This document shows positions 1 to 64,000 of a stretch of 64,000 nt of DNA, piece by piece. How positions within the stretch are numbered: the stretch's first letter is position 1; each line of letters starts with the position of its first letter. The DNA comes from Thermoproteota archaeon (GTDB lineage Archaea > Thermoproteota > Thermoprotei > Gearchaeales > Gearchaeaceae). The stretch spans positions 135,316 through 199,315 of the forward strand of contig JAVVGF010000004.1 in assembly GCA_032249235.1 (NCBI GenBank), given 5' to 3'. A program made the translations under genes and the position numbers. The notes under the pieces were generated by a model. It searched no databases, was not told where the DNA came from, and saw nothing but the letters and a program-made list of their open reading frames with translations.

Positions 1-232
1 TTAAACTAGGTGGTTGATATCTTTCACTAAAATTTATATATAATCCGGCATGATTTGGATATGGAGCCAAATAATCTGCAAATATAGCTAGAATAATTAT
101 ACCAAATAAAATGCCTAAGCCGAGAACGGAAAGCTTATTTCTGGAAAATCTGTACCATGTTCTTTTAAGGTTTTCTATTCTCATCTCTCTCTGTTTCCTT
201 GTTAATAATTCGTAAAATGGGTCTTCTTTCAT
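1..232 (-). CDS. dppC: Dpp/Opp ABC transporter permease C, 5' part (runs off the window)
   Basis: ATG at 232 directly after the dppB stop. Hand translation MKEDPFYELLTRKQREMRIENLKRTWYRFSRNKLSVLGLGILFGIIILAIFADYLAPYP...QPPS is a typical OppC N-terminus. Confidence 0.85.
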   Translation of the reverse strand, partial: MKEDPFYELLTRKQREMRIENLKRTWYRFSRNKLSVLGLGILFGIIILAIFADYLAPYPNHAGLYINFSERYQPPSL

Positions 233-1267
233 CTAACTTTTTTCACGATATTTTATTCTAGGATCCAAATAATATATTATCAAATCTACTATAAGATTTG
301 CTATTATGAATATTACTCCAATAACTAAGGTAACACCTACTATAGCGTTTAAGTCCTTTCTCAACATAGCATTTATTCCATATCTAGATAGACCTGGCCA
401 ATTAAAAATTAATTCTACAAGGAAAGCATTTCCTAAAAGAGATGCTATATCAAGGCCCATTACTGCAATTACTGGTATCAAAGAAGGTTTCAGCGCGTAT
501 TTAAAATAAATAGTTGTCTCAGGAATTCCGTGTGATTTGAAATTCAAAACATAATCCTTTCCAATGTTTTCTATAAGATTTGCTCTTAATATTCTTGCAT
601 CTTGAGCTATTGGACCAATAGCTAATGCGGTAGCTGGAAGAATTAAATGTTTAATAGAGTCTATAAATGCTGGCAAATTGCCTGCCAAAAGTGAATCAAT
701 GGTCATAAAACCCGTCACTCTTGGAGGAGGAATCACATTATCGCTAATCCTACCGACAGCTGGTAGAAGATTTAGCCAATACGCAAAGACAAGTTGAAAT
801 ATTATAGCCCATACAAATGAAGGTATTGATATTCCAACATAAGCGAACAACCTCATTGCATTATCAACAATCGAACCTGGTCTTCTGCCACTTATAACAC
901 CTAATATAAGTGCTCCAATAACTAAAATTATACCTGAGAATAAAATTAACTCAAGCGTAGCAGGAAGAAATTCGCGAATATCGTCTGAAACGTCTCTAAA
1001 AGTAACTAATGATTGACCTAAACTGAAATGAATGACATCGTTTAACCAATAAAAATATTGAATATAGATAGGTTGATCTAAATGTAGTTGTTCTCTATAT
1101 CTTTGCACAACATCTTCAGGAGCTCTCGGACCTAAAGCTAATCTTGCTGGATCTCCTGGTAAGAGTCTAGCTAAAGTGAAAATGAGGATTGAAAGACCAA
1201 AAAGAACCAATATAGAGTAGAGAAACCTCCTAAATAAAATATTATCAAATACTCTTTTTATTTTCAT
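233..1267 (-). CDS. dppB: Dpp/Opp ABC transporter permease B
   Basis: PGDPA N-terminal motif, PATLEL, EAA-like loop, ELIFNWPGL, C-terminal LDPRI. Confidence 0.93.
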   Translation of the reverse strand: MKIKRVFDNILFRRFLYSILVLFGLSILIFTLARLLPGDPARLALGPRAPEDVVQRYREQLHLDQPIYIQYFYWLNDVIHFSLGQSLVTFRDVSDDIREFLPATLELILFSGIILVIGALILGVISGRRPGSIVDNAMRLFAYVGISIPSFVWAIIFQLVFAYWLNLLPAVGRISDNVIPPPRVTGFMTIDSLLAGNLPAFIDSIKHLILPATALAIGPIAQDARILRANLIENIGKDYVLNFKSHGIPETTIYFKYALKPSLIPVIAVMGLDIASLLGNAFLVELIFNWPGLSRYGINAMLRKDLNAIVGVTLVIGVIFIIANLIVDLIIYYLDPRIKYREKS

Positions 1268-1279
1268 AAAAAAGTGAAT

Positions 1280-2971
1280 TTAGCTTGGAGGCTGTGTTTT
1301 CTTTTCAGGATATACTTGGATCCATCTAAAATCGAATTCATATCCCAGCATTAGTGGTACTTTACCTTTTGCAGCGGGGAAGTCAACATAATATGCTTGA
1401 TATGCTCTTACAACTACATGTTCATAAACGAATATGGAGGGATAAAGATCGAATATATATTTTTGAACTGCTTGATACTTTTGTATTCTTGCATTTAGGT
1501 CAAGTGTGGAAAGAGCGTCTTCGATCATTTGATCTATTGTTGTAGAATTAAGCCATTCATTTTGTTGCCAAGTGCCTTGAACTCTTGAATGATATCTATT
1601 TGAAAGCATTGATCCAGCTTCTGGATAATCAGTAGCTACAAATATTGAAACAATATGCGGCGAAGTTTCAAACTTTGATAGAGCCTCTACAACAGATAAC
1701 CAAGGCTTTTTAACTACATCAACTTTCAATCCTAATTGTTCCATGTTAGATTTGAATAATAGAGCGACTCTTTCTTCCCATGGAACTTCAGCAACCCACC
1801 AATATTCTATTGGATATTGGTCTAACTTACCCCAGTATTTAGATTTCTTAAGTTCTTCTATTGCTGCTGTTACGTTTCTTGTTAAAGGTTTATCGGGTTG
1901 CCAATAACCTATCAAGGTACTAGGAACAACTCCATAAGCACGCTTCTCGTATGGATTTATATCGCTTATAGCTGAATCATAATCAAATGCTAAAGCCATT
2001 GCTTTCCTTACGTGTATATCATCTGTAGGAGGTTTTTTATTGTTTATCATTAAGTAAAATTCATAAGGTACTGCTAGCTTTGAAAGTTCAACACCTTTGA
2101 TCTTAGACATTGCCTCAAGATTTTCCAATGGCTGCCATTGGTCTGTAATTTCAAGTTCTCTATTAGCTATTAAAGTTCTAATTGTAGAAGGTTCAGTAGT
2201 ACCTAGCATAACTACTTTATCAGGTGCATTAGGTGCGTATTGACCCCAGTATTTATCAAATTTTACTAAGGTAACTGATTCTCCTCTTTTATATTCAGCT
2301 AATTTATAAGGACCTGAACCTGCATCTGCAACTCCAGACATTAACCAATCTCTACCATAATCTCCCATATCACCATAAGGTCCTGGCTTTTTAATGTTCG
2401 CTTTAACTAATTCGCTATCTACTATATAGAGCCTCAATAATGCATAAAGGAAAGGACCGAAAGGTTTGCTGAGCACAATCTGGATTGTAGTATTATCTAT
2501 TACTTTAGTTTTATCGAGATCTACATAAGGTTTTAATAGATATGCATATCCTTCACCCATAGTTATTAATCTTCTTAATGAAAAGTCTACGTCATAAGCT
2601 GTTAAGCTTCTTCCGCTATGGAATTTTACATCATTTCTTAAATGGAATGTCCAAGTTAGACCGTCAGGAGAAACTTCCCAACTTTTAGCTACATTTGGAA
2701 CCAGTGTATTATTAGCAAGCGGATATACGAGTGTATCATAAACATTGACTAAATATACAGTACTCGCCTCATCGGAGCCTACAGCAGGATCTAGATAGGG
2801 TACATTCGCAAAAGAAACTCTTAGTAACTTTTCTGCTGCTGGGGCTTGTGTAGGTGCTCTATAAAGGTAAATATATGCTACAACTCCTCCTACGATGACT
2901 ATTGCTAGTATAATTAAAACAACAGCTATTCTAGAGATCGCACGCAAATTGGGCTTATTTATTTTATGCAT
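1280..2971 (-). CDS. dppA: ABC transporter substrate-binding protein, family 5
   Basis: N-terminal TM anchor, LDPA, YDTLV, SWEVSPDGLTWTFHLR..VKFHSG, GSGPYKL. Confidence 0.92.
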   Translation of the reverse strand: MHKINKPNLRAISRIAVVLIILAIVIVGGVVAYIYLYRAPTQAPAAEKLLRVSFANVPYLDPAVGSDEASTVYLVNVYDTLVYPLANNTLVPNVAKSWEVSPDGLTWTFHLRNDVKFHSGRSLTAYDVDFSLRRLITMGEGYAYLLKPYVDLDKTKVIDNTTIQIVLSKPFGPFLYALLRLYIVDSELVKANIKKPGPYGDMGDYGRDWLMSGVADAGSGPYKLAEYKRGESVTLVKFDKYWGQYAPNAPDKVVMLGTTEPSTIRTLIANRELEITDQWQPLENLEAMSKIKGVELSKLAVPYEFYLMINNKKPPTDDIHVRKAMALAFDYDSAISDINPYEKRAYGVVPSTLIGYWQPDKPLTRNVTAAIEELKKSKYWGKLDQYPIEYWWVAEVPWEERVALLFKSNMEQLGLKVDVVKKPWLSVVEALSKFETSPHIVSIFVATDYPEAGSMLSNRYHSRVQGTWQQNEWLNSTTIDQMIEDALSTLDLNARIQKYQAVQKYIFDLYPSIFVYEHVVVRAYQAYYVDFPAAKGKVPLMLGYEFDFRWIQVYPEKKTQPPS

Positions 2972-3331
2972 ATATATATAGTAAAAATAGTATATATAAA
3001 TCTTTCAAGATTATCCGCCCAAACTAACTAATTTTAAAGTTAAATTCAATGATTGTGAGTAATTTTTCTCTATAATGAATTATGTTAAGCAAAAATAAGA
3101 ATTATATCTTTTTATTCTAATTCCAACTAATTGAACTCTATTAATATTTTTTATCTAGTTTAAGTTTTTAGCCAATAATATTTTAAAAAAGAAAACTTTT
3201 TAAACTGTAATAAAATTATTTACCCCTATAGGTTTAAACTAAAGTTATTTTTAAAATTCTTCTATTTTCAGGTTAACCATAAATCAGCTAGCTTTATATA
3301 CAAATAATTAAATAATCAAGATTATAAGAAT

Positions 3332-5395
3332 ATGCCACTGCGTCTAGGAATTGATATCGGTGGAGCTTTCACGGATCTCGTCGCATACGATGAAGAAAGC
3401 GGTAGTCTAATTTGGACTAAAGTAGAGACTACGCCAAAGGATTTGTCTCAAGGTGTATTAAATTCAATTCAAGCAAGCGGGATAAATCTTTCAAATGTAA
3501 GAATGATCGTTCACGGTCAAACATTGATCATAAATTCCATAGTAACTAGAGAAGGAGCTAAAGTTGGTTTGATGACAACTTGGGGTCATAGAGATATATT
3601 AGAATTGCAAAGAGCTAATAGGCGAGATATATACAATTTTAGATATAAAAAGCCTGTCCATTTCGTTCCTAGACGTTTATCTTTAGAAATTAGAGAACGC
3701 ATAGGAGGAGACGGCTCCATAATTGTTCCTTTAAATAGTGAGGATGTTAAAAGTGCAGTTGAGAAATTTTTACAAGAAGGTGTAGAATCGATATGTGTTA
3801 GTTTTCTCAATTCTTATATTAATCCTACGCATGAAATCGAAGCTGCAAAAACAATAAAGGAAGTTTTAAATTCTAAGGGTAAACATGTTCATATAACTTT
3901 ATCGCATGAAATAACTAGAGAATGGGGGGAATATGAGAGAACGAGTACAGCAGTCTTAAATGCTTTTGTTAAGCCTAAATGGATAAATTATTTATCAAAA
4001 TTAGAAAAAGAAACGAAGAAAAGAGGCTTTCACGGATCTTTTTTCCTTATGCTATCCAACGGCGGTATGTCTCTTATGAATTTTATCAAAGAATATCCTA
4101 TATATACCGTAGAATCTGGGCCTGTTGCAGGTGTAATAGGAGGTATAGCAATTGCTGAATTCTTAAATGAAAGAAATATTATAGTATTAGATGGCGGAAG
4201 TACTACTACTAAGGCTAGTCTGATCGAAGGTCTTGTTCCAAGAATTAATACCGAATATTTCATTGGAAGAGACAAATTCAATCCAGGATATCCGGTCAAA
4301 GTTCCTACAGTTGAAATTGCTGAAGTTGGAAATGGTGGTACAAGCATTGCATGGATTGATGAAATAGGAAGACTTAGAGTAGGACCAAAGGCTATGGGAG
4401 CTGATCCTGGTCCTGCATGTTATGGAAAAGGAGGTGATAAACCTACAGTTACAGATGCATACGTTGTTAACAGGTTGATCAATCCAAATTACTTATTAGG
4501 TGGTGAAATGAAGATATATAGAGATTTGGCTATTAAGGTTGTAAAAAATATTGCAGAATATTATAATGTTTCAGTTGAGGAAGCTGCTGAAGGTATAATT
4601 AAGATAGCCAACGAGAATGCCGCAAATGTAATAAGATTAATATCAGTTCAAAAAGGTTATGACCCAAGGGACTTTTCACTAATTGCTCATGGAGGAGCAG
4701 GGCCTATGTTTGCTCCTTTCATTGCAGAAGAACTTGAGATTAAGAAAATTATAGTGCCTGCAATTCCACCAGGCGTATTTTCTGCTTGGGGTATGCTTTT
4801 AACTGATGTAAAACACGATGTAATCATCACAAATATTGTAGAAGTAAAAGATGATACAATTGAAAATATAAACAAAACATTTCATGAAGTTGATAAAAAA
4901 TTATTGGCAATTTTTGAGGAAGAAAACTTCCAAGTAAAGGATGTTTTATTATATCATTATGCAGATATGAGATATAAAGGTCAGGAACATACTGTTAAAG
5001 TGCCTTTAAACACTGGAGAAATTAAGAATGAAGATATTCCTATAATAATTGAAAGATTCCATGAATATCATGAAAGGGCTTATAGTTTCAGACTTCCAAA
5101 TAGTCCAGTTCAGATTGTTAATTTCCACGGTATGGGTATAGTAAAAGTTAAAAGACCTCCATTGAAAGAAAGAATAATTGATACTAAGATTGATGAAGCG
5201 ATAAAGGAGACAAGAGAGGTATATATATACGGTGATTATAAACAACTTCCTGTATATGATAAACAAAAGCTACCTACAAATTTGAAGCTTTTAGGACCAG
5301 CTGTTATAGAGGATCCGACATCTACTATACTTGTGTTAATGAACCAGGAATTTTTTAAGGATAAATACGGTAATCTAATAATCCATAAGAGGTAA
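3332..5395 (+). CDS. hyuA: Hydantoinase A / 5-oxoprolinase subunit (ATP-dependent)
   Basis: GIDIGGAFTD, EYERTSTAVLNA, ESGPVAG, GADPGPACYG, GPAVIED. Confidence 0.93.
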   Translation: MPLRLGIDIGGAFTDLVAYDEESGSLIWTKVETTPKDLSQGVLNSIQASGINLSNVRMIVHGQTLIINSIVTREGAKVGLMTTWGHRDILELQRANRRDIYNFRYKKPVHFVPRRLSLEIRERIGGDGSIIVPLNSEDVKSAVEKFLQEGVESICVSFLNSYINPTHEIEAAKTIKEVLNSKGKHVHITLSHEITREWGEYERTSTAVLNAFVKPKWINYLSKLEKETKKRGFHGSFFLMLSNGGMSLMNFIKEYPIYTVESGPVAGVIGGIAIAEFLNERNIIVLDGGSTTTKASLIEGLVPRINTEYFIGRDKFNPGYPVKVPTVEIAEVGNGGTSIAWIDEIGRLRVGPKAMGADPGPACYGKGGDKPTVTDAYVVNRLINPNYLLGGEMKIYRDLAIKVVKNIAEYYNVSVEEAAEGIIKIANENAANVIRLISVQKGYDPRDFSLIAHGGAGPMFAPFIAEELEIKKIIVPAIPPGVFSAWGMLLTDVKHDVIITNIVEVKDDTIENINKTFHEVDKKLLAIFEEENFQVKDVLLYHYADMRYKGQEHTVKVPLNTGEIKNEDIPIIIERFHEYHERAYSFRLPNSPVQIVNFHGMGIVKVKRPPLKERIIDTKIDEAIKETREVYIYGDYKQLPVYDKQKLPTNLKLLGPAVIEDPTSTILVLMNQEFFKDKYGNLIIHKR

Positions 5396-5400
5396 GAGGC

Positions 5401-7143
5401 ATGACCATAGATCCTTTCACTTTAGAAATAATTAAAAATGCGTTTGTAGTAGCCAATGAAGAGATGTTTCAAGCTTGGGCTAGAACTGCCAAAAGCCCAG
5501 TCATTTATGAGGTTTTAGATTTTGCTGTAGCGATAACAAACAACGATGGCGATTTAATAGCTGAAGCACCTGGTGTTCCAGGATTTTCAGGAGTCTTAGA
5601 TTTCGCTGTTAAAGAAGTCTTAGAGAAATGGAGGCATGATTTAGCACCAGGCGATGTAATTGCTAATAATATTCCATATGATTCTGGCACCCATCTTAAT
5701 GATGTAACTTTAGTTGCGCCTATATTTTATAAAGATGAATTAATTGGGTTTACTGCAACAAAGGGTCATTGGAGTGAAGTAGGAGGGATGGCTTTTGGTA
5801 GCTGGAATCCTCACTCTACTGAAATATATCAAGAAGGCCTTCAACTTCCATGTGTAAAGTTATATAAAAACGGAAAACCTGATAAGGACGTCATAGATAT
5901 AATTGTTACAAATTCAAGATTGCCTGATTATACGCTGGGCGACATGGAATCTCAAGTTGCTTCAATGAGAGTTGCTTCTCGTAGGGTCATAGGACTTGTT
6001 GAAAAGTACGGTTTAGAAAAGGTATTACTTGCTATGAAGAAATTAGTTGAGGATGGGGAAAGACTTGCTTTATTAAGGCTTCGAGAACTTCCTAAAGGTA
6101 CGTTTGAAGCTGAGGATTATATTGATAGTGCTATTGCAGGAACCAATGAACCTGCATACGTAAAGGTAAAGGTAACAATAACAGATAGAGAGTTTATAGC
6201 AGATTTCACAGGAAGTTCAAAGCAGGTACCAAGTCCTATAAATTCTCCATTTCCTGCCACTGTGGCAGGAGTAAAAGAATTATTCTTGGCTATAACAAAT
6301 CCTCATTCGCCTCCCAATTCCGGTCTTTTCAAACCGGTTAAAGTAATTGCTCCAAGAGGTAGTGTTTTCCATCCAATTCGCCCAGCTCCAACATCTACTT
6401 ATTGGGAAGCCATGGCTGTAGCTACTGATTTGGTTTGGAAAGCTTTAGCACCACATGTTCCAGATAAGCTTACAGCTGGTCATTTTGTTTCAATAATAGC
6501 AACTATTGTTGGAGGTATTAATGATAAGACAGGAGAACCTTTCGCAATCGTTGAACCCCAACCAGGAGGATGGGGAGCAGGTTATGATATGGATGGTACT
6601 AGTGGTTTAGTAGCATGCGGAGATGGTGAAACATATATCGCATCATCAGAAGTTTACGAAAAGAACTTCCCTATATTAGTAGAAAGATATTTATTAAATA
6701 CTCAAGATGGCGTAGGTCATGGAAAATATAGAGGCGGATTTGGCGTTATCAGAGAATATAGAATTTTAAATAGCCAAGCATTGGTAACTATTCAAGTAGG
6801 CAGACATGATTTTCCACCTTGGGGCGTTAATGGTGGTTTGAATGGTCCTGGAAATAAAGTTGTAATATTTAAACAAGGAGAAGAACCAAAAGAAGTTAGG
6901 AGATTAACCGCTGAAGTATTTAAGAGAGGCGATCTTATAAGCATAAGAACGAGTGGGGGTGGAGGATGGGGTGATCCTTTAGAAAGAGACCCCAAGTTAG
7001 TACTAGAAGATTATAAGAATGACTTAATAACCCTTGATATAGCCGCTCAAATATATGGAGTAATTATAGATCCTGTTAATAATGAAATAGACTGGGAAAA
7101 GACAAAAGAACAGAGAGAAAAATTAAGAAAGAAGAGAAGTTAA
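5401..7143 (+). CDS. hyuB: Hydantoinase B / 5-oxoprolinase subunit
   Basis: DPFTLEII, GTHLND, HWSEVGG, EIYQEGL, GGGGWGDPLERDP; directly follows hyuA. Confidence 0.93.
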   Translation: MTIDPFTLEIIKNAFVVANEEMFQAWARTAKSPVIYEVLDFAVAITNNDGDLIAEAPGVPGFSGVLDFAVKEVLEKWRHDLAPGDVIANNIPYDSGTHLNDVTLVAPIFYKDELIGFTATKGHWSEVGGMAFGSWNPHSTEIYQEGLQLPCVKLYKNGKPDKDVIDIIVTNSRLPDYTLGDMESQVASMRVASRRVIGLVEKYGLEKVLLAMKKLVEDGERLALLRLRELPKGTFEAEDYIDSAIAGTNEPAYVKVKVTITDREFIADFTGSSKQVPSPINSPFPATVAGVKELFLAITNPHSPPNSGLFKPVKVIAPRGSVFHPIRPAPTSTYWEAMAVATDLVWKALAPHVPDKLTAGHFVSIIATIVGGINDKTGEPFAIVEPQPGGWGAGYDMDGTSGLVACGDGETYIASSEVYEKNFPILVERYLLNTQDGVGHGKYRGGFGVIREYRILNSQALVTIQVGRHDFPPWGVNGGLNGPGNKVVIFKQGEEPKEVRRLTAEVFKRGDLISIRTSGGGGWGDPLERDPKLVLEDYKNDLITLDIAAQIYGVIIDPVNNEIDWEKTKEQREKLRKKRS

Positions 7144-7328
7144 TTTACATGCTTTCTAAACTTTATTTTTAAATTAACAATTGATCCTTCTAAATGTAAT
7201 AAAAAATATTTTTTTGATTAAAATATTTTAAATAAGATAATAATATTAGATATGTTGTTTCATATTTCTTAAATTTGATAAACTATTGCTTGAGAGTCTT
7301 TATATATGATATTTTATTTATAATAGAT

Positions 7329-8096
7329 ATGATTAAAATACTTTGGATAAATCCAGTAGGTACAACTGATTTTGATGAAGCGATCAAGGAATACTTAGAA
7401 AAAATTAAAAGACCTGAAACAGTAGTAAATGTTGCTTCATTAAGTAGAGGGCCAAAGCATTTAGAGTATAGGTATTATGAGGCATTAGTACTTCCTGACA
7501 CTTTACATTTGATTAAAAAAGCGGAAAAAGAAGGTTATGATGCAGCTATAATTGGTTGCTTCTATGATCCTGGCCTTCATGATGCAAGGGAAATAGTAGA
7601 TAAAATGATCGTAACTGCACCTGCTGAAGCGTGTTTGCATATCGCTGCAACTTTAGGTCATAAATTTTCAATAATAGTAGGCAGAGATAAATGGATCCCT
7701 CAAATGATGGATACAGTTATAATTTACGGCTTAAAAGATAAGCTTGCTTCTTTTAAGTCTGTAGATTTAGGCGTTTATGATTTTCATAAAGATGAGAATC
7801 TTACAATTCAAAGATTGAAAAATGCCGCAAAGGAAGCTGTAGAAAAGGATGGGGCTGAAGTTATAATATTAGGTTGTACTATTCAATTTGGTTTTTATAA
7901 GGAACTTCAAGAATATATCGAAGTGCCTGTTATCGATTCTGTAATTGCCCCATTTAAATATGCTGAATTCCTAGTTGAGTTGAGAAATAGATTCGGTTGG
8001 TCGCATAGTAAGAAATATGCTTTTGAAAAACCTCCGATATCAGAAATTAAGCAATGGAAATTAGAAGAACAATATAATGTAAAAGATTTGTGGTAA
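7329..8096 (+). CDS. Asp/Glu/hydantoin racemase family protein
   Basis: Likely start ATG 7329 (MIKILWINP). Two catalytic Cys motifs: IGCFYDPG and LGCT. Confidence 0.88.
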   Translation: MIKILWINPVGTTDFDEAIKEYLEKIKRPETVVNVASLSRGPKHLEYRYYEALVLPDTLHLIKKAEKEGYDAAIIGCFYDPGLHDAREIVDKMIVTAPAEACLHIAATLGHKFSIIVGRDKWIPQMMDTVIIYGLKDKLASFKSVDLGVYDFHKDENLTIQRLKNAAKEAVEKDGAEVIILGCTIQFGFYKELQEYIEVPVIDSVIAPFKYAEFLVELRNRFGWSHSKKYAFEKPPISEIKQWKLEEQYNVKDLW

Positions 8097-8119
8097 TTTA
8101 AATAAGTAAAATTCAGTGT

Positions 8120-9100
8120 ATGGAGAATAATATTTTAGAAGTAACGAATCTGAAAAAATATTTCCCTACGCCAAGAGGATTGGTTAGAGCTGTTGATAGA
8201 ATTAATTTTTTTGTTGGAAAAGGAGAAACTTTAGCTTTGGTAGGTGAGTCAGGTTCTGGTAAGACAACTACGGGCCATCTAATTATGGGCTTCTATACGC
8301 CTGATGAAGGATCCATTCTTCTTAACGGTATTAATATAGCCATTCCTATTGAAAAGAGACCTAGAGAATTGAAGAAAATGATACAAATTGTCTTCCAAGA
8401 CCCTGGATCTTCATTAAATCCAAAAAGGACTGTAAAGGATATTATAGAGGAACCTTTAAAAATACATGAGAATCTATCTAAAAATGAAAGATTTAAACGA
8501 ATTTTAGAAATATTAAACTATGTTGGTCTTTCTGAAGATTATCTATTTAAAAAGCCAGTCGAATTAGGAGGCGGTGAAAAACAATTAGTAGCTATAGCAA
8601 GAGCTATCTCTCCTAATCCTTCTTTTATTATATTAGATGAAGCAACATCTGCATTAGATGTTTCTGCACAAGCAAGAGTTCTTAAAACGCTTTATAACAT
8701 TCAAAAAGAATTCAATGTGTCTTATCTATTAATAACTCATGATTTAAGCGTTGTAAGAAATGTTTCAAATAGAGTATGCATTATGTATCTAGGTCAAATA
8801 GTTGAATCTGCTTCTACAGAGGAATTTTTTAAAAATCCATTGCATCCTTATACTCAAATGCTTCTATCATCCATACCTGTCATTTCTGATGAAGAAGCCC
8901 AATTGATACCTAAGAAGATAGAATCGAGAGGAGAAATACCTAGCGCAACCAAACCTCCTCCAGGTTGTAGATTTCATCCCAGATGTCCGTTTGCGATGGA
9001 GATATGTAAAGAAAAAGAACCGCCAGAATTTAAGATAAGTAAAGAATCCAACGGGGGATCTCATACGGTGAAATGCTGGTTATATGCTGAGCAAAGTTAA
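8120..9100 (+). CDS. dppF: Oligopeptide ABC transporter ATP-binding protein
   Basis: GESGSGKT, VFQDP, LDEATSALD, HPYT, C-terminal GCRFHPRC. Confidence 0.92.
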   Translation: MENNILEVTNLKKYFPTPRGLVRAVDRINFFVGKGETLALVGESGSGKTTTGHLIMGFYTPDEGSILLNGINIAIPIEKRPRELKKMIQIVFQDPGSSLNPKRTVKDIIEEPLKIHENLSKNERFKRILEILNYVGLSEDYLFKKPVELGGGEKQLVAIARAISPNPSFIILDEATSALDVSAQARVLKTLYNIQKEFNVSYLLITHDLSVVRNVSNRVCIMYLGQIVESASTEEFFKNPLHPYTQMLLSSIPVISDEEAQLIPKKIESRGEIPSATKPPPGCRFHPRCPFAMEICKEKEPPEFKISKESNGGSHTVKCWLYAEQS

Positions 9101-9117
9101 TTTTATAAAGAAACTAG

Positions 9118-9792
9118 CTACTTTCCATATCTTGAATTGTAAAGGTTGAGTTTAATTAATGATTCAGCAACTTTAATTGCTGCACCAAAAGGGTCTATAA
9201 CAGGAAGTTCGATATTATCTTGAATTTCTTTAGCCAATCCTGCAAGGGCTGTACAACCGAGTATTATTACTTCGCAACCTTTCTTGTTTGCTTTAATTGA
9301 TTCTTCAATTATTAGTTTCTTAGTATATTCAATATTTTCATCAATATCCAAAACTCCAATCGGTATACCGCTTATATGAATAACGTAATCTTTGAAATTC
9401 AATTCGTTTACTCTATCCTCAATCATCCAAATCGCCTTATCATTTACAGTAATGATCCCTATTTTCTTTCCAATGATTGAAGCTAATGCTAAAGATGCCT
9501 CGCAAGGTCCTACTACTGGGATCTTTATGATCCCTTTTAAAAGGCTTACTGCAGGATCGAGAAAACAGTTAACTATTATAGCGTTATAGGCTTTCCAATT
9601 TTTGATTGCAAATTTAACTATTAGCGGGATGGCTTCAGCTTCATCCTCTGGTGTTTCAATGCTTAATGGACCCTCTTGAAAAGAGAAAACATCGATGAGT
9701 GTATCTTTCGAAGCAATCTCCTTAGCTAGAATCGTATCTTTCTTATCCCATTTATTTGTTTTGACAGGATTAATAATCAAAATTTTCATCAT
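9118..9792 (-). CDS. Asp/Glu/hydantoin racemase family protein
   Basis: KILIINP, VNCFLDPA, LGCTAL, PVIDP. Confidence 0.88.
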   Translation of the reverse strand: MMKILIINPVKTNKWDKKDTILAKEIASKDTLIDVFSFQEGPLSIETPEDEAEAIPLIVKFAIKNWKAYNAIIVNCFLDPAVSLLKGIIKIPVVGPCEASLALASIIGKKIGIITVNDKAIWMIEDRVNELNFKDYVIHISGIPIGVLDIDENIEYTKKLIIEESIKANKKGCEVIILGCTALAGLAKEIQDNIELPVIDPFGAAIKVAESLIKLNLYNSRYGK

Positions 9793-10892
9793 GGTAAGTT
9801 TTTCTTTATTAATTCTTCAACAGGAATATAATCATAGTTAAAACCAAAATGTTTTGGACCAAATAATTCTAGTCCTTTAGGGGTTCTCCAAACTTCAGGC
9901 GCACGCGTTGCAATTGCATTTATCAACATTCCTTCTTTTAATTCTGTATTGGTGATTGGGGTACCGTCATTTTTTAAAAATGCAAGCAAATCTGGAGGCA
10001 TCAGTACTGGCTTTTCATCAATCCATGCCATTATGTGCTCGTTCATTATCCATGATCTAAGAAGGCGGCCTCGAAAATTCCCAACCCCTTCAACAAAAGC
10101 TTCACCTCTAAGGAAACCTCCTTTATTTTCCCATATATACCTTTTAACTATTCCTTCGAATATTTTCCATCCTTTCAAATACTCCACGACAGCTTCTACG
10201 GGGTTGGCATTTTTTCTTCTAGCTTCCAAAACTGTTTCACCTAATTTTAGAGCATATGTTATAGTCTTGGGAATGACGGCTTTTTTTGCATCTTCAATTC
10301 CCATAGGCGTATCAACCACTGCAGCATATGTTCCCTCTAGAACAGAAAGATATCTTGCTATGGCTTCATAATCGTCGATGTCAGAATACTCCTTGACAAT
10401 TATTACGTTTCCACTTTTAGTAACTATTACAGCTGGATACATTGGTATTCCGAATATATGAACAGTACATTGATGTAATTCTGGTGCTGCTCTACCTAGT
10501 AAATCTCCATTTATCGCTGGTAATTTCATCTCTGAAGCAATATATAATGCTGCAGGAGTATTGGAGCCTCCCAATTCGCTCGCAACAACTGCTTGAATTC
10601 TTTTACCTAGTAATTTCTCCATTTCTATAAATGCTCTTTTTATTGGTTCTATTATTTTAGAAGGCTTTTTTGAAATTGTCCCAGGCGCTACTGAGCCTAC
10701 ATTATAAGGTACGACAATCAAAGCATCGTTCGTTAATTCATTCACTTCTATTAATTTTATGCTACGGCCGCTTTCAATGATATTTCTTAACATTTTAAGT
10801 CCTTCATTAGGATCTCCTCCACCTCCTGTCCCAAGAATTGTCAATCCAATGACTAAACTTTCTACTTGGTTCAGACTACTTATTTCTATCAT
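9789..10892 (-). CDS. DUF917 family protein (S-methyl thiohydantoin desulfurase-like)
   Basis: LGTGGGGDP, ELGGSN, DLLGRAAPEL, PDL, GPKHFG. Confidence 0.87.
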   Translation of the reverse strand: MIEISSLNQVESLVIGLTILGTGGGGDPNEGLKMLRNIIESGRSIKLIEVNELTNDALIVVPYNVGSVAPGTISKKPSKIIEPIKRAFIEMEKLLGKRIQAVVASELGGSNTPAALYIASEMKLPAINGDLLGRAAPELHQCTVHIFGIPMYPAVIVTKSGNVIIVKEYSDIDDYEAIARYLSVLEGTYAAVVDTPMGIEDAKKAVIPKTITYALKLGETVLEARRKNANPVEAVVEYLKGWKIFEGIVKRYIWENKGGFLRGEAFVEGVGNFRGRLLRSWIMNEHIMAWIDEKPVLMPPDLLAFLKNDGTPITNTELKEGMLINAIATRAPEVWRTPKGLELFGPKHFGFNYDYIPVEELIKKNLP

Positions 10893-10939
10893 AATTACTC
10901 ATTAATGATAAAAGAGATAAATATAAAGAAACGACTAAC

Positions 10940-11890
10940 TTAATAAAGCCAGCAACTTACGAAGTGTTCATTCCCCACTTTGATCAATTTAGGTTCATTT
11001 TTAATACATCTTTCAAAGGAATAAGGACATCTAGGATGAAATCTACAACCTGATGGGATATTTATAGCGCTTTGTAGCTCCCCTTGTAAAGTAATCCTTT
11101 CTAGTTTCTTTATTCCAGGTTCGGGTATTGCAGATAAAAGAGCCTGAGTATAAGGATGCAAAGGATTTTCAAATATTTCTTCTGAAGGTGCATACTCTAC
11201 AATTTTACCTAAATACATCACAGCAACATAGTCACTAATATATCTAACTATAGATAAATCGTGAGTTATTAAAAGATAAGAAAGCTTAAATTCCCTTTTT
11301 AAATCGATTAGCAAATTTAGTATTTGTGCTTGAATAGAAACATCAAGAGCAGATGTAGGCTCGTCTAGAATTACCAGTTTAGGTTTGATGATTAATGCTC
11401 TAGCAATTGCAACTCTTTGGACTTGCCCTCCACTGAGCTCATAAGGAGTTCTTTTAGCAATTTCCTTTTGTAAACCGACTTTATTTAAAAATTGGTTTAC
11501 TTCTTCTTTTATTTCCTCTTCATCCAAGTCTGAATGTATTTTCAACGGCTCTGCGATGATTGATTCTACCTTCATACGTGGATTCAAAGAAAGAAATGGA
11601 TTTTGGAATACTGCTTGTACGTTTTTTCTATACCATTTGATTTCATTTCCTTTTAGTTTAAAAACATCTTTTCCTTCAAATAAAATATTTCCTGCGGTGG
11701 GTTTTTCAAGTCTAAGAATGCATCTAGCTGTAGTTGTTTTCCCAGAACCTGATTCCCCAACAAGCGCTAAGACGCTATTTTCTTTTATTAAAAGATCAAT
11801 ACCGTCAACAGCTCTTACATAATCTATAATCTTGCCGAATATACCTTTTTTTATAGGAAAATATTTAACTAAATTTTCAACTTTAAGCAT
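10940..11890 (-). CDS. dppF: Oligopeptide ABC transporter ATP-binding protein
   Basis: Likely start MLKVENL; GESGSGKT, LSGGQ, LDEPTSALD, GCRFHPRC. Confidence 0.92.
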   Translation of the reverse strand: MLKVENLVKYFPIKKGIFGKIIDYVRAVDGIDLLIKENSVLALVGESGSGKTTTARCILRLEKPTAGNILFEGKDVFKLKGNEIKWYRKNVQAVFQNPFLSLNPRMKVESIIAEPLKIHSDLDEEEIKEEVNQFLNKVGLQKEIAKRTPYELSGGQVQRVAIARALIIKPKLVILDEPTSALDVSIQAQILNLLIDLKREFKLSYLLITHDLSIVRYISDYVAVMYLGKIVEYAPSEEIFENPLHPYTQALLSAIPEPGIKKLERITLQGELQSAINIPSGCRFHPRCPYSFERCIKNEPKLIKVGNEHFVSCWLY

Positions 11891-12869
11891 TACCATTATA
11901 ATAATTATAGCAGGCAACTTTATGGGTAGGAGTAATTTCTATGAATTTGGGCATGCTAATGGAACATTCTGGCTTGGCAAATTCACATCTTTCAACGAAA
12001 GGACATCCATGAGGCGGATTTCTTAAATCTGGAAGCATACCTGGTATTTCTTTAATTCTAGGCATTTTTTTCGTTATTCTTGGAATTGTTTCTAATAACT
12101 TAATGGTATAAGGATGCAAAGGATTCTTAAATATTTCTTCAACAAGACCTTCTTCAAGTATTTTTCCTGCATACATTATTACTATTCTATCTGCTATTTC
12201 AGATGCGATGCCTAAGTTATGGGTGATAAATAACATAGAAAGACCGACTTCTCTTTTCAGCTCTTTGAGAAGTTTCAAAATCTGTGCCTGTATGGTAACA
12301 TCTAGCATAGTTGTAGGTTCATCAGCTATTAACAATTTAGGTCTACTTGTCAATGCAATTGCTATACATGCTCTCTGCAACATCCCTCCTGAAAGTTCAT
12401 GTGGATAAGATCTAAATACTCGTTGAGGATCAGGTAAACCTACTCTTTTTAAAATATTTTCACATATTTCATAGATTTCCTTTTCATCTATTATATCTAG
12501 AGTATTTTTTATAACATCTTTCATATGTTCACCTATTGTAAATAATGGATTTAACGAAGCTGCAGGGTCTTGAAACACCATAGAGATTGATTTTCTTATA
12601 TATGTTTGCAATTCATCCTCTTTCAGATTTAATATATCTTTTCCTTCAAATATTATACTTCCGCTCATAATTTTTGCATTCACAGGTAATGCTCTAACTA
12701 TTGCTAATCCTAAAGTTGATTTGCCTGAACCTGATTCTCCAACAATACAAACGACTTCTCCTTTTCTTAATTCAAGATCTACATTGCGTATTGCTTTTAT
12801 AATTCCTTCAGAAGTATAATAATAAATACTTAAGTTTTTTATTTTTAATAAAATATCATGCTTGTTCAT
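11883..12869 (-). CDS. dppD: Oligopeptide ABC transporter ATP-binding protein
   Basis: GESGSGKS, YPHELSGGM, IADEPTTMLD, GCPFVERC. Confidence 0.92.
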   Translation of the reverse strand: MNKHDILLKIKNLSIYYYTSEGIIKAIRNVDLELRKGEVVCIVGESGSGKSTLGLAIVRALPVNAKIMSGSIIFEGKDILNLKEDELQTYIRKSISMVFQDPAASLNPLFTIGEHMKDVIKNTLDIIDEKEIYEICENILKRVGLPDPQRVFRSYPHELSGGMLQRACIAIALTSRPKLLIADEPTTMLDVTIQAQILKLLKELKREVGLSMLFITHNLGIASEIADRIVIMYAGKILEEGLVEEIFKNPLHPYTIKLLETIPRITKKMPRIKEIPGMLPDLRNPPHGCPFVERCEFAKPECSISMPKFIEITPTHKVACYNYYNGNA

Positions 12870-12870
12870 T

Positions 12871-13743
12871 TTATATACCTTTTATTATTAATAGTCTTTT
12901 TAATTTTGGATCCATTATTTCTCTTATAGCATCTGATAATAGATTAAATCCTATTACTATAATAACTAAAGCTAATCCAGGAAATATTGAAATCCACCAT
13001 GCTCTATTGATAGATTGCCAACCTTGGCTTATCAATAAACCCCATTCAGGTATAGGAGGAGGTACTCCAATTCCTAAGAAACTTAAAGCTGCAGCTTCCA
13101 AAACCGCAGAGCCCATATCCAAAGATGCTTGAACTGTAACAGGTGTAAGTGAATTCGGGAGTATATACTTAAACATTATTCTGGTATTACTTAAACCTAT
13201 TACTTTTGCGCCATCAATGAAAGGTAATGTTTTAATAGAATTAACTTGAATAAAAACCAATCTAGCATACCATGGCCACCATGCTATAGCTAATGCGATG
13301 ATAACATTAATCAGTCCTCTACCTAACGTGGCAGCCAGCGCTATAGCAAGAAGGAGAGGCGGGAAGGCGAAGAACATGTCAGTAATTCTCATAAGCAGAG
13401 TAGCAATTCTTCCTCCTGCATAACCGGCAATAAGACCTATAAGTATTCCTATTAATAGTGCTACTCCTACTACTCCTGTTGCTATAATAAGAGAGAATCT
13501 TGTACCTAACAATACTCTATTAAACATGTCTCTTCCATATTCATCTGTTCCAAATGGATGACTTAATGAAGGAGGTAGATACGCCTTGGTAACGTCATAG
13601 GTATTGCCCCATGCGTCGTTCGGTCTTGTTAAAATATACGGTGCGATAATTCCTAGAGTAATAAAACCTACAACTATTATTAACCCGATAAATGAAATAA
13701 TATCTTTCTTAACAAGCTTTAATATCTCGGATATTTCTGACAT
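12871..13743 (-). CDS. dppC: Dpp/Opp ABC transporter permease C
   Basis: HPFGTDEYGRD, EAAALSFLG, PEWG, FNLLSD. Confidence 0.92.
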   Translation of the reverse strand: MSEISEILKLVKKDIISFIGLIIVVGFITLGIIAPYILTRPNDAWGNTYDVTKAYLPPSLSHPFGTDEYGRDMFNRVLLGTRFSLIIATGVVGVALLIGILIGLIAGYAGGRIATLLMRITDMFFAFPPLLLAIALAATLGRGLINVIIALAIAWWPWYARLVFIQVNSIKTLPFIDGAKVIGLSNTRIMFKYILPNSLTPVTVQASLDMGSAVLEAAALSFLGIGVPPPIPEWGLLISQGWQSINRAWWISIFPGLALVIIVIGFNLLSDAIREIMDPKLKRLLIIKGI

Positions 13744-14765
13744 TATAATTTAACTCTTGGATCTATAATAGCATGCAATATATCAACAAGCATATTTATT
13801 GTGGTATAAAATATAGCGATTATGATTACAACAGCTATGACTGCTGGATAATCAAAACTCAAAAGAGACATTGCGAGATATAGTCCTATTCCTGGCCAAA
13901 CAAAAATTAATTCTACTAGAAATGCACCAACTATGGTATAACCAAAAGATAGACCTAATGATGCTACAACAGGAGCTATGGCATTTTTTAAGGCATACTT
14001 ATATACGATAAGCCTTTGCGATATGCCCCATACATTAGCGCTTCTAATATATTGTTCGTTTAAAACCTCTACCATTAAAGCTCTAGTCATCCTTGCACTA
14101 AGGCTCATGGGATATATAGAAAGAACTAAAGAAGGTAAAATAATATGCTGTAATACATCGAGAAATATAGCAATATTACCTTGGATTAAAGAATCTAATA
14201 AATAAAAGCCTGTAATTGGCTGAAAGCCTGTCTGAATAACTAATATATCATTTACTCTTCCTCCAGCAGGTAAAACGCGCAACCATGTTCCAAATATTAA
14301 CTGAACTACAAGAGCTAACCAGAAAGTCGGTAAAGAAGCACCTATCACAGTAATAATTTTTATGATATTATCTGTAATCTTTCCTCTTTTCAATGCGGCA
14401 AATATTCCTAAAGGAATGCCTATAACTATTGCAATGGTGAACGCCACAATAATTAATTCAAGAGTAGCAGGGAGTGCATGAGCTATATCATCTAAGACAG
14501 GCGTTTTAGTTCTCCATGATATGCCCCAATTACCATTAAATAAGTCTAAAAGATACAAGTATAATTGAACTAGAATATTTTCATTAAGGTGAAGTTCTTC
14601 TCTCGCTTTTTGTAATTGTTCTGGAGTTGGATGAGGTCCTGCCCATAGAAATTCAGGTCGAGCAGGTATAACTCTTGTGATTATGAATACTATAATTACT
14701 ACACCAAAAATAACAACAATTTGCGAAAATATTCGTTTAACTAAATATTCTCTGGTAATAGGCAT
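13743..14765 (-). CDS. dppB: Dpp/Opp ABC transporter permease B
   Basis: PATLEL, ELIFVWPGIG, IDPRV. Confidence 0.92.
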   Translation of the reverse strand: MPITREYLVKRIFSQIVVIFGVVIIVFIITRVIPARPEFLWAGPHPTPEQLQKAREELHLNENILVQLYLYLLDLFNGNWGISWRTKTPVLDDIAHALPATLELIIVAFTIAIVIGIPLGIFAALKRGKITDNIIKIITVIGASLPTFWLALVVQLIFGTWLRVLPAGGRVNDILVIQTGFQPITGFYLLDSLIQGNIAIFLDVLQHIILPSLVLSIYPMSLSARMTRALMVEVLNEQYIRSANVWGISQRLIVYKYALKNAIAPVVASLGLSFGYTIVGAFLVELIFVWPGIGLYLAMSLLSFDYPAVIAVVIIIAIFYTTINMLVDILHAIIDPRVKL

Positions 14766-14798
14766 AAATTAAAAAAAAATTTAAGTTGGTGAGCAATA

Positions 14799-16439
14799 CT
14801 AGCCTTCAACGCTTAATAATTGTGGGAATATAACTGTAGGGTATGCTGGGTTTATTGCGTTTTCTAAGTTACTTATTCTTGTAGTTGATACTCTTACATC
14901 TACAGAATCCCACAAAGGTATCACAGGTGCATCATTGTATATTATTTTTTGAGCTTCAAAATATAATTGCAGAGATTTATTCGGGTTTATTCCTTCCCAA
15001 TAATGTGCCTTGTTTATGAGATCGTCGAATGTCGGATTGACATAATAAGCTAAATTGAATAATTGACTTTCACTTGAATACATGTTATAGAGAAAATCGT
15101 AGGGCGTTATATACGTTGGCCACCAGTACATTATGAAAAGATCTTGAGCCGCAGTTGGATTTTTCCAACCGCTTTGCGCAAGAGACCACTGTTCATCCCA
15201 ACTCATAGGTCTAACCTCAACATTGATACCAATTTTTGCCAACGCTGTTCTTATCAATTCAGCAGTCCTTTGTTCATATATGTCACCTGCAGTATATGTT
15301 AGTAATAACGTTCTGTTTATCCCATTCGGTAAACCGGCTTGAGAAAGCAACTGTTTTGCTAAAGTTAGATTATAAGAATACGTGAAATTATCGAAATGAC
15401 CCCACATTCCATGAGGTATTGGTCCGCTGGCAACAGTTGCCAATCCGCTTCTTGCTATTTTTACTATGTCTTCATATGGAATGGCATGAGCTATTGCTTT
15501 TCTTACTAAAATATTATCTAATGGTGCTTTCTTTGTATTGATGAACATTAAAAGATTCTGAAAACTTGGCTTGACAACAACTCTCAAGTTGGGGCTATTC
15601 TTTAATTTATCAAGGTCTTCCAAGGGGACATATTGAGCAATATCGATAGAACCTGATTCAACTAATCTTTCTTGAGTTACACTATCTTTTACTATCTTAA
15701 CAATAAATATATCTGGGGCTTTATCCGATTTTAATGGATAATTAGGATCATTCCATCCCCACCACTCATTGAACTTTTCAAGGATAACCTCATTTTCTGG
15801 ATCCCATTTGACTAACTTATAAGGCCCTGAACCAGCATCATGTCCTGAATTGAACCAATCAGCTATTTTTGAATCGGTGGAATTTTTAGCGTTTGCATAT
15901 TTAATGACTTCAGGGCTAAATATCCATGCACCATATGATGATGCAACTATTTTATCAAGAGGTGCTGGATATTTCAAATAGAAGACAACGGTATAATTAT
16001 CAGGTGTTTCTATTCTATCTACAGGCGACCATATGAATGCAGCACCTTGACCTAATGCCATAGTTCTTTCAATTGAAAATTTCACAGCAAATGCATTTAC
16101 GGGAGCACCATCATGGAATTTTGCATTTGTTCTTAAATGAAATGTCCAAACAGTACCGTTATTACTGCTTTCATAACTTTGAGCTAAAGTAGGTATGAAT
16201 TTATCTTTTAAAGGATCATAAGTTAGCAATGGTTCATAAACAACAGCCATCCAAAGTATAGAATTTGAAAAATCTGTGCTTGGATCTGCGGTGGTCATTT
16301 CAGATAATGAAGCATAAGTGACGGATATTTTCTTTGTGGCAGGAGGTGTTGGTTTCATAAAACTGTAGTAAATTCCAATTATCCCAGCTACTACTATAAC
16401 AGCTATAATTATTCCTATAAATAAGGTGGTTCGTTTCAT
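14799..16439 (-). CDS. dppA: ABC transporter substrate-binding protein, family 5
   Basis: N-terminal TM, YEPLL, WTFHLR..AKFHDG, GSGPYKL; first gene of a dppABCDF-DUF917-racemase operon. Confidence 0.92.
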   Translation of the reverse strand: MKRTTLFIGIIIAVIVVAGIIGIYYSFMKPTPPATKKISVTYASLSEMTTADPSTDFSNSILWMAVVYEPLLTYDPLKDKFIPTLAQSYESSNNGTVWTFHLRTNAKFHDGAPVNAFAVKFSIERTMALGQGAAFIWSPVDRIETPDNYTVVFYLKYPAPLDKIVASSYGAWIFSPEVIKYANAKNSTDSKIADWFNSGHDAGSGPYKLVKWDPENEVILEKFNEWWGWNDPNYPLKSDKAPDIFIVKIVKDSVTQERLVESGSIDIAQYVPLEDLDKLKNSPNLRVVVKPSFQNLLMFINTKKAPLDNILVRKAIAHAIPYEDIVKIARSGLATVASGPIPHGMWGHFDNFTYSYNLTLAKQLLSQAGLPNGINRTLLLTYTAGDIYEQRTAELIRTALAKIGINVEVRPMSWDEQWSLAQSGWKNPTAAQDLFIMYWWPTYITPYDFLYNMYSSESQLFNLAYYVNPTFDDLINKAHYWEGINPNKSLQLYFEAQKIIYNDAPVIPLWDSVDVRVSTTRISNLENAINPAYPTVIFPQLLSVEG

Positions 16440-16548
16440 CTCTAATATTCTTTATCCTCTTAACAATTTAAACTTGATTTTATGCTAAAAATGTCTAGTC
16501 ATCTAAGATTATAAAAAGTTTAAATAATCGATTTAATATTATTCATTA

Positions 16549-17079
16549 ATGAGCCACACAATTGAAATTTTTTCAGGAAATTGCTATTTTTGTAAAAGGA
16601 CAATTAATATTATTGAAGCAGGCAAATGTTATGGTTGCAAGCTTATTGTTTATGATTTAAGTAATGTAAATGAAGAGATAATAAAGAAAATTAGAGAATA
16701 TAAAATAAATTCTGTTCCAACAATAATCATAGATGGAAAAATAAAGATTATAGGGTTACCGAATTTTGCATGGACATGCGATGACAAATTTTATAATTAT
16801 TTAGAAATAGCAAAGAAGATTAAAGAATTTATAAGCAAAAAATATGATGAAAATGCAAAAGTTATAGTTTTCGGAAGCGTTCCTAAAGGAACATATACGC
16901 CTTTAAGCGATTTAGATATACTTATAGTTAGTGATAAAATAAAAGAATATGCCAAAACTGTTGTTGAGATTAAGGAATATTTAAACGATTTCTTCGCTCC
17001 GATAGAATTTCATTTCGCTACAGATGAGGTCTTCAATAGATGGTATAAAAAATTTTTGGATTATTATGTTGAAGTCTAA
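16549..17079 (+). CDS. Thioredoxin-like (CxxC) domain fused to a minimal nucleotidyltransferase (MNT) domain
   Basis: N-half: GNCYFC, CYGC, SVPTIIIDGK. C-half: VFGSVPKGTYTPLSDLDILIV (GS..DxD). Confidence 0.72.
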   Translation: MSHTIEIFSGNCYFCKRTINIIEAGKCYGCKLIVYDLSNVNEEIIKKIREYKINSVPTIIIDGKIKIIGLPNFAWTCDDKFYNYLEIAKKIKEFISKKYDENAKVIVFGSVPKGTYTPLSDLDILIVSDKIKEYAKTVVEIKEYLNDFFAPIEFHFATDEVFNRWYKKFLDYYVEV

Positions 17080-17269
17080 ATTATAAAATATAAGGTAAAT
17101 TATTTGAATTATAACATTATATTTTTACTTGAGTATAACTATTATCTTATCTAAAACTTTTACTCTTAAGATACCGAAAATTAAATTTCAGCACAACATT
17201 CAGAGCAAGTAAAACAACGATACCTAAAAATACAAACTAAAGATAAAGTTGAATTATGTAAAAAATCAA

Positions 17270-18769
17270 TTACGCTTTATATTTTCTAATTATTCTTACA
17301 ATGGCTATCACTGTGACTATAGCTATGATAATGATTAACAAAATTATTAAAAATGAAAAATCAAATTGGAGCGTTTGGGTAGTATAAGTTTTAGTTGATG
17401 AAGTTTCTATTGTCAATGTAGGAATAGTAATATTAGGAATAGGAGGCGTTGTGATATTTATCATTAAGGATTTCACGAATGGATAATTATCTTTATTTTT
17501 ACTATAAATGACGTATGGAACGTCTACGATATCGTCACTTCCTGGAATATCTTGATTTGGTCCTTTCTTTTCGTCTTTACCTGAATAATTACTCCAATAA
17601 TTTCCACCAACAGGGTAGCCATTATCCCAATTATTTGTTGAAGGAAAAATATTTGAAATAAACTTATAATCATCGGCAACTTGCAGAGTGTTATTTATAA
17701 AATTATTATTGTAGATAATGTTTTGTGAAGAATTTTGAACGCGAATTCCAGCTTCATTATTCTTTATAATATTATTATTGACGGTATTAGTGGTAGATCG
17801 TATTAAATATATTCCATTCTTGTTATTTTGTATTATATTATAGTTGATGCTAATGTATGAAGATTGCATTAATTCGATACCATGGTTGGTATTTTCTATA
17901 TCATTACCGCTTAAAGTATTATGAGATGAAATGAAAATAGTAACGCCATAATTACTTTCCTTTATCATGTTATATTTGATAGTACTATTCGAGGATTGAA
18001 AAACAGTTATGCCGGCACTGGGACTCAATATTCCCGTGAATCCGTTTTCTATTTTGTTATGGCTAACAGTTATATTATTAGATGTTCCAACTGATATGGA
18101 ATCATATTGAATTAACATAAAATTATTGTCTATGATTATACTATTTGCTGATTCAAGTAGTTGAATCCCTATGTTGCTTTTTTCTATATTATTCTTAAAA
18201 ATAATAATACTCGAAACTTTACTTGCATATATACCAAGTTCTTTGTTGTTTGTCAAGATATTTTCTGTTATGATACAATTTGAATTTTTTATGACTTCAA
18301 TACCGTGTCCGTTGTTCTCTTCTATTTTATTTTTAGTTATAATGCAATTGTCTCCCCTCGCAGATATACCGCTGAAGAAACCTCTAATGTTAATATTCTT
18401 TATTGCAACATTTTTACCATTTACAAGTATTCCTGAAAAATTACCTGAACCTATAATAGTATATCCTGCGCCATCTAATACTATATTAGACCTTAGAATG
18501 TTTATTGCAAAGGAATCTGTAAAAATATGATCAGTTAATTTATATGTTACTTTATCACTAGTTTCAATTGGGGCATCCTTTGGGTTTATACTTCCATCTG
18601 CTTCGATGGTAATGCTTCCTTGATAACCTTTAACAGGCTTGAAACTAATGGATAAGTTTAACAAGCTTAAAATTATTATAAAAATAAGTGTAATTCCAAA
18701 AATTGTTTTCCTGTGGCTATTAACTATTTTATTATTACTTCTTTTAATGTGCTCTATACCATATTCCAT
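17270..18769 (-). CDS. Secreted, membrane-anchored right-handed beta-helix (NosD/CASH) repeat protein
   Basis: N-terminal signal/TM, repeated N-x-I..N..GI-x-L motifs, GGNYWS, T/P-rich linker, C-terminal TM. Confidence 0.85.
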   Translation of the reverse strand: MEYGIEHIKRSNNKIVNSHRKTIFGITLIFIIILSLLNLSISFKPVKGYQGSITIEADGSINPKDAPIETSDKVTYKLTDHIFTDSFAINILRSNIVLDGAGYTIIGSGNFSGILVNGKNVAIKNINIRGFFSGISARGDNCIITKNKIEENNGHGIEVIKNSNCIITENILTNNKELGIYASKVSSIIIFKNNIEKSNIGIQLLESANSIIIDNNFMLIQYDSISVGTSNNITVSHNKIENGFTGILSPSAGITVFQSSNSTIKYNMIKESNYGVTIFISSHNTLSGNDIENTNHGIELMQSSYISINYNIIQNNKNGIYLIRSTTNTVNNNIIKNNEAGIRVQNSSQNIIYNNNFINNTLQVADDYKFISNIFPSTNNWDNGYPVGGNYWSNYSGKDEKKGPNQDIPGSDDIVDVPYVIYSKNKDNYPFVKSLMINITTPPIPNITIPTLTIETSSTKTYTTQTLQFDFSFLIILLIIIIAIVTVIAIVRIIRKYKA

Positions 18770-19148
18770 AAACCATGTAAAAATAAGGATTATAAAAATT
18801 TTATGATTGAATAAGTTTACATTAAAACTACGATCTACATCTTTAATAGTTTGGGCTTATGAACTTATAGCGTCAGCAGGCTTATACAACTTGCTACGTT
18901 TTATTGAACAAAAAATAAAGAGAGACTTTTCGCGAATATGATATATGTCTTCTATTCAATTAATTTTTTAGTCATGGTAAAAAATATATTGGTAATAATG
19001 TTTAATTTATTTTTTTAATATACTATTAATTAAGCTTTGTAAATGTAGATATGATAAAAATAAGATATGCAATTATTAAAGTAAAAATAATGATAATCAT
19101 TTTTAAATTAGTAAACTAATTTTTTAGAGCTGAATTTTTATCTAAGAA

Positions 19149-19817
19149 TTATTTTACCACACTTAATTCTTCTTTTTTTATTATCTTTGGCGGAGGTTCG
19201 CAACCTTCAAGCCAAATCATTGCTAGTGTTTGAAAATCTGGAGGTATAACTTCGCGATCTATTTTTATATCAAGAACAGCAGGAAAACCTGATAGTTTTG
19301 CCCTCTCTAGTGCTCCTCTAATTTCTTTTGGATCTTCAATACTTTCGCCGTAGCATCCCATAGCTTTAGCAATCAAATCATATCTGATCTCGCCGAAATC
19401 TACACCGATATACCTTTTTTCATAATATAATGTTTGACCTGCTTTTATCATGCCCCATGCAGAATCATTTAATACTACAAAGGTGATTTGCAATCCTAAT
19501 CTTTTGGCTGTTTCTAATTCTGCAATTCCCATACTGAAAGCACCATCGCCTGTTATGCAATAAACTCCTCCTATTAAATTAGCTGCACCAGGACCTACAG
19601 TTGCTACGACTACACCTAATTCACCAGTAATTCTAGCCCATGCATCCGCAGCATGTGCAGCGTTTGCTTCGTGATGAAATGTTACGAATTTTATATTGCT
19701 ATCGTATAGGGCATTCAAAAAAGGATAAAGCTGATCACCAGGAACGCCAAATACATATCGAACTCCTTCTTTTTCTAGTACTCTTTTAAGGACTTCGCCT
19801 CCTGTTATCCTAGCCAT
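19149..19817 (-). pseudogene. Acetolactate synthase-like ThDP enzyme with a large in-frame internal deletion
   Basis: N-terminal PYR-domain start (FGVPG, HEANAAHAADAWAR, GPGAAN) joined directly to the C-terminal GDGAF...NDSAWGMI ThDP motif. 222 aa versus about 550 expected. Confidence 0.75.
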
Positions 19818-19981
19818 AGAACATCTTCATATAGATAAAGCAATTTAAATATATAAATCATAGCTTACATATAAATAGCTTTAAGAAACTATCATTTTTT
19901 AAATGAATATTACGTGAAATAATAGTCAATTTTAATTTTCTAACGATGGAAGTTAGCTAACTATACAAGAATTACGCCGAT

Positions 19982-20092
19982 TTCTGTATTCTCGTGCCAA
20001 AGCTGATGTTTTCTTTTTTAGTCCATTTGATTCTCAACTTTGATTCGAGGATATTTTCTCATTTGCTGATAGTCGAAGCATCAGAGCATCTA
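19982..20092 (-). mobile_element. Highly degenerate IS200/IS605 (tnpB 3' end / right end) scar
   Basis: Shares TTTCTCATTTGCTG and a similarly spaced TCAGAGC with the scar at 42.5-42.65 kb. The minus strand resembles the remembered crenarchaeal tnpB tail (gctctga..cgact..atga..cgaatc). Confidence 0.45.
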
Positions 20093-20395
20093 TTCTCATT
20101 CTAAGGAATTGGAGCTTCAATTAAATAAGGATGGCAAACCTAAATTTGATCCTTCGTTAAAATTGAAAAATGAAAAGCTGATTGTTTCTTTTAAGTCCTA
20201 TCAGCCCATGATTGAGCTCATGAGGTTGCTATATATCTAAACATTCGCTTGAATTATTCTCACAAAAATGTCAGACTTTTTATTTGTAAGAAGAATGACA
20301 TCTTCTTCAAATCCTAAAGTACTTTTTGTTTAATTCATATCTCACCAATGTTAAGAAGCAAAAAATTATTTAATTCAACGTAAGTAGAATAGGGT

Positions 20396-21442
20396 ATGTT
20401 TGAGGATATTACAATACAGATAGTTATTTTGGCTTTAATACTCGTATTACCCTTCATATCTAAAAAAGTAGAACATAATATCGAGTTCTTTTTCCTAGCA
20501 TTAGGTATTTTTGCTGTATTATTTACAGGCTTGTTATCATTCAAATTAATCGAAGAAGCATTGCTTCATCCTGTAATGATAGGAGGCTTACCGATAGGAA
20601 TTACGCAAGCTGTTTTGCTTGCAGGTCTCTTTTTCTATATGATTAGAGAAAGAATTGATAAAATTGCAAATAAGCTTGTAAAATCATATATCTTACCTCT
20701 CACAATTTTCGGCATCTCATTTTTATCTAGTGTTATATCTGCAATTGTCGCTAGCGCCATATTTGCTGAACTCTTAGGTTATGCGAAAATTAATAGAGAA
20801 GCTAAAGTAAAAATAACAATCGTCTCAGCTTTCGCAATAGGTATTGGCGCAGTGCTTTTTCCTTTAGGAGAACCATTATCTACTATAGTTATAGCGAAGT
20901 TGAGTAGAGAACCTTATCATGCTGGCTTCACTTTTTTGTTCGATAATATGTGGCATATAGTTATACCATTGCTTTTATTTTTTTCAGTTTTATCGCTTTT
21001 TTACATAAAAGATAATAATACTGAAATTATATTGATTTCAAAAAACGAATATGGCATAAAAGATATTTTTATACGAACTCTAAAAGTCTATATTTTTGTA
21101 TTTGCTTTAACTTTATTGGGTGAATTCTTTAAGCCTTTAGCTGAACCTGTAGCGAAAATGGGAATAGAATTTCTCTATTTCTTCGGTCTCATATCTGCTG
21201 CAGCAGATAATGCAACATTAGCCGCTGCACTCGTAAGTGGAGAAATGCATCTTTATGAAATAAAGGCATTTGTAGCTTCTTTAACAATTGCAGGAGGCTT
21301 TTTAATACCTGGGAATATACCTAACATAATATTTGCGAGTATTCTTAAAATAGGATTTAAGGAATGGGCTAAAATAGCTTTACCAATAGGAATGCCAGTA
21401 TTTTTAGTTAGCGGTTTGCTCTTATTGATATTTAATCTATAA
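20396..21442 (+). CDS. DUF1646 family membrane protein (putative ion transporter)
   Basis: LPFISKKVEHNIEFF, PLGEPLSTI, DNATLAAA, LIPGNIPNII; multiple TM segments. Confidence 0.8.
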   Translation: MFEDITIQIVILALILVLPFISKKVEHNIEFFFLALGIFAVLFTGLLSFKLIEEALLHPVMIGGLPIGITQAVLLAGLFFYMIRERIDKIANKLVKSYILPLTIFGISFLSSVISAIVASAIFAELLGYAKINREAKVKITIVSAFAIGIGAVLFPLGEPLSTIVIAKLSREPYHAGFTFLFDNMWHIVIPLLLFFSVLSLFYIKDNNTEIILISKNEYGIKDIFIRTLKVYIFVFALTLLGEFFKPLAEPVAKMGIEFLYFFGLISAAADNATLAAALVSGEMHLYEIKAFVASLTIAGGFLIPGNIPNIIFASILKIGFKEWAKIALPIGMPVFLVSGLLLLIFNL

Positions 21443-21546
21443 TTTTTAAACTTATAATTCATTTCGTTTAAATAACTCCTATTAATACTTAGTAGTTTTA
21501 GTTGATCTCTCAAATATTTTTATAATCTAAGTATATTTTAGTATTT

Positions 21547-21972
21547 ATGAGAAATATAGCAAATATATTTGCATGGATTGGTCTTATATTTTTAGTTCTA
21601 TCTATTATATTACTACTAGTTATTATTTCATTAATAAGCACTTCTATAGTAAACATGGATCTCTTTCTTATTATAATTTTTTAGAGTTGTTGCATTATTA
21701 ATTATTGGATCTACGTGGATTATCTCTATTGCTTTTTATATTATTGCATAGGTGATTAGTTCAGGAAAAAGTTCAAGAAAGCTTTCAACACCATTCTTCA
21801 TTGGTGGAGGTCTTCATTTATTAATTTCAGCTTTTGCTTCTATTTTAATAATCCCTAATCCTCAAATGATAGATTTTAATGCATCGTGGACTTTAGTTTT
21901 TCATTTATTTTTCATAATATTTCCTTAGTTAAGTTAATGCAAATAGTGATGGGGATTAAAAGAATAGCATGA
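21547..21972 (+). pseudogene. Fragmented membrane-protein gene
   Basis: Begins MRNIANIFAWIGLIFLVLSII...; hydrophobic reading continues across stops and frameshifts (STWIISIAFYIIA*VISSGKSSRKLSTPFFIGGGLHLLISAF). Confidence 0.45.
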
Positions 21973-22030
21973 TTATTTTGTAAGATATTAAATAAGCAAG
22001 CTTAAGTAAGAGGACATTTTATAAGAATTT

Positions 22031-23161
22031 GTGTCTAAGGTTCAAATAGAAAGCATTATTGACTTAAAGGAGCCTCATCATCTCTTCGATAAAAAGCCTA
22101 CTCTGCTATTTTGGGAAACAACAATGGCTTGTCCTTTAAGATGTGTTCATTGTAGAGCAAATGCTATTTATCATAGATCTCCAAATGAATTAAACACGAA
22201 TGAAGCTAAGAAAATGTTAGAGATTGTTTCTACTTTCGATCCAAAACCGCCTATAATTGTTTTCACAGGCGGGGATCCTTTAATGAGAGAGGATATATTT
22301 GAGCTTATTGACTATGCTAAAAGTCTAGGAATGCTATGCGCTCTATCGCCTGCAGTGAGTGAAAATCTCAACGAGGATGTTATTAAAAGAATTAAAGAAA
22401 TAGGCATATCAAGTGTGTCAATAAGCTTAGATGGAGCTTCTCCTAAAACGCATGATTTCATAAGACAAAAAGAAGGAGTTTTTTATAGAACAATAAATAC
22501 CATTAAAGAACTTGTTAAGAATGGAATCAAGATTCAGGTGAACAGCGTTGTTATGTCCTTAAATTTTGAAGAATTTCCTAAAATTTTTCACATAGTTAAA
22601 AGTTTAAACGTCGATGTTTGGGAAGTCTTTTTCATAATAGTTACAGGTAGAGCTAATAAATTTCTCGATTTAGATTCTAGGAAATTTGAAGCTATAGCAC
22701 AATTAATTTTCGATTGCTCAAAATATGGATTAACAGTAAGGACGGTGGAAGCACCATTTATAAGAAGAATCTATTATGAAAGGATTGCTGGAATTGAATT
22801 CAACGATGATCTTTATAATAGATTAAAAGATGAACTGATTAAATTAGAAGGCATGCCTTCTAATAAAACGACAATTTATTCAAAAGGAACATTAGATGGT
22901 GATGGAATATTGTTCATAGCTCATGATGGTTCAATTTATCCAGGAGGATTCTTGCCTATTAGACTTGGAAATGTAAAGAAAGATAATCTCATTAAAGTTT
23001 ATCGTGAAAATGAGCTTTTGAATAAGATTAGAAGAAGAGAATTTAAAGGGAAATGCGGGAGTTGTATATTCAAGTATGTATGCGGCGGTTCAAGAGCAAG
23101 AGCTTATGCAAATACCAACGATCCTTTAGAATCTGATCCTGCATGTATATATATTTCATAA
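22031..23161 (+). CDS. Radical SAM/SPASM protein (TIGR04053 / AhbD-NirJ-like)
   Basis: WETTMACPLRCVHCRA, TGGDPL, C-terminal GKCGSCIFKYVCGGSRARAYA...DPAC. Confidence 0.85.
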   Translation: MSKVQIESIIDLKEPHHLFDKKPTLLFWETTMACPLRCVHCRANAIYHRSPNELNTNEAKKMLEIVSTFDPKPPIIVFTGGDPLMREDIFELIDYAKSLGMLCALSPAVSENLNEDVIKRIKEIGISSVSISLDGASPKTHDFIRQKEGVFYRTINTIKELVKNGIKIQVNSVVMSLNFEEFPKIFHIVKSLNVDVWEVFFIIVTGRANKFLDLDSRKFEAIAQLIFDCSKYGLTVRTVEAPFIRRIYYERIAGIEFNDDLYNRLKDELIKLEGMPSNKTTIYSKGTLDGDGILFIAHDGSIYPGGFLPIRLGNVKKDNLIKVYRENELLNKIRRREFKGKCGSCIFKYVCGGSRARAYANTNDPLESDPACIYIS

Positions 23162-23501
23162 TTAGTAATTTTATATCATGTTAAATCTTTATTTTAATAT
23201 TTTAAATTTAAAGATAGCAATTTTATTCTTAAATCATAACAATTTATAAACTCAGAACTTTAACAGCTATCTTTTCTGAAATTTTTTTGTTATAAAATCA
23301 GAAATTCATACATGAAGAGTACAGTTTAAAAACTAAACTATCTTTCCTAAGACGTTTACTGATAAATCGAATAATAATGAAGTAGTTGTTTCTCAAATAA
23401 TTTAGAAAGAATAAACGTTTTTTCAAAAAGGAGAAAACTTTGTTACTCTTGTTTTTAAAAAAGAGAAAATCAGATTGTTACCTTAAAAAGTTAGATGACA
23501 A

Positions 23502-24074
23502 CTAGTTAGTCTTTTCAAATGCAAAGAAGAAGCTATTTCTACCATACATATTATATCGTCGTTTATCAATCAACTTGAATTTATAACTTAGTTTCACTTC
23601 AAGTTCGTTTTCATCTATGCCTGGAGGCCCCCAATAACCTCTTCCAAAAGCCCAAATCATGAATATAGAACCTATTTCAGTTATTTCATCAAGACTTTCC
23701 ACGTAAAAATCTCTTTCATCTTTCCTTAAGCTATGATAGCAACCAATGTCAGTAATTAATTTGAATTTACCTAATTCCTTCACTTCATCTGTATCAGTAA
23801 AATCTATGTTGAAGAATTTGGCATCAATATTTTCTTTCTTCGCATCTTTAATAGCTATCTTTATTGCAACAGAAGAAATATCGATACCGTGTGCATCGAA
23901 ACCATTCTTCGCTAAGAATCTTACTAAATATCCCTTCCCACAACCTATATCTAATGCTCTGCAAGGTTTAATTTTTCCTTTTTTCAAGTATTCGACAATT
24001 TCTTCAGGAGGCTCCTTTGTATCCCAAGGAGTAAAGCCGGCTATATATGCAAGATCCCAAAAAGAAAAATTCAT
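23502..24074 (-). CDS. Class I SAM-dependent methyltransferase (TPMT/thiol methyltransferase-like)
   Basis: WDLAY..GFTPWD, ALDIGCGKG, GIDIS, DIGCYH. Confidence 0.82.
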   Translation of the reverse strand: MNFSFWDLAYIAGFTPWDTKEPPEEIVEYLKKGKIKPCRALDIGCGKGYLVRFLAKNGFDAHGIDISSVAIKIAIKDAKKENIDAKFFNIDFTDTDEVKELGKFKLITDIGCYHSLRKDERDFYVESLDEITEIGSIFMIWAFGRGYWGPPGIDENELEVKLSYKFKLIDKRRYNMYGRNSFFFAFEKTN

Positions 24075-24088
24075 AATTTAATAATCTC

Positions 24089-24200
24089 CATCGATGTATT
24101 TTAGATATTAAGCTGTTTTATCATGGAAAAAATGCTCTAATAATCGTTTTGTTATTTTAAATGGATGAAGCTTATTCAAATCAATAAATTGAATAAAGAA
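24089..24200 (+). repeat. Direct repeat copy 1 (~112 bp; copy 2 at 29268-29381)
   Basis: Aligned by eye: 3 substitutions and 2 one-base indels. Contains the first 12 codons (MKLIQINKLNKE) of the radical SAM gene at 29346. Confidence 0.92.
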
Positions 24201-24283
24201 GGTTTAAATTAAAACCTTAAGCTACCTGCACAATCATGAGCAAAAAAAGAGATATAAAATTGGCTCTGGTATGAAGCTTTATT

Positions 24284-24994
24284 TTAAATTTTTCTCTCCT
24301 TTAACGGTGGTTTTGGATATGCTAATTTACTAGTAGTTAGTTTTAGATCTATTAAAGATTCAGCTAATTTTAATGCGGCTGGAGCAGGATCAACTACAGG
24401 AATATGTAAAGTTTCTTGTATCTTTCTGGCCATACCTATAAAGCCTGTACATCCTAAGATAATTACATCAGCTTCGTCTTCTTCTATTGCTTTTTTCGAT
24501 TCATTAATTAATTTTGTTTCTACATCAGCCTTTTTATTTTCAATCTCTAATACAGGTACTTCAACATATCTAACTGAAGAAAGTCTTGATTCAAAACCAT
24601 ATTTTCTTGCTAATCTCCAAAATAAGGGAACTACATTTTTTAATACCGTCACTATTGAAAATCTCTCACCAAGCATAGAAGCGAGTAGCATCGATGCTTG
24701 AGCAGGCCCTATAACTGGAATATTAACTAACTCCCTAGCTGCATCTAAAGCAGGATCTCCCATACAATCAATTATAACTGCATCAAATTTTCTCTCTTCA
24801 GCTTCCTTTACTTTTTCTAAAATCCACGGCGCTGCTATTTCTTCATCGTATGCCGATTCTATAGATGCAGGACCCATTTCAAGACTCACAATACTTATTT
24901 CGGTATCTTTTCGTTTATTATTCTCTAGTTCCTTGTAGGTAATCTCTTCAAGTATTTCATTTTTTAAAATTGGAACTATAACGCAAACTTTCAT
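24284..24994 (-). CDS. Asp/Glu/hydantoin racemase family protein
   Basis: GPASIESAYDE, IDCMGDPA, LGCTGF, PVVDP. Confidence 0.9.
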   Translation of the reverse strand: MKVCVIVPILKNEILEEITYKELENNKRKDTEISIVSLEMGPASIESAYDEEIAAPWILEKVKEAEERKFDAVIIDCMGDPALDAARELVNIPVIGPAQASMLLASMLGERFSIVTVLKNVVPLFWRLARKYGFESRLSSVRYVEVPVLEIENKKADVETKLINESKKAIEEDEADVIILGCTGFIGMARKIQETLHIPVVDPAPAALKLAESLIDLKLTTSKLAYPKPPLKERKI

Positions 24995-25152
24995 TAATCT
25001 TCCACCTCAAATCTTAAATAAGCCTAAAATATAAAAATCTTCTCAATCGAGATTATTACTGAACATTTAATTCTGAAATAAATAATTTAAAGTTGTTTGT
25101 ACTCTAAACAAATTATTAGGATAAAAAAATTATAAAATTAACTGGATACTAT

Positions 25153-26493
25153 TCACTTCCTGACGATATAGCCAATTATATGTATTAGCGCTGCCACTAT
25201 CATGCCTATAAGTGTTGGTACGAAATAAGGTGCGTATGATAATAAATAATATGATGTTAAGCCACCTAAGAACCACCCAACAATACCTTCAACTCTAATC
25301 TTAGGTATTTTATCTGTTATTACTGTAGTTGGAGCTTTTCTTATCAAGTAATACTCTACTAATAATATTGCTGCTATGGGGCCAACCCAGTTTGCTAATG
25401 TATTTAAGTAAGGTATCCAATACCATACAATACCTATCACGGCTATTATTGAACCGACTATAGCTCCACCCATTGTGAACCAAGCCCTTAAATGAGCTTT
25501 CCCAATAGAGACTGTCCAAGCTAAACCTCCCGAATAAGCATTTATCATGTTGGTTGTAAATTGCAATAAGAATGCCAAAACCAATAAAGGCCAAAGAGGT
25601 CCTGTGGCAACTCCTAAAGATTTAAGAACAAGTACTATATTCCATGATAAAGAGGGGTCTAGACCTGCTTTTATAGCTGCTACAGCAAAGAACGTACCGA
25701 CGATCTCCATAAATATTGCTGTAGCTAGAAAACCTAAAACGCATGCTAGTAGAACCTCTTTTTTATTTGGCCTTATCCATCTTGCAGTATCAGCACCGAT
25801 TGTCGCTCCAACAATTATTAGTCCAATAACAACATTCATAGCTATCATAAAGTTTGGTAGTAAAGTTTCAGGAGTAACGCTTGCAGGAGAATATGTTAAT
25901 AAACCGCCAGTGATCCCTACACTGATACCCAGATATAGACCGTATGCTACTAATATTATCATTATAGGAATACTTATATAATCAATTAATGCAATCGATG
26001 TTATTCCAAGAACTGGTGGAATCGCCATTAAAACTCCTGTAATGATAGTGAAGATTGCCGTAGGGAGATCCATTAATCTTCCAGGTCCTCCTATATCCCA
26101 GCCAAGAACCACACCTATAGCTGCCGCTGCTAACCATGTTTCAATACCATACCATGCAAAAGCAGGAATACCTGAGGCTGCAATATTTATTAAAATTCTT
26201 GAACCATAATCACCAAACGCGCTTTTAGCTACCATATAAGTATTAAGCCCTGTTTTAGCTCCCATATAACTTGTTAAAGTAAATATTGAGAAAAGTATTA
26301 AATTCCCAATCAAAATAGTTACCACTGCATAACCATAAGGTAGAAAGGCCATAGGTGTGGCTCCTCCCATGAAAGCGGCTAGGACAAAAACAACGCCTGC
26401 CCATGCTGCTGCATGATATGTCCAAGGCTTTTTCTCTTCTAGAGCTATAGGCTTTAAAGTACTTGCATCTTCTATAGATTTGGTATCACTCAT
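25153..26493 (-). CDS. NCS1 purine/cytosine (hydantoin-type) permease
   Basis: About 12 TM segments, GAKTGLNTY...AFGDYGS, ADTARW, TTNMINAYS. Confidence 0.85.
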   Translation of the reverse strand: MSDTKSIEDASTLKPIALEEKKPWTYHAAAWAGVVFVLAAFMGGATPMAFLPYGYAVVTILIGNLILFSIFTLTSYMGAKTGLNTYMVAKSAFGDYGSRILINIAASGIPAFAWYGIETWLAAAAIGVVLGWDIGGPGRLMDLPTAIFTIITGVLMAIPPVLGITSIALIDYISIPIMIILVAYGLYLGISVGITGGLLTYSPASVTPETLLPNFMIAMNVVIGLIIVGATIGADTARWIRPNKKEVLLACVLGFLATAIFMEIVGTFFAVAAIKAGLDPSLSWNIVLVLKSLGVATGPLWPLLVLAFLLQFTTNMINAYSGGLAWTVSIGKAHLRAWFTMGGAIVGSIIAVIGIVWYWIPYLNTLANWVGPIAAILLVEYYLIRKAPTTVITDKIPKIRVEGIVGWFLGGLTSYYLLSYAPYFVPTLIGMIVAALIHIIGYIVRK

Positions 26494-26587
26494 AATGGAA
26501 AATTATATTGTTTACCCGTTTATAAACTTTATTATTTAGATTTTTATAAGACAATTATATCTAAACTTAACTAATGAGGTGGAATAA

Positions 26588-27670
26588 ATGATCCTTACTG
26601 CAAATGATATTAAAGATCTTGCAATAGGAGCAGCAATACTTGGAACGGGAGGGGGTGGTGATCCTTATATTGGTATGTTAATGGCTCTTCAGGCTATAGA
26701 GAAAGGAAAAAAAGTAGCTCTTGTAGATAGTAGCGAGGTCGATGATAATGACCTAGTAATACCAGTAGCTATGATGGGGACACCTACTGTATTAATTGAG
26801 AAAATTCCAGGAGGAGAAGAAACAATATATGTACTTAGAATGTTGGAGAAATATTATAATAAAGAGGCTAGGTATTTAACTCAGATTGAGGCTGGCGGAA
26901 TAAATTCAATGATGCCTATTGTTGCTGCTGCTAAGACTGGCAAACCTGTTCTTGATGGAGATGGTATGGGAAGAGCTTTCCCAGAGCTACAAATGGTAAC
27001 ATTTCATCTTTATGGGGTTAAAGCAACTCCTATGGTAATGTGTGATGAAAGAGGTAACACAGTTTTATTAGATGCTATTGATAATTATTGGGCTGAAAAA
27101 ATTGCTAGAGTTATTACAGTGAGATTTGGCGGGACTGCATATATAGCTATTTATGCTATGAATGGAGAGAAATATAAGAGAGGAGCAGTAAGAGGAACTC
27201 CTTCATTAGCTATAGAACTGGGTAGAACGATAAGAGAAGCCAAAAGTAAAGGGCGTAATGTTATTGATGCGATTCTTGATATAACCAAAGGTTTTCTCTT
27301 ATTTAAAGGAAAAATCATCGATGTATCTAGAATGAATATTGGAGGGTTTGCTAGAGGAGAAGCTACTATAGAGGGATTAGATGATTTCAAGGGTTCGAAA
27401 TTAATTATAAGATTTCAAAACGAAAATTTGGTAGCCATTAGAGATGGTGAAATAATAGCGAGTGTACCAGATTTGATAACTGTATTGGATAGTGAAACAG
27501 CAAAACCCATAACTACTGAAAGACTTAAGTATGGACTAAGGGTAATTGTAATAGGAATACCATGTGATCCTAAATGGAGAACTCCTGAAGGCCTAAAAGT
27601 TGTTGGTCCAAAATATTTTGGCTATGATATAGATTATATTCCAATAGAAAAGAGAGTGAAAAAGTGGTGA
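26588..27670 (+). CDS. DUF917 family protein (S-methyl thiohydantoin desulfurase-like)
   Basis: LGTGGGGDPYIG, EAGGINS, DGDGMGRAFPELQM, FQNENL, PDLITVLD, GPKYFG. Confidence 0.92.
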   Translation: MILTANDIKDLAIGAAILGTGGGGDPYIGMLMALQAIEKGKKVALVDSSEVDDNDLVIPVAMMGTPTVLIEKIPGGEETIYVLRMLEKYYNKEARYLTQIEAGGINSMMPIVAAAKTGKPVLDGDGMGRAFPELQMVTFHLYGVKATPMVMCDERGNTVLLDAIDNYWAEKIARVITVRFGGTAYIAIYAMNGEKYKRGAVRGTPSLAIELGRTIREAKSKGRNVIDAILDITKGFLLFKGKIIDVSRMNIGGFARGEATIEGLDDFKGSKLIIRFQNENLVAIRDGEIIASVPDLITVLDSETAKPITTERLKYGLRVIVIGIPCDPKWRTPEGLKVVGPKYFGYDIDYIPIEKRVKKW

Positions 27671-27676
27671 TAAGAA

Positions 27677-29248
27677 ATGGTAAAGTATAAATTAGGAGTT
27701 GATGTAGGCAGTACTCATACTGATGCGGTTATTATTGGTGAGAAATCTGAATTGATAGGAGCAGCAAAAGTAGTAACAACCCCTGATATAACTACAGGAA
27801 TACTTGAAGCTATGCGATTAGTTTTAGAGAAAACTAAAGTAAACAGAGATGATATTGCTGCAGTAATGTTTGGAACAACGCACGTAATAAATGCAATAGT
27901 GCAAAGAAAAGGTCTAGGAAAAGTAGGTATAATAAGAATTGGTGCTCCAGCAACAAAATCCATTGAACCCATGCTTGATTGGCCTGCAGATCTCAGGGAA
28001 GCTGTTTTTGCAGGTTCTAAAGTCATAAAAGGAGGACACGAATATACTGGAGAACCAATTGTAGAATTAGATGAAGAAGAAATTAAGAAAACTCTTTATC
28101 TTTTTAAGGAAAAAAATGTTGATGCTATTGCTGTTACCTCAGTTTTTTCTATGGTTAATCCTGACCATGAATTATTTGTTAAAGAACAGGCTAGTACGAT
28201 AGTTCCTGGGATTCCTGTTATTCTTTCTCATGAAATAGGAACCATAGGACTTTTGGAACGTGAAAATGCTACAATATTGAATGCTTCTGTGCTTAGAGTT
28301 ATGAAAAAAGCTATCGAAGCCTTGAGAAATGCTTTAAGAAATCTAGGACTTGAGCATGCAAAAATGTTCTTTGCCCAGAATGATGGAACTACAGCTACTG
28401 AAGAATATATAATGAGATACCCAATTTTTACAGTAGTGGCTCCTATATCTAATAGCATAAGGGGAGCTTATGTTTTAACTGGTATTCCTAATGCGATCGT
28501 AGCTGATACTGGTGGAACGACCACTAATATTGGTGTATTGAATAAAGGTTATCCAAGAGAAGCTTTAGAAATTGAAATTGGAGGGGTTAGAACAAATATT
28601 AGAGCGCCAGACATCGTAGCTATAGGTTTAGCCGGAGGCAGTATAATTAGCATTAATAATGGCGAGATAAAAATAGGGCCTTTAAGCGTAGGTTATAGAC
28701 TTATTGAAGAAGGAATTGCTTGGGGTGGAAATACGCTAACTGCTACTGACATAGCTTTGGCTAAAGGTGCGATGATTATAGACGATCCTCGATGCAATCC
28801 AAAATTAGTATCTCAAAGAATATCAAAAGATTTGATCGAAAAAATGTATGAGAAAATGGTTAAAATGCTTGAAGATTCACTAGATAGAATAAAAACAAAA
28901 CCTGAACCAGAAACAGTAATATTAGTAGGCGGCGGGTCAGCAATGTGGCCTAAGAATTTAATAGGAGCAAAGGAAGTGATAAGGCCTGAACACGCACAGT
29001 ATGCTAACGCGATTGGAGCTGCAACAGCATTAGTAGGAGCAGCTGTTGAGAAAGCATTTTCGTATGAACAAATTACTAGAGAAAAAGCGATTGCTTTGAC
29101 CATCGAAGAAGCTAAAGCTAAAGCGATTAGTGCTGGAGCTAACCCACAAACTTTAGAAACTGCTGATTTAGAGGAAATAGCAATGCCATATTTACCAGGA
29201 AACGCAGTAAAGATTAGAGCAAAAGTTGTTGGCAAATTAAAATTCTAA
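27677..29248 (+). CDS. Hydantoinase/oxoprolinase A-like protein (DUF917-associated type)
   Basis: GVDVGSTHTDA, GLLERENATILNAS, DTGGTTT, ANAIGAA, YLPGN. Confidence 0.9.
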   Translation: MVKYKLGVDVGSTHTDAVIIGEKSELIGAAKVVTTPDITTGILEAMRLVLEKTKVNRDDIAAVMFGTTHVINAIVQRKGLGKVGIIRIGAPATKSIEPMLDWPADLREAVFAGSKVIKGGHEYTGEPIVELDEEEIKKTLYLFKEKNVDAIAVTSVFSMVNPDHELFVKEQASTIVPGIPVILSHEIGTIGLLERENATILNASVLRVMKKAIEALRNALRNLGLEHAKMFFAQNDGTTATEEYIMRYPIFTVVAPISNSIRGAYVLTGIPNAIVADTGGTTTNIGVLNKGYPREALEIEIGGVRTNIRAPDIVAIGLAGGSIISINNGEIKIGPLSVGYRLIEEGIAWGGNTLTATDIALAKGAMIIDDPRCNPKLVSQRISKDLIEKMYEKMVKMLEDSLDRIKTKPEPETVILVGGGSAMWPKNLIGAKEVIRPEHAQYANAIGAATALVGAAVEKAFSYEQITREKAIALTIEEAKAKAISAGANPQTLETADLEEIAMPYLPGNAVKIRAKVVGKLKF

Positions 29249-29267
29249 TAATTTAATAAAATTTTTA

Positions 29268-29381
29268 CATCAATGTATTTTAAATATTAAGCTGGTTTTA
29301 TCATGGAAAAAAATGCTCTAATAATCGTTTTGTTATTTTAAATTGATGAAGCTTATTCAAATCAATAAATTGAATAAAGAA
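29268..29381 (+). repeat. Direct repeat copy 2
   Basis: Near-identical to 24089-24200; overlaps the start of the radical SAM gene. Confidence 0.92.
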
Positions 29382-30536
29382 TGTGCATTATGTGGCTATC
29401 AGTCTATTTATTTATCAAAAGCTATAGGCGTTTGCAAATATTGTTTAAAGAATAGAACAGATGAAGCTTTAAAAATTGCTTTTGAAAACCATGCTAAAAT
29501 CAGAAAACTTTTCAATTTACCTCCTTTTCCTCCGAAGAGTCAAAAAGGAATTAAATGCAATTTTTGTGCTGCAGAATGCATAATGGATTATGGCGAATTT
29601 GGCTATTGCGGCTTAAGATTTAATAATAATGGAAAAATGGGAAGTTTGGTGAGTAACGATGAAGCCCTTTTATATTATTATTTAGATCCTCATATCACGA
29701 ATTGTTGTAATGCTTATTTTTGTCCTGCAGGAACAGGTATTGGTTATCCTGAATATGCTTATTGCAAAGGTCCAGAGTATGGATATTATAATTTAGCTCT
29801 GTTTTTCTATGGATGTTCATTTAACTGCCTTTTTTGCCAAAACTGGAATCATAAAATACTAAGCGAAGGCAAATTGGTTCATGTAAATGAGATCGTTAAT
29901 TTGACTTTGAAAAATGAAAAAATTTCTTGTTGGTGCTGGTTTGGAGGAAGTGCAGAACCGCAATTACTTTATGCAATAAATGCATCCAAGAAAATACTTG
30001 AGTTAAAGCCTTCAAAAAGAATCGTTAGAATTTGCTTTGAATGGAACGGTGATGGAAATAAAGGCTTGGTTAGAATAGCAGGAGATTTAGCATATAGAAG
30101 CGGTGGAAACATAAAATTTGATTTGAAAGCTTTCAATAATGCTATACATTTAGCTTTAACAGGAATGGATAATAAGAGAGTATTTGAAAACTTTGAGATG
30201 ATATACAATGAATATTTTGAGAAAAGGAAAGGAATTCCTGTATTAGGAGCTACAACGTTGTTAGTTCCGCATTATGTTGATGCAGAAGAAGTTGAGAATA
30301 TAGCTAAATTCATAGCAAGCTTAAATGAAGAAATACCTTATAATCTTTTAATCTTTCATCCAGATTTCATGATGAACGATATTCCAATAACTCCTAGGAA
30401 ACAAATTGAAGAATGCTATAATGTAGCTAAAAAACATCTTAAGTACGTTAATATAAGCAATATGCATTTAATAGGTTATCACCGTTCTTCTCTTTCTTGG
30501 GGTATGAAAGAAACTCCTTTAATGATTTCTTTATGA
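29346..30536 (+). CDS. Radical SAM protein, PFL-activase-like with Cys-rich N-terminal region
   Basis: GCSFNCLFCQNW radical SAM motif; additional CxxC pairs and NCC; KFDLKAF; FHPDF. Confidence 0.82.
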   Translation: MKLIQINKLNKECALCGYQSIYLSKAIGVCKYCLKNRTDEALKIAFENHAKIRKLFNLPPFPPKSQKGIKCNFCAAECIMDYGEFGYCGLRFNNNGKMGSLVSNDEALLYYYLDPHITNCCNAYFCPAGTGIGYPEYAYCKGPEYGYYNLALFFYGCSFNCLFCQNWNHKILSEGKLVHVNEIVNLTLKNEKISCWCWFGGSAEPQLLYAINASKKILELKPSKRIVRICFEWNGDGNKGLVRIAGDLAYRSGGNIKFDLKAFNNAIHLALTGMDNKRVFENFEMIYNEYFEKRKGIPVLGATTLLVPHYVDAEEVENIAKFIASLNEEIPYNLLIFHPDFMMNDIPITPRKQIEECYNVAKKHLKYVNISNMHLIGYHRSSLSWGMKETPLMISL

Positions 30537-30566
30537 GATGCTGATTTACAGCTTTCGTTATTATAT

Positions 30567-30591
30567 ATATTTATATATTTAAATATTAAGA
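30567..30591 (+). promoter_or_regulatory. TATA box within an ATATTT-N8-AAATAT palindrome upstream of tusA
   Basis: TTTAAATA about 25 nt before the ATG. The same motif, including TTTAAATATTAAGA, recurs at 31213-31237. Confidence 0.4.
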
Positions 30592-30602
30592 AATAATATT
30601 GT

Positions 30603-30851
30603 ATGGAAGAAATAAAGCCACATAAGACCTTGGACGCAAAAGGATTATTATGTCCAATGCCTGTCATGAAAACAAATCAAGTTATTAAAGAAATCCAAAT
30701 AGGGCAAATTTTAGAAGTCATAGCAACCGATCCTGCATCGAAATCAGATATTTCAGCTTGGTGTAAGCAAACTGGTAATGAATTGTTAAAGATGATAGAG
30801 GAAAAAGGGCATCCAACAGTATATCGATTCTATATTAAAAGATTAAGATAG
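30603..30851 (+). CDS. tusA: Sulfur carrier TusA
   Basis: LDAKGLLCPMP, ATDP. Confidence 0.92.
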   Translation: MEEIKPHKTLDAKGLLCPMPVMKTNQVIKEIQIGQILEVIATDPASKSDISAWCKQTGNELLKMIEEKGHPTVYRFYIKRLR

Positions 30852-30852
30852 T

Positions 30853-31176
30853 TTACAAACTTAAAATTTCTAATTCTCTTTTTTTCCTTTCTTTTATAAC
30901 TTGATCGATTAAATCGTAAGCTTTCAATATTCTTTCATCAGCAATCTTATAGTAGACTTTTCTTCCTTCTTTTCTTATAGAGACTATCCCTAATTTCCTG
31001 AAATTTGCTAGATGTTGAGAAATTGTTGACTGTTTTAATCCGAGTTCTTCTTGAAGTTCAGTAACTGTTTTTTCACCCTCTCTAAAAATATCAATTAACG
31101 CTAATCTTATAGGATGAGCAAACATTTTACAAAATTCTGCATGCATCTCATATAGTTTTTCTAGCTTACTTTTCAT
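30853..31176 (-). CDS. ArsR/SmtB family transcriptional regulator
   Basis: AHPIRL, SQHLA, RKEGRKVYY; located inside the sHdr locus. Confidence 0.9.
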   Translation of the reverse strand: MKSKLEKLYEMHAEFCKMFAHPIRLALIDIFREGEKTVTELQEELGLKQSTISQHLANFRKLGIVSIRKEGRKVYYKIADERILKAYDLIDQVIKERKKRELEILSL

Positions 31177-31247
31177 ATATTCTAGATTGGTATAAGTAGT
31201 TTAAAAATTTTTATATTTGAAAATTTAAATATTAAGATAGATCTATT

Positions 31248-31670
31248 ATGGAAAAAAAGAATAGATTGCTAATTGTTGCAAGTAAAGGTACTGCTGATGC
31301 ATTGTATCCCGCTTTAATTCTTGCGACTACTGCTGCTTCACAAAACATGCGTGTAGATATTTACTTTACTTTTGGAGGAATGAAATTATTAATAAAGGGT
31401 ATGGCTGAAACTATCAAGCCATCAGTTGATTTAGGATTATCTCAAGAAGACCTAACCAAGTTGTTACAAAAAGGAGGCATGCCTACTTTAAAAGACATGT
31501 TAAAAATGGCTAAGGAAATGGGCGTTAAAATTCATGCATGTTCACCTACTATGAACTTATTCGGTTTAACTGAAGAAGATCTTACAAAAGATGTTTGTGA
31601 TGATATAATAGGAGCAGCAACTTTCTTAGAAATGGCTTCTGACCCAAATTCAATAGTAATATTTATTTAA
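31248..31670 (+). CDS. dsrE: DsrE/DsrF-like sulfurtransferase (DsrE2 type)
   Basis: ALILATTAA, YFTFGG, KIHACSPTM, GAATFLE. Confidence 0.85.
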   Translation: MEKKNRLLIVASKGTADALYPALILATTAASQNMRVDIYFTFGGMKLLIKGMAETIKPSVDLGLSQEDLTKLLQKGGMPTLKDMLKMAKEMGVKIHACSPTMNLFGLTEEDLTKDVCDDIIGAATFLEMASDPNSIVIFI

Positions 31671-32325
31671 GTTTAAAATAATTTTTTATATTTAAATTTT
31701 TTGCTTCTTTTAAAAATAAGTTAACGATTTCTTCAATACTAATTTTTTTCCAATAGCTTATATTTTGTACAGGAGGACAATTTGGTGGATGTATACATAA
31801 TAAATTAAGACGATTTAAATTAGTATTAACTAATAGAGTTCCATGAATTAATAGCGCCTTATTAGAAGCTCTTGCAGCCATTCCTGAAATCTTGTAACCT
31901 TCAATTTCAATTCTATTTGGTTCAGAAAAATATGCGTTTAAATTCAACTTATTAAGTATATTGACAATTATGTTAGATGCTGTTTCAAAGATTTCTTTAC
32001 TTTCAAAATAATGAAGAGAGGTTCGAATAAATAAGCTCCAATTTAAATTTCCTAGATCATGATAAACTACTCCTCCACCTGTTTTCCTTTGGTAAACAGG
32101 TATGTTTAATTTCTTAGCAAGATCAGCCCTATACCAGCCATACTTCTCATGTTTGCGAATTCCTTTTACAAGACATTCCTCATTTATCCATAATCTAATT
32201 ATACTATCATATTTTCCTTGCTCGACTTTTGTAAAAAGTTCATTTTCTTTTTTTAAGTTTAATTTTGGATTTTTATTCTCTTCTAAAATAAGTATATCTT
32301 TTCTATTATTTCTTGCAATTAACAC
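31663..32325 (-). CDS. lplA: Lipoate-protein ligase, catalytic domain
   Basis: RKTGGGVVYHDLGNLNWS, KISG.A, HGTLL. Confidence 0.87.
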   Translation of the reverse strand: MLIARNNRKDILILEENKNPKLNLKKENELFTKVEQGKYDSIIRLWINEECLVKGIRKHEKYGWYRADLAKKLNIPVYQRKTGGGVVYHDLGNLNWSLFIRTSLHYFESKEIFETASNIIVNILNKLNLNAYFSEPNRIEIEGYKISGMAARASNKALLIHGTLLVNTNLNRLNLLCIHPPNCPPVQNISYWKKISIEEIVNLFLKEAKNLNIKNYFKLK

Positions 32326-32740
32326 CCCATTTATCTATAATTGGTTTATATTTTTCATAAGCATCAGATCCTTTAATTAAAAACTTTATTTCTTCTTCTA
32401 ATTTTTCAGGTTTTATTTTTAAAACCCAATTTTCATAAGGATTTAAATTTATAAGAGTTGGGTCTTCTGATACATTTTGATTTATCTCAACAACTATACC
32501 CGTTAATGGAGATCTCATAGGACCCATATACTTAGCACTTTCGACAATGGCTGCGATATCCCCTCTTTTTAATTTTGTACCGATATCCTTTATTTTTATA
32601 TTTAAAAGCTCTCCTGCATATGCCTGCGCTGGGTCAGTTGCACCAATTATTGCTATATCACCATCTATCTTTACCCATACATGGTAATCTAAATCATAAT
32701 AAAGATCTTCAGGTATCTGACAACCTTTATATTCCTTCAT
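32306..32740 (-). CDS. lbpA: Lipoate-binding protein LbpA (GcvH-like)
   Basis: VESAK lipoylation site plus the N-terminal (GCQIP) and C-terminal (NCKK) Cys typical of LbpA; sHdr context. Confidence 0.85.
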   Translation of the reverse strand: MKEYKGCQIPEDLYYDLDYHVWVKIDGDIAIIGATDPAQAYAGELLNIKIKDIGTKLKRGDIAAIVESAKYMGPMRSPLTGIVVEINQNVSEDPTLINLNPYENWVLKIKPEKLEEEIKFLIKGSDAYEKYKPIIDKWGVNCKK

Positions 32741-32741
32741 A

Positions 32742-33116
32742 TCAGAAATAGAATATTACAGTATCAGGCTCTGAAGCCATTTCGAGAAGCGTATAAGCAC
32801 CTGCAAATGTAACATTTTCAGGCAAATCTTTTTCTTCCATTTTCCAAATATATTTTGCAGACGTGCTGCAACACAACATTTTAACACCATTATTCATCGC
32901 AAGTTCAAATACTTTTTTTAAAGGTTCACCGTCTTCTCTTGTTTTTAAATTTTCAAGATTTTCTTTAAGTAGCAGAGACGGGCCTTCTGCTAAAAAGAAC
33001 ATATAAGTTTCATAACCAAGTGAAGCCGCTGCAGCAGCATAATAAAATGGTGTGAATGCTTTCTTAGGCTCATTCACCCCAGTACTTACCACAAATAAAT
33101 ATCTTTTTTTATTCAT
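32742..33116 (-). CDS. dsrE: DsrE family sulfurtransferase (DsrE3-like)
   Basis: PFYYAAAAA, FFLAEG, GVKMLCC, AGAYTL. Confidence 0.82.
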   Translation of the reverse strand: MNKKRYLFVVSTGVNEPKKAFTPFYYAAAAASLGYETYMFFLAEGPSLLLKENLENLKTREDGEPLKKVFELAMNNGVKMLCCSTSAKYIWKMEEKDLPENVTFAGAYTLLEMASEPDTVIFYF

Positions 33117-33176
33117 ATGTCTTAAGTACTATTCAAATATAAAAATATTTATATTTCTAAATATATTAATATAAGC

Positions 33177-33938
33177 ATGGATAGTAAGTTCTACTTATCA
33201 AGACTAAATGAGGATGGATGGTATTATGGCGGGTTGCCGGGTTTACAATGGGAAGTTGAGCAGGCGCGAAAACAAAATAGAGAATTATTGAAAAAAATAG
33301 TAGATGAGTTATATAATGATGAAAGATTTCACGAATTTTATTATGCATGTATAAATTGTGGTAATTGTACTTCTGTATGTCCTGCATTTAGATTTGTTGA
33401 CTTTGAACCTAGAATAGTTGTGCAAAAAATCATGCATGCTAAAGATGAACCTGAATTACTATATCAAATGATGGATCAATATATTTGGGCTTGTTATCAA
33501 TGTTATTCATGCTGGGATGTATGTCCTGCACATAATAATCCAGGAGGTTTGGTTCTTATTTTAAAAGAAATAGCTGTTAAGAACGGTTTAGATTCATCAA
33601 AAGCAGCTCTTGAACCATATAGTAAAATAGTTTATAAAATAATGACCACAGGTACTCAAATTACACCAGATATGCATACGACAATAGCTCTATTTAGAGA
33701 TTGGGGTCCTCATAAAGCAGAATTGGCTAAAAATATAAGAATTGATAGAAAAGCCGTCCCTGTTCCTTCAATGAATGGTGTGATGGATAAAAGTTGGAAG
33801 GTCGATGAACAGACTATGAAAGAATTGATGCTCATTCATAAGGAAGCTGGTGTTTGGGATTCCATTAAAAAAACTTTAAAAGATGTGGTAGATATGATTG
33901 AAGAAACTGCTAGAGAGAAAGGAATTAAAGATGGATAA
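33177..33938 (+). CDS. hdrC1: sHdr subunit C1 (2x[4Fe-4S])
   Basis: CINCGNCTSVCP and CYQCYSCWDVCP, NNPGGLV, DWGP. Confidence 0.9.
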   Translation: MDSKFYLSRLNEDGWYYGGLPGLQWEVEQARKQNRELLKKIVDELYNDERFHEFYYACINCGNCTSVCPAFRFVDFEPRIVVQKIMHAKDEPELLYQMMDQYIWACYQCYSCWDVCPAHNNPGGLVLILKEIAVKNGLDSSKAALEPYSKIVYKIMTTGTQITPDMHTTIALFRDWGPHKAELAKNIRIDRKAVPVPSMNGVMDKSWKVDEQTMKELMLIHKEAGVWDSIKKTLKDVVDMIEETAREKGIKDG

Positions 33939-35223
33939 AACTTTATCAATAGATTTTAAAGAAGAAGAGATTACCTTAACCAAGGAAGATCAAAAATTAT
34001 TTCAAAAATTGGTCGAAGAAAGAAAAGCTAAACTTGCTAAAGGTACGATTGAAGATTATTTAAGGATGTTAGATAAAATGAAAGAACTCGAGAAGAAAGG
34101 CGAAATCATCATACATCATGTTCATGAAGAATATCAACCTAGATTGGTTAAAACATTGAGTGGAAGAGTTAAAAAAATACCTACTGTTGAGCTTTGGCAA
34201 CATAAATCTTGTGGACAATGTGGTCATATTCCAGGATACATATCTGCCTTATATTGGATAATGAATGAATTAAACATACCTTATGTAGATGATACAAACC
34301 AAACATCATGCACTGCATGGAATTATTATGGAAGTGGCACCTCAAATACTATTGCTATAACTGCAGTATTTTTAAGAAATATGCATGTTGCTTATGAAAA
34401 GAATGCATATCCATTAATACATTGTGGTACAAGCTTTGGCGACTATAAAGAATGTAGATATTTTGTTGTTATGAGTGACGAGATAAGAAATAAAGTAAGG
34501 GCTATACTTAAGAAAATTGATAGAGATATCGTAATACCTGAAGAACTTGTTCATTATAGTGAATGGTTGCATGTTATGAGATATGAAATAGCCGAGAAGA
34601 AAAAGTTTGATGTATCAAACATAAAAGTCGCAGTGCATGCAGCATGTCATACTTACAAGCTTATGTCTGAAGATTATACTTATGATGATAACATATTAAA
34701 TGGTATAAGACCAGCTCCTACTTCAAGTATAGTTTTAGCATTAGGTGCTAAATTAGTAGATTATAGCACTTGGTATGACTGTTGTGGCTTTGGTTTTAGA
34801 CACATATTAACTGAAAGAGAAATAAGTAGATCCTTTGCCTATTTTAGAAAGATTAAACCAGTTGTTGAGGAGACACAAGCGGATGTCTTAATAACACATG
34901 ATACAGGTTGTGTAACTACTTTAGATAAAAGTCAAGTTGTTCCTTTAGCTCATGGTTATAAAGAAACAATTCCTGTAATTGCAGATTCTCAGTTCGCTGC
35001 ATTGGCCATGGGGGCTCATCCATTTAAAATATGTCAACTCCATTGGCATATAGCAGACTGGAGAAATTTGTTAAATAAAATGGGTATTGATTGGCAATCA
35101 GCATGGGAGGAATATAAAAAATACATTGAAGAACTTAAGAAAGGAGCAAAACCATTTTTATTAATTCCACCTCCAAGGAGGCTTCAACCTAAAATAATTC
35201 GCGATAAACCTGTAGTAATTTAA
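33931..35223 (+). CDS. hdrB1: sHdr subunit B1 (CCG domains)
   Basis: HKSCGQCGHIPGY, QTSCTAWNY, HCGTS, WYDCCGFGFRH, HDTGC, LHWH; likely start ATG 33931. Confidence 0.92.
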   Translation: MDKTLSIDFKEEEITLTKEDQKLFQKLVEERKAKLAKGTIEDYLRMLDKMKELEKKGEIIIHHVHEEYQPRLVKTLSGRVKKIPTVELWQHKSCGQCGHIPGYISALYWIMNELNIPYVDDTNQTSCTAWNYYGSGTSNTIAITAVFLRNMHVAYEKNAYPLIHCGTSFGDYKECRYFVVMSDEIRNKVRAILKKIDRDIVIPEELVHYSEWLHVMRYEIAEKKKFDVSNIKVAVHAACHTYKLMSEDYTYDDNILNGIRPAPTSSIVLALGAKLVDYSTWYDCCGFGFRHILTEREISRSFAYFRKIKPVVEETQADVLITHDTGCVTTLDKSQVVPLAHGYKETIPVIADSQFAALAMGAHPFKICQLHWHIADWRNLLNKMGIDWQSAWEEYKKYIEELKKGAKPFLLIPPPRRLQPKIIRDKPVVI

Positions 35224-36279
35224 ATGGAGGGAAACAAATCCATTTTAGTCATAGGTGCAGGACCAGCAGGCCTTCAGGCTTCTAAAGACATTGCTGAATT
35301 TGGATTTAGAGTTGTATTGGTAGAAAAAAATAGTGAATTAGGAGGAGCACCAATTAGATGGAGATATCATACATTAGCTCCTGATTTTGTACCTACAGAG
35401 AAGGTATTGGGTCCTCTTATAGATTTTGTAAAGAATAACAGCTTAATTACTGTGTATACAAATTCAATAGTTGAAGGCTATGAACGTAAAGATGATTTTT
35501 TCAAAATTAGGATTCTAAATTTAAGAAATAAAAGTATCTCTTATGAGAATGTTTCTTCAGTAATTGTAGCTACAGGTTTTGAACATTATAACGCTTCAGT
35601 TGACCCAAGATATGGTTATGGAATCAATCCAAATGTTATAGGAATTAACGAGTTGGAAATCATGATTAGTAATGGTAAGGTTGTAAGGCATGATGGAAAA
35701 ATTCCTAAACGAATTGGCTTCATTTTATGTGTAGGTTCTAGAGACAAGGCGACAAATCCATGGTGTTGTACTGTTTGTTGTGGTGTATCTATAAAACAAG
35801 CTATTGAAATTAAGAAAATAATACCTGACTCGCAAATCTACATAATATACATGGATATAAGAACGATAGGTCTTTGGGAAAAGTTATATTGGCAAAGCAT
35901 GGAAAATTATCACATTAATTATATAAGAGGTAGAGTCGGCGAGATATATTGGACGGGAGAAAAACTATTGGTTAAAGGAGAAGATACGCTCGTTAGAGGA
36001 CCTTTTGAGGCTTTATTCGATATGATAGTTTTAGCTGTAGGTATGGAACCTGGTGAAGGAACAAAACAGGTAGCAAAAGTATTTGGTCTTAGAGTTAACG
36101 AATACGGTTTTCTTTCACCACGTATACCAAATATTCATTATGATTCAGGCAAAGATGGCATATTTTTAGCAGGTGCATGTGTCGCTCCTATGTCTGTAGA
36201 GGAAGCAATAGGTGAAGGTTCAGCTGCCGCATTACAAGCAATTAAATATTCTATGAAAAGAGACAGAAAAGTTCCATGA
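35224..36279 (+). CDS. hdrA: sHdr subunit A (short FAD/[4Fe-4S] HdrA)
   Basis: VIGAGPAG, CVGSRD, WCCTVCC, YMDIR, GEDTL; 351 aa, the single-domain sHdrA size. Confidence 0.92.
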   Translation: MEGNKSILVIGAGPAGLQASKDIAEFGFRVVLVEKNSELGGAPIRWRYHTLAPDFVPTEKVLGPLIDFVKNNSLITVYTNSIVEGYERKDDFFKIRILNLRNKSISYENVSSVIVATGFEHYNASVDPRYGYGINPNVIGINELEIMISNGKVVRHDGKIPKRIGFILCVGSRDKATNPWCCTVCCGVSIKQAIEIKKIIPDSQIYIIYMDIRTIGLWEKLYWQSMENYHINYIRGRVGEIYWTGEKLLVKGEDTLVRGPFEALFDMIVLAVGMEPGEGTKQVAKVFGLRVNEYGFLSPRIPNIHYDSGKDGIFLAGACVAPMSVEEAIGEGSAAALQAIKYSMKRDRKVP

Positions 36280-36737
36280 CAGAAGATAAAAAAGAGAAAG
36301 AAGAAGAAAGAAAAGGTAAATATATTATTGAGCGTGAGTACATAGAAGATGAAAGAATCATAGAACCTGAAAAATTAGATATCGGCGGAATCGATGCTTC
36401 AGGTAGATGGGGTGTAATAGTTTTACCCAGAGTAATAAGCGATTTTGATCATTCGTTGATAGAAGAAGTTAAAAAATTACCAAGAGGTAAGCACATAGAA
36501 AGATGCTGGCAATGTGGACTTTGTACTGCAGTATGTCCAGTAGCTCATAAGGAGCCTAATTTCAATCCTAGATATTTCATCTATATTGTTAAAATGGGTT
36601 ATAAATCAGAAATTAAAAAATTAAAAAAGTATATTTATCTTTGCCAAGGTTGTGGTTTATGCACTGAAGTATGTCCTAAGCATGTAGATCCATCAGGTGT
36701 CATGATGGCATTAAATATATTATTTGATAAATTATGA
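36276..36737 (+). CDS. hdrC2: C-terminally shortened sHdr subunit C2
   Basis: sHdrC2-type GIDASGRW..PRVISD, RCWQCGLCTAVCP, FNPRY, CQGCGLCTEVCP; the protein ends just after the second cluster (153 aa). Confidence 0.8.
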   Translation: MTEDKKEKEEERKGKYIIEREYIEDERIIEPEKLDIGGIDASGRWGVIVLPRVISDFDHSLIEEVKKLPRGKHIERCWQCGLCTAVCPVAHKEPNFNPRYFIYIVKMGYKSEIKKLKKYIYLCQGCGLCTEVCPKHVDPSGVMMALNILFDKL

Positions 36738-37426
36738 ATAATTTTACATTAAGTATATTTTATGTTTTGTTTAATGTTATTTTATTTATAGTTTCTTCAA
36801 TCATTCTTATATTAAGAATAAAAAGATGGGGAGTATCATATCCTTTTATAAATTTATTCAAGGAATTTTTTAAAAGAGGAAAATTAAAAATTTATTCTAA
36901 ACTAAAAATACTTATAAATACATTTATTAAAGATCTTCTAAGCTTAAAGCGTGCTGGATATTTATGCGAAGAAAGATTTCATTTTTATGGGAGGGTCTTG
37001 CTTGTCTATGGATTTGGCGGTGTAGTAATAATGAATCTTATAAATTTTATTCTAAATCCTTTAGGTATACCATTAGGTTTTTCTCATCCTTTAAGTGTCA
37101 TCACTTATCTAGCTTACATATTATTAGCTTTAGGTTCTCTTATGCTATTTTTAAGACGCTTTATAAGAGTTAATCTGAGAAAAACTACTGATTTATCTAT
37201 ATGGCTTTTGCATTTATCGTTATTTTATTTTTCAGTAATAGGAATTTTATACTTTTCATTGCTTAATTCAGGTTTTATATTTTTAAGTTCTATCATTTTT
37301 TACTTTTATCTTGGCGGCATAGGCTTGCTTTATTTATTTCTACCTCTAAGTGAAGTGGGATATTTTATATGGAAAGCCTCTGCATTATTAACACATTCGC
37401 TTTCAATAGAACGTGAAAGCGATTAA
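36734..37426 (+). CDS. QmoC/NarI-like membrane subunit
   Basis: 5-6 TM segments; LCEE..GRVLLVYGF and YLFLPLSEVGY resemble the QmoC membrane domain; 4-bp overlap with hdrC2. Confidence 0.65.
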   Translation: MNNFTLSIFYVLFNVILFIVSSIILILRIKRWGVSYPFINLFKEFFKRGKLKIYSKLKILINTFIKDLLSLKRAGYLCEERFHFYGRVLLVYGFGGVVIMNLINFILNPLGIPLGFSHPLSVITYLAYILLALGSLMLFLRRFIRVNLRKTTDLSIWLLHLSLFYFSVIGILYFSLLNSGFIFLSSIIFYFYLGGIGLLYLFLPLSEVGYFIWKASALLTHSLSIERESD

Positions 37427-37432
37427 TGATTT

Positions 37433-37804
37433 ATGAGTGCAAATAATGATAATTTAAGTCTTTCAAGTAAAATTGAAAAAATGTTTGCTAAAAGGGATCA
37501 TGTAGGTGTAGTGAAACATTTTGAAGGAATCGATATAGATTATTTTGTACATATTACACGTAATTTAATGAAGGAGATAGGAAAAAAATATGAAGATAGC
37601 ATTGAAGTTAAAAAACAAAGAATTGTTTATAATAATTTGTGTTACTTATCTGATAATTTATATTTATGGATTAAAGGCACTCAAACTGATTTAGGAGTAT
37701 TGCTTGAAATGAAAATATATCATCCTACAGAGCTCAGTGTTTTAAGTGATGAATTATTAAATAAGTTTACAGAAATCTTCGAGAAACTCATTATTAATTT
37801 ATAG
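37433..37804 (+). CDS. Hypothetical protein, last gene of the sHdr operon
   Basis: 123-aa ORF starting 6 bp after the previous stop; no motif recognised. Confidence 0.6.
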   Translation: MSANNDNLSLSSKIEKMFAKRDHVGVVKHFEGIDIDYFVHITRNLMKEIGKKYEDSIEVKKQRIVYNNLCYLSDNLYLWIKGTQTDLGVLLEMKIYHPTELSVLSDELLNKFTEIFEKLIINL

Positions 37805-38101
37805 ATAAAAACGCTTCTAATTTATGCTTTTTATTGTTTAAATAAGTATTATATTACTTAATATTTATTATAATTTAATAGATCTTTTTGCTAGAAAATA
37901 TGAAAGAAATAGTTAAGAAATTTCCTTTCTGATATTATAGAACCTATTGAATTACATATAATAAATTGTGATTTATTTAGCAATAGCTTTCCAATATTAT
38001 TTCGACTTCTTCCATTATAGAGGAAAAATTGTTTAAAAAATAATTTTTTATTAGATATTAAAAAATTCAATTCGTTTTTTATATATTTATGTCTTTACTA
38101 C

Positions 38102-38368
38102 TTAAGAAAATAATTTCCTACCTTCAGACTTAGGTATTGCAACAAGGGTTTCTGTTTGGGCAATATGTGAAAGTTTCATGAAGAATTCTATAACGACTTT
38201 TTCATTAGGCGCTTCAGATATGATTACGTTATCGAATCTTCCTAATGTATAGAAATCATGAAGAATCTTCAAGCCTTTTGTTGCGAATTCTTTCTCTGTT
38301 TCATCAAAAGCTTTAAAGTCTTCTTGCGTTAACTTTTTCCTAAATCTAACTAAAGTTACAAAGTACAT
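38102..38368 (-). CDS. GYD domain protein
   Basis: YTLGRFDNVIISEAP, TETLVA. Confidence 0.85.
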   Translation of the reverse strand: MYFVTLVRFRKKLTQEDFKAFDETEKEFATKGLKILHDFYTLGRFDNVIISEAPNEKVVIEFFMKLSHIAQTETLVAIPKSEGRKLFS

Positions 38369-38544
38369 AAATATTAATTCAATTAACAGGTATTAATTCT
38401 TAATTCATCTGCAGAATAAAGAATTCGGTTGAACATTCATACTCAACGATTTTAACTTTATTATAATAGAGAAATGAGACGTTATATTAATGTCGTTAAA
38501 AGATCGCTTTTAAAATTCAACAACATGATAAAATTTGATTGAAG

Positions 38545-38700
38545 AATTTCTATTTTTATTTTTTCTTTATAAAATCCTCTTCATCTAAAGAAATTAGTAT
38601 CGAGTTAAATTCCAATGCTGTTTTAAGATATAAGGCGTCTATTTCATTATTTAATTTTTCTACGTTGAATTACTTCGCCTTCAAGTATGCTTGCTATCAG
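38545..38700 (-). pseudogene. PIN/VapC C-terminal fragment
   Basis: Minus strand reads EIDALYLKTALEFNSILISLDEEDFIKK, matching the PIN pattern D-A-x-Y..A.....L-I-S/T-x-D; no intact ORF. Confidence 0.4.
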
Positions 38701-38801
38701 TCAAAAGATAGCTGTAATCTAATAAAAGGTTAAAAGGTGGAAGCTTTAGCATATTATGGAAATTGCATAAAATATTTATTTTAGCACTATTTTAATAACT
38801 T

Positions 38802-40367
38802 ATGAAAAAAATCTCAATAATATTTTTCATTTCATTAAACATTATGACGATGAATTTCTTAAATGCTGTTGTACCTTGGTATGATGAAGCATATGCATCC
38901 TCAAATGTAATATTGATAGGTATATATGGGAATAATGATAGAATTAATGTGACTTTACAAGCTATCACACAAGCTTTAAGTGAAAGAAATATTCCATATT
39001 CAATTAATTATATAAGTGAATTGATTTGGCAAAACACGATGAATTTTGACATTCTTATAACAGATGCCGATTTGATTGAGATTAATAGTGAAACTTATCC
39101 TGCAGTACGAAATGTAGAATCTCATGGCGTTTTATTTCTATTAGGAAATTCAAGCAAGTTTCTAATCGATCAACCATATCCTATTATTAGCGAAAAAGTT
39201 AGTGAGATTCATCTATCGAATTCCTCAGGAGAATTCAGAATCCTAAACTCAATTGCTGAGCAGTTAATATATTATCAGGAATTTAAGCCATATTATTCGT
39301 TGACTATCAAATCTGAGAAGTTATACACGCTCGAAGGTAGGATATATTCTGAATCTTCCAGCTTATTTTCTCAAAAGATAAAAGAAATATTTAACGATGA
39401 GCTATTTCAATCCATTTTAATCAACCAACTTCCTGCTTCTAATAGTGATGTTTTATGCGGCGGAGATAATTGGATCATAAAAGCATGGTATGTATACATC
39501 GTTATAATTTATGATGGGGTTTTTTATAAGAAAAATGTTGCAGAAACGAGAGGGGATTGGATAGTATGTCAGCTAACCAAATCTTCACTAAATTATAACT
39601 GGTTTTTGATTCATTACAAGCTTTGGCATGCAATATATAAAGATGGATATTCCTGTGATGCTTCTCATTGCGGGTGGTTTGTAAATAGTAGAGACATTTA
39701 TTCGAATTATAATTTATTCTCTCAAGCAATATATGATTTCGATCCTCAAACTACTATTGGTGGAACCGAAGTTTCTGTCACTTTGGGCATAGAAGCGGGA
39801 AAAGATGGAATATCTGGTGGTGCTTCTGCGACTTGGTCATACTCAAAGCCTGATGTAGAGATTTACGCTTATGTATACCCTGCAAGCAACACTGCTGAAT
39901 GGTATGAAAAACTAAAAGGACCAGATTATACATGGTGGCCTATCGTTATAGAACCAGCTCCAGTTGCTAGAACCACATATCGCTCTGAACCAGGAATAAT
40001 TGCTTACTCTCCAAAAAGCAATCCATTTTTTATTATAAAAGATGCTACTGATAATGTAACTTTAAGATATGATGTTATCAAACCTTATTCCATATTCTTG
40101 ATAATCTACAAATATACTTTTACTGTGACAATGAAATGGCCTTATATTTTAACATATACAGCTTCTTCTTACAATGGAAATCCTGTAGTCAAAATAAAAA
40201 CGTATAGTATAACAAACTCTTCTTCCAACCATTCATTTGTAGATGAATATAAACTAGTTGTTACACCGCTTTATACACCAGCGTTATTACTCGCTATCAC
40301 TACTGGTATCATAATTGGATTATTTCTAATATTTAAAAAAATACGTATTAAAAACAAAAATTATTAA
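38802..40367 (+). CDS. Secreted, C-terminally anchored hypothetical protein with a leukocidin-like stem segment
   Basis: Signal-like N-terminus; C-terminal TM plus basic tail; YDFDPQTTIGGTEVSVTLGIEAGKDGISGGASATWSYSKPD. Confidence 0.7.
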   Translation: MKKISIIFFISLNIMTMNFLNAVVPWYDEAYASSNVILIGIYGNNDRINVTLQAITQALSERNIPYSINYISELIWQNTMNFDILITDADLIEINSETYPAVRNVESHGVLFLLGNSSKFLIDQPYPIISEKVSEIHLSNSSGEFRILNSIAEQLIYYQEFKPYYSLTIKSEKLYTLEGRIYSESSSLFSQKIKEIFNDELFQSILINQLPASNSDVLCGGDNWIIKAWYVYIVIIYDGVFYKKNVAETRGDWIVCQLTKSSLNYNWFLIHYKLWHAIYKDGYSCDASHCGWFVNSRDIYSNYNLFSQAIYDFDPQTTIGGTEVSVTLGIEAGKDGISGGASATWSYSKPDVEIYAYVYPASNTAEWYEKLKGPDYTWWPIVIEPAPVARTTYRSEPGIIAYSPKSNPFFIIKDATDNVTLRYDVIKPYSIFLIIYKYTFTVTMKWPYILTYTASSYNGNPVVKIKTYSITNSSSNHSFVDEYKLVVTPLYTPALLLAITTGIIIGLFLIFKKIRIKNKNY

Positions 40368-40611
40368 GAATTTTACACTTTTATTTTCTAAAATAATATT
40401 CCATTTAAATAATAAATTTTCCATGATTTTCAAATTAAAGATAATCTTAATTGCCTAATTCTATCAGGTCTGAATTACTTGGCTTTGCTATCTTGAATCA
40501 AACTCAGTATAACTAAAAAAGGCTATACATAGAAGTTTAACATGTTAGAGTAATTAAGCTCTATATCTTCTCAACTTTATAATTTTGGCTAAAGAAAAAG
40601 CGATAAGTTTA

Positions 40612-40650
40612 TTAGTTTCAGAGTGAAACTAAGTTTCGGTATGGAACTAT
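40612..40650 (+). promoter_or_regulatory. Tandem palindromic operator-like site
   Basis: Perfect TTAGTTTCA-gag-TGAAACTAA followed by imperfect AGTTTC-GGTAT-GGAACT, abutting the ATG at 40649. Confidence 0.6.
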
Positions 40651-41680
40651 GACTTTATTTGATCTTAAACCAAAGAAAAATAGAAATGAACTTTTTGATA
40701 GAGAGAAAGAACTTGAAGAGCTGAAAAAGGCAGTTGATAAAAGATATCCTATTATTGCTATTTTAGGGATTAGAAGGATTGGTAAGACAAGCGTATTAAA
40801 AACGTTCCTAAATGAAATCGGCGGAGTTTACTTAGATTTAAGAGGGATTTATAAGACTATTGAATTGCAAGAAAGGATTACCGATAGCATAAATTCTTCG
40901 ATTGTAATACTTAGAAGAATACTTGAAGGGATAAGAGGAATAAGCTTTGCAGGTATTTCTGTAGAAATTAAATGGAAAGGTAGCGATTCTATAAGCCTTG
41001 TAGGTTTGCTCAATGAAATCAATAGAAGAACCAATAGTTTCATCTTAGCTTTAGATGAAGTCCAAGCAACAAAGCCTCCTGTTTCAGCTCAGCTCAAAAA
41101 CTTGCTTGCTTATGGTTACGATAATCTTGAAAATATAACCTTTATAGTAGCTGGTTCCGAAATAGGTTTACTAAGGGATTTTCTAGGTATTGAAAGACCT
41201 GATTCTCCTCTATATGGTAGATATATCTACGAAATACATGTTGAAAGACTTTCAAGAGAAGAATCTAGAGAATTCTTAATGCGTGGATTTAAGGAAGAAG
41301 GCTTGAATCCGCCTATAAATATAATTGAAGAAGCATTGGATTATTTTGACGGAATAATTGGATGGTTAGCATTTTTTGGAAGAAAATATGCAGATGGTAT
41401 AAGAGACTTAAAGGATTTGAAAGAAATAGCTATTAATTTAGCTTTAGATGAGCTTAAAAAACTAAGCATTAGAGAAAAGCTTGTTCTCAAAGCTATTGCT
41501 TCAGGTTCAAGTTCATGGAGTGCAGTAAGAAAATTCATTGGAGAAAAAGAAGGAATAACTCTACCAAAAGCAACACTTTCAAGATTGATAGAAAAGATAG
41601 AGAAGCTAAGCATAGTAAAGGATTATCGTTTTTTAGATCCGATATACAAAGAAGCTTCCTCAAGGCTATTGATTAAATAA
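40649..41680 (+). CDS. Archaeal ATPase (ATPase_2 family) with C-terminal wHTH
   Basis: LFDLKPK..LFDRE, GIRRIGKTS, LDEVQ, GSEIG, PLYGR, DGIIGW, DPIY. Confidence 0.9.
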   Translation: MTLFDLKPKKNRNELFDREKELEELKKAVDKRYPIIAILGIRRIGKTSVLKTFLNEIGGVYLDLRGIYKTIELQERITDSINSSIVILRRILEGIRGISFAGISVEIKWKGSDSISLVGLLNEINRRTNSFILALDEVQATKPPVSAQLKNLLAYGYDNLENITFIVAGSEIGLLRDFLGIERPDSPLYGRYIYEIHVERLSREESREFLMRGFKEEGLNPPINIIEEALDYFDGIIGWLAFFGRKYADGIRDLKDLKEIAINLALDELKKLSIREKLVLKAIASGSSSWSAVRKFIGEKEGITLPKATLSRLIEKIEKLSIVKDYRFLDPIYKEASSRLLIK

Positions 41681-41684
41681 ATAT

Positions 41685-42314
41685 CTACTTGGTTTTCTCC
41701 CCCAAGCCCATTAGATATCCACTGAAAGCTAGACTCCAAATCATGACAGGATAGACGATCATTCGCTCCATGCCACCAAAACCTAAACCTAAATATATAC
41801 CATTTATATAAAGAGCTAAGGCAATTAGCGTTACTATGCCTGCTATTATTGAAAAATATTTCATTGGAGATCCTTGAATTATATAAGCTATTATTGCAAG
41901 AATGCCTATAGATAAGAAGGTTATGAGTGAAAATATTCCATGAATTATACCTGTTGCTTCAGTGAAAATTCCAACTCCTATGCAGCCTATTCCACTTAAT
42001 ATTATCATTATCGGTATTGCTCTATTAACTCTTGAATTCAAAAAATAATATGATGAAAGAATCAATATTATGCCTAATATAATGATTGAGGAATTGAAAA
42101 TCATTGAAGAAGGTTGAACGAATACACAAGAATTTTTGCTAGCAGGCGGCCTATTGCATATTGCTCCAAGATCGCTTATATAATTATTAGAGATGCTATA
42201 ATTAGGAAACAAGGCTTCTGCTATTATTAAAAATATAGCAAATTGTGCAACACCAATAAAGATTAATATGCCTGCCTTCCTCAAATTACCGTATAGAATT
42301 TTATTTCCATCCAT
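41685..42314 (-). CDS. DUF998 family membrane protein
   Basis: YSISNNYISDLG, GVGIFTE, GGMERMIVYP. Confidence 0.85.
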   Translation of the reverse strand: MDGNKILYGNLRKAGILIFIGVAQFAIFLIIAEALFPNYSISNNYISDLGAICNRPPASKNSCVFVQPSSMIFNSSIIILGIILILSSYYFLNSRVNRAIPIMIILSGIGCIGVGIFTEATGIIHGIFSLITFLSIGILAIIAYIIQGSPMKYFSIIAGIVTLIALALYINGIYLGLGFGGMERMIVYPVMIWSLAFSGYLMGLGEKTK

Positions 42315-42527
42315 GTATTTATAAGATTTTCAAGCTATTTAAATCTTAAAGGTTTGAATAATAAATATTCTTAATTAATATTATTTAAATTATAAAAATA
42401 TAGTTTTAAAAGCTTTAACTATAATCGTTAATAAATAACTCTTAATCATAAGTTATTAATAAGTATTTAATTTGTAATTGTTATTATATAAATTAATATT
42501 ATGAATAATCGCTCATAATTTAGCATT

Positions 42528-42650
42528 CTGACCTCCTCAATGCCCTAGAAGGATAAGGGCCTCTTCTAGAATAGCTCATAAGTTCCCAGCATCGATACGT
42601 GACAACATTTCTCATTTGCTGGGCATTTTATAGCTCAGAGCCCCTCCATG
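42528..42650 (-). mobile_element. IS200/IS605 right end / tnpB 3' (omegaRNA region) remnant
   Basis: Minus strand GGAGGGGCTCTGA...TGCCC...ATGA...ATCGATGCTGGGAAC...GCCCTTATCCTTCTAGGGC..GAGGAGGTCAG matches the remembered crenarchaeal IS605 end; no tnpB ORF remains. Confidence 0.65.
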
Positions 42651-42889
42651 CAATCAGTCCTGAATGAAAGGATCTTTCTTAAATATTTAGAGCTTTTTAA
42701 TAAGCAGTCTTTTATTCCGAGTCACCTGCGGTATATTTTCGTTAAATATCATTTAAATCATTAATTTAACCTAATAATTTAGCGAGAGGTATTTTTATGA
42801 TCTAACTGAAACGCTAATTCAAAACCTCCCATACTTCAATATTAATGATAGCCTGTTAAAGTATTTATATTAATAATCTATTATAGCAT

Positions 42890-44335
42890 ATGCGTGTTTT
42901 CCTTTTAATATTCATGTTGTTTTTAGCATTAATAACTCCTAATATCGTTAAGGCACAAGAACAAGCTGTGCCTATTATAGCAGTGTTCAAGGATAAACCT
43001 GATGTTGAACTCTTCCAACAGTATGGGGGTCAAGTGATAAGGGTTTTCAAGATAATACCTGCAATACATGGATTGATGAAGCCTAGCGATATAGTAAATC
43101 TTAGCAAAGATACTAAGATAAAATACGTGGAGTTGGATGAAAAAATAAATGTACTAGAAGAAATTCAATGGAATCTATATCAAATTCATGCGCCTGAAGC
43201 ATGGTCTATAGGTGGAACCTATGGACATCATACAAAGATACAAGTTGCAGTTCTCGATACAGGCGTAGATTGCACACATCCTGACTTAGCTGCTAACATA
43301 GCTTGGACACCTTCAGCAGATCCTGCTTTCCCTTCAGCATGTCCTGATACATCTGGTCATGGTACACATGTAACAGGTATAGTTGCTGCATTACTCAATG
43401 GTTTCGGTGTAGCTGGTGTTGCTCCTCAAGTAACTGTCTATGACATATTAGTTTGTCCAGGAGGTTCTTGCCCTATTTCTGATATTGTTCAAGGAATACA
43501 GCTTGCTATGGAGGGTCCTGATGGAATAATAGGAACAGACGATGATGCAGAAGTAATGAATATGAGCTTCGGAGGTTCTGGTCATTATCCTGCAATGCAA
43601 GATGCAATTCAGAATGCCTATGATCATGGTGTTGTATCCGTAGCGGCTGCGGGAAATTCAGGATGTCCAGATGGAGATACAGTCCTTGAGCCAGCTAGAT
43701 ATCCTACAGTGATAGCAATGGCAGCTACTACATCGGCTAAAACCATAGCGAGTTTTAGTAGCTGTGGTCCTTCAGTAACTGCAGCTGCACCTGGCGAAAA
43801 CGTTCTATCAACGCTTCCTGGAGGAACCTATGGTACATTAAGTGGTACCAGCATGGCTTCACCTCATGGAACAGGAGTTGTAGCATTAATGCAAGCTGTT
43901 AGAGCTATTGCAAATGTTCCGCTATTAAAACCTTCAGAAGTTAAAGCAATAATATGTAATACTGCTGAAGATCTTCCTCCTGCAGGTTTTGACATTCGTT
44001 CAGGTTGTGGACTTCTTAGAGCCGATCAAGCTGTTCAAGCTGCAATGGCAGCTCTTACTACAGTTAAAATTACGCAGTCATTACCTCCTAAGATTGTTGT
44101 AAATACGGTGAATCAAACCTTAACCGTGACGAACACGCAATCTATTATGGTTCAAGAGCAAACTGTCCAAACCAATACTTTTACTTTAACTAAGACTATG
44201 CCATCAGAAAAAATAATATTTTCATCTGCTGAAGAAAAACTTGTACTCTTCGATTGGGCAAGTCTGTTCTTAGCTTTCATAGCTGTATTGTTGCTAGGCG
44301 CAATAGTTGGTACTCTTGCTTTGAGGAGGATTTGA
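42890..44335 (+). CDS. Subtilisin-like S8 serine protease, membrane-anchored
   Basis: VAVLDTG, HGTHVTG, AAAGN, SGTSMASPH; signal peptide, propeptide and C-terminal TM. Confidence 0.93.
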   Translation: MRVFLLIFMLFLALITPNIVKAQEQAVPIIAVFKDKPDVELFQQYGGQVIRVFKIIPAIHGLMKPSDIVNLSKDTKIKYVELDEKINVLEEIQWNLYQIHAPEAWSIGGTYGHHTKIQVAVLDTGVDCTHPDLAANIAWTPSADPAFPSACPDTSGHGTHVTGIVAALLNGFGVAGVAPQVTVYDILVCPGGSCPISDIVQGIQLAMEGPDGIIGTDDDAEVMNMSFGGSGHYPAMQDAIQNAYDHGVVSVAAAGNSGCPDGDTVLEPARYPTVIAMAATTSAKTIASFSSCGPSVTAAAPGENVLSTLPGGTYGTLSGTSMASPHGTGVVALMQAVRAIANVPLLKPSEVKAIICNTAEDLPPAGFDIRSGCGLLRADQAVQAAMAALTTVKITQSLPPKIVVNTVNQTLTVTNTQSIMVQEQTVQTNTFTLTKTMPSEKIIFSSAEEKLVLFDWASLFLAFIAVLLLGAIVGTLALRRI

Positions 44336-44336
44336 C

Positions 44337-45908
44337 ATGAAGAAAATTATATTTGTTTCGCTTTTGTTTATCTTTCTTATAGTATTTTCATTGCAATCTT
44401 ACAATGCAAGTAATTTCAAGATTACTTACTACTATAAGATTTTAGGAAATGATCAAACTCTATCGGCTGTGAATTTCTCTAATGATGATGAAGGCAATTT
44501 ATTAATACTTTACAATTCAAACAATGGGGCTGCGATAATATCTAAGATAGATAATAATGGTCAAATTCAAGATACATTCTCTATAATTTCAACCAGTCAA
44601 ATCAATAGTCGCATCAAAGCTTATTATATCGTAAAAGACGGCGATTACAATTTAATACTGGCTTCTTTATCCACTTTGTGTGACTGCGCAAATTATGGTT
44701 TGTTATTAAAGTTTAAAGATAGAGATATAATTTGGGCTAAATCTTTCTTCGTTGGCTTAGATGTAATAGTTAAAAAAGTTGTAGTTGATTATGATGGTAA
44801 CTATTTAGTTTTAGCTTCTACTAAGATAGGTCAAGACGGATATGATTTGCTGGTTATGAAATTTGACGCGAACGGTAATCTTCTATGGTATAAAATTTAT
44901 GGTAGCCAAGGAAATGAATATGCTGAGGATATAATAGCTAGCTTCGGCAATGAGTATTTGGTGATTGGAAGAGAAGAAGGATCTAATAAAGGCTTAATTA
45001 TATTAAGCATCGATAAGGATGGAAACCTGAAATGGTCCAAATTAATCAATATTGATATAAGTGAAGGTATTGCTACAAGCTTTAATGTTGAATCAAAATA
45101 TGTAATATTTGGAAATAGAGAAAATACCGTTTTTATTATATCAATAGGTAGGAATGGATCGATTAATTATTCAAAAAGTTATGATGAGAATCTTAAAATA
45201 AGAGTATTTAGCGTAACTAAGAATAACGAAGGAGGATTCAATGTTGTTGGGAGCGTTCAAATCATGGGTGTAGAAAAAGCTATTTTCCTAGAGTTTGATG
45301 AAAATCTCTCGCAAATTGCTTCTTATGTTTTAGATGAACAAAATACTAGATTTAAGGCTTCATCTCAGGCAATGAACTCTAATATAATATTTGGAGAAAA
45401 AGATGGGAATAAGCTTATTTTATTTAAAGCAAGCCTTGACCTAACATTTCCCTCAAGCGATATGTTTCTCCCTATTTCTTTCCCACTTAAAGATTTTGTA
45501 TTAAATTCTGCTGATCTAGGGCTAAATATTTCAAATCAAGATATTTATCTAAACAATGCTGATTTGAAAATACAGACTTACAATATTAATACATTAGAAA
45601 GCGTTGAAGTACTTGTAGATCCTTCGGTAACTACTGTAACTGTGAGAATAAGGACAACTTTAACAAGATATGAAACTCAATATAATACAGTTACTACTTC
45701 AACAGCTGTTACAAAAACAACTAGTGTCACCAATCTAGTCAACTATACAACAACTGTTTATTCAACAAATCCTACAAGTCTTACTGTAACAAATACCAAG
45801 ACTTCTACTGTTTTTACGATAAACTACACTGATCCTACGGTGATAGCGACATTAATACTAGCTTTCCTGATAGGGTTAGGTATTGCAATAGCTTTTAGAA
45901 GAATTTAA
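44337..45908 (+). CDS. Cell-surface beta-propeller-like protein with Thr-rich linker and C-terminal TM
   Basis: Repeats of K-x-D-x-x-G-N-L-x-W; Thr-rich stretch; TM ending RRI. Confidence 0.72.
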   Translation: MKKIIFVSLLFIFLIVFSLQSYNASNFKITYYYKILGNDQTLSAVNFSNDDEGNLLILYNSNNGAAIISKIDNNGQIQDTFSIISTSQINSRIKAYYIVKDGDYNLILASLSTLCDCANYGLLLKFKDRDIIWAKSFFVGLDVIVKKVVVDYDGNYLVLASTKIGQDGYDLLVMKFDANGNLLWYKIYGSQGNEYAEDIIASFGNEYLVIGREEGSNKGLIILSIDKDGNLKWSKLINIDISEGIATSFNVESKYVIFGNRENTVFIISIGRNGSINYSKSYDENLKIRVFSVTKNNEGGFNVVGSVQIMGVEKAIFLEFDENLSQIASYVLDEQNTRFKASSQAMNSNIIFGEKDGNKLILFKASLDLTFPSSDMFLPISFPLKDFVLNSADLGLNISNQDIYLNNADLKIQTYNINTLESVEVLVDPSVTTVTVRIRTTLTRYETQYNTVTTSTAVTKTTSVTNLVNYTTTVYSTNPTSLTVTNTKTSTVFTINYTDPTVIATLILAFLIGLGIAIAFRRI

Positions 45909-46262
45909 AAACTAAGTATAATTTTCCTAATTTTAGTTACTTGACCGTATTTATTATTTTTTTACTTAAATCAAATTTAGATAATTTAATAATTCTAAAT
46001 TAAAGTAGATATTATTTATAAATAACAATACTCTTTGTCTCCCAGCCCTATTAGGCTCTCATAGACTTAAAAAGAGTGTTGAATCCTTCTAAGAAGATTA
46101 AAAATAACACCAAATATTTCCATTAAAACTGAATGACAGGACTTTCCATAAACATAAGTTATCTCTTTTTCTCGATAATAACTTAAGACTATCCTAGTAA
46201 TACGTCTTTGTATTAGAAGTTTCTTTTAATATTTTAAAGATTTGGTCGAGAATAGTAGACAT

Positions 46263-46652
46263 GTGAGAGAGGAAGCCTTGAAATGGTATCAACAAGCTTT
46301 GGAAGATCTTTTAACAGCTGAGCAACTATTTAAGGCTCAGCGATATTATGCGGTAGCTTTTTGGTCACAGCAAGCTGCTGAAAAAGCTTTGAAAGCTCTC
46401 TTAATTTTTAATGGTAAAATTGTAAGATCGCACGATTTGAATGAAATTATTGATATAATAGAAAAAGAACTCTTGATTAATGTAAGCGAAATAAGGGATG
46501 ATGCTAATAAATTGACTATACATTATATAGTATCAAGATATCCTGATGCAGCAAATTCTATTCCTGCTCGAATTTATTCAATCAATGACGCTGAAGATTT
46601 GTTGAGAAGAGCAAAAAAGGTGATAGAATGGGTAAAGCAAAATCTGCAATAA
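46263..46652 (+). CDS. HEPN domain protein (HEPN-MNT module)
   Basis: Likely GTG start at 46263; QQAAEKALKA, RSHDL, SRYPD. Confidence 0.9.
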   Translation: MREEALKWYQQALEDLLTAEQLFKAQRYYAVAFWSQQAAEKALKALLIFNGKIVRSHDLNEIIDIIEKELLINVSEIRDDANKLTIHYIVSRYPDAANSIPARIYSINDAEDLLRRAKKVIEWVKQNLQ

Positions 46653-46978
46653 ATAGCCAAAAGATTATGTTAGAGAGAGCAAAGAGATTCGTCGAAAAGT
46701 TAAAAAAAGAATTAAAATTAGATGAAGTTTATGTTATTGGTTCGAGAGCAAGAGGAGATTATCTAGAAGATAGCGATATTGATTTGGTAATCATTTGCGA
46801 TGAGCTGAAGGGTTTAAGGTATATTGAGAGATTAGAGAGAATTTCAAAATATGCAGAACCTAAAATAGAGTTCTTTGTTTATACAAAGGATGAATGGCAA
46901 AATTCTAATTCACCTTATGTAATTGAAATGAAGAAAGAAGCCAAGAGTCTAGAAGAGCTATTGAAAGCTTTTGATTAA
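46628..46978 (+). CDS. Minimal nucleotidyltransferase (MNT)
   Basis: GSRARGDYLEDSDIDLVI; overlaps the HEPN gene. Confidence 0.9.
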   Translation: MGKAKSAINSQKIMLERAKRFVEKLKKELKLDEVYVIGSRARGDYLEDSDIDLVIICDELKGLRYIERLERISKYAEPKIEFFVYTKDEWQNSNSPYVIEMKKEAKSLEELLKAFD

Positions 46979-47105
46979 AACAGTTAAATAATGTAATTTA
47001 TTTTCTTAAAACATATTGTTATATTCGGTATATTTAAAATCTAAAAAATTAAAATATTGTTAAATGCTTAAATAGTAAAATGATATTTATATCTAATTAT
47101 TAATT

Positions 47106-48110
47106 TCATCTTTGAGATAAAAATATTTTGGTTATTAGTTTCTTTAATTCTTTTTGATCTATATTTAAAATTAATGAAGTATGTGATTTCCTTAAATTAA
47201 AAATTATTTCATTTAATATTAGCGGAATGTTTTTCTTATTCCTTATATATTCTTTGCCTTTCTCTACAGCGATTTTTGCTACTTCATTTTCTATTTCTGA
47301 CCTTAGAATTGAATATATTTCTGCGCTAATGGTTATTCTAATATCTTCTTCTTTCTTTTTAAAAGCCTTAATTTCATGCTTTTCTTCTTTTGGGGATAAT
47401 ATCTCTTTTTTCACTTTGAATATCAAAAGGTTTGATTTCACATAATCAAGTATAAGTTCATGACCATTCGGTATGAATTTCCCTTTAGCGACAATTCCTT
47501 CAAAACTTTCTGGCATTAAAGCTAAATCTGAAAGTCTTTTTTCCAAATCTTCAGCACTTAAATATTCTACGTTATAATGGGGAGGATTAGGAAGTTCAAG
47601 TTGATTTAAGATTTCATATTTTTCAGGAGGAGTTATCCATGAGTTCTCTTTTCCTAATTCGAATACAACTAGATCTAGATTCCTTTGATAGTCTTTATGA
47701 AAACCTCTCGGTGTGTAGTGTTTTCCGAAAATTTCGCATTCAAGAATATAACCTTTTTGAATGGCTTCTTTTACTTTAATCATTAGCTCAGGCTGATCGT
47801 GGGCGATATAAATCAAATATCCTAATTGCTCTGAACTAGCAATGTCTCCAGAATGCTTAAAGATTCCTTGCTTAGATATTTGAATATGCGTTCCGTCATA
47901 TTTATGTTCAGCGAAAACTTTTATGTTATGCTCAAATATGTATTGATAAAGATATTTAATTGGATTTTCAATATGATAAGGTCTTATTAGCGGTTTAGAA
48001 GTATTCCTATAAAGATCAATAATCCAAGCTGAATATTCATCTTTAGGAGCAATTTTATACTTTCTATTTAGAAACGATAGAGCCTTTTCTATTGCTTGAT
48101 GATCTTCCAC
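47106..48110 (-). CDS. ATP-dependent RNA ligase-like nucleotidyltransferase
   Basis: Ligase motifs I (HKYDG), III (ECEIFG), IIIa (VVFEL), IV (EGIVAK) and V (FKVKK); no OB domain recognised. Confidence 0.75.
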   Translation of the reverse strand: MEDHQAIEKALSFLNRKYKIAPKDEYSAWIIDLYRNTSKPLIRPYHIENPIKYLYQYIFEHNIKVFAEHKYDGTHIQISKQGIFKHSGDIASSEQLGYLIYIAHDQPELMIKVKEAIQKGYILECEIFGKHYTPRGFHKDYQRNLDLVVFELGKENSWITPPEKYEILNQLELPNPPHYNVEYLSAEDLEKRLSDLALMPESFEGIVAKGKFIPNGHELILDYVKSNLLIFKVKKEILSPKEEKHEIKAFKKKEEDIRITISAEIYSILRSEIENEVAKIAVEKGKEYIRNKKNIPLILNEIIFNLRKSHTSLILNIDQKELKKLITKIFLSQR

Positions 48111-48409
48111 TTCTCTTCATTATTTTATTAATATAAAAAATAAAATTTCTCTAAATTTCAAAAAATCAATAAGAAGCTATTCTAGATTAGAGCGATTGCT
48201 CATATTCTTGTTCAATGGACAGTCTTGAGCTAGCCTTAAGAATCTAATATAACAACACTTAATCCTACTTTTATCTCAAAGAAGTCTCGATCAAGCCTAA
48301 GTGCAATGTTATTGAGTATCTTACAATTTAAAAAATAAACATTTATCTTGCTATACATAACCAAACATTCAATTTAAGCGTAAAATATAACCTCACAAAA
48401 GAATATCAT

Positions 48410-48763
48410 GTGGGGTTAGTATATATTGAAGGTATCGCTAAGAATCAAGGAAAAGAAGAAAAAGTAAGATTCTTAGTAGATTCGGGAGCATTTTACACAG
48501 TGTTAAAGAAGGATATTTGGCAACGATTAGGTTTAAAGGAAATTTCTAAATCAAGTTTCATATTAGCTGATGGAACCGTTATCGAAAGAGGAATATCTGA
48601 AGTAGTTTTAGAGCTTCCTCCATACGGTGAAAGACATACTCCTGTAGTATTGGGTGAAAGTGAAGATGAGAATTTGCTAGGAACTTTAACTTTAGAAATT
48701 TTCGGCTTGATTTTAGATCCTTTCAAAAGAGAATTAAGGCCCGCTAGACTTTTGATGAAATAA
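48410..48763 (+). CDS. Clan AA (retropepsin-like) aspartic protease
   Basis: FLVDSGA, LADG, LLGTLTLE, LILDP. Confidence 0.87.
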   Translation: MGLVYIEGIAKNQGKEEKVRFLVDSGAFYTVLKKDIWQRLGLKEISKSSFILADGTVIERGISEVVLELPPYGERHTPVVLGESEDENLLGTLTLEIFGLILDPFKRELRPARLLMK

Positions 48764-49122
48764 AATTGTTTTTCGAAAAATTAATCCTTTGCTTATACGC
48801 TAAATAGTTTCATATGAAAATGCAACTTCGATTAAAAAAGGCTCATGCCATCATTTCACATTGCATGGTATCATTGAAATCTTGGAAAACCTGATAAGGT
48901 AGCCAAGTTCCATTTAGATATATTAATCAAGGTTAATTCTATTCTTAATTTAAATTTCGGCGGTACTCTTTATATTATTATGGAAATAAAATTGTTATAA
49001 AAATAATTTTTAATAAAGGTTTCGATAAAACAAAAAAATACAAAGAGGCGAACTAATGCATATTTAAGCTTCTCTAAAATTCAGACAAGAATCGTTAAAT
49101 TATTAAATGAAGTTATTATGAT

Positions 49123-51615
49123 GTGGGGTTTTCAGTTCTTCAAACGATTCAAGATTTAATAAACAAAGGATGTTTTCTAGAAGCATTAAAATTGATTGAA
49201 GAAATTAAGAATGTTCAAGGTTTTTTAGAAAATTTTTTAATTCATTCCCAAAAAATAACCGCACTTCTTGGATTAGCTCGTTATCATGAAGCTCTTGAGG
49301 TTGCAAAAGAATTACTTGAATTTATCGACAAAGCTATTACATCGGCAGAACAAGTAAATGTTATAAACGAATACAAACTCTCTGCTATGCAAATGCTTAG
49401 CACCATTTATTCTATGCTTGGTAACCATGAAGAAGCGTTGAATATTTTAAAAAATATAGCTAGTTATCCTAATCTGAATACTCTTCAAGAGTTTCAAATA
49501 AAAATAGCTCTAGCGATGGAATATGCTAGTTTAGGCGATTTTCCCAAATCTATTGAGATTTTACAAAAAGAACTTTCAAAGATACAAGATAAAACATTTC
49601 AAATTGAATTTTTATTAGCTTTAGGTGATGTTTATCATTATTTTATCCAAGATTTAAAAAAATCAAGAGAGTTTTATTATAAAGCTTACAATTTATCATT
49701 GAATGCTGATGATGAGATAAAGAGAAAAGCTTTTGAGAGGTATGTTGATCTCTTATTAGATTTAGGAGATAAAGAACAAGCTAAAGATTTTCTAAATGAG
49801 CTATTACAAGAGTCTATTTCAGAATTGGAAAAGGCAAAACTTCTGGAAAACCTAGCTATTGCAGATAATGCGAATGCAAGAACATATCTAGAAAGCGCCT
49901 TAGAGATTTATAGAAAATTAGGTCTTAGACGCGAGGAAGCAAATGTGTTATTCGAGTTATCAAATGTTGAAGAAAACATAGAAAAATCAATTGAATTGTT
50001 AAAGCAAGCTATTTCTATAGTCGAATCCTCGGGAATGAAACAATTTAGTTTTCTGTATCGAAATGGATTAGCTTATAAGCTTTACGTAGCGAAAAAATAT
50101 GATGAAGCTAAATCAATTCTAAATAAACTCATAGTAGAAAAAGAGATTTCCAAATTTTTACTCGCTTATTGCTATGTAGGTTTGGCTACAATAAATAAAG
50201 AAGAAGGTAACTACGATAATGCTTTGGATATGTTATACAAAGCAGAGCAAATTCTGGATGAAACGAGGTATGAATTAACTTGGGAAAATCGTATTGATTT
50301 CAGCAACACTTACTCAACAGTTAAGAGAGAAGCTGTTAGCTTTTTATTGAAGACTGATATTAAGCTTGCTCTAAGGAAGTCTGAAGAAGCAAAAGCGAGA
50401 TCGCTAGTTGAATTGGTTTCTCTACATAAAATTCCAAAACCTAGTAATGAAGAAATTTTCGATATAGAACAAAAACTAACTGCAGAATTGAATGCTGCGA
50501 TGAAAAGCAGTAGTCCATATATTAAAGAAATATACAAAAGACTTGAGACAATATGGTCTTCATTAGAAACTAATCCTAAATATAAAGAATATTTAAGTTT
50601 AAGAAAAGGATACATCATAGATATCAATGAAGTATGTAATTTTATTGATGATGAGACTGCAATAGTTGATTATCTTATTCTTCCTGATCAATTGTTAGTT
50701 TTTATTATTAGTAAAAAGGATCTAGATATTGTAAAGGTATCTAAAAATAAAAGTGCTATTTATGGTTTATTTATAAAGTTTAAAGAATTTGAGAAGATTA
50801 AAGATGTTTACATTAACGAAAAATTAATAAAAGAAGCAAGCAATATATTGATATCTCCTATTGAAGAGAAAATAAAGAAATATAAACATCTTTGCATTTC
50901 ACCGGATTTAGTGCTTTATTATGTACCTTTTCATGCTCTTTATTTTGAAGGGGAAGAACTTATAGAGAGCAAAACTCTTTCATATATTCCTAATCTAACC
51001 CTCTTGAAATATTGTAGTGAAAGAGAATCGAAAGGAGATTGTCTTGTAATTGGTGGTTCTCCGACTAATGACTTAATATATGCTGTACAGGAATCGAAAG
51101 AAATAGCTGAATTACTTAAAACTGAAGTGAGGAGTTATACTAAGAAAGAGATTATCGAAAAGATGAAGAGCAGCAAGGTTATTTCATTCTCTTGTCATGC
51201 TTGTTATTCTCCTAGGGATTATGGTCTAGGTTCTTACATTATTCTACCTAATGGAGAATATCTAACTTCTAAAGAAATATTGGAAACAAGACTCAATTCA
51301 GAATTAGTAACGTTAAGCGCATGCGAAACAGCGAAGCTGAGCTATTTTGAAGGAGGAGATATTTTTGGCTTGCTCAGCTCCTTTTTATGTGCAGGTGCAA
51401 AGAGTATTGTAGCAAGTTTATGGAAGCTTAACGATCATGCTGCTTATTTAACTATGAAAGAATTTTATACTCGTCTAACTCAAGGTTCAAGTAAAGCGGA
51501 AGCCTTAAGATCAGCTCAACTTATTACAAAAAGAGAATATCCAAATCCATACCATTGGTCTCCTTTAGTCCTCGTGGGCGAATATTCATCAATTCTCGAT
51601 ATTAACAGAAAATAG
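49123..51615 (+). CDS. TPR repeat + CHAT (caspase-like) protease
   Basis: About 400 aa of TPR-like helices; EEAKARSL, PFHAL, His motif SFSCHA, Cys motif LSACET, SLWKLND, AEALRSAQ, PYHWSPLVLVG. Confidence 0.9.
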   Translation: MGFSVLQTIQDLINKGCFLEALKLIEEIKNVQGFLENFLIHSQKITALLGLARYHEALEVAKELLEFIDKAITSAEQVNVINEYKLSAMQMLSTIYSMLGNHEEALNILKNIASYPNLNTLQEFQIKIALAMEYASLGDFPKSIEILQKELSKIQDKTFQIEFLLALGDVYHYFIQDLKKSREFYYKAYNLSLNADDEIKRKAFERYVDLLLDLGDKEQAKDFLNELLQESISELEKAKLLENLAIADNANARTYLESALEIYRKLGLRREEANVLFELSNVEENIEKSIELLKQAISIVESSGMKQFSFLYRNGLAYKLYVAKKYDEAKSILNKLIVEKEISKFLLAYCYVGLATINKEEGNYDNALDMLYKAEQILDETRYELTWENRIDFSNTYSTVKREAVSFLLKTDIKLALRKSEEAKARSLVELVSLHKIPKPSNEEIFDIEQKLTAELNAAMKSSSPYIKEIYKRLETIWSSLETNPKYKEYLSLRKGYIIDINEVCNFIDDETAIVDYLILPDQLLVFIISKKDLDIVKVSKNKSAIYGLFIKFKEFEKIKDVYINEKLIKEASNILISPIEEKIKKYKHLCISPDLVLYYVPFHALYFEGEELIESKTLSYIPNLTLLKYCSERESKGDCLVIGGSPTNDLIYAVQESKEIAELLKTEVRSYTKKEIIEKMKSSKVISFSCHACYSPRDYGLGSYIILPNGEYLTSKEILETRLNSELVTLSACETAKLSYFEGGDIFGLLSSFLCAGAKSIVASLWKLNDHAAYLTMKEFYTRLTQGSSKAEALRSAQLITKREYPNPYHWSPLVLVGEYSSILDINRK

Positions 51616-52107
51616 CCCATAAGCTATACTAAATTTAAATTTAATCTTCAAATTTTTCATCACTTCTTTTACTATATTTTTAACTTCCATTTCCTTCTTT
51701 TCTTTTAGATATTGTTTTAATGCTTTGTTATATTCTTTTCTTAGAATTAATTGATATAAATTGCGCAAAATCTCTTTTAAAAAGTCTATATTATTTATTA
51801 CTCTTATATCAGTGATTTTAATTAAAAACGAATTAACATTGGGCTTGTTATCATCTGTGAGGATCAATGCAGGCATTTTATCAAGTTGAATATCCATAGA
51901 AAGTTTTTCATAAGAAGGATCGCCTATATCCCATGTTGCAACGTATAAGTTTTTACCTAAATTTTCTCCCCACCTAGCTAAAGTATCAATAAGATTTTTT
52001 TCAAACTCATAATCAAACCCACTTGGAATATAAACACAATAAACAGGGTAACCTTCTGGTAACTGTTTTACTTTAGGCTCAAATTCTCTAGTACTTTCTT
52101 CGCTCAT
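51589..52107 (-). CDS. Hypothetical protein convergent with TPR-CHAT
   Basis: 172-aa ORF with a 27-bp 3' overlap with the CHAT gene; possible thioredoxin-like alpha/beta core (MPALILTD) and an amphipathic C-terminal beta segment. Confidence 0.65.
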   Translation of the reverse strand: MSEESTREFEPKVKQLPEGYPVYCVYIPSGFDYEFEKNLIDTLARWGENLGKNLYVATWDIGDPSYEKLSMDIQLDKMPALILTDDNKPNVNSFLIKITDIRVINNIDFLKEILRNLYQLILRKEYNKALKQYLKEKKEMEVKNIVKEVMKNLKIKFKFSIAYGLFSVNIEN

Positions 52108-52551
52108 AAAAATAAATATCTCTAAAGTATATAAATTTGAATTTAAAGAAATTTTTGCAAGACTTATTCCTTCAATATTTTTGCTAAATCATTTAAACAA
52201 GTCCAAAATTCTTTTTCATATTAAATTATACGTATTTAATTATTCTTATTCTAGCTACTACAATTATTACAATAATAAAAAAGAAAATCGTAATGTCCTT
52301 TTGAGTACTAGAGTTGTTGGTGAGTATTCTTGTTGAATTTGAGCTTTCTTTGAAGCAGTATTGCTTATCAACATATGGTCGAATAATTTCTTTCAATAAA
52401 ACAAATATATAAATAGGAAGTCAAGAGTGGTAAACTTAGCAAAATACTAACAACAAATTGTTGAATTTCTGATAGGTGAAAACTACTTTAATCGATTATT
52501 AGGTTTAGTTAAATTTATTAATTTCATAATCATACACAATAATAAGGTGAT

Positions 52552-53359
52552 ATGATTCCGTAATAAAAAAATTGGAATCATAGGAGCTGGAAGAATAGGA
52601 AGGGCTATAATCAAAGGTTTGATAAATTCTGGAATCGATCCAAGCATTATTGTAGCGTCTACTAAGACAAGAGAATCAGCTAGAGAAGTTAAAGAAATGA
52701 AGGTGAATGTGACTTTTGATAACTTTGCTTTAATAAATCAAGCCGATATAATAATTGCTTTAAAACCGTTTGTGGTTTTAGAAAATGCTGAACTATTGAA
52801 AAACATACCACATGAAAAAGTTCTTGTATCAATAGCAGCATTTGTACCTTTGAGTTTTTATAAAAAGATTGCTAACGGTAATGAAGTCTATAGAGCTATG
52901 CCAAACGTTAACGTTGAAATAAATAAGGGGTTTACTGCTCTTTGCGGAGAAAAAAGTGAAAGTTCAAATATCGTCGAAGAATTATTCAGCTTACTTGGAG
53001 AAATTGAATGGGTAAGCGAGGAAGTATTGGATAAGCTAACGTTGATGTCTGCTTCATCACCTGCATTAGTTGCTGAATTAATCGATGCTTTAGAAATTGC
53101 TGCAATGTATATGGGAATACCTCAAAATATAGCAAGAAAAGCAATATTGAATGTTTTTATAGGTACAGCTGAATTGGCTAGTAAGAAAGATTTACTAAGT
53201 ATAAGGAATTCAATCATAACCCCAAAGGGAATAACTTCACAGCTCATGCGAAGGTATATTAATGCTAATGTAAAATCGTCAATAATAGAGACATTTATTC
53301 AAGCTTCTGAAGATCTTGAACAAATAATAGCAAAGCTAAGATTAGATTATAAAATATAA
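52552..53359 (+). pseudogene. proC: Pyrroline-5-carboxylate reductase with a frameshift just after the start codon
   Basis: AGGTGA then ATG ATT CCG TAA. Removing one C gives MIRNKKIGIIGAGRIG, in frame with RAMPN and TPKGIT. Could be a sequencing error. Confidence 0.75.
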
Positions 53360-53368
53360 AAATTAAAA

Positions 53369-53890
53369 TTAAATCAAATTTAATTTTTCTAATTCATTTA
53401 AAGACTTTATTTCAAAATCAGGTTTATCTGCAAGCAGATCTGCAGGCAAATTGTATCTGTTTAAATAAATAGCCTTCATTCCAGCATTCTTTGCTCCTGA
53501 GACGTCAAACGGATTAGAAGAGACAAGATATGCTATTTCTCCTTTAACTTTGTTCATAAAGGTTTTATATACTTTTGGAGAAGGTTTATAAACTTTAATT
53601 TCCTCTATAGTGAAAATTCCTTCAAAATACTGCAATAAATTAGTATTCTTTAAGAGTTTGCTAACACTTAATAAGGTACCGTTAGTAAGCGCATAAATTT
53701 TGTATTTATTATGAAGGATTTTCAAATATTCCACATCATCAAAGGGTTTAAGCTTTGTCCATTCTTCAAGCAATTCTTCCTTAAACTCAAATCCATACTT
53801 CAAACTTAAATATTTCAAAGCTAGCGCTGTTATTTCATCAAAGCTAAACCATTTCTCCATAAAGTTACTCTCCAAGTATAAATCTTATTA
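53369..53890 (-). pseudogene. Haloacid dehalogenase type II, 5'-truncated
   Basis: LTNG, YKPSPKVY and SSNPFDVSGAKNAG are present; the N-terminal DxxGT motif is absent; YTW segment is in another frame. Confidence 0.7.
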
Positions 53891-53991
53891 TTTAAATATG
53901 ACAGCGTTTTTCGTGAATATTTTAGAGTATCCATCTATTAAGTTAATAATACAGAAGCTTCATAGATTGCTGAGAATTTGTTGTAAGACAA

Positions 53992-54627
53992 TCAAAATAT
54001 TCTAACACCAAAAAATCTCTCTAGTATTATTGCTGTAGCTATATAGTAGAGAAATAAACCTAAAGTTATGTTTAATGCTTTGAAACCTTTTTCTTTAAAA
54101 ATCTTTAATGAAGCTGCAGTTGCTCCTGCAACTGATGTGAGCCAAACATAATCTAGCCAAATATGTGAAAAATACATAACAAAAAAAGAAAGAGGAAATG
54201 GGTAGGATATGACTAAACTTATTATAGGAAATCCTACTGTAGCCCACCAAATCAAGAAAAAAGGATTTAGGCCTGTGAAAATAAGACCTGTTATAAAAGG
54301 ATTTTGGATTTTGATAATACTTTTAACTTCATTTCCTTTTATGGCATCTCTTATCATTGAAGTTGCGAAGAATATTATGAAAAATACTAAAAAAGAAGTA
54401 AAAGAAATATTGATATAAAAATTGTTTAAAATAGAATAAATGTTTGTATATAGAATACATAAGAGAAATACAAAAGGCATTTCAAAAGTCATATGACCAA
54501 GCGCTGAAGCTATACCAGCCTTATAACCTTTCCTCGCACCTAAAGCGGCGGTTGAAACTGTTAAAGGCCCTGGAGATAAAGCACCGCTTAGTGAAATGAG
54601 CACTGTAAGTAATACTAAATCTATCAT
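53992..54627 (-). CDS. LysE family transporter
   Basis: SGALSPGPL, LNPFFLIWW. Confidence 0.88.
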   Translation of the reverse strand: MIDLVLLTVLISLSGALSPGPLTVSTAALGARKGYKAGIASALGHMTFEMPFVFLLCILYTNIYSILNNFYINISFTSFLVFFIIFFATSMIRDAIKGNEVKSIIKIQNPFITGLIFTGLNPFFLIWWATVGFPIISLVISYPFPLSFFVMYFSHIWLDYVWLTSVAGATAASLKIFKEKGFKALNITLGLFLYYIATAIILERFFGVRIF

Positions 54628-54852
54628 TTATTCTAATATTGCTAGATATACTAAAAATATTTTAGCACGAATCCATCTTAATAATTAGTTCCTTTTTAAA
54701 AGTATTACTTAAGTTATTAAGTGAAGAATGAATATATGAAGTAACTTTTTGTTTAGTTTTTATCTCTTATTTAACTAAGTTTGTTTATATTGAGAATTCA
54801 AGCAAGAAAAATTAATGTTGCAAATTTCTTAACTAGAAGTTTGAGGACTTAA

Positions 54853-55215
54853 TTAAACGACTATTATTTTATGCTTCCAAGCCAATGCAAGAATACCACC
54901 TATAATAGATAACAATATACCGCCTACCAAACCTAGAAAATAACCATACTCATATCTCTCATATCTATCAGTGATTGTAAACAGCGAAAACATTGCAGAA
55001 ATTAAAACAACTAAACCACCTATTCTTATGTTTTGAATACGATCTGTATACATTAAAATAGCACCAATTATCACCAACATTCCTAACATCATAAAACCAA
55101 TATTTAGTATGATGATACCTATCCCTTTATGGAGTAGTAACCATCTTCCTATTACCATGAAAATCCCTCCTAAAAGGGATAAAATAAAAGCTACAAAAGG
55201 TTTTTCTTCTGGCAT
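54853..55215 (-). CDS. Small four-TM membrane protein
   Basis: AFILSLLGGI...IIGGILAL; hydrophobic. Confidence 0.7.
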   Translation of the reverse strand: MPEEKPFVAFILSLLGGIFMVIGRWLLLHKGIGIIILNIGFMMLGMLVIIGAILMYTDRIQNIRIGGLVVLISAMFSLFTITDRYERYEYGYFLGLVGGILLSIIGGILALAWKHKIIVV

Positions 55216-55306
55216 TTTCCAGATAGATATTATATTTGGTCTATTTAAACTTTACTAAAATAATAGAATTAAATATAAGTCGCGTATAAATAATCTTAAA
55301 TGAAAG

Positions 55307-56443
55307 TTATTTATCGATTTTCAACATATAATATTTTACTTTTCTAAGACCTTTATCCTTTATGATTATCTTTACCTCTCCTCTTAGCTCCATATTTTTA
55401 AGAGCTTTATATATTCCTCTTAGGGAATAATAAGGAAGTTCGCTCCAAATTTGGTATGCTGTCAGGGGGCCTTTCTCTTTTAAAATTTTCATCACATGAT
55501 TTGAGAGTGTATCTTTTTTCATACGAAACGCCGTACTAGTTTTAAATCCCATTGTTATCACTGCTACGGAATTCTTTAAATTTTCAGCGACGATATAACT
55601 CATTGCTGACAGAGGTTTTGTTTTAATTCCATTCTCAAATAGTTTGACAAATGATTCGATGATTTCTTCGTTATCTACTTTAATGACCTCTATATCTTTA
55701 AGACCAGTGATAATATTTGGCTGAGATTTCTCCCGAGACATTACAGCGATTATTTTATAAGGAACATCTAAGCCAGCCTCACGTAATTCTTTTAAACCTT
55801 TATATAATGAGTATGCTAAGATTCCTGTCTCTGTAGGTACTATAATATTTTCTATATTAGCATTTTTTTCATATATTTCAAATAATATAGTTTTTAAACC
55901 TTCTATAGTGAGAGGATTCATATATTCAAAAATATTTATATTATTCTTAACGTAAGATATGGATTTTATATTAATTTTCATACTTAAAAATTTAGTGAGT
56001 TCATTAGGATCCATTTTCACAACATCATCTACAAATATTTCTATAAATATATCGCTAAGATAGTATGTTAATGATGATGTAAAATCTTCAGAATATATTA
56101 TACCGATTTTTCTAATATTATTCTCATTTACGTAAGAAGCTATTAATGCTGAAGATCTATCTACATAAGATCCAGTCGGATTATATTTCTCGTTTTTTAT
56201 ATATACGTTGTTTTCTTTATCAATTTTAACTAAGGGTGTTAAACCCTCACCCTTAGAGATTATAGTACTGAAGTTTGGTAAAAGAGAATCATACCTCCAT
56301 ATTCCCTGCTTCGTTTTGTCTATCTCGAATTTTATAGACGAATATTCTACTATTATTAGGCCATTACAATAAGGGCATCTATTAAAAAATTTATCAAAAA
56401 TTCTTTTGCATGAAATACATTTATAGTGATAATTTTTATTCAC
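55307..56443 (-). CDS. Degenerate threonine synthase-like fold (Zn ribbon + PLP fold II) with C-terminal wHTH
   Basis: CxxC..CxxC, GEGLTPL, NPTGSYVDR (Schiff-base Lys replaced by Val), C-terminal ILKEKGPLTAYQIW...IYKALKNME..G.V...VKYY. Confidence 0.75.
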   Translation of the reverse strand: MNKNYHYKCISCKRIFDKFFNRCPYCNGLIIVEYSSIKFEIDKTKQGIWRYDSLLPNFSTIISKGEGLTPLVKIDKENNVYIKNEKYNPTGSYVDRSSALIASYVNENNIRKIGIIYSEDFTSSLTYYLSDIFIEIFVDDVVKMDPNELTKFLSMKINIKSISYVKNNINIFEYMNPLTIEGLKTILFEIYEKNANIENIIVPTETGILAYSLYKGLKELREAGLDVPYKIIAVMSREKSQPNIITGLKDIEVIKVDNEEIIESFVKLFENGIKTKPLSAMSYIVAENLKNSVAVITMGFKTSTAFRMKKDTLSNHVMKILKEKGPLTAYQIWSELPYYSLRGIYKALKNMELRGEVKIIIKDKGLRKVKYYMLKIDK

Positions 56444-56454
56444 ATTCCTAAGGA

Positions 56455-57057
56455 TTATTTCTTAATCAGGGTAATAATATATTGATATAATATCTTCTCT
56501 CCTGTGATTTCTGGATGAAAAGTAGCAGCAATAAGGTTATCTTGTATTGCTAAAATTCCTATCTTTCCTGTAGCAGGATGATCTATATATCCTATGATCT
56601 CTGCAGGCGGCTGAGCATCTATTATACCAGGTGCTCTTATAAAAGCGGCCTTTAATTTTCCGATTTTAGTTTCTACGTTTATGATAAAGGAATCTTTTTG
56701 TCTTCCAAAAACATTTCTGAGAACAGTAATTTTCATAAGCTCTAAAGTTCTTTGGTTTGTCTCCCCAACGACTTTATCGCTAACTTTTTTGGCAAGTAAT
56801 ATTGCTCCTGCACAAGTTCCTAAGATAGGTTTCCCTTCTCTTGCAAAATTTCTAATAGGTTCATCAAGTTTTTTATAGAAAATCATATCTCCTATCGTGG
56901 TCGATTCGCCTCCAGGTATTATAAGTGCGTCGATATCTAAAAGATCTTCCGATTTCTTTACTATTACTGGTTTTACATTCTCTATTTCTTTTAGCAACTG
57001 TATATGTTCTAGAAAATCCCCTTGTAAACTTAATACTCCTATTTTATAAATTGTCAT
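56455..57057 (-). CDS. pdxT: PLP synthase glutaminase subunit
   Basis: [30 protein letters not shown]. Confidence 0.96.
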
Positions 57058-58070
57058 CTACCTCTAACTTGCATTAATTGTTCAGGCTTTAAGGTTCTTA
57101 TATCAATACCTTGCATAGAAGCTTTCTCAGAAACCATTTTTTGTGCTTCTACAACTGTTTCTGGATCATCATAATAAGAAGTTGCTAGTACTATGGCTCT
57201 CGCTCTAGCTGCAGGATCAGAACTTTTAAATATCCCTGAACCTACGAAAATGCCATCAGCACCAAGCCACATCATCAATGCAGCGTCAGCAGGTGTTGCA
57301 ATTCCTCCTGCTGCAAAATTTACCACTGGTATTCTACCGATTTTTCCTGTTAGTAGAGCGAGTTCATATGGTACTTTATTTTCTTTTGAATAGATCCAGA
57401 TAGATTCAAGATCATTATTAAGGTAATAACTTCTTAAAGTAGAAACACTTCTGTTCACAATCTTTATATGTTTTACAGCTTCAGCAACATTACCTGTTCC
57501 TGGCTCTCCTTTAGTTCTTATCATAGATGCTCCTTCAAATATTCTTCGAAGAGCTTCAGGAAGATTACGTGCACCATTTACAAAAGGAGTTTTAAATTTC
57601 CATTTATCTATATGAACTTTTTCATCTACCGGTGTAAGAACTTCGCTTTCGTCTATGAGATCAACCCCTATTTCTTCAAGAAGAACAGCTTCTTCGGTAT
57701 GTCCAATTCTGCACTTAGCGGAGACTGGAATAGTGATCGTATTCATAACTTTTTTAATAACATTCAGATCAGCTGTTCTAGCAACTCCACCAGCCATTCT
57801 TACATCATATGGAAGCTTGTCTAAAACCATCACACCTATAGCACCAGCATCTTCAGCTATTGCAGCTTGCTCTTCATTGGTCACATCCATTATGACGCCT
57901 CCTTTCAACATTGATATGAATCCATATTTAACTAGTGGTGTACCTGTTCTAATAGGTATTACTTCTAAACCACTCTCTTTTATGCGATCCCCATATTCTA
58001 AAAGCTCATAGATTAGATCTCTTAGTTTCTCTAAAAATATATATGAATCTATTAATTTCACAGTTACCAT
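57054..58070 (-). CDS. pdxS: PLP synthase lyase subunit
   Basis: [46 protein letters not shown]. Confidence 0.97.
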
Positions 58071-58441
58071 ACAAAGTAGTTCCTTAAAATAAATTAATCT
58101 TTTGCTGAACGTTCATTAAAAAAATTCTTATTCATAAACGAATCAAAGCTAAGTATTTAATAAAAATTTGCCATAATGGTATGCATATAATGTTAACATT
58201 ATTAATTTTAATTTCATTTTCATAATTCAATGTAATAATTAAAAGTTCAGGATTATCACTTTTAAACAATTCATATGCCTTAATTAATGCTTTTATCTCT
58301 CTATCTCTTCTACTTTTCTTAATTTTAGAAAGAAATCTTCAATCAATCTTTTTTCCATAATTTTATCATAAGGGAAGAAATTTTTTAACTTTTTTCCATG
58401 CAAGACAATCTTTTACCCCTAAAACGCCGGTTAAAGATAAT

Positions 58442-59512
58442 TTATTGAATGTAACCTCTTCTAATTGCTTCAATGAGCAAAGGATCTGATATAAAGTATA
58501 AATCATCTTTTTTCTCTATGAATCCATAATACATGAGTTCTTTCAGATAATTTGATATTTGTTTATCGCTTGCATTACTTATAATTCTCAAGCTTCTTTT
58601 AACTTCGCTCCATCTTGAAGGTCTTGTTAAAGTTTTCATGATTTCTATGTATCTCCTTCTTGCTATTTGTCTTATGTTCAAAAACTGCTTGAACTCATCT
58701 GCTATTAATTTAGAGCCTTCATCGATCGATCTTTCTAAAGCATCATCATAGCCTCTTGTTCTTAGATAACCATAAAAGGTAAGCCATCCTATGATCCCAT
58801 CTAGGATAGAAACAGCTTTGTTTATTTCTTCTTCATCAACTTTTATTTTAGCTTGTTCAAATCCTGCCTTGAGAAAATCGATGGATTTCTCTTTAGAAAG
58901 TTTCTTCAAAGTTATTTCTGTAAACGCTCTTCCAAAAAGCGGGGCATTTGGATTTCCTTTCCCTAAAACCTTATCTAATAAGCCTACTTCTGATCCTGCA
59001 AGAACTAGCTTTATTCCTTTAACATAGTCGTAAATATGTGCTAAAATTTTACCAAATCCTTTTATATATCTTAGATCTTGGGCTTCATCTATTGCCAAAA
59101 CTATTTGCTTATGTTCTGCCCATTTACCTATTTCTTCAAGTATTTCTGCAATAACGTTAATCTTTCTTTCTTTAAACTCTAATTTTAAACCTGAAATTTC
59201 TAAACCTTTTATTTTTGATAGTATTTTGTTCATCGTTTTATCTTTAAGAAACTTACTGAGTTCTGTTGAGAAGTATTGATAAATACTATCAGGAGTAAAA
59301 GGAACGCCTAATCTTAGATCTATAAAAATATGCGGTAGGTTTGTTTCGTTTAGCACCACTCTCATCAGCGAAGATTTTCCTGTTCTCCTTAATCCCTTAA
59401 TGACTATCATTCTTGTGCTAGGTTCTAGCAATTCTTTTTTGAATGTTTCAATCTCGTTTTCCATGTCGAAGAAGTCTTCTTTTCGGGTTTTTACTTCGAG
59501 CGAAAAATACAT
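58442..59512 (-). CDS. Archaeal ATPase (ATPase_2 family) with C-terminal wHTH
   Basis: Likely start MYFSLEVK; GLRRTGKSS, IDEAQ, GSEVG, PLFGR, DGIIGW, ISDPL. Confidence 0.9.
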   Translation of the reverse strand: MYFSLEVKTRKEDFFDMENEIETFKKELLEPSTRMIVIKGLRRTGKSSLMRVVLNETNLPHIFIDLRLGVPFTPDSIYQYFSTELSKFLKDKTMNKILSKIKGLEISGLKLEFKERKINVIAEILEEIGKWAEHKQIVLAIDEAQDLRYIKGFGKILAHIYDYVKGIKLVLAGSEVGLLDKVLGKGNPNAPLFGRAFTEITLKKLSKEKSIDFLKAGFEQAKIKVDEEEINKAVSILDGIIGWLTFYGYLRTRGYDDALERSIDEGSKLIADEFKQFLNIRQIARRRYIEIMKTLTRPSRWSEVKRSLRIISNASDKQISNYLKELMYYGFIEKKDDLYFISDPLLIEAIRRGYIQ

Positions 59513-59551
59513 TACTTTCACCCCTTACTATTTACTTACACCCCCTACTAT
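59512..59551. repeat. 20-bp tandem imperfect repeat at the ATPase start
   Basis: TTACTTTCACCCCTTACTAT / TTACTTACACCCCCTACTAT, 18/20 identical. Confidence 0.75.
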
Positions 59552-59632
59552 TAAAATTTACTAAAGATTGTTCAATGAGTGTTATGCATTTTGCTTTTTC
59601 AAAAATATAGCTTGAAATCTGTATTAAAAATT

Positions 59633-60658
59633 ATGGCAAATAAAGAAATCAAATTCGGTCTTGCTCCAAATTTATATCCTCCCGAAGTAATCTTCAAAGT
59701 AGCTGAAATTTGTGAACAATACACTCTAGACGGAATATGGTTATCGGATCATGTAGTTGCTGTTGGAGTTAAACGATTTCATGCTTTAGATGCGTGGAGT
59801 ATGCTTGCTGCGCTTGCAACCAAAACTAAAAGCATAAAATTGGGCACAGCTGTTTCTGATCCACATAGGAGACATCCAGAAACGCTTGCTCAAATTGTTG
59901 CAACAGTAGATATATTATCTGGAGGAAGAACAATCCTTGGAGTTGGTCCAGGAGAGTCGATGAATCTTGATCCATTCGGAATAAATTGGGATAAACCAAT
60001 AGCTAGAATGAAGGAAGCTATTATTTTAATAAAAAAACTATGGACTCAAGAAAGTGTAAGCTATGAAGGAAAGTTTTTTAGATTTAACAATGCCATTCTC
60101 GATTTAAAACCAGTTCAAAAACCTCATCCTCCAATATGGATAGCTGCAAACTCTACTGCTTCATTAAAGGTGGTTGCTGAATTAGGAGAAGGCTGGATTC
60201 CTCTTCCAAACGGTCCAGAAAATTATAGCAAAAATCTTAATTTTATTAAAGAATATGCAAAAAGCTTAGGAAAAGATCCTGATGAAATAGTACCAAGCAT
60301 ATTCATGTATATATGTGTTGCTGAAAATGATCAAGATGTTAAAAGAATGTACGAAATATCTGTGAAATTTTATTCGTTAATACTTAAGAGGCCAGAATTT
60401 AATTTCTTTGGCAAAGCACCTTTCTCGAGAGAAATTGCGATGAAGGCTTTTCATGAAGCCTTGAAACTAGATACTCCGTTTGAGAAACTTAAGGAAGAAC
60501 TTCCTTTTCCTATAGGAACACCTGAAGAGTGTGTTGAAAAACTTCGTGAATACATAAGAGCAGGTGTGAAATACTTTATTTTAGTTCCTTTAACAAGACC
60601 TGAAGATTGTGTATATGCTTCAGAGCTTTGTGCAAAGAAGATAATTCCTAATTTGTAA
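59633..60658 (+). CDS. LLM-class (luciferase-like, flavin/F420) oxidoreductase
   Basis: WLSDH, LGTAV, LSGGRTILGVGPG, PVQKPHPPIWIAA, GTPEECVEKL; likely start ATG 59633. Confidence 0.9.
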   Translation: MANKEIKFGLAPNLYPPEVIFKVAEICEQYTLDGIWLSDHVVAVGVKRFHALDAWSMLAALATKTKSIKLGTAVSDPHRRHPETLAQIVATVDILSGGRTILGVGPGESMNLDPFGINWDKPIARMKEAIILIKKLWTQESVSYEGKFFRFNNAILDLKPVQKPHPPIWIAANSTASLKVVAELGEGWIPLPNGPENYSKNLNFIKEYAKSLGKDPDEIVPSIFMYICVAENDQDVKRMYEISVKFYSLILKRPEFNFFGKAPFSREIAMKAFHEALKLDTPFEKLKEELPFPIGTPEECVEKLREYIRAGVKYFILVPLTRPEDCVYASELCAKKIIPNL

Positions 60659-60906
60659 TTGAAAAATTATATCTCGAATTCATTCAATTGAAATAAACCA
60701 TAATGTCGATAAGGCAAGTTAAGTAATGTTTATTTATTTGAATTGTCTTTAATCAAAATCTTTTATTTGCATTTTACTGATTATAATTGGAAGAATAGTG
60801 AAGGTATTAAGATAAAGTTTTTATAATTTCGAAATAGCTAGCAAACTTTAAATAATTTGAAAAGTTCGATTTTTTTATTATTTGAAAAATCTTAGAATAT
60901 TTTTAA

Positions 60907-61320
60907 TTATTCATATAAACGTTGTATACCTTCTAATTTATCAAAATCCTTATCAAACGAATATATTTCATAAATTTTATTTTTTAGCATGATTACATAA
61001 GTTAGAGCATCATTTAAACCGACCTTTTTTTCTTTTGCTATCTTAATTGCTTCCAAATATTGTTGTTTGTTTACTGATACTAATTTAGCAAACCGAATTA
61101 AAAATTCTTCGATGGATAGTGCTTCATCTAAAGACATATGAGCTTCTAAGATATTTGCTATCTCAGTCATGTTCACAACGGAAATGGCTATTTTCTCTCC
61201 TTCGTTAATTCTCTTTACTATCTTTTGAGCTGCTTGTTTAATTTTTATTTCATGAGGTTTAAGTTCCCTTTTTGGCTTTATGAAAGCATGTACAAATACA
61301 CTGGCGTCAACGAACTTCAT
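60907..61320 (-). CDS. vapC: VapC/PIN toxin
   Basis: FVDASVF, NDAL, YSFDKDFD. Confidence 0.9.
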   Translation of the reverse strand: MKFVDASVFVHAFIKPKRELKPHEIKIKQAAQKIVKRINEGEKIAISVVNMTEIANILEAHMSLDEALSIEEFLIRFAKLVSVNKQQYLEAIKIAKEKKVGLNDALTYVIMLKNKIYEIYSFDKDFDKLEGIQRLYE

Positions 61321-61540
61321 ACAATTCTCTCTTTACTTTTTTCCATTCTGAGAGATCAGATTGGATGTTTACTTCAATTGAATCAAAGAACTTTGTAAGA
61401 TCGATTCTTTTCGAAGGTTCAATAATTATTTTCTCTCCTTCGATTTTCATCAACACTATTCCATCTTTTAAATATTTTTCTCTCCATTTTTTTGGAAATA
61501 CCAATCTACCCTGTTTATCCACTTTTTTTAAAATTTCCAT
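61307..61540 (-). CDS. vapB: AbrB/VapB antitoxin
   Basis: KVDKQGRLVFPKKWRE; overlaps vapC. Confidence 0.88.
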   Translation of the reverse strand: MEILKKVDKQGRLVFPKKWREKYLKDGIVLMKIEGEKIIIEPSKRIDLTKFFDSIEVNIQSDLSEWKKVKRELYEVR

Positions 61541-61996
61541 ATCTTCATTTTATGGGGAACTTTATATAAATTTTCTTGAAAAACTAACAGTCTTAACTTG
61601 ATGCTTAAAATGAGCGAGTAGCGCAGAGAAACAATTTCGAGTAAGAATGCGTTATTGAGCGCTTTATTTAGAAAGAACTTTTATGATATTATTTTCCGCT
61701 ACGGAAATAATTTTCGGTACGGAATATTCACAATTGTAAATGGTCTAAAAAAGCCTCATTTTAGAATAGAGAAAGACTTATGTTTTTATTCAAGATACCT
61801 TTAATTGCATATTCATAATTTATTCTACTTAAGTTTTCTGAGTTTAGTATGATTACTACTATATTGATAAATCTTAAGCCTTTGAAGACGTAAAGATTTT
61901 GTATCACGAGATTTGAAATGAAGCCAGTTTCCTTAGATGAATCGATATATTTCAAAATTAATAAGCATATTTAATTGCAAATAGAAATTATTATTA

Positions 61997-62374
61997 ATGC
62001 AAATTCTCAAATCATCGGCTGACGTTTACTTAGAAGAAGCTGATTTATTATTATCTAAAGGCGATGTAATTCAAGCCAGCGAAAAATACTATAAAGCAGC
62101 TGAAGAAGCAATAAAAATTTTAACCAGCGTTGATCTGAGCGATATCTTGAATGAAGTTAAAATTAAAGATTGGAATACTGAAATAATCAACAAAGCAGTT
62201 TTTAAGTTATCTTCGATACTAGGTGAATGGGTAATTGAAAGTTGGGGTGCCGCTGTAGCGCTTATTACTGCAAATCTTGATTCTGAACAAGTTAAGAAAT
62301 ATAGGGAAAGTATAGTAAAGTTAATTCAAGTTGCTGACGAAAGATTCAATAGAAAGATTGTTGAAGGAAGCTGA
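61997..62374 (+). CDS. PaREP1 family (HEPN-like) protein
   Basis: GDVIQASEKYYKAAEEAIK. Confidence 0.85.
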   Translation: MQILKSSADVYLEEADLLLSKGDVIQASEKYYKAAEEAIKILTSVDLSDILNEVKIKDWNTEIINKAVFKLSSILGEWVIESWGAAVALITANLDSEQVKKYRESIVKLIQVADERFNRKIVEGS

Positions 62375-62448
62375 TTTATTATTATCTAAAGGCGATGTAA
62401 TTCAAGCCAGCGAAAAATACTATAAAGCAGCTGAAGAAGCAATAAAAA
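62036..62448 (+). repeat. 82-bp perfect direct repeat (62036-62117 and 62367-62448)
   Basis: GAAGCTGATTTATTATTATCTAAAGGCGATG...GAAGAAGCAATAAAAA is identical in both PaREP1 genes. Confidence 0.95.
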
Positions 62449-62684
62449 GTCTATCCTACAAGAATTCCTTAAAGATTCTCTCAAAAGTAAAACAAATAGG
62501 ACATTGGAATTCAAAGCTTTACTTTAAGGCTGTCGATGAACTAGAGAATATTTATCCTAACATACGGTTATGCTGGATTTCAGCATGGATATTACATATA
62601 GAGGGCTTTCATGAAATAAGACTAAGAGGAGATGATGTTATGCAGTTGAGAAAGTATATAGAAAAATTAATCAAATTGTTGTAA
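62331..62684 (+). CDS. PaREP1 family (HEPN-like) protein
   Basis: QASEKYYKAAEEAIK, AWILHIEGFHE. Confidence 0.87.
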   Translation: MLTKDSIERLLKEADLLLSKGDVIQASEKYYKAAEEAIKSLSYKNSLKILSKVKQIGHWNSKLYFKAVDELENIYPNIRLCWISAWILHIEGFHEIRLRGDDVMQLRKYIEKLIKLL

Positions 62685-62826
62685 AATAATAAGGAATTAA
62701 CATATTGTAGAATTATAATCTTTAGAAGTCAATTAATGTTATTATATGGGTTGATCATTTATGCTTTAAACTATTAATATTTTAGATTATAAGCATGAAA
62801 GTTAATTGATTCTTTTTGATCTTAAT

Positions 62827-63348
62827 TCATGCCAGCTGAACCTCTAATTTTGTACCATGTGTAAGTGTATAAGCTGCAGGACATCTTTCTTCTGCTAGTT
62901 GGATAAGCTTTCTAAGGACTTCTTTATTGTTTTCACCATCTATTTCTAAATTTACCAAGATTGTAACTTTCTCTATTACTGGAGCGTCTTCTAAAGCGAA
63001 AACTCTAGACATGTTCATATCAGCAATCAAATCAAGATTGAGCTTGTTAATCTTCTTTCCTTCTAAAGTTGCAACCATAGCAAGAGTTGAGGCGAAGCAA
63101 GCTGCTACGCCAAACAAACAATAAGGAATAGGACCTGGTGCAAGCATATTCCCACCTTGTTGCAATGGCAGGTCTGCGAGAAGCGTAAATTCTCCTTTTT
63201 CTGTCTTTATGATAGATTTGAACTGGGGTTTTGTAGGATCGTTTGCATTCCATTCACCACTAATAGTTTGTTTTGTTCTTCGCAAACTAGGATCTTTCTT
63301 TAGCTTTTCAATCGTTTCTCTCAATTTTTCTAAATTTATATTATTCAC
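62827..63348 (-). CDS. OsmC/Ohr family protein
   Basis: DLP..QGG..APGP, AACFAST, ERCPA. Confidence 0.88.
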   Translation of the reverse strand: MNNINLEKLRETIEKLKKDPSLRRTKQTISGEWNANDPTKPQFKSIIKTEKGEFTLLADLPLQQGGNMLAPGPIPYCLFGVAACFASTLAMVATLEGKKINKLNLDLIADMNMSRVFALEDAPVIEKVTILVNLEIDGENNKEVLRKLIQLAEERCPAAYTLTHGTKLEVQLA

Positions 63349-63423
63349 AAAAAGTAATTTTGAGTTTACAATATTTAAGATTAGCTAGTGGAGTTTCTAA
63401 AATTTCGGATTTTTTACACAAAT

Positions 63424-63456
63424 GAAAGCCTCGTCCTTTAGGGCATAAGAAGTCAG
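63424..63456 (+). mobile_element. Short IS200/IS605 right-end scar
   Basis: GAAAGCCTCGTCCTTTAGGGCATAAGAAGTCAG resembles the terminal hairpin GCCCTTTAGGGCGGGGAGGAGGTCAG. Confidence 0.5.
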
Positions 63457-63664
63457 CCAATGGGATAGAGTTATAACTATTTACAAACGTTAGTTTGATT
63501 TTATTCTGCGCGCTCCAACATTAAAGGATTGTATATGAATTAACGTATAAGTTAATTAAATAGGATTGAGAAGTTCAGAAATTTTTCAGCAATTAAAGAA
63601 ATAACATGCATTATCATATTTATTATTCGGGATTTATATGATCGTGTGAATATAATAATTTAAA

Positions 63665-64000
63665 GTGGAATCCATACTAAAGAAACTTTTAGAGGAAATA
63701 GAGAAGAATCCTGATGAAGCTAGAAGATTAGCTGAAAAGCTCGCTTCGTTATTTATAGTGCACGAGATTAAACAAATAAGAGAAGAGTTAACAAAATCAA
63801 TTATTTCTTTAAATGAAACAACTCGCAATACTCAAATCGAGCTGGTGAAGTTGAGAGAAGACTTCAATAAAACGCTAATGGAAATGGGCAAAAGGTTTGA
63901 AATGCACGATAGGAAGTTTGACGAAATCGTGAAACGCCTCGAAGAGCACGATAGGAAGTTTGACGAAATCGTGAAACGCCTCGAAGAGCACGATAGGAAG
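63665..64000 (+). CDS. Coiled-coil repeat protein (paREP/DUF3782-like), 5' part (runs off the window)
   Basis: GTG at 63665 opens a frame to the window edge: MESILKKLLEEIEKNPDEARRLAEKL...HDRKFDEIVKRLEEHDRK. Confidence 0.75.
   Translation, partial: MESILKKLLEEIEKNPDEARRLAEKLASLFIVHEIKQIREELTKSIISLNETTRNTQIELVKLREDFNKTLMEMGKRFEMHDRKFDEIVKRLEEHDRKFDEIVKRLEEHDRK
63904..64000 (+). repeat. 42-bp perfect tandem repeat (at least 2.3 copies) encoding HDRKFDEIVKRLEE
   Basis: Units start at 63904, 63946 and 63988. Confidence 0.95.

Follow-up and report, generated by a model that had tools for sequence, protein, structure and literature searches.

How does a sulfur-oxidizing Hdr-like (sHdr) enzyme dispose of its electrons when half of the usual gene set has given way to a truncated Fe-S protein and a membrane subunit? 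The question is raised by six forward-strand open reading frames, C1-B1-A-C2s-Mem-Hyp, that form a tightly coupled operon at positions 33177-37804 of the window, the 64,000-nucleotide stretch of DNA analysed here. The source organism is a hot-spring archaeon. Based on sequence comparisons, we consider that the operon probably represents a third sHdr architecture, linked to quinone and with a membrane subunit that lacks heme in this lineage; if true, this would provide a sulfur-oxidizing Hdr-like enzyme with a different electron route into the respiratory chain.

Family scans agree with the gene order hdrC1-hdrB1-hdrA-hdrC2'-membrane protein-hypothetical put forward in the initial annotation. 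The first gene (33177..33938) encodes sHdrC1, a 253-residue 2x[4Fe-4S] electron carrier (NCBIfam HdrC models, E 4.7e-26; Pfam Fer4_8) with 64-77% identity across related loci. It is followed by the proposed catalytic subunit sHdrB1 (33898..35223; NCBIfam HdrB, E 5e-34; Pfam CCG, E 1.2e-9), whose orthologues in related loci are 71-79% identical to the window protein; it counts 441 residues from a TTG at 33898, yet its start is likely the ATG at 33931, since the orthologue in locus L014 aligns from residue 12. Directly after B1 begins the gene for a short form of the sHdrA flavoprotein (35224..36279, 351 residues), which covers only the core of the 770-residue NCBIfam HdrA models (E 2.2e-64). 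C2s, a shortened sHdrC2 of 153 residues (36276..36737), and Mem, a 230-residue membrane subunit of the NarI/QmoC family without the conserved heme histidines (36734..37426), each overlap the preceding gene by 4 nucleotides, and a gap of 6 nucleotides separates Mem from Hyp, a conserved alpha/beta protein of 123 residues (37433..37804).

Upstream lie the genes of a sulfur-transfer and lipoate-handling set. A TusA-type sulfur carrier (30603..30851, plus strand, 82 residues; NCBIfam TusA NF001423, E 1.9e-18), which adjoins the cluster in related loci, precedes a minus-strand ArsR/SmtB-type regulator (30853..31176, 107 residues; NCBIfam NF033788, 81 bits with the cut-off at 55; BigR-like, E 1.3e-16) and a plus-strand DsrE3-like sulfur transferase (31248..31670, 140 residues; Pfam DrsE_2, E 4.9e-25; 64-74% identity across related loci). 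Three minus-strand genes complete the set, encoding a lipoate-protein ligase catalytic domain protein, LplA (31663..32325, 220 residues; Pfam LplA-B_cat, E 2.5e-36), the GcvH-like lipoate-binding protein LbpA (32306..32740, 144 residues; Pfam GCV_H, E 3.3e-30; 59-65% identity across related loci) and a DsrE-family sulfur transferase (32742..33116, 124 residues; Pfam DsrE, E 2.9e-15). The regulator, the ligase and the DsrE-family protein are syntenic in related loci, and LbpA and the ligase are present in every one of them.

As the initial annotation had claimed for the window, the second arm of the canonical complex is missing: sHdrB2 and sHdrH were found neither there nor elsewhere in the assembly, although at 91% completeness a B2 or H gene of this one genome might still lie on unassembled DNA. 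Queries with B2 and full-length C2 matched only B1, C2s, C1, SdhB and a GlcF-like protein, and an sHdrH profile gave zero matches in the assembly at E<=10. B1 is the assembly's one HdrB-like gene, in line with the proposed single catalytic B subunit; the other CCG protein of the genome is the GlcF-like one, which adjoins a GlcD-like gene. In five genomes that carry the arrangement, with completeness of 88-95%, the B2 query matched only B1, weakly and in three of them, and the sHdrH profile matched in none, although it matched all five Sulfolobaceae genomes used as positive controls.

What remains of this arm is C2s, which retains both CxxCxxCxxxCP motifs and, as had been noted, ends at residue 153, right past the second [4Fe-4S] motif and without the C-terminal 80-100 residues of full-length sHdrC2. 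The annotation had further joined C2s and the membrane protein into a split QmoC. The two do jointly cover the qmoC model NF038018 (360 positions), with C2s matching positions 5-87 (E 5.4e-14) and Mem positions 156-358 (E 1e-6), but C2s is 45% identical to bacterial sHdrC2 over 131 residues (17-147; E 1e-43) as opposed to 35% to the QmoC N-domain over 89 residues (E 4e-13). Judged by these alignments C2s is an sHdrC2 by descent and not a QmoC N-domain, and the split QmoC therefore stands as a description of domain logic rather than of ancestry.

The anticipated NarI/QmoC relationship of Mem is borne out, if at a distance: it scores 28.5 bits against the 300-bit cut-off of the qmoC model and 16.2 against 22.9 for PF02665. 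Its AlphaFold2 (AF2) model is a helical bundle of five long helices plus cytoplasmic helices (pLDDT 87.6, pTM 0.80), and the best fold matches in the PDB are M. smegmatis EtfD (E 0.02, probability 1.00) and E. coli NarI (TMq 0.47, probability 1.00), with zero matches at E<=0.001. The replacement of three heme histidines, as named in the initial annotation, is confirmed against real sequences: R87, Y192 and Y210 of Mem occupy sites at which QmoC-like relatives have invariant histidines. In a 19-row alignment, all 10 QmoC-like rows carry His at the three columns and the nine Mem-clade rows carry R, then Y/Q/N/T, then Y/F; of the rows in a 29-row alignment, 19 combine R87 and H83 with a Y or F at 210 and the other 10 have H87 and H210. 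A profile of the His-keeping relatives matches NarI (1q16_C, E 1.1e-7) and sets two of the histidines on its residues 187 and 205, so that Y192 and Y210 are the equivalents of NarI H187 and H205 and R87 replaces the helix-2 His. In NarI-type proteins, His pairs hold two b hemes. The tree places 11 His-less rows all on one side of a branch with support of 100/100, and Mem has acquired a motif, H83-x-x-G-R87, that is invariant and lies where helix 2 begins on the cytoplasmic side. Given the lost pairs and the gained motif, we propose that Mem is heme-free in this lineage.

It is improbable that Mem is still a cytochrome b through a non-canonical heme site, such as H83 with another residue. H83 is indeed invariant in 19/19 His-less rows and lies one helical turn from the lost His, two His-less rows from Marsarchaeota G1-type sequences (L044 and L146) retain a His at 192 that could contribute, and three COX1 homologues above cut-off in the genome imply oxygen respiration and the production of heme enzymes. 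Against such a site, however, both helix-5 partners of the NarI-type pairs, the equivalents of H187 and H205, are gone, and positions 192 (Y/N/Q/T/H) and 210 (Y/F) vary in a way that ligand positions do not. Furthermore, judged by the AF2 helices, H83 would sit at the cytoplasmic end and H192 nearer the opposite side, which would keep them from pairing.

In the proposed scheme Mem would be fed by C2s. The predicted C2s-Mem complex reaches an ipSAE of 0.53 against a best value of 0.01 among three controls, with at least 95% of contacts in agreement between prediction runs and a partner pLDDT of at least 75. Of 80 solved complexes 58 attained the benchmark mark, as did 2 of 110 mismatched pairs, and the band at or below 0.60 contains just 7 of those 80 complexes along with both passing mismatches, counts that are rough because our own alignments were used. 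The prediction thus lends weak support to physical binding of C2s to Mem. The AF2 model of Hyp has a pLDDT of 91.4, and scans against Pfam and NCBIfam returned zero family matches. Hyp is unrelated to sHdrH (hhalign probability 0.13%). It always follows Mem, in 8/8 loci of archaeal genomes and in those metagenome loci that have sufficient flank. Both proteins evolve much faster than the core, with 22-42% (Mem) and 29-45% (Hyp) identity to the window proteins in related loci, which could reflect relaxed constraint.

The gene order recurs, as the search suggested by the initial annotation revealed, in eight genome records from archaea and on 17 of the 20 metagenome contigs, and the arrangement is not an assembly oddity. 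Among the best 80 of 245 relatives in the genome-contig scan, the eight archaeal loci, all in named genome records, carry Mem and Hyp directly after C2s, while B2 adjoins a C2 of about 250 residues in 64 of the 72 bacterial loci; of the remaining bacterial loci, one has B2 inside an over-long ORF call and seven lie on contigs that end too early. The metagenome scan found C2s directly upstream of Mem in 17/20 loci, 12 of which hold the full set from C1 to Hyp, and the other three are contigs of 1.3-1.9 kb. A sister version of the operon that keeps all three histidines occurs in records titled Caldarchaeum and Calditenuaceae (Caldarchaeales), which makes the membrane arm as such either older or more widespread than the loss of heme.

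Preservation within the archaeal families is uneven. Identical gene order is found in three genomes of family f21, and the Mem query matches 5/8 other genomes of family f1, with intact synteny in two (G003 and G005). We regard it as extremely improbable that the cluster is a decaying relic in this lineage and the loss of heme ligands a part of that decay. Such decay would account for the remnants in G002 and G006, the frameshifts in B1 and A of G007, the lack of any match to Mem and B1 queries in G001 (95% complete) and the rapid divergence of Mem. Yet none of the six window ORFs is interrupted and they are translationally coupled; the His-less form is old, monophyletic and intact in 17 metagenome contigs whose GC content ranges from 41 to 55%, and the G007 frameshifts may be sequencing errors, as that record contains X residues. 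In addition, one RNA-library run (X10) yielded contigs over parts of DsrE3, C1/B1, A and Mem and of the B1/A and Mem/Hyp junctions, each with 0-4 mismatched letters, a weak hint of cluster expression given that such contigs may derive from DNA present in these libraries.

We return to the quinone-linked reading. The core sHdrC1-B1-A and the helpers LbpA, lipoate ligase, DsrE and TusA are retained, and the second arm of type I (sHdrH, full-length sHdrC2 and sHdrB2) is swapped for C2s, Mem and Hyp. Family knowledge suggests a path whereby TusA, DsrE and LbpA would deliver sulfane sulfur to B1 for oxidation, and electrons would travel by way of the C1 clusters to the FAD in A, onward to the C2s clusters and Mem, and finally into a quinone pool reoxidized by the heme-copper oxidases. 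Quinone would be reduced directly from a C2s cluster at a cytoplasmic-face site of Mem, in an electroneutral reaction like the one at FrdCD, the anchor without heme in E. coli fumarate reductase; conserved residues provide candidates for the proposed site. The sister form, with its three histidines, would rely instead on a heme wire across the membrane.

Alternatively, Mem could be a mere membrane tether or scaffold without redox role and C2s a dead-end or regulatory ferredoxin, with a soluble exit, for example from LbpA lipoamide through dihydrolipoyl dehydrogenase to NAD+. We deem this unlikely: the missing heme ligands and fast evolution of Mem, the LbpA and ligase genes of every locus, and a dihydrolipoyl dehydrogenase above cut-off in the genome would all fit, but the gene for that enzyme is on another contig, outside the cluster. 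(The genome's ETF genes likewise lie on other contigs.) Moreover, all eight cluster cysteines of C2s are invariant across families and its identity in related loci is 59-82%, conservation that is hard to square with a dead end, and the His-less Mem clade preserves 24 invariant columns, including C78, H83, R87, R141, R142, W213 and K214, despite an overall identity of 22-67%. Flow in the opposite sense, from quinol or another donor through Mem and C2s to HdrA/B1 for reduction of a sulfur compound, after the manner of Qmo in sulfate reducers, appears highly improbable. The closest membrane analogues, QmoABC and HdrDE, do draw electrons from a quinol or phenazine pool, and the direction does not follow from the operon by itself. 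Nevertheless, the genome encodes three heme-copper oxidase homologues, and the conserved neighbours are the set of the oxidative sHdr-LbpA pathway, as presented in Tanabe 2024.

Among known systems, the proposed mode of Mem may resemble that of heme-free anchors such as E. coli FrdCD and the NrfD/PsrC type, where quinone chemistry takes place beside the last Fe-S cluster with no heme wire; the likeness is one of working mode only, their folds and families being unrelated to Mem. With NarI and the HdrE/DsrM cytochromes b, Mem shares the fold class but not the heme ligands. QmoC likewise combines an HdrC-like 2x[4Fe-4S] module with a NarI-like membrane module and partners with an HdrA-like flavoprotein, whereas here the halves are two genes scoring far under the model cut-off, the Fe-S half comes from sHdrC2, the three conserved histidines are replaced and there is no apr/qmoB context.

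Literature searches yielded only types I and II of sHdr, and the present architecture fits neither; the definitions consulted leave room for the undescribed type that the initial annotation had suspected. Type I, shdrC1B1AHC2B2 with LbpA (e.g., Hyphomicrobium, Aquifex and Sulfolobaceae), shares orthologous C1, B1 and A, with B1 53-57% identical to its Sulfolobaceae counterparts, the sHdrC2 parentage of C2s, and the helpers LbpA, lipoate ligase, DsrE, TusA and an ArsR-type regulator; the window operon differs by the lack of sHdrH and sHdrB2, the truncation of C2, and two added genes, one for a membrane subunit and one for a new small protein. Type II, described in Tanabe 2024 as shdrC1B1AHB3-etfAB-emo, carries a B3 fusion, H and etfAB that are absent from this cluster, and hemes in EMO for which Mem has no ligands. 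The two nonetheless have in common a remodelled C2B2 arm and a proposed exit by which a NarI-type membrane domain passes electrons to the quinone pool, with EtfD as the top fold match of Mem, although here the membrane module forms a small subunit of its own that would be fed by the ferredoxin-like C2s.

Six co-directional open reading frames are listed on the forward strand of the window, in the order sHdrC1 (33177-33938), sHdrB1 (33898-35223, with ATG 33931 as the likely start, because its orthologue in the related locus L014 aligns from residue 12 only), sHdrA (35224-36279), a shortened sHdrC2 of 153 aa (C2s, 36276-36737), a membrane protein of 230 aa (Mem, 36734-37426) and a protein of 123 aa (Hyp, 37433-37804). 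Because sHdrA and C2s as well as C2s and Mem overlap by 4 nt, and Mem and Hyp are spaced by 6 nt, we consider these genes coupled, and the tightly coupled operon that the initial annotation described at 33177-37804 stands. Divergently upstream lie genes for DsrE (32742-33116), an LbpA/GcvH-like protein (32306-32740), a lipoate-protein ligase (31663-32325), DsrE3 (31248-31670), an ArsR-type regulator (30853-31176) and TusA (30603-30851); the same helper set belongs to the sulfur-oxidizing Hdr-like (sHdr) pathway according to the part of Tanabe et al. 2024 (PMC11094781) covered here, and the association with lbpA and sulfur transferase genes is kept in related loci. Contigs of one RNA-library run span parts of DsrE3, sHdrC1/sHdrB1, the sHdrB1/sHdrA junction, sHdrA, Mem and the Mem/Hyp junction, which is no proof of transcription, and the operon parts lacking such contigs (35840-36640 and others) are uninformative either way.

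The surroundings of the cluster contain further genes. Directly upstream of TusA, a radical SAM protein of 397 aa is encoded at 29343-30536 (+), with weak AmmeMemoRadiSam and activase matches and one distant paralogue on contig C2 of the same genome; considered as a lipoyl synthase partner, it adjoins the cluster in none of 100 related loci and was therefore left out of the system. Racemase-like, NCS1-family permease, thiohydantoin-desulfurase-like and caprolactamase/hydantoinase-like genes at 24284-29248 (weak matches, all far under cut-offs) may represent a hydantoin-type utilisation cluster. Proteins of 521 aa (38802-40367, +, hydrophobic at its N- and C-terminal ends) and 343 aa (40649-41680, +) have no NCBIfam match at E ≤ 1e-4.

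C2s carries two CxxCxxCxxxCP motifs, whose eight cysteines are all invariant in five orthologues from two families, and aligns with bacterial sHdrC2 at 45% identity over 131 residues (E 1e-43), including the N-terminal stretch ahead of the first cluster. In agreement with the initial annotation, the 153-aa protein thus keeps the sHdrC2 N-terminal signature and both [4Fe-4S] motifs; it ends one helix past the second motif, and Sulfolobaceae and bacterial sHdrC2 run ~80-100 residues further. In the methanogen HdrABC structure the HdrC tail embraces HdrB, and loss of the C2s tail fits the loss of sHdrB2. The further proposal that C2s and Mem form a split QmoC holds in part: C2s matches positions 5-87 of the NCBIfam qmoC model NF038018 (E 5.4e-14, 52.4 bits; cut-off 300) and Mem positions 156-358 of 360 (E 1e-6, 28.5 bits), but C2s is nearer to sHdrC2 than to the N-domain of a full-length QmoC-like protein (35% identity over 89 residues, E 4e-13). 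The 300-bit cut-off, which applies to one polypeptide, is not reached, C2s and Mem being two separate genes that each score far lower.

Neither sHdrB2 nor sHdrH, both noted at the outset as lacking from the window, was found in the window's own genome, a 1.43-Mb assembly in 18 contigs that is 91% complete. There, Sulfolobaceae and bacterial B2/C2 queries match only sHdrB1, C2s, sHdrC1, SdhB and a GlcF-like protein, an sHdrB1 query matches sHdrB1 alone, and a nine-sequence sHdrH HMM gives no match at E ≤ 10 among 3380 ORFs; as a control, the sHdrH profile finds its target in five of five Sulfolobaceae genomes (E 1e-58 to 1e-71). In five genomes with the arrangement (88-95% complete), the B2 query gives weak matches to sHdrB1 only, in three of them, and the sHdrH profile matches in none. 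The window's genome has one CCG-family protein besides sHdrB1. Located on contig C8 next to a GlcD-like gene, it is itself GlcF-like and was rejected as a second HdrB; a third HdrC-like match, on contig C2, is SdhB. The GlcD-like/GlcF-like pair of contig C8 (L005:15-1818) consists of an FAD-linked oxidase and a 2x[4Fe-4S]/CCG protein. Near the cluster itself, where sHdrB3 was sought, there is no CCG protein other than sHdrB1, and etfAB is absent from it, the ETF genes being located on contigs C1, C2 and C3 and the window on C4.

Against the Pfam Nitrate_red_gam model PF02665, Mem scores 16.2 bits (E 0.0085), under the gathering cut-off of 22.9. Its AlphaFold2 model (pLDDT 87.6, pTM 0.80) has long helices at 6-32, 81-107, 119-144, 154-179 and 182-205, and shorter ones at 37-76 and 207-229, for which we propose a cytoplasmic placement on the basis of the model. 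A PDB fold search returned no match at E ≤ 0.001, the best being M. smegmatis EtfD (E 0.02, probability 1.00), followed at ranks 2-9 by NarI chains (probability 0.99-1.00, TMq 0.35-0.47, E 0.06-0.29, rmsd ~12 Å), with E. coli NarI at TMq up to 0.47 and probability 1.00; a PDB sequence search with the Mem-clade profile gave nothing meaningful (best E 0.17, a Toll-like receptor helix). The computed C2s-Mem complex has an ipSAE score of 0.53, compared with 0.01 for the best of three controls, with at least 95% of contacts agreeing between runs and a partner pLDDT of at least 75. Of 80 solved complexes, 58 pass the mark for this score, as do 2 of 110 mismatched pairs, and passing scores of 0.60 or less belong to 7 of the 80 solved complexes and to both passing mismatches, counts that hold roughly here because our own alignments were used. 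As a model, the complex lends weak support to C2s-Mem binding.

Searching 1.84 billion proteins with a profile of four Mem orthologues retrieves 26 representatives at E ≤ 0.001; among them are membrane proteins that stand alone as well as full-length QmoC-like fusions. In a joint alignment, three invariant histidines are common to all 10 QmoC-like rows, and the nine Mem-clade rows carry R, Y/Q/N/T and Y/F in the respective columns; Mem of the window has R87, Y192 and Y210 there, so that the three replaced histidines proposed in the initial annotation lie exactly where it had put them. When operon-linked sequences from genome and metagenome loci are added to the joint alignment, the resulting 29 rows divide into 19 with R87, an invariant H83 and either Y or F at 210, and 10 with H87 and H210. 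A profile of the relatives that keep His at positions 87, 192 and 210 (His-keeping) matches E. coli NarI (1q16_C, E 1.1e-7), its second and third His corresponding to NarI residues 187 and 205. We take NarI H56/H205 and H66/H187, on helices 2 and 5, to be the ligand pairs of the two hemes. The equivalents of H187 and H205 in Mem are Y192 and Y210, and the helix-2 His is R87; since these residues replace the aligned histidines, the window protein has lost the two ligands of helix 5 as well as the conserved one of helix 2.

In a maximum-likelihood tree of 25 rows, from which one weak match (locus L056) was left out and for which five fused proteins were trimmed to their membrane part, all 11 rows without these histidines (His-less) fall on one side of a branch with a support of 100/100, and their neighbours (support 71/82, weak) include His-keeping operon-linked proteins. 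All three His are kept in the Calditenuaceae and Caldarchaeum versions. The window and its family lack them, as do the Nitrososphaeria record and every metagenome locus retrieved by the His-less query; the Marsarchaeota G1 record keeps the middle His only. Residues C78, H83, G86, R87, R141, R142, P204, S206, W213 and K214 are invariant in the His-less clade and, by the model helices and the positive-inside rule, would be on the cytoplasmic side. Three related sHdr clusters encode, at their edge and adjoining the ArsR-type regulator, a second membrane protein of the NarI/QmoC-like kind with 238-251 aa (L046:2079-2810, L133:580-1335 and L136:717-1433, all on the minus strand), which has His at the equivalents of 87 and 210 and Tyr at 192; the window has no such second gene beside its ArsR gene.

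The gene order recurs elsewhere. Scanned with the C2s alignment, species-representative genomes yielded 245 relatives, and the best 80 of these comprise 8 archaeal and 72 bacterial records. C2s is followed directly by Mem and then Hyp in all eight archaeal records among these 80, titled Thermoproteota archaeon, Candidatus Marsarchaeota G1, Crenarchaeota archaeon SCGC AAA471-B05, Nitrososphaeria archaeon, Candidatus Calditenuaceae and, in three cases, Candidatus Caldarchaeum. Among the same best 80, B2 adjoins a ~250-aa C2 in 64 of the 72 bacterial loci, with one further case inside an over-long ORF call and seven contigs that end early. A metagenome scan with the His-less Mem alignment added 20 loci, with C2s directly upstream of Mem in 17, 12 of which hold the whole sHdrC1-to-Hyp set and divergent DsrE-LbpA-LplA; the remaining three loci are contigs of 1.3-1.9 kb. 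An assembly artefact or a one-off arrangement is ruled out by these synteny counts. Across the phylum, sHdrB1 matches occur in 20 of 401 sampled genomes: in 14 of 15 of family f29, whose order is that of type I (C1-B1-A-H-C2-B2), in 3 of 17 of family f21, all three with the window's gene order including Mem and Hyp, in the window's genome and one more of its family, and in one distant match. Counts of these genomes and of the named records are not additive, because the sets probably overlap.

In close relatives the cluster is decaying or patchy. A Mem query matches 6 of 41 relatives, including the window's genome, and five of the eight other genomes of its family. Two of these (G005 and G003) have an intact cluster; in G007 (L015 6527-8816) sHdrB1 and sHdrA are each in two pieces and sHdrC1 has no match, in a record with X residues; G006 (L016 8730-9879) has remnants consisting of a C2s fragment, a Mem that contains a TAA stop, and Hyp in split form; and in G002 (L018 6689-7176) only the 37 C-terminal residues of Mem remain, together with Hyp. 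No match was obtained in G001, a 95% complete genome from the same genus. Identities to the window in the other archaeal loci amount to 71-79% for sHdrB1, 66-77% for sHdrA, 64-77% for sHdrC1 and 59-82% for C2s, and those of Mem (22-42%) and Hyp (29-45%) are so much lower that we regard the membrane arm as the fast-evolving part. The sHdrB1 range of 71-79% applies to the window versus L044, L046 and L047-L049, spanning Thermoproteota/Marsarchaeota- versus Nitrososphaeria/Caldarchaeum-titled records; identity to Sulfolobaceae of the window's own phylum is far lower (53-57%). Sequence comparison hints that the whole cluster may have moved laterally among hot-spring archaea.

Hyp comes after Mem in every locus with enough flank, and because of this synteny we count it in the system. 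Its fold, predicted with confidence (pLDDT 91.4), is a sheet of four to five strands with helices packed against it, and H23, W79, H97, E100, D106 and E107 are invariant. It matches no Pfam or NCBIfam family, a CLN5 match (E 0.0013) being under cut-off and taken as chance, and was rejected as an sHdrH relative (hhalign probability 0.13%). A PDB fold search gave nothing at E ≤ 0.001 (best CyanoP, E 3.3e-3; START/PsbP-like folds, TM up to 0.53), and its Atlas matches of 0.87-0.88 are under the 0.9 level.

Beyond the gene content, truncation, family relations, ligand replacements and synteny, which are observed, we infer a mechanism in which sulfur carriers would bring sulfane sulfur to sHdrB1, possibly via LbpA, and electrons would pass from sHdrC1 through the FAD of sHdrA to C2s, Mem and the quinone pool. 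The genome encodes three heme-copper oxidase homologues, which could reoxidize this pool. Because the heme ligands are gone, our proposed site of quinone reduction is the cytoplasmic face, adjacent to the last C2s cluster, where the residues invariant in the His-less clade (C78, H83, G86, R87, R141, R142, P204, S206, W213 and K214) may participate; a heme-free, N-side quinone-reducing mechanism is the most likely reading. In the His-keeping sister form, electrons would cross the membrane and reach a distal site, and loss of the hemes would therefore remove transmembrane pmf coupling. For a related membrane domain, the part of an EMO structure preprint covered here describes heme-mediated, pmf-driven menaquinone reduction.

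A broader reading, which we offer tentatively and with more doubt than conviction, is that hot-spring archaea have a quinone-coupled 'type III' sHdr in which the disulfide-reductase arm (H/C2/B2) was swapped for a ferredoxin-plus-membrane arm, and that in one clade a di-heme NarI-type cytochrome lost its hemes and became a quinone reductase with a novel HxxGR site, turning a transmembrane pmf-coupled exit into an electroneutral one. As LbpA and its ligase are retained where sHdrB2 is absent, such a 'type III' system would have the lipoate protein work with the sHdrB1 side rather than as a B2 substrate. The window architecture bears on the electron destination of sHdr and on what sHdrB2, sHdrH and the lipoate protein do in dissimilatory sulfur oxidation. 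A natural variant that lacks B2 and H, keeps LbpA and has its core bolted onto a membrane subunit argues that B1-C1-A is a self-sufficient oxidizing module, that LbpA is independent of B2 and that the quinone pool is a workable acceptor. Furthermore, the His-keeping (Caldarchaeales-titled) and His-less forms offer a ready comparison for how a NarI-type cytochrome b functions without hemes, and annotation pipelines requiring C1B1AHC2B2, or B3 with etfAB, would overlook these sulfur oxidizers.

Searches of the open full-text literature, as distinct from subscription journals and supplements, turned up neither an sHdr that includes a QmoC/NarI-type subunit nor a heme-less protein of this membrane family. 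The window architecture is described in none of the sections covered of PMC11094781, PMC6053391, PMC6067878, PMC10547907, PMC3654217 and the DsrMKJOP preprint, and those of the Aigarchaeota and Caldarchaeales genome papers do not mention an sHdr with a membrane subunit. In the part of Tanabe et al. 2024 (PMC11094781) covered here, type I is defined as syntenic shdrC1B1AHC2B2 and type II as shdrC1B1AHB3 with etfAB, sHdrB3 being a C2-B2 fusion, and among archaea type I is assigned to Thermoproteota and type II to Thermoplasmatota. Like type I, the window has adjacent shdrC1, shdrB1 and shdrA in one cluster, orthologous to type I loci and accompanied by lbpA and sulfur transferase genes; unlike type I, it has a 4-nt overlap instead of shdrH between sHdrA and C2s, and its shortened C2 is not followed by shdrB2. 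Unlike type II, it is without sHdrB3 and etfAB. In contrast to QmoC, a heme b protein of menaquinol-linked electron transfer to AprAB, C2s and Mem are split in two genes that score far under 300 bits, with R87, Y192 and Y210 in place of the three conserved membrane-domain His that serve QmoC as heme b ligands; in contrast to NarI, Mem is without His at the H187/H205 equivalents and the helix-2 position. The window architecture fits neither the type I nor the type II definition and, consistent with the undescribed sHdr type suggested initially, represents a real variant of a known system, one that recurs and has apparently not been described before.
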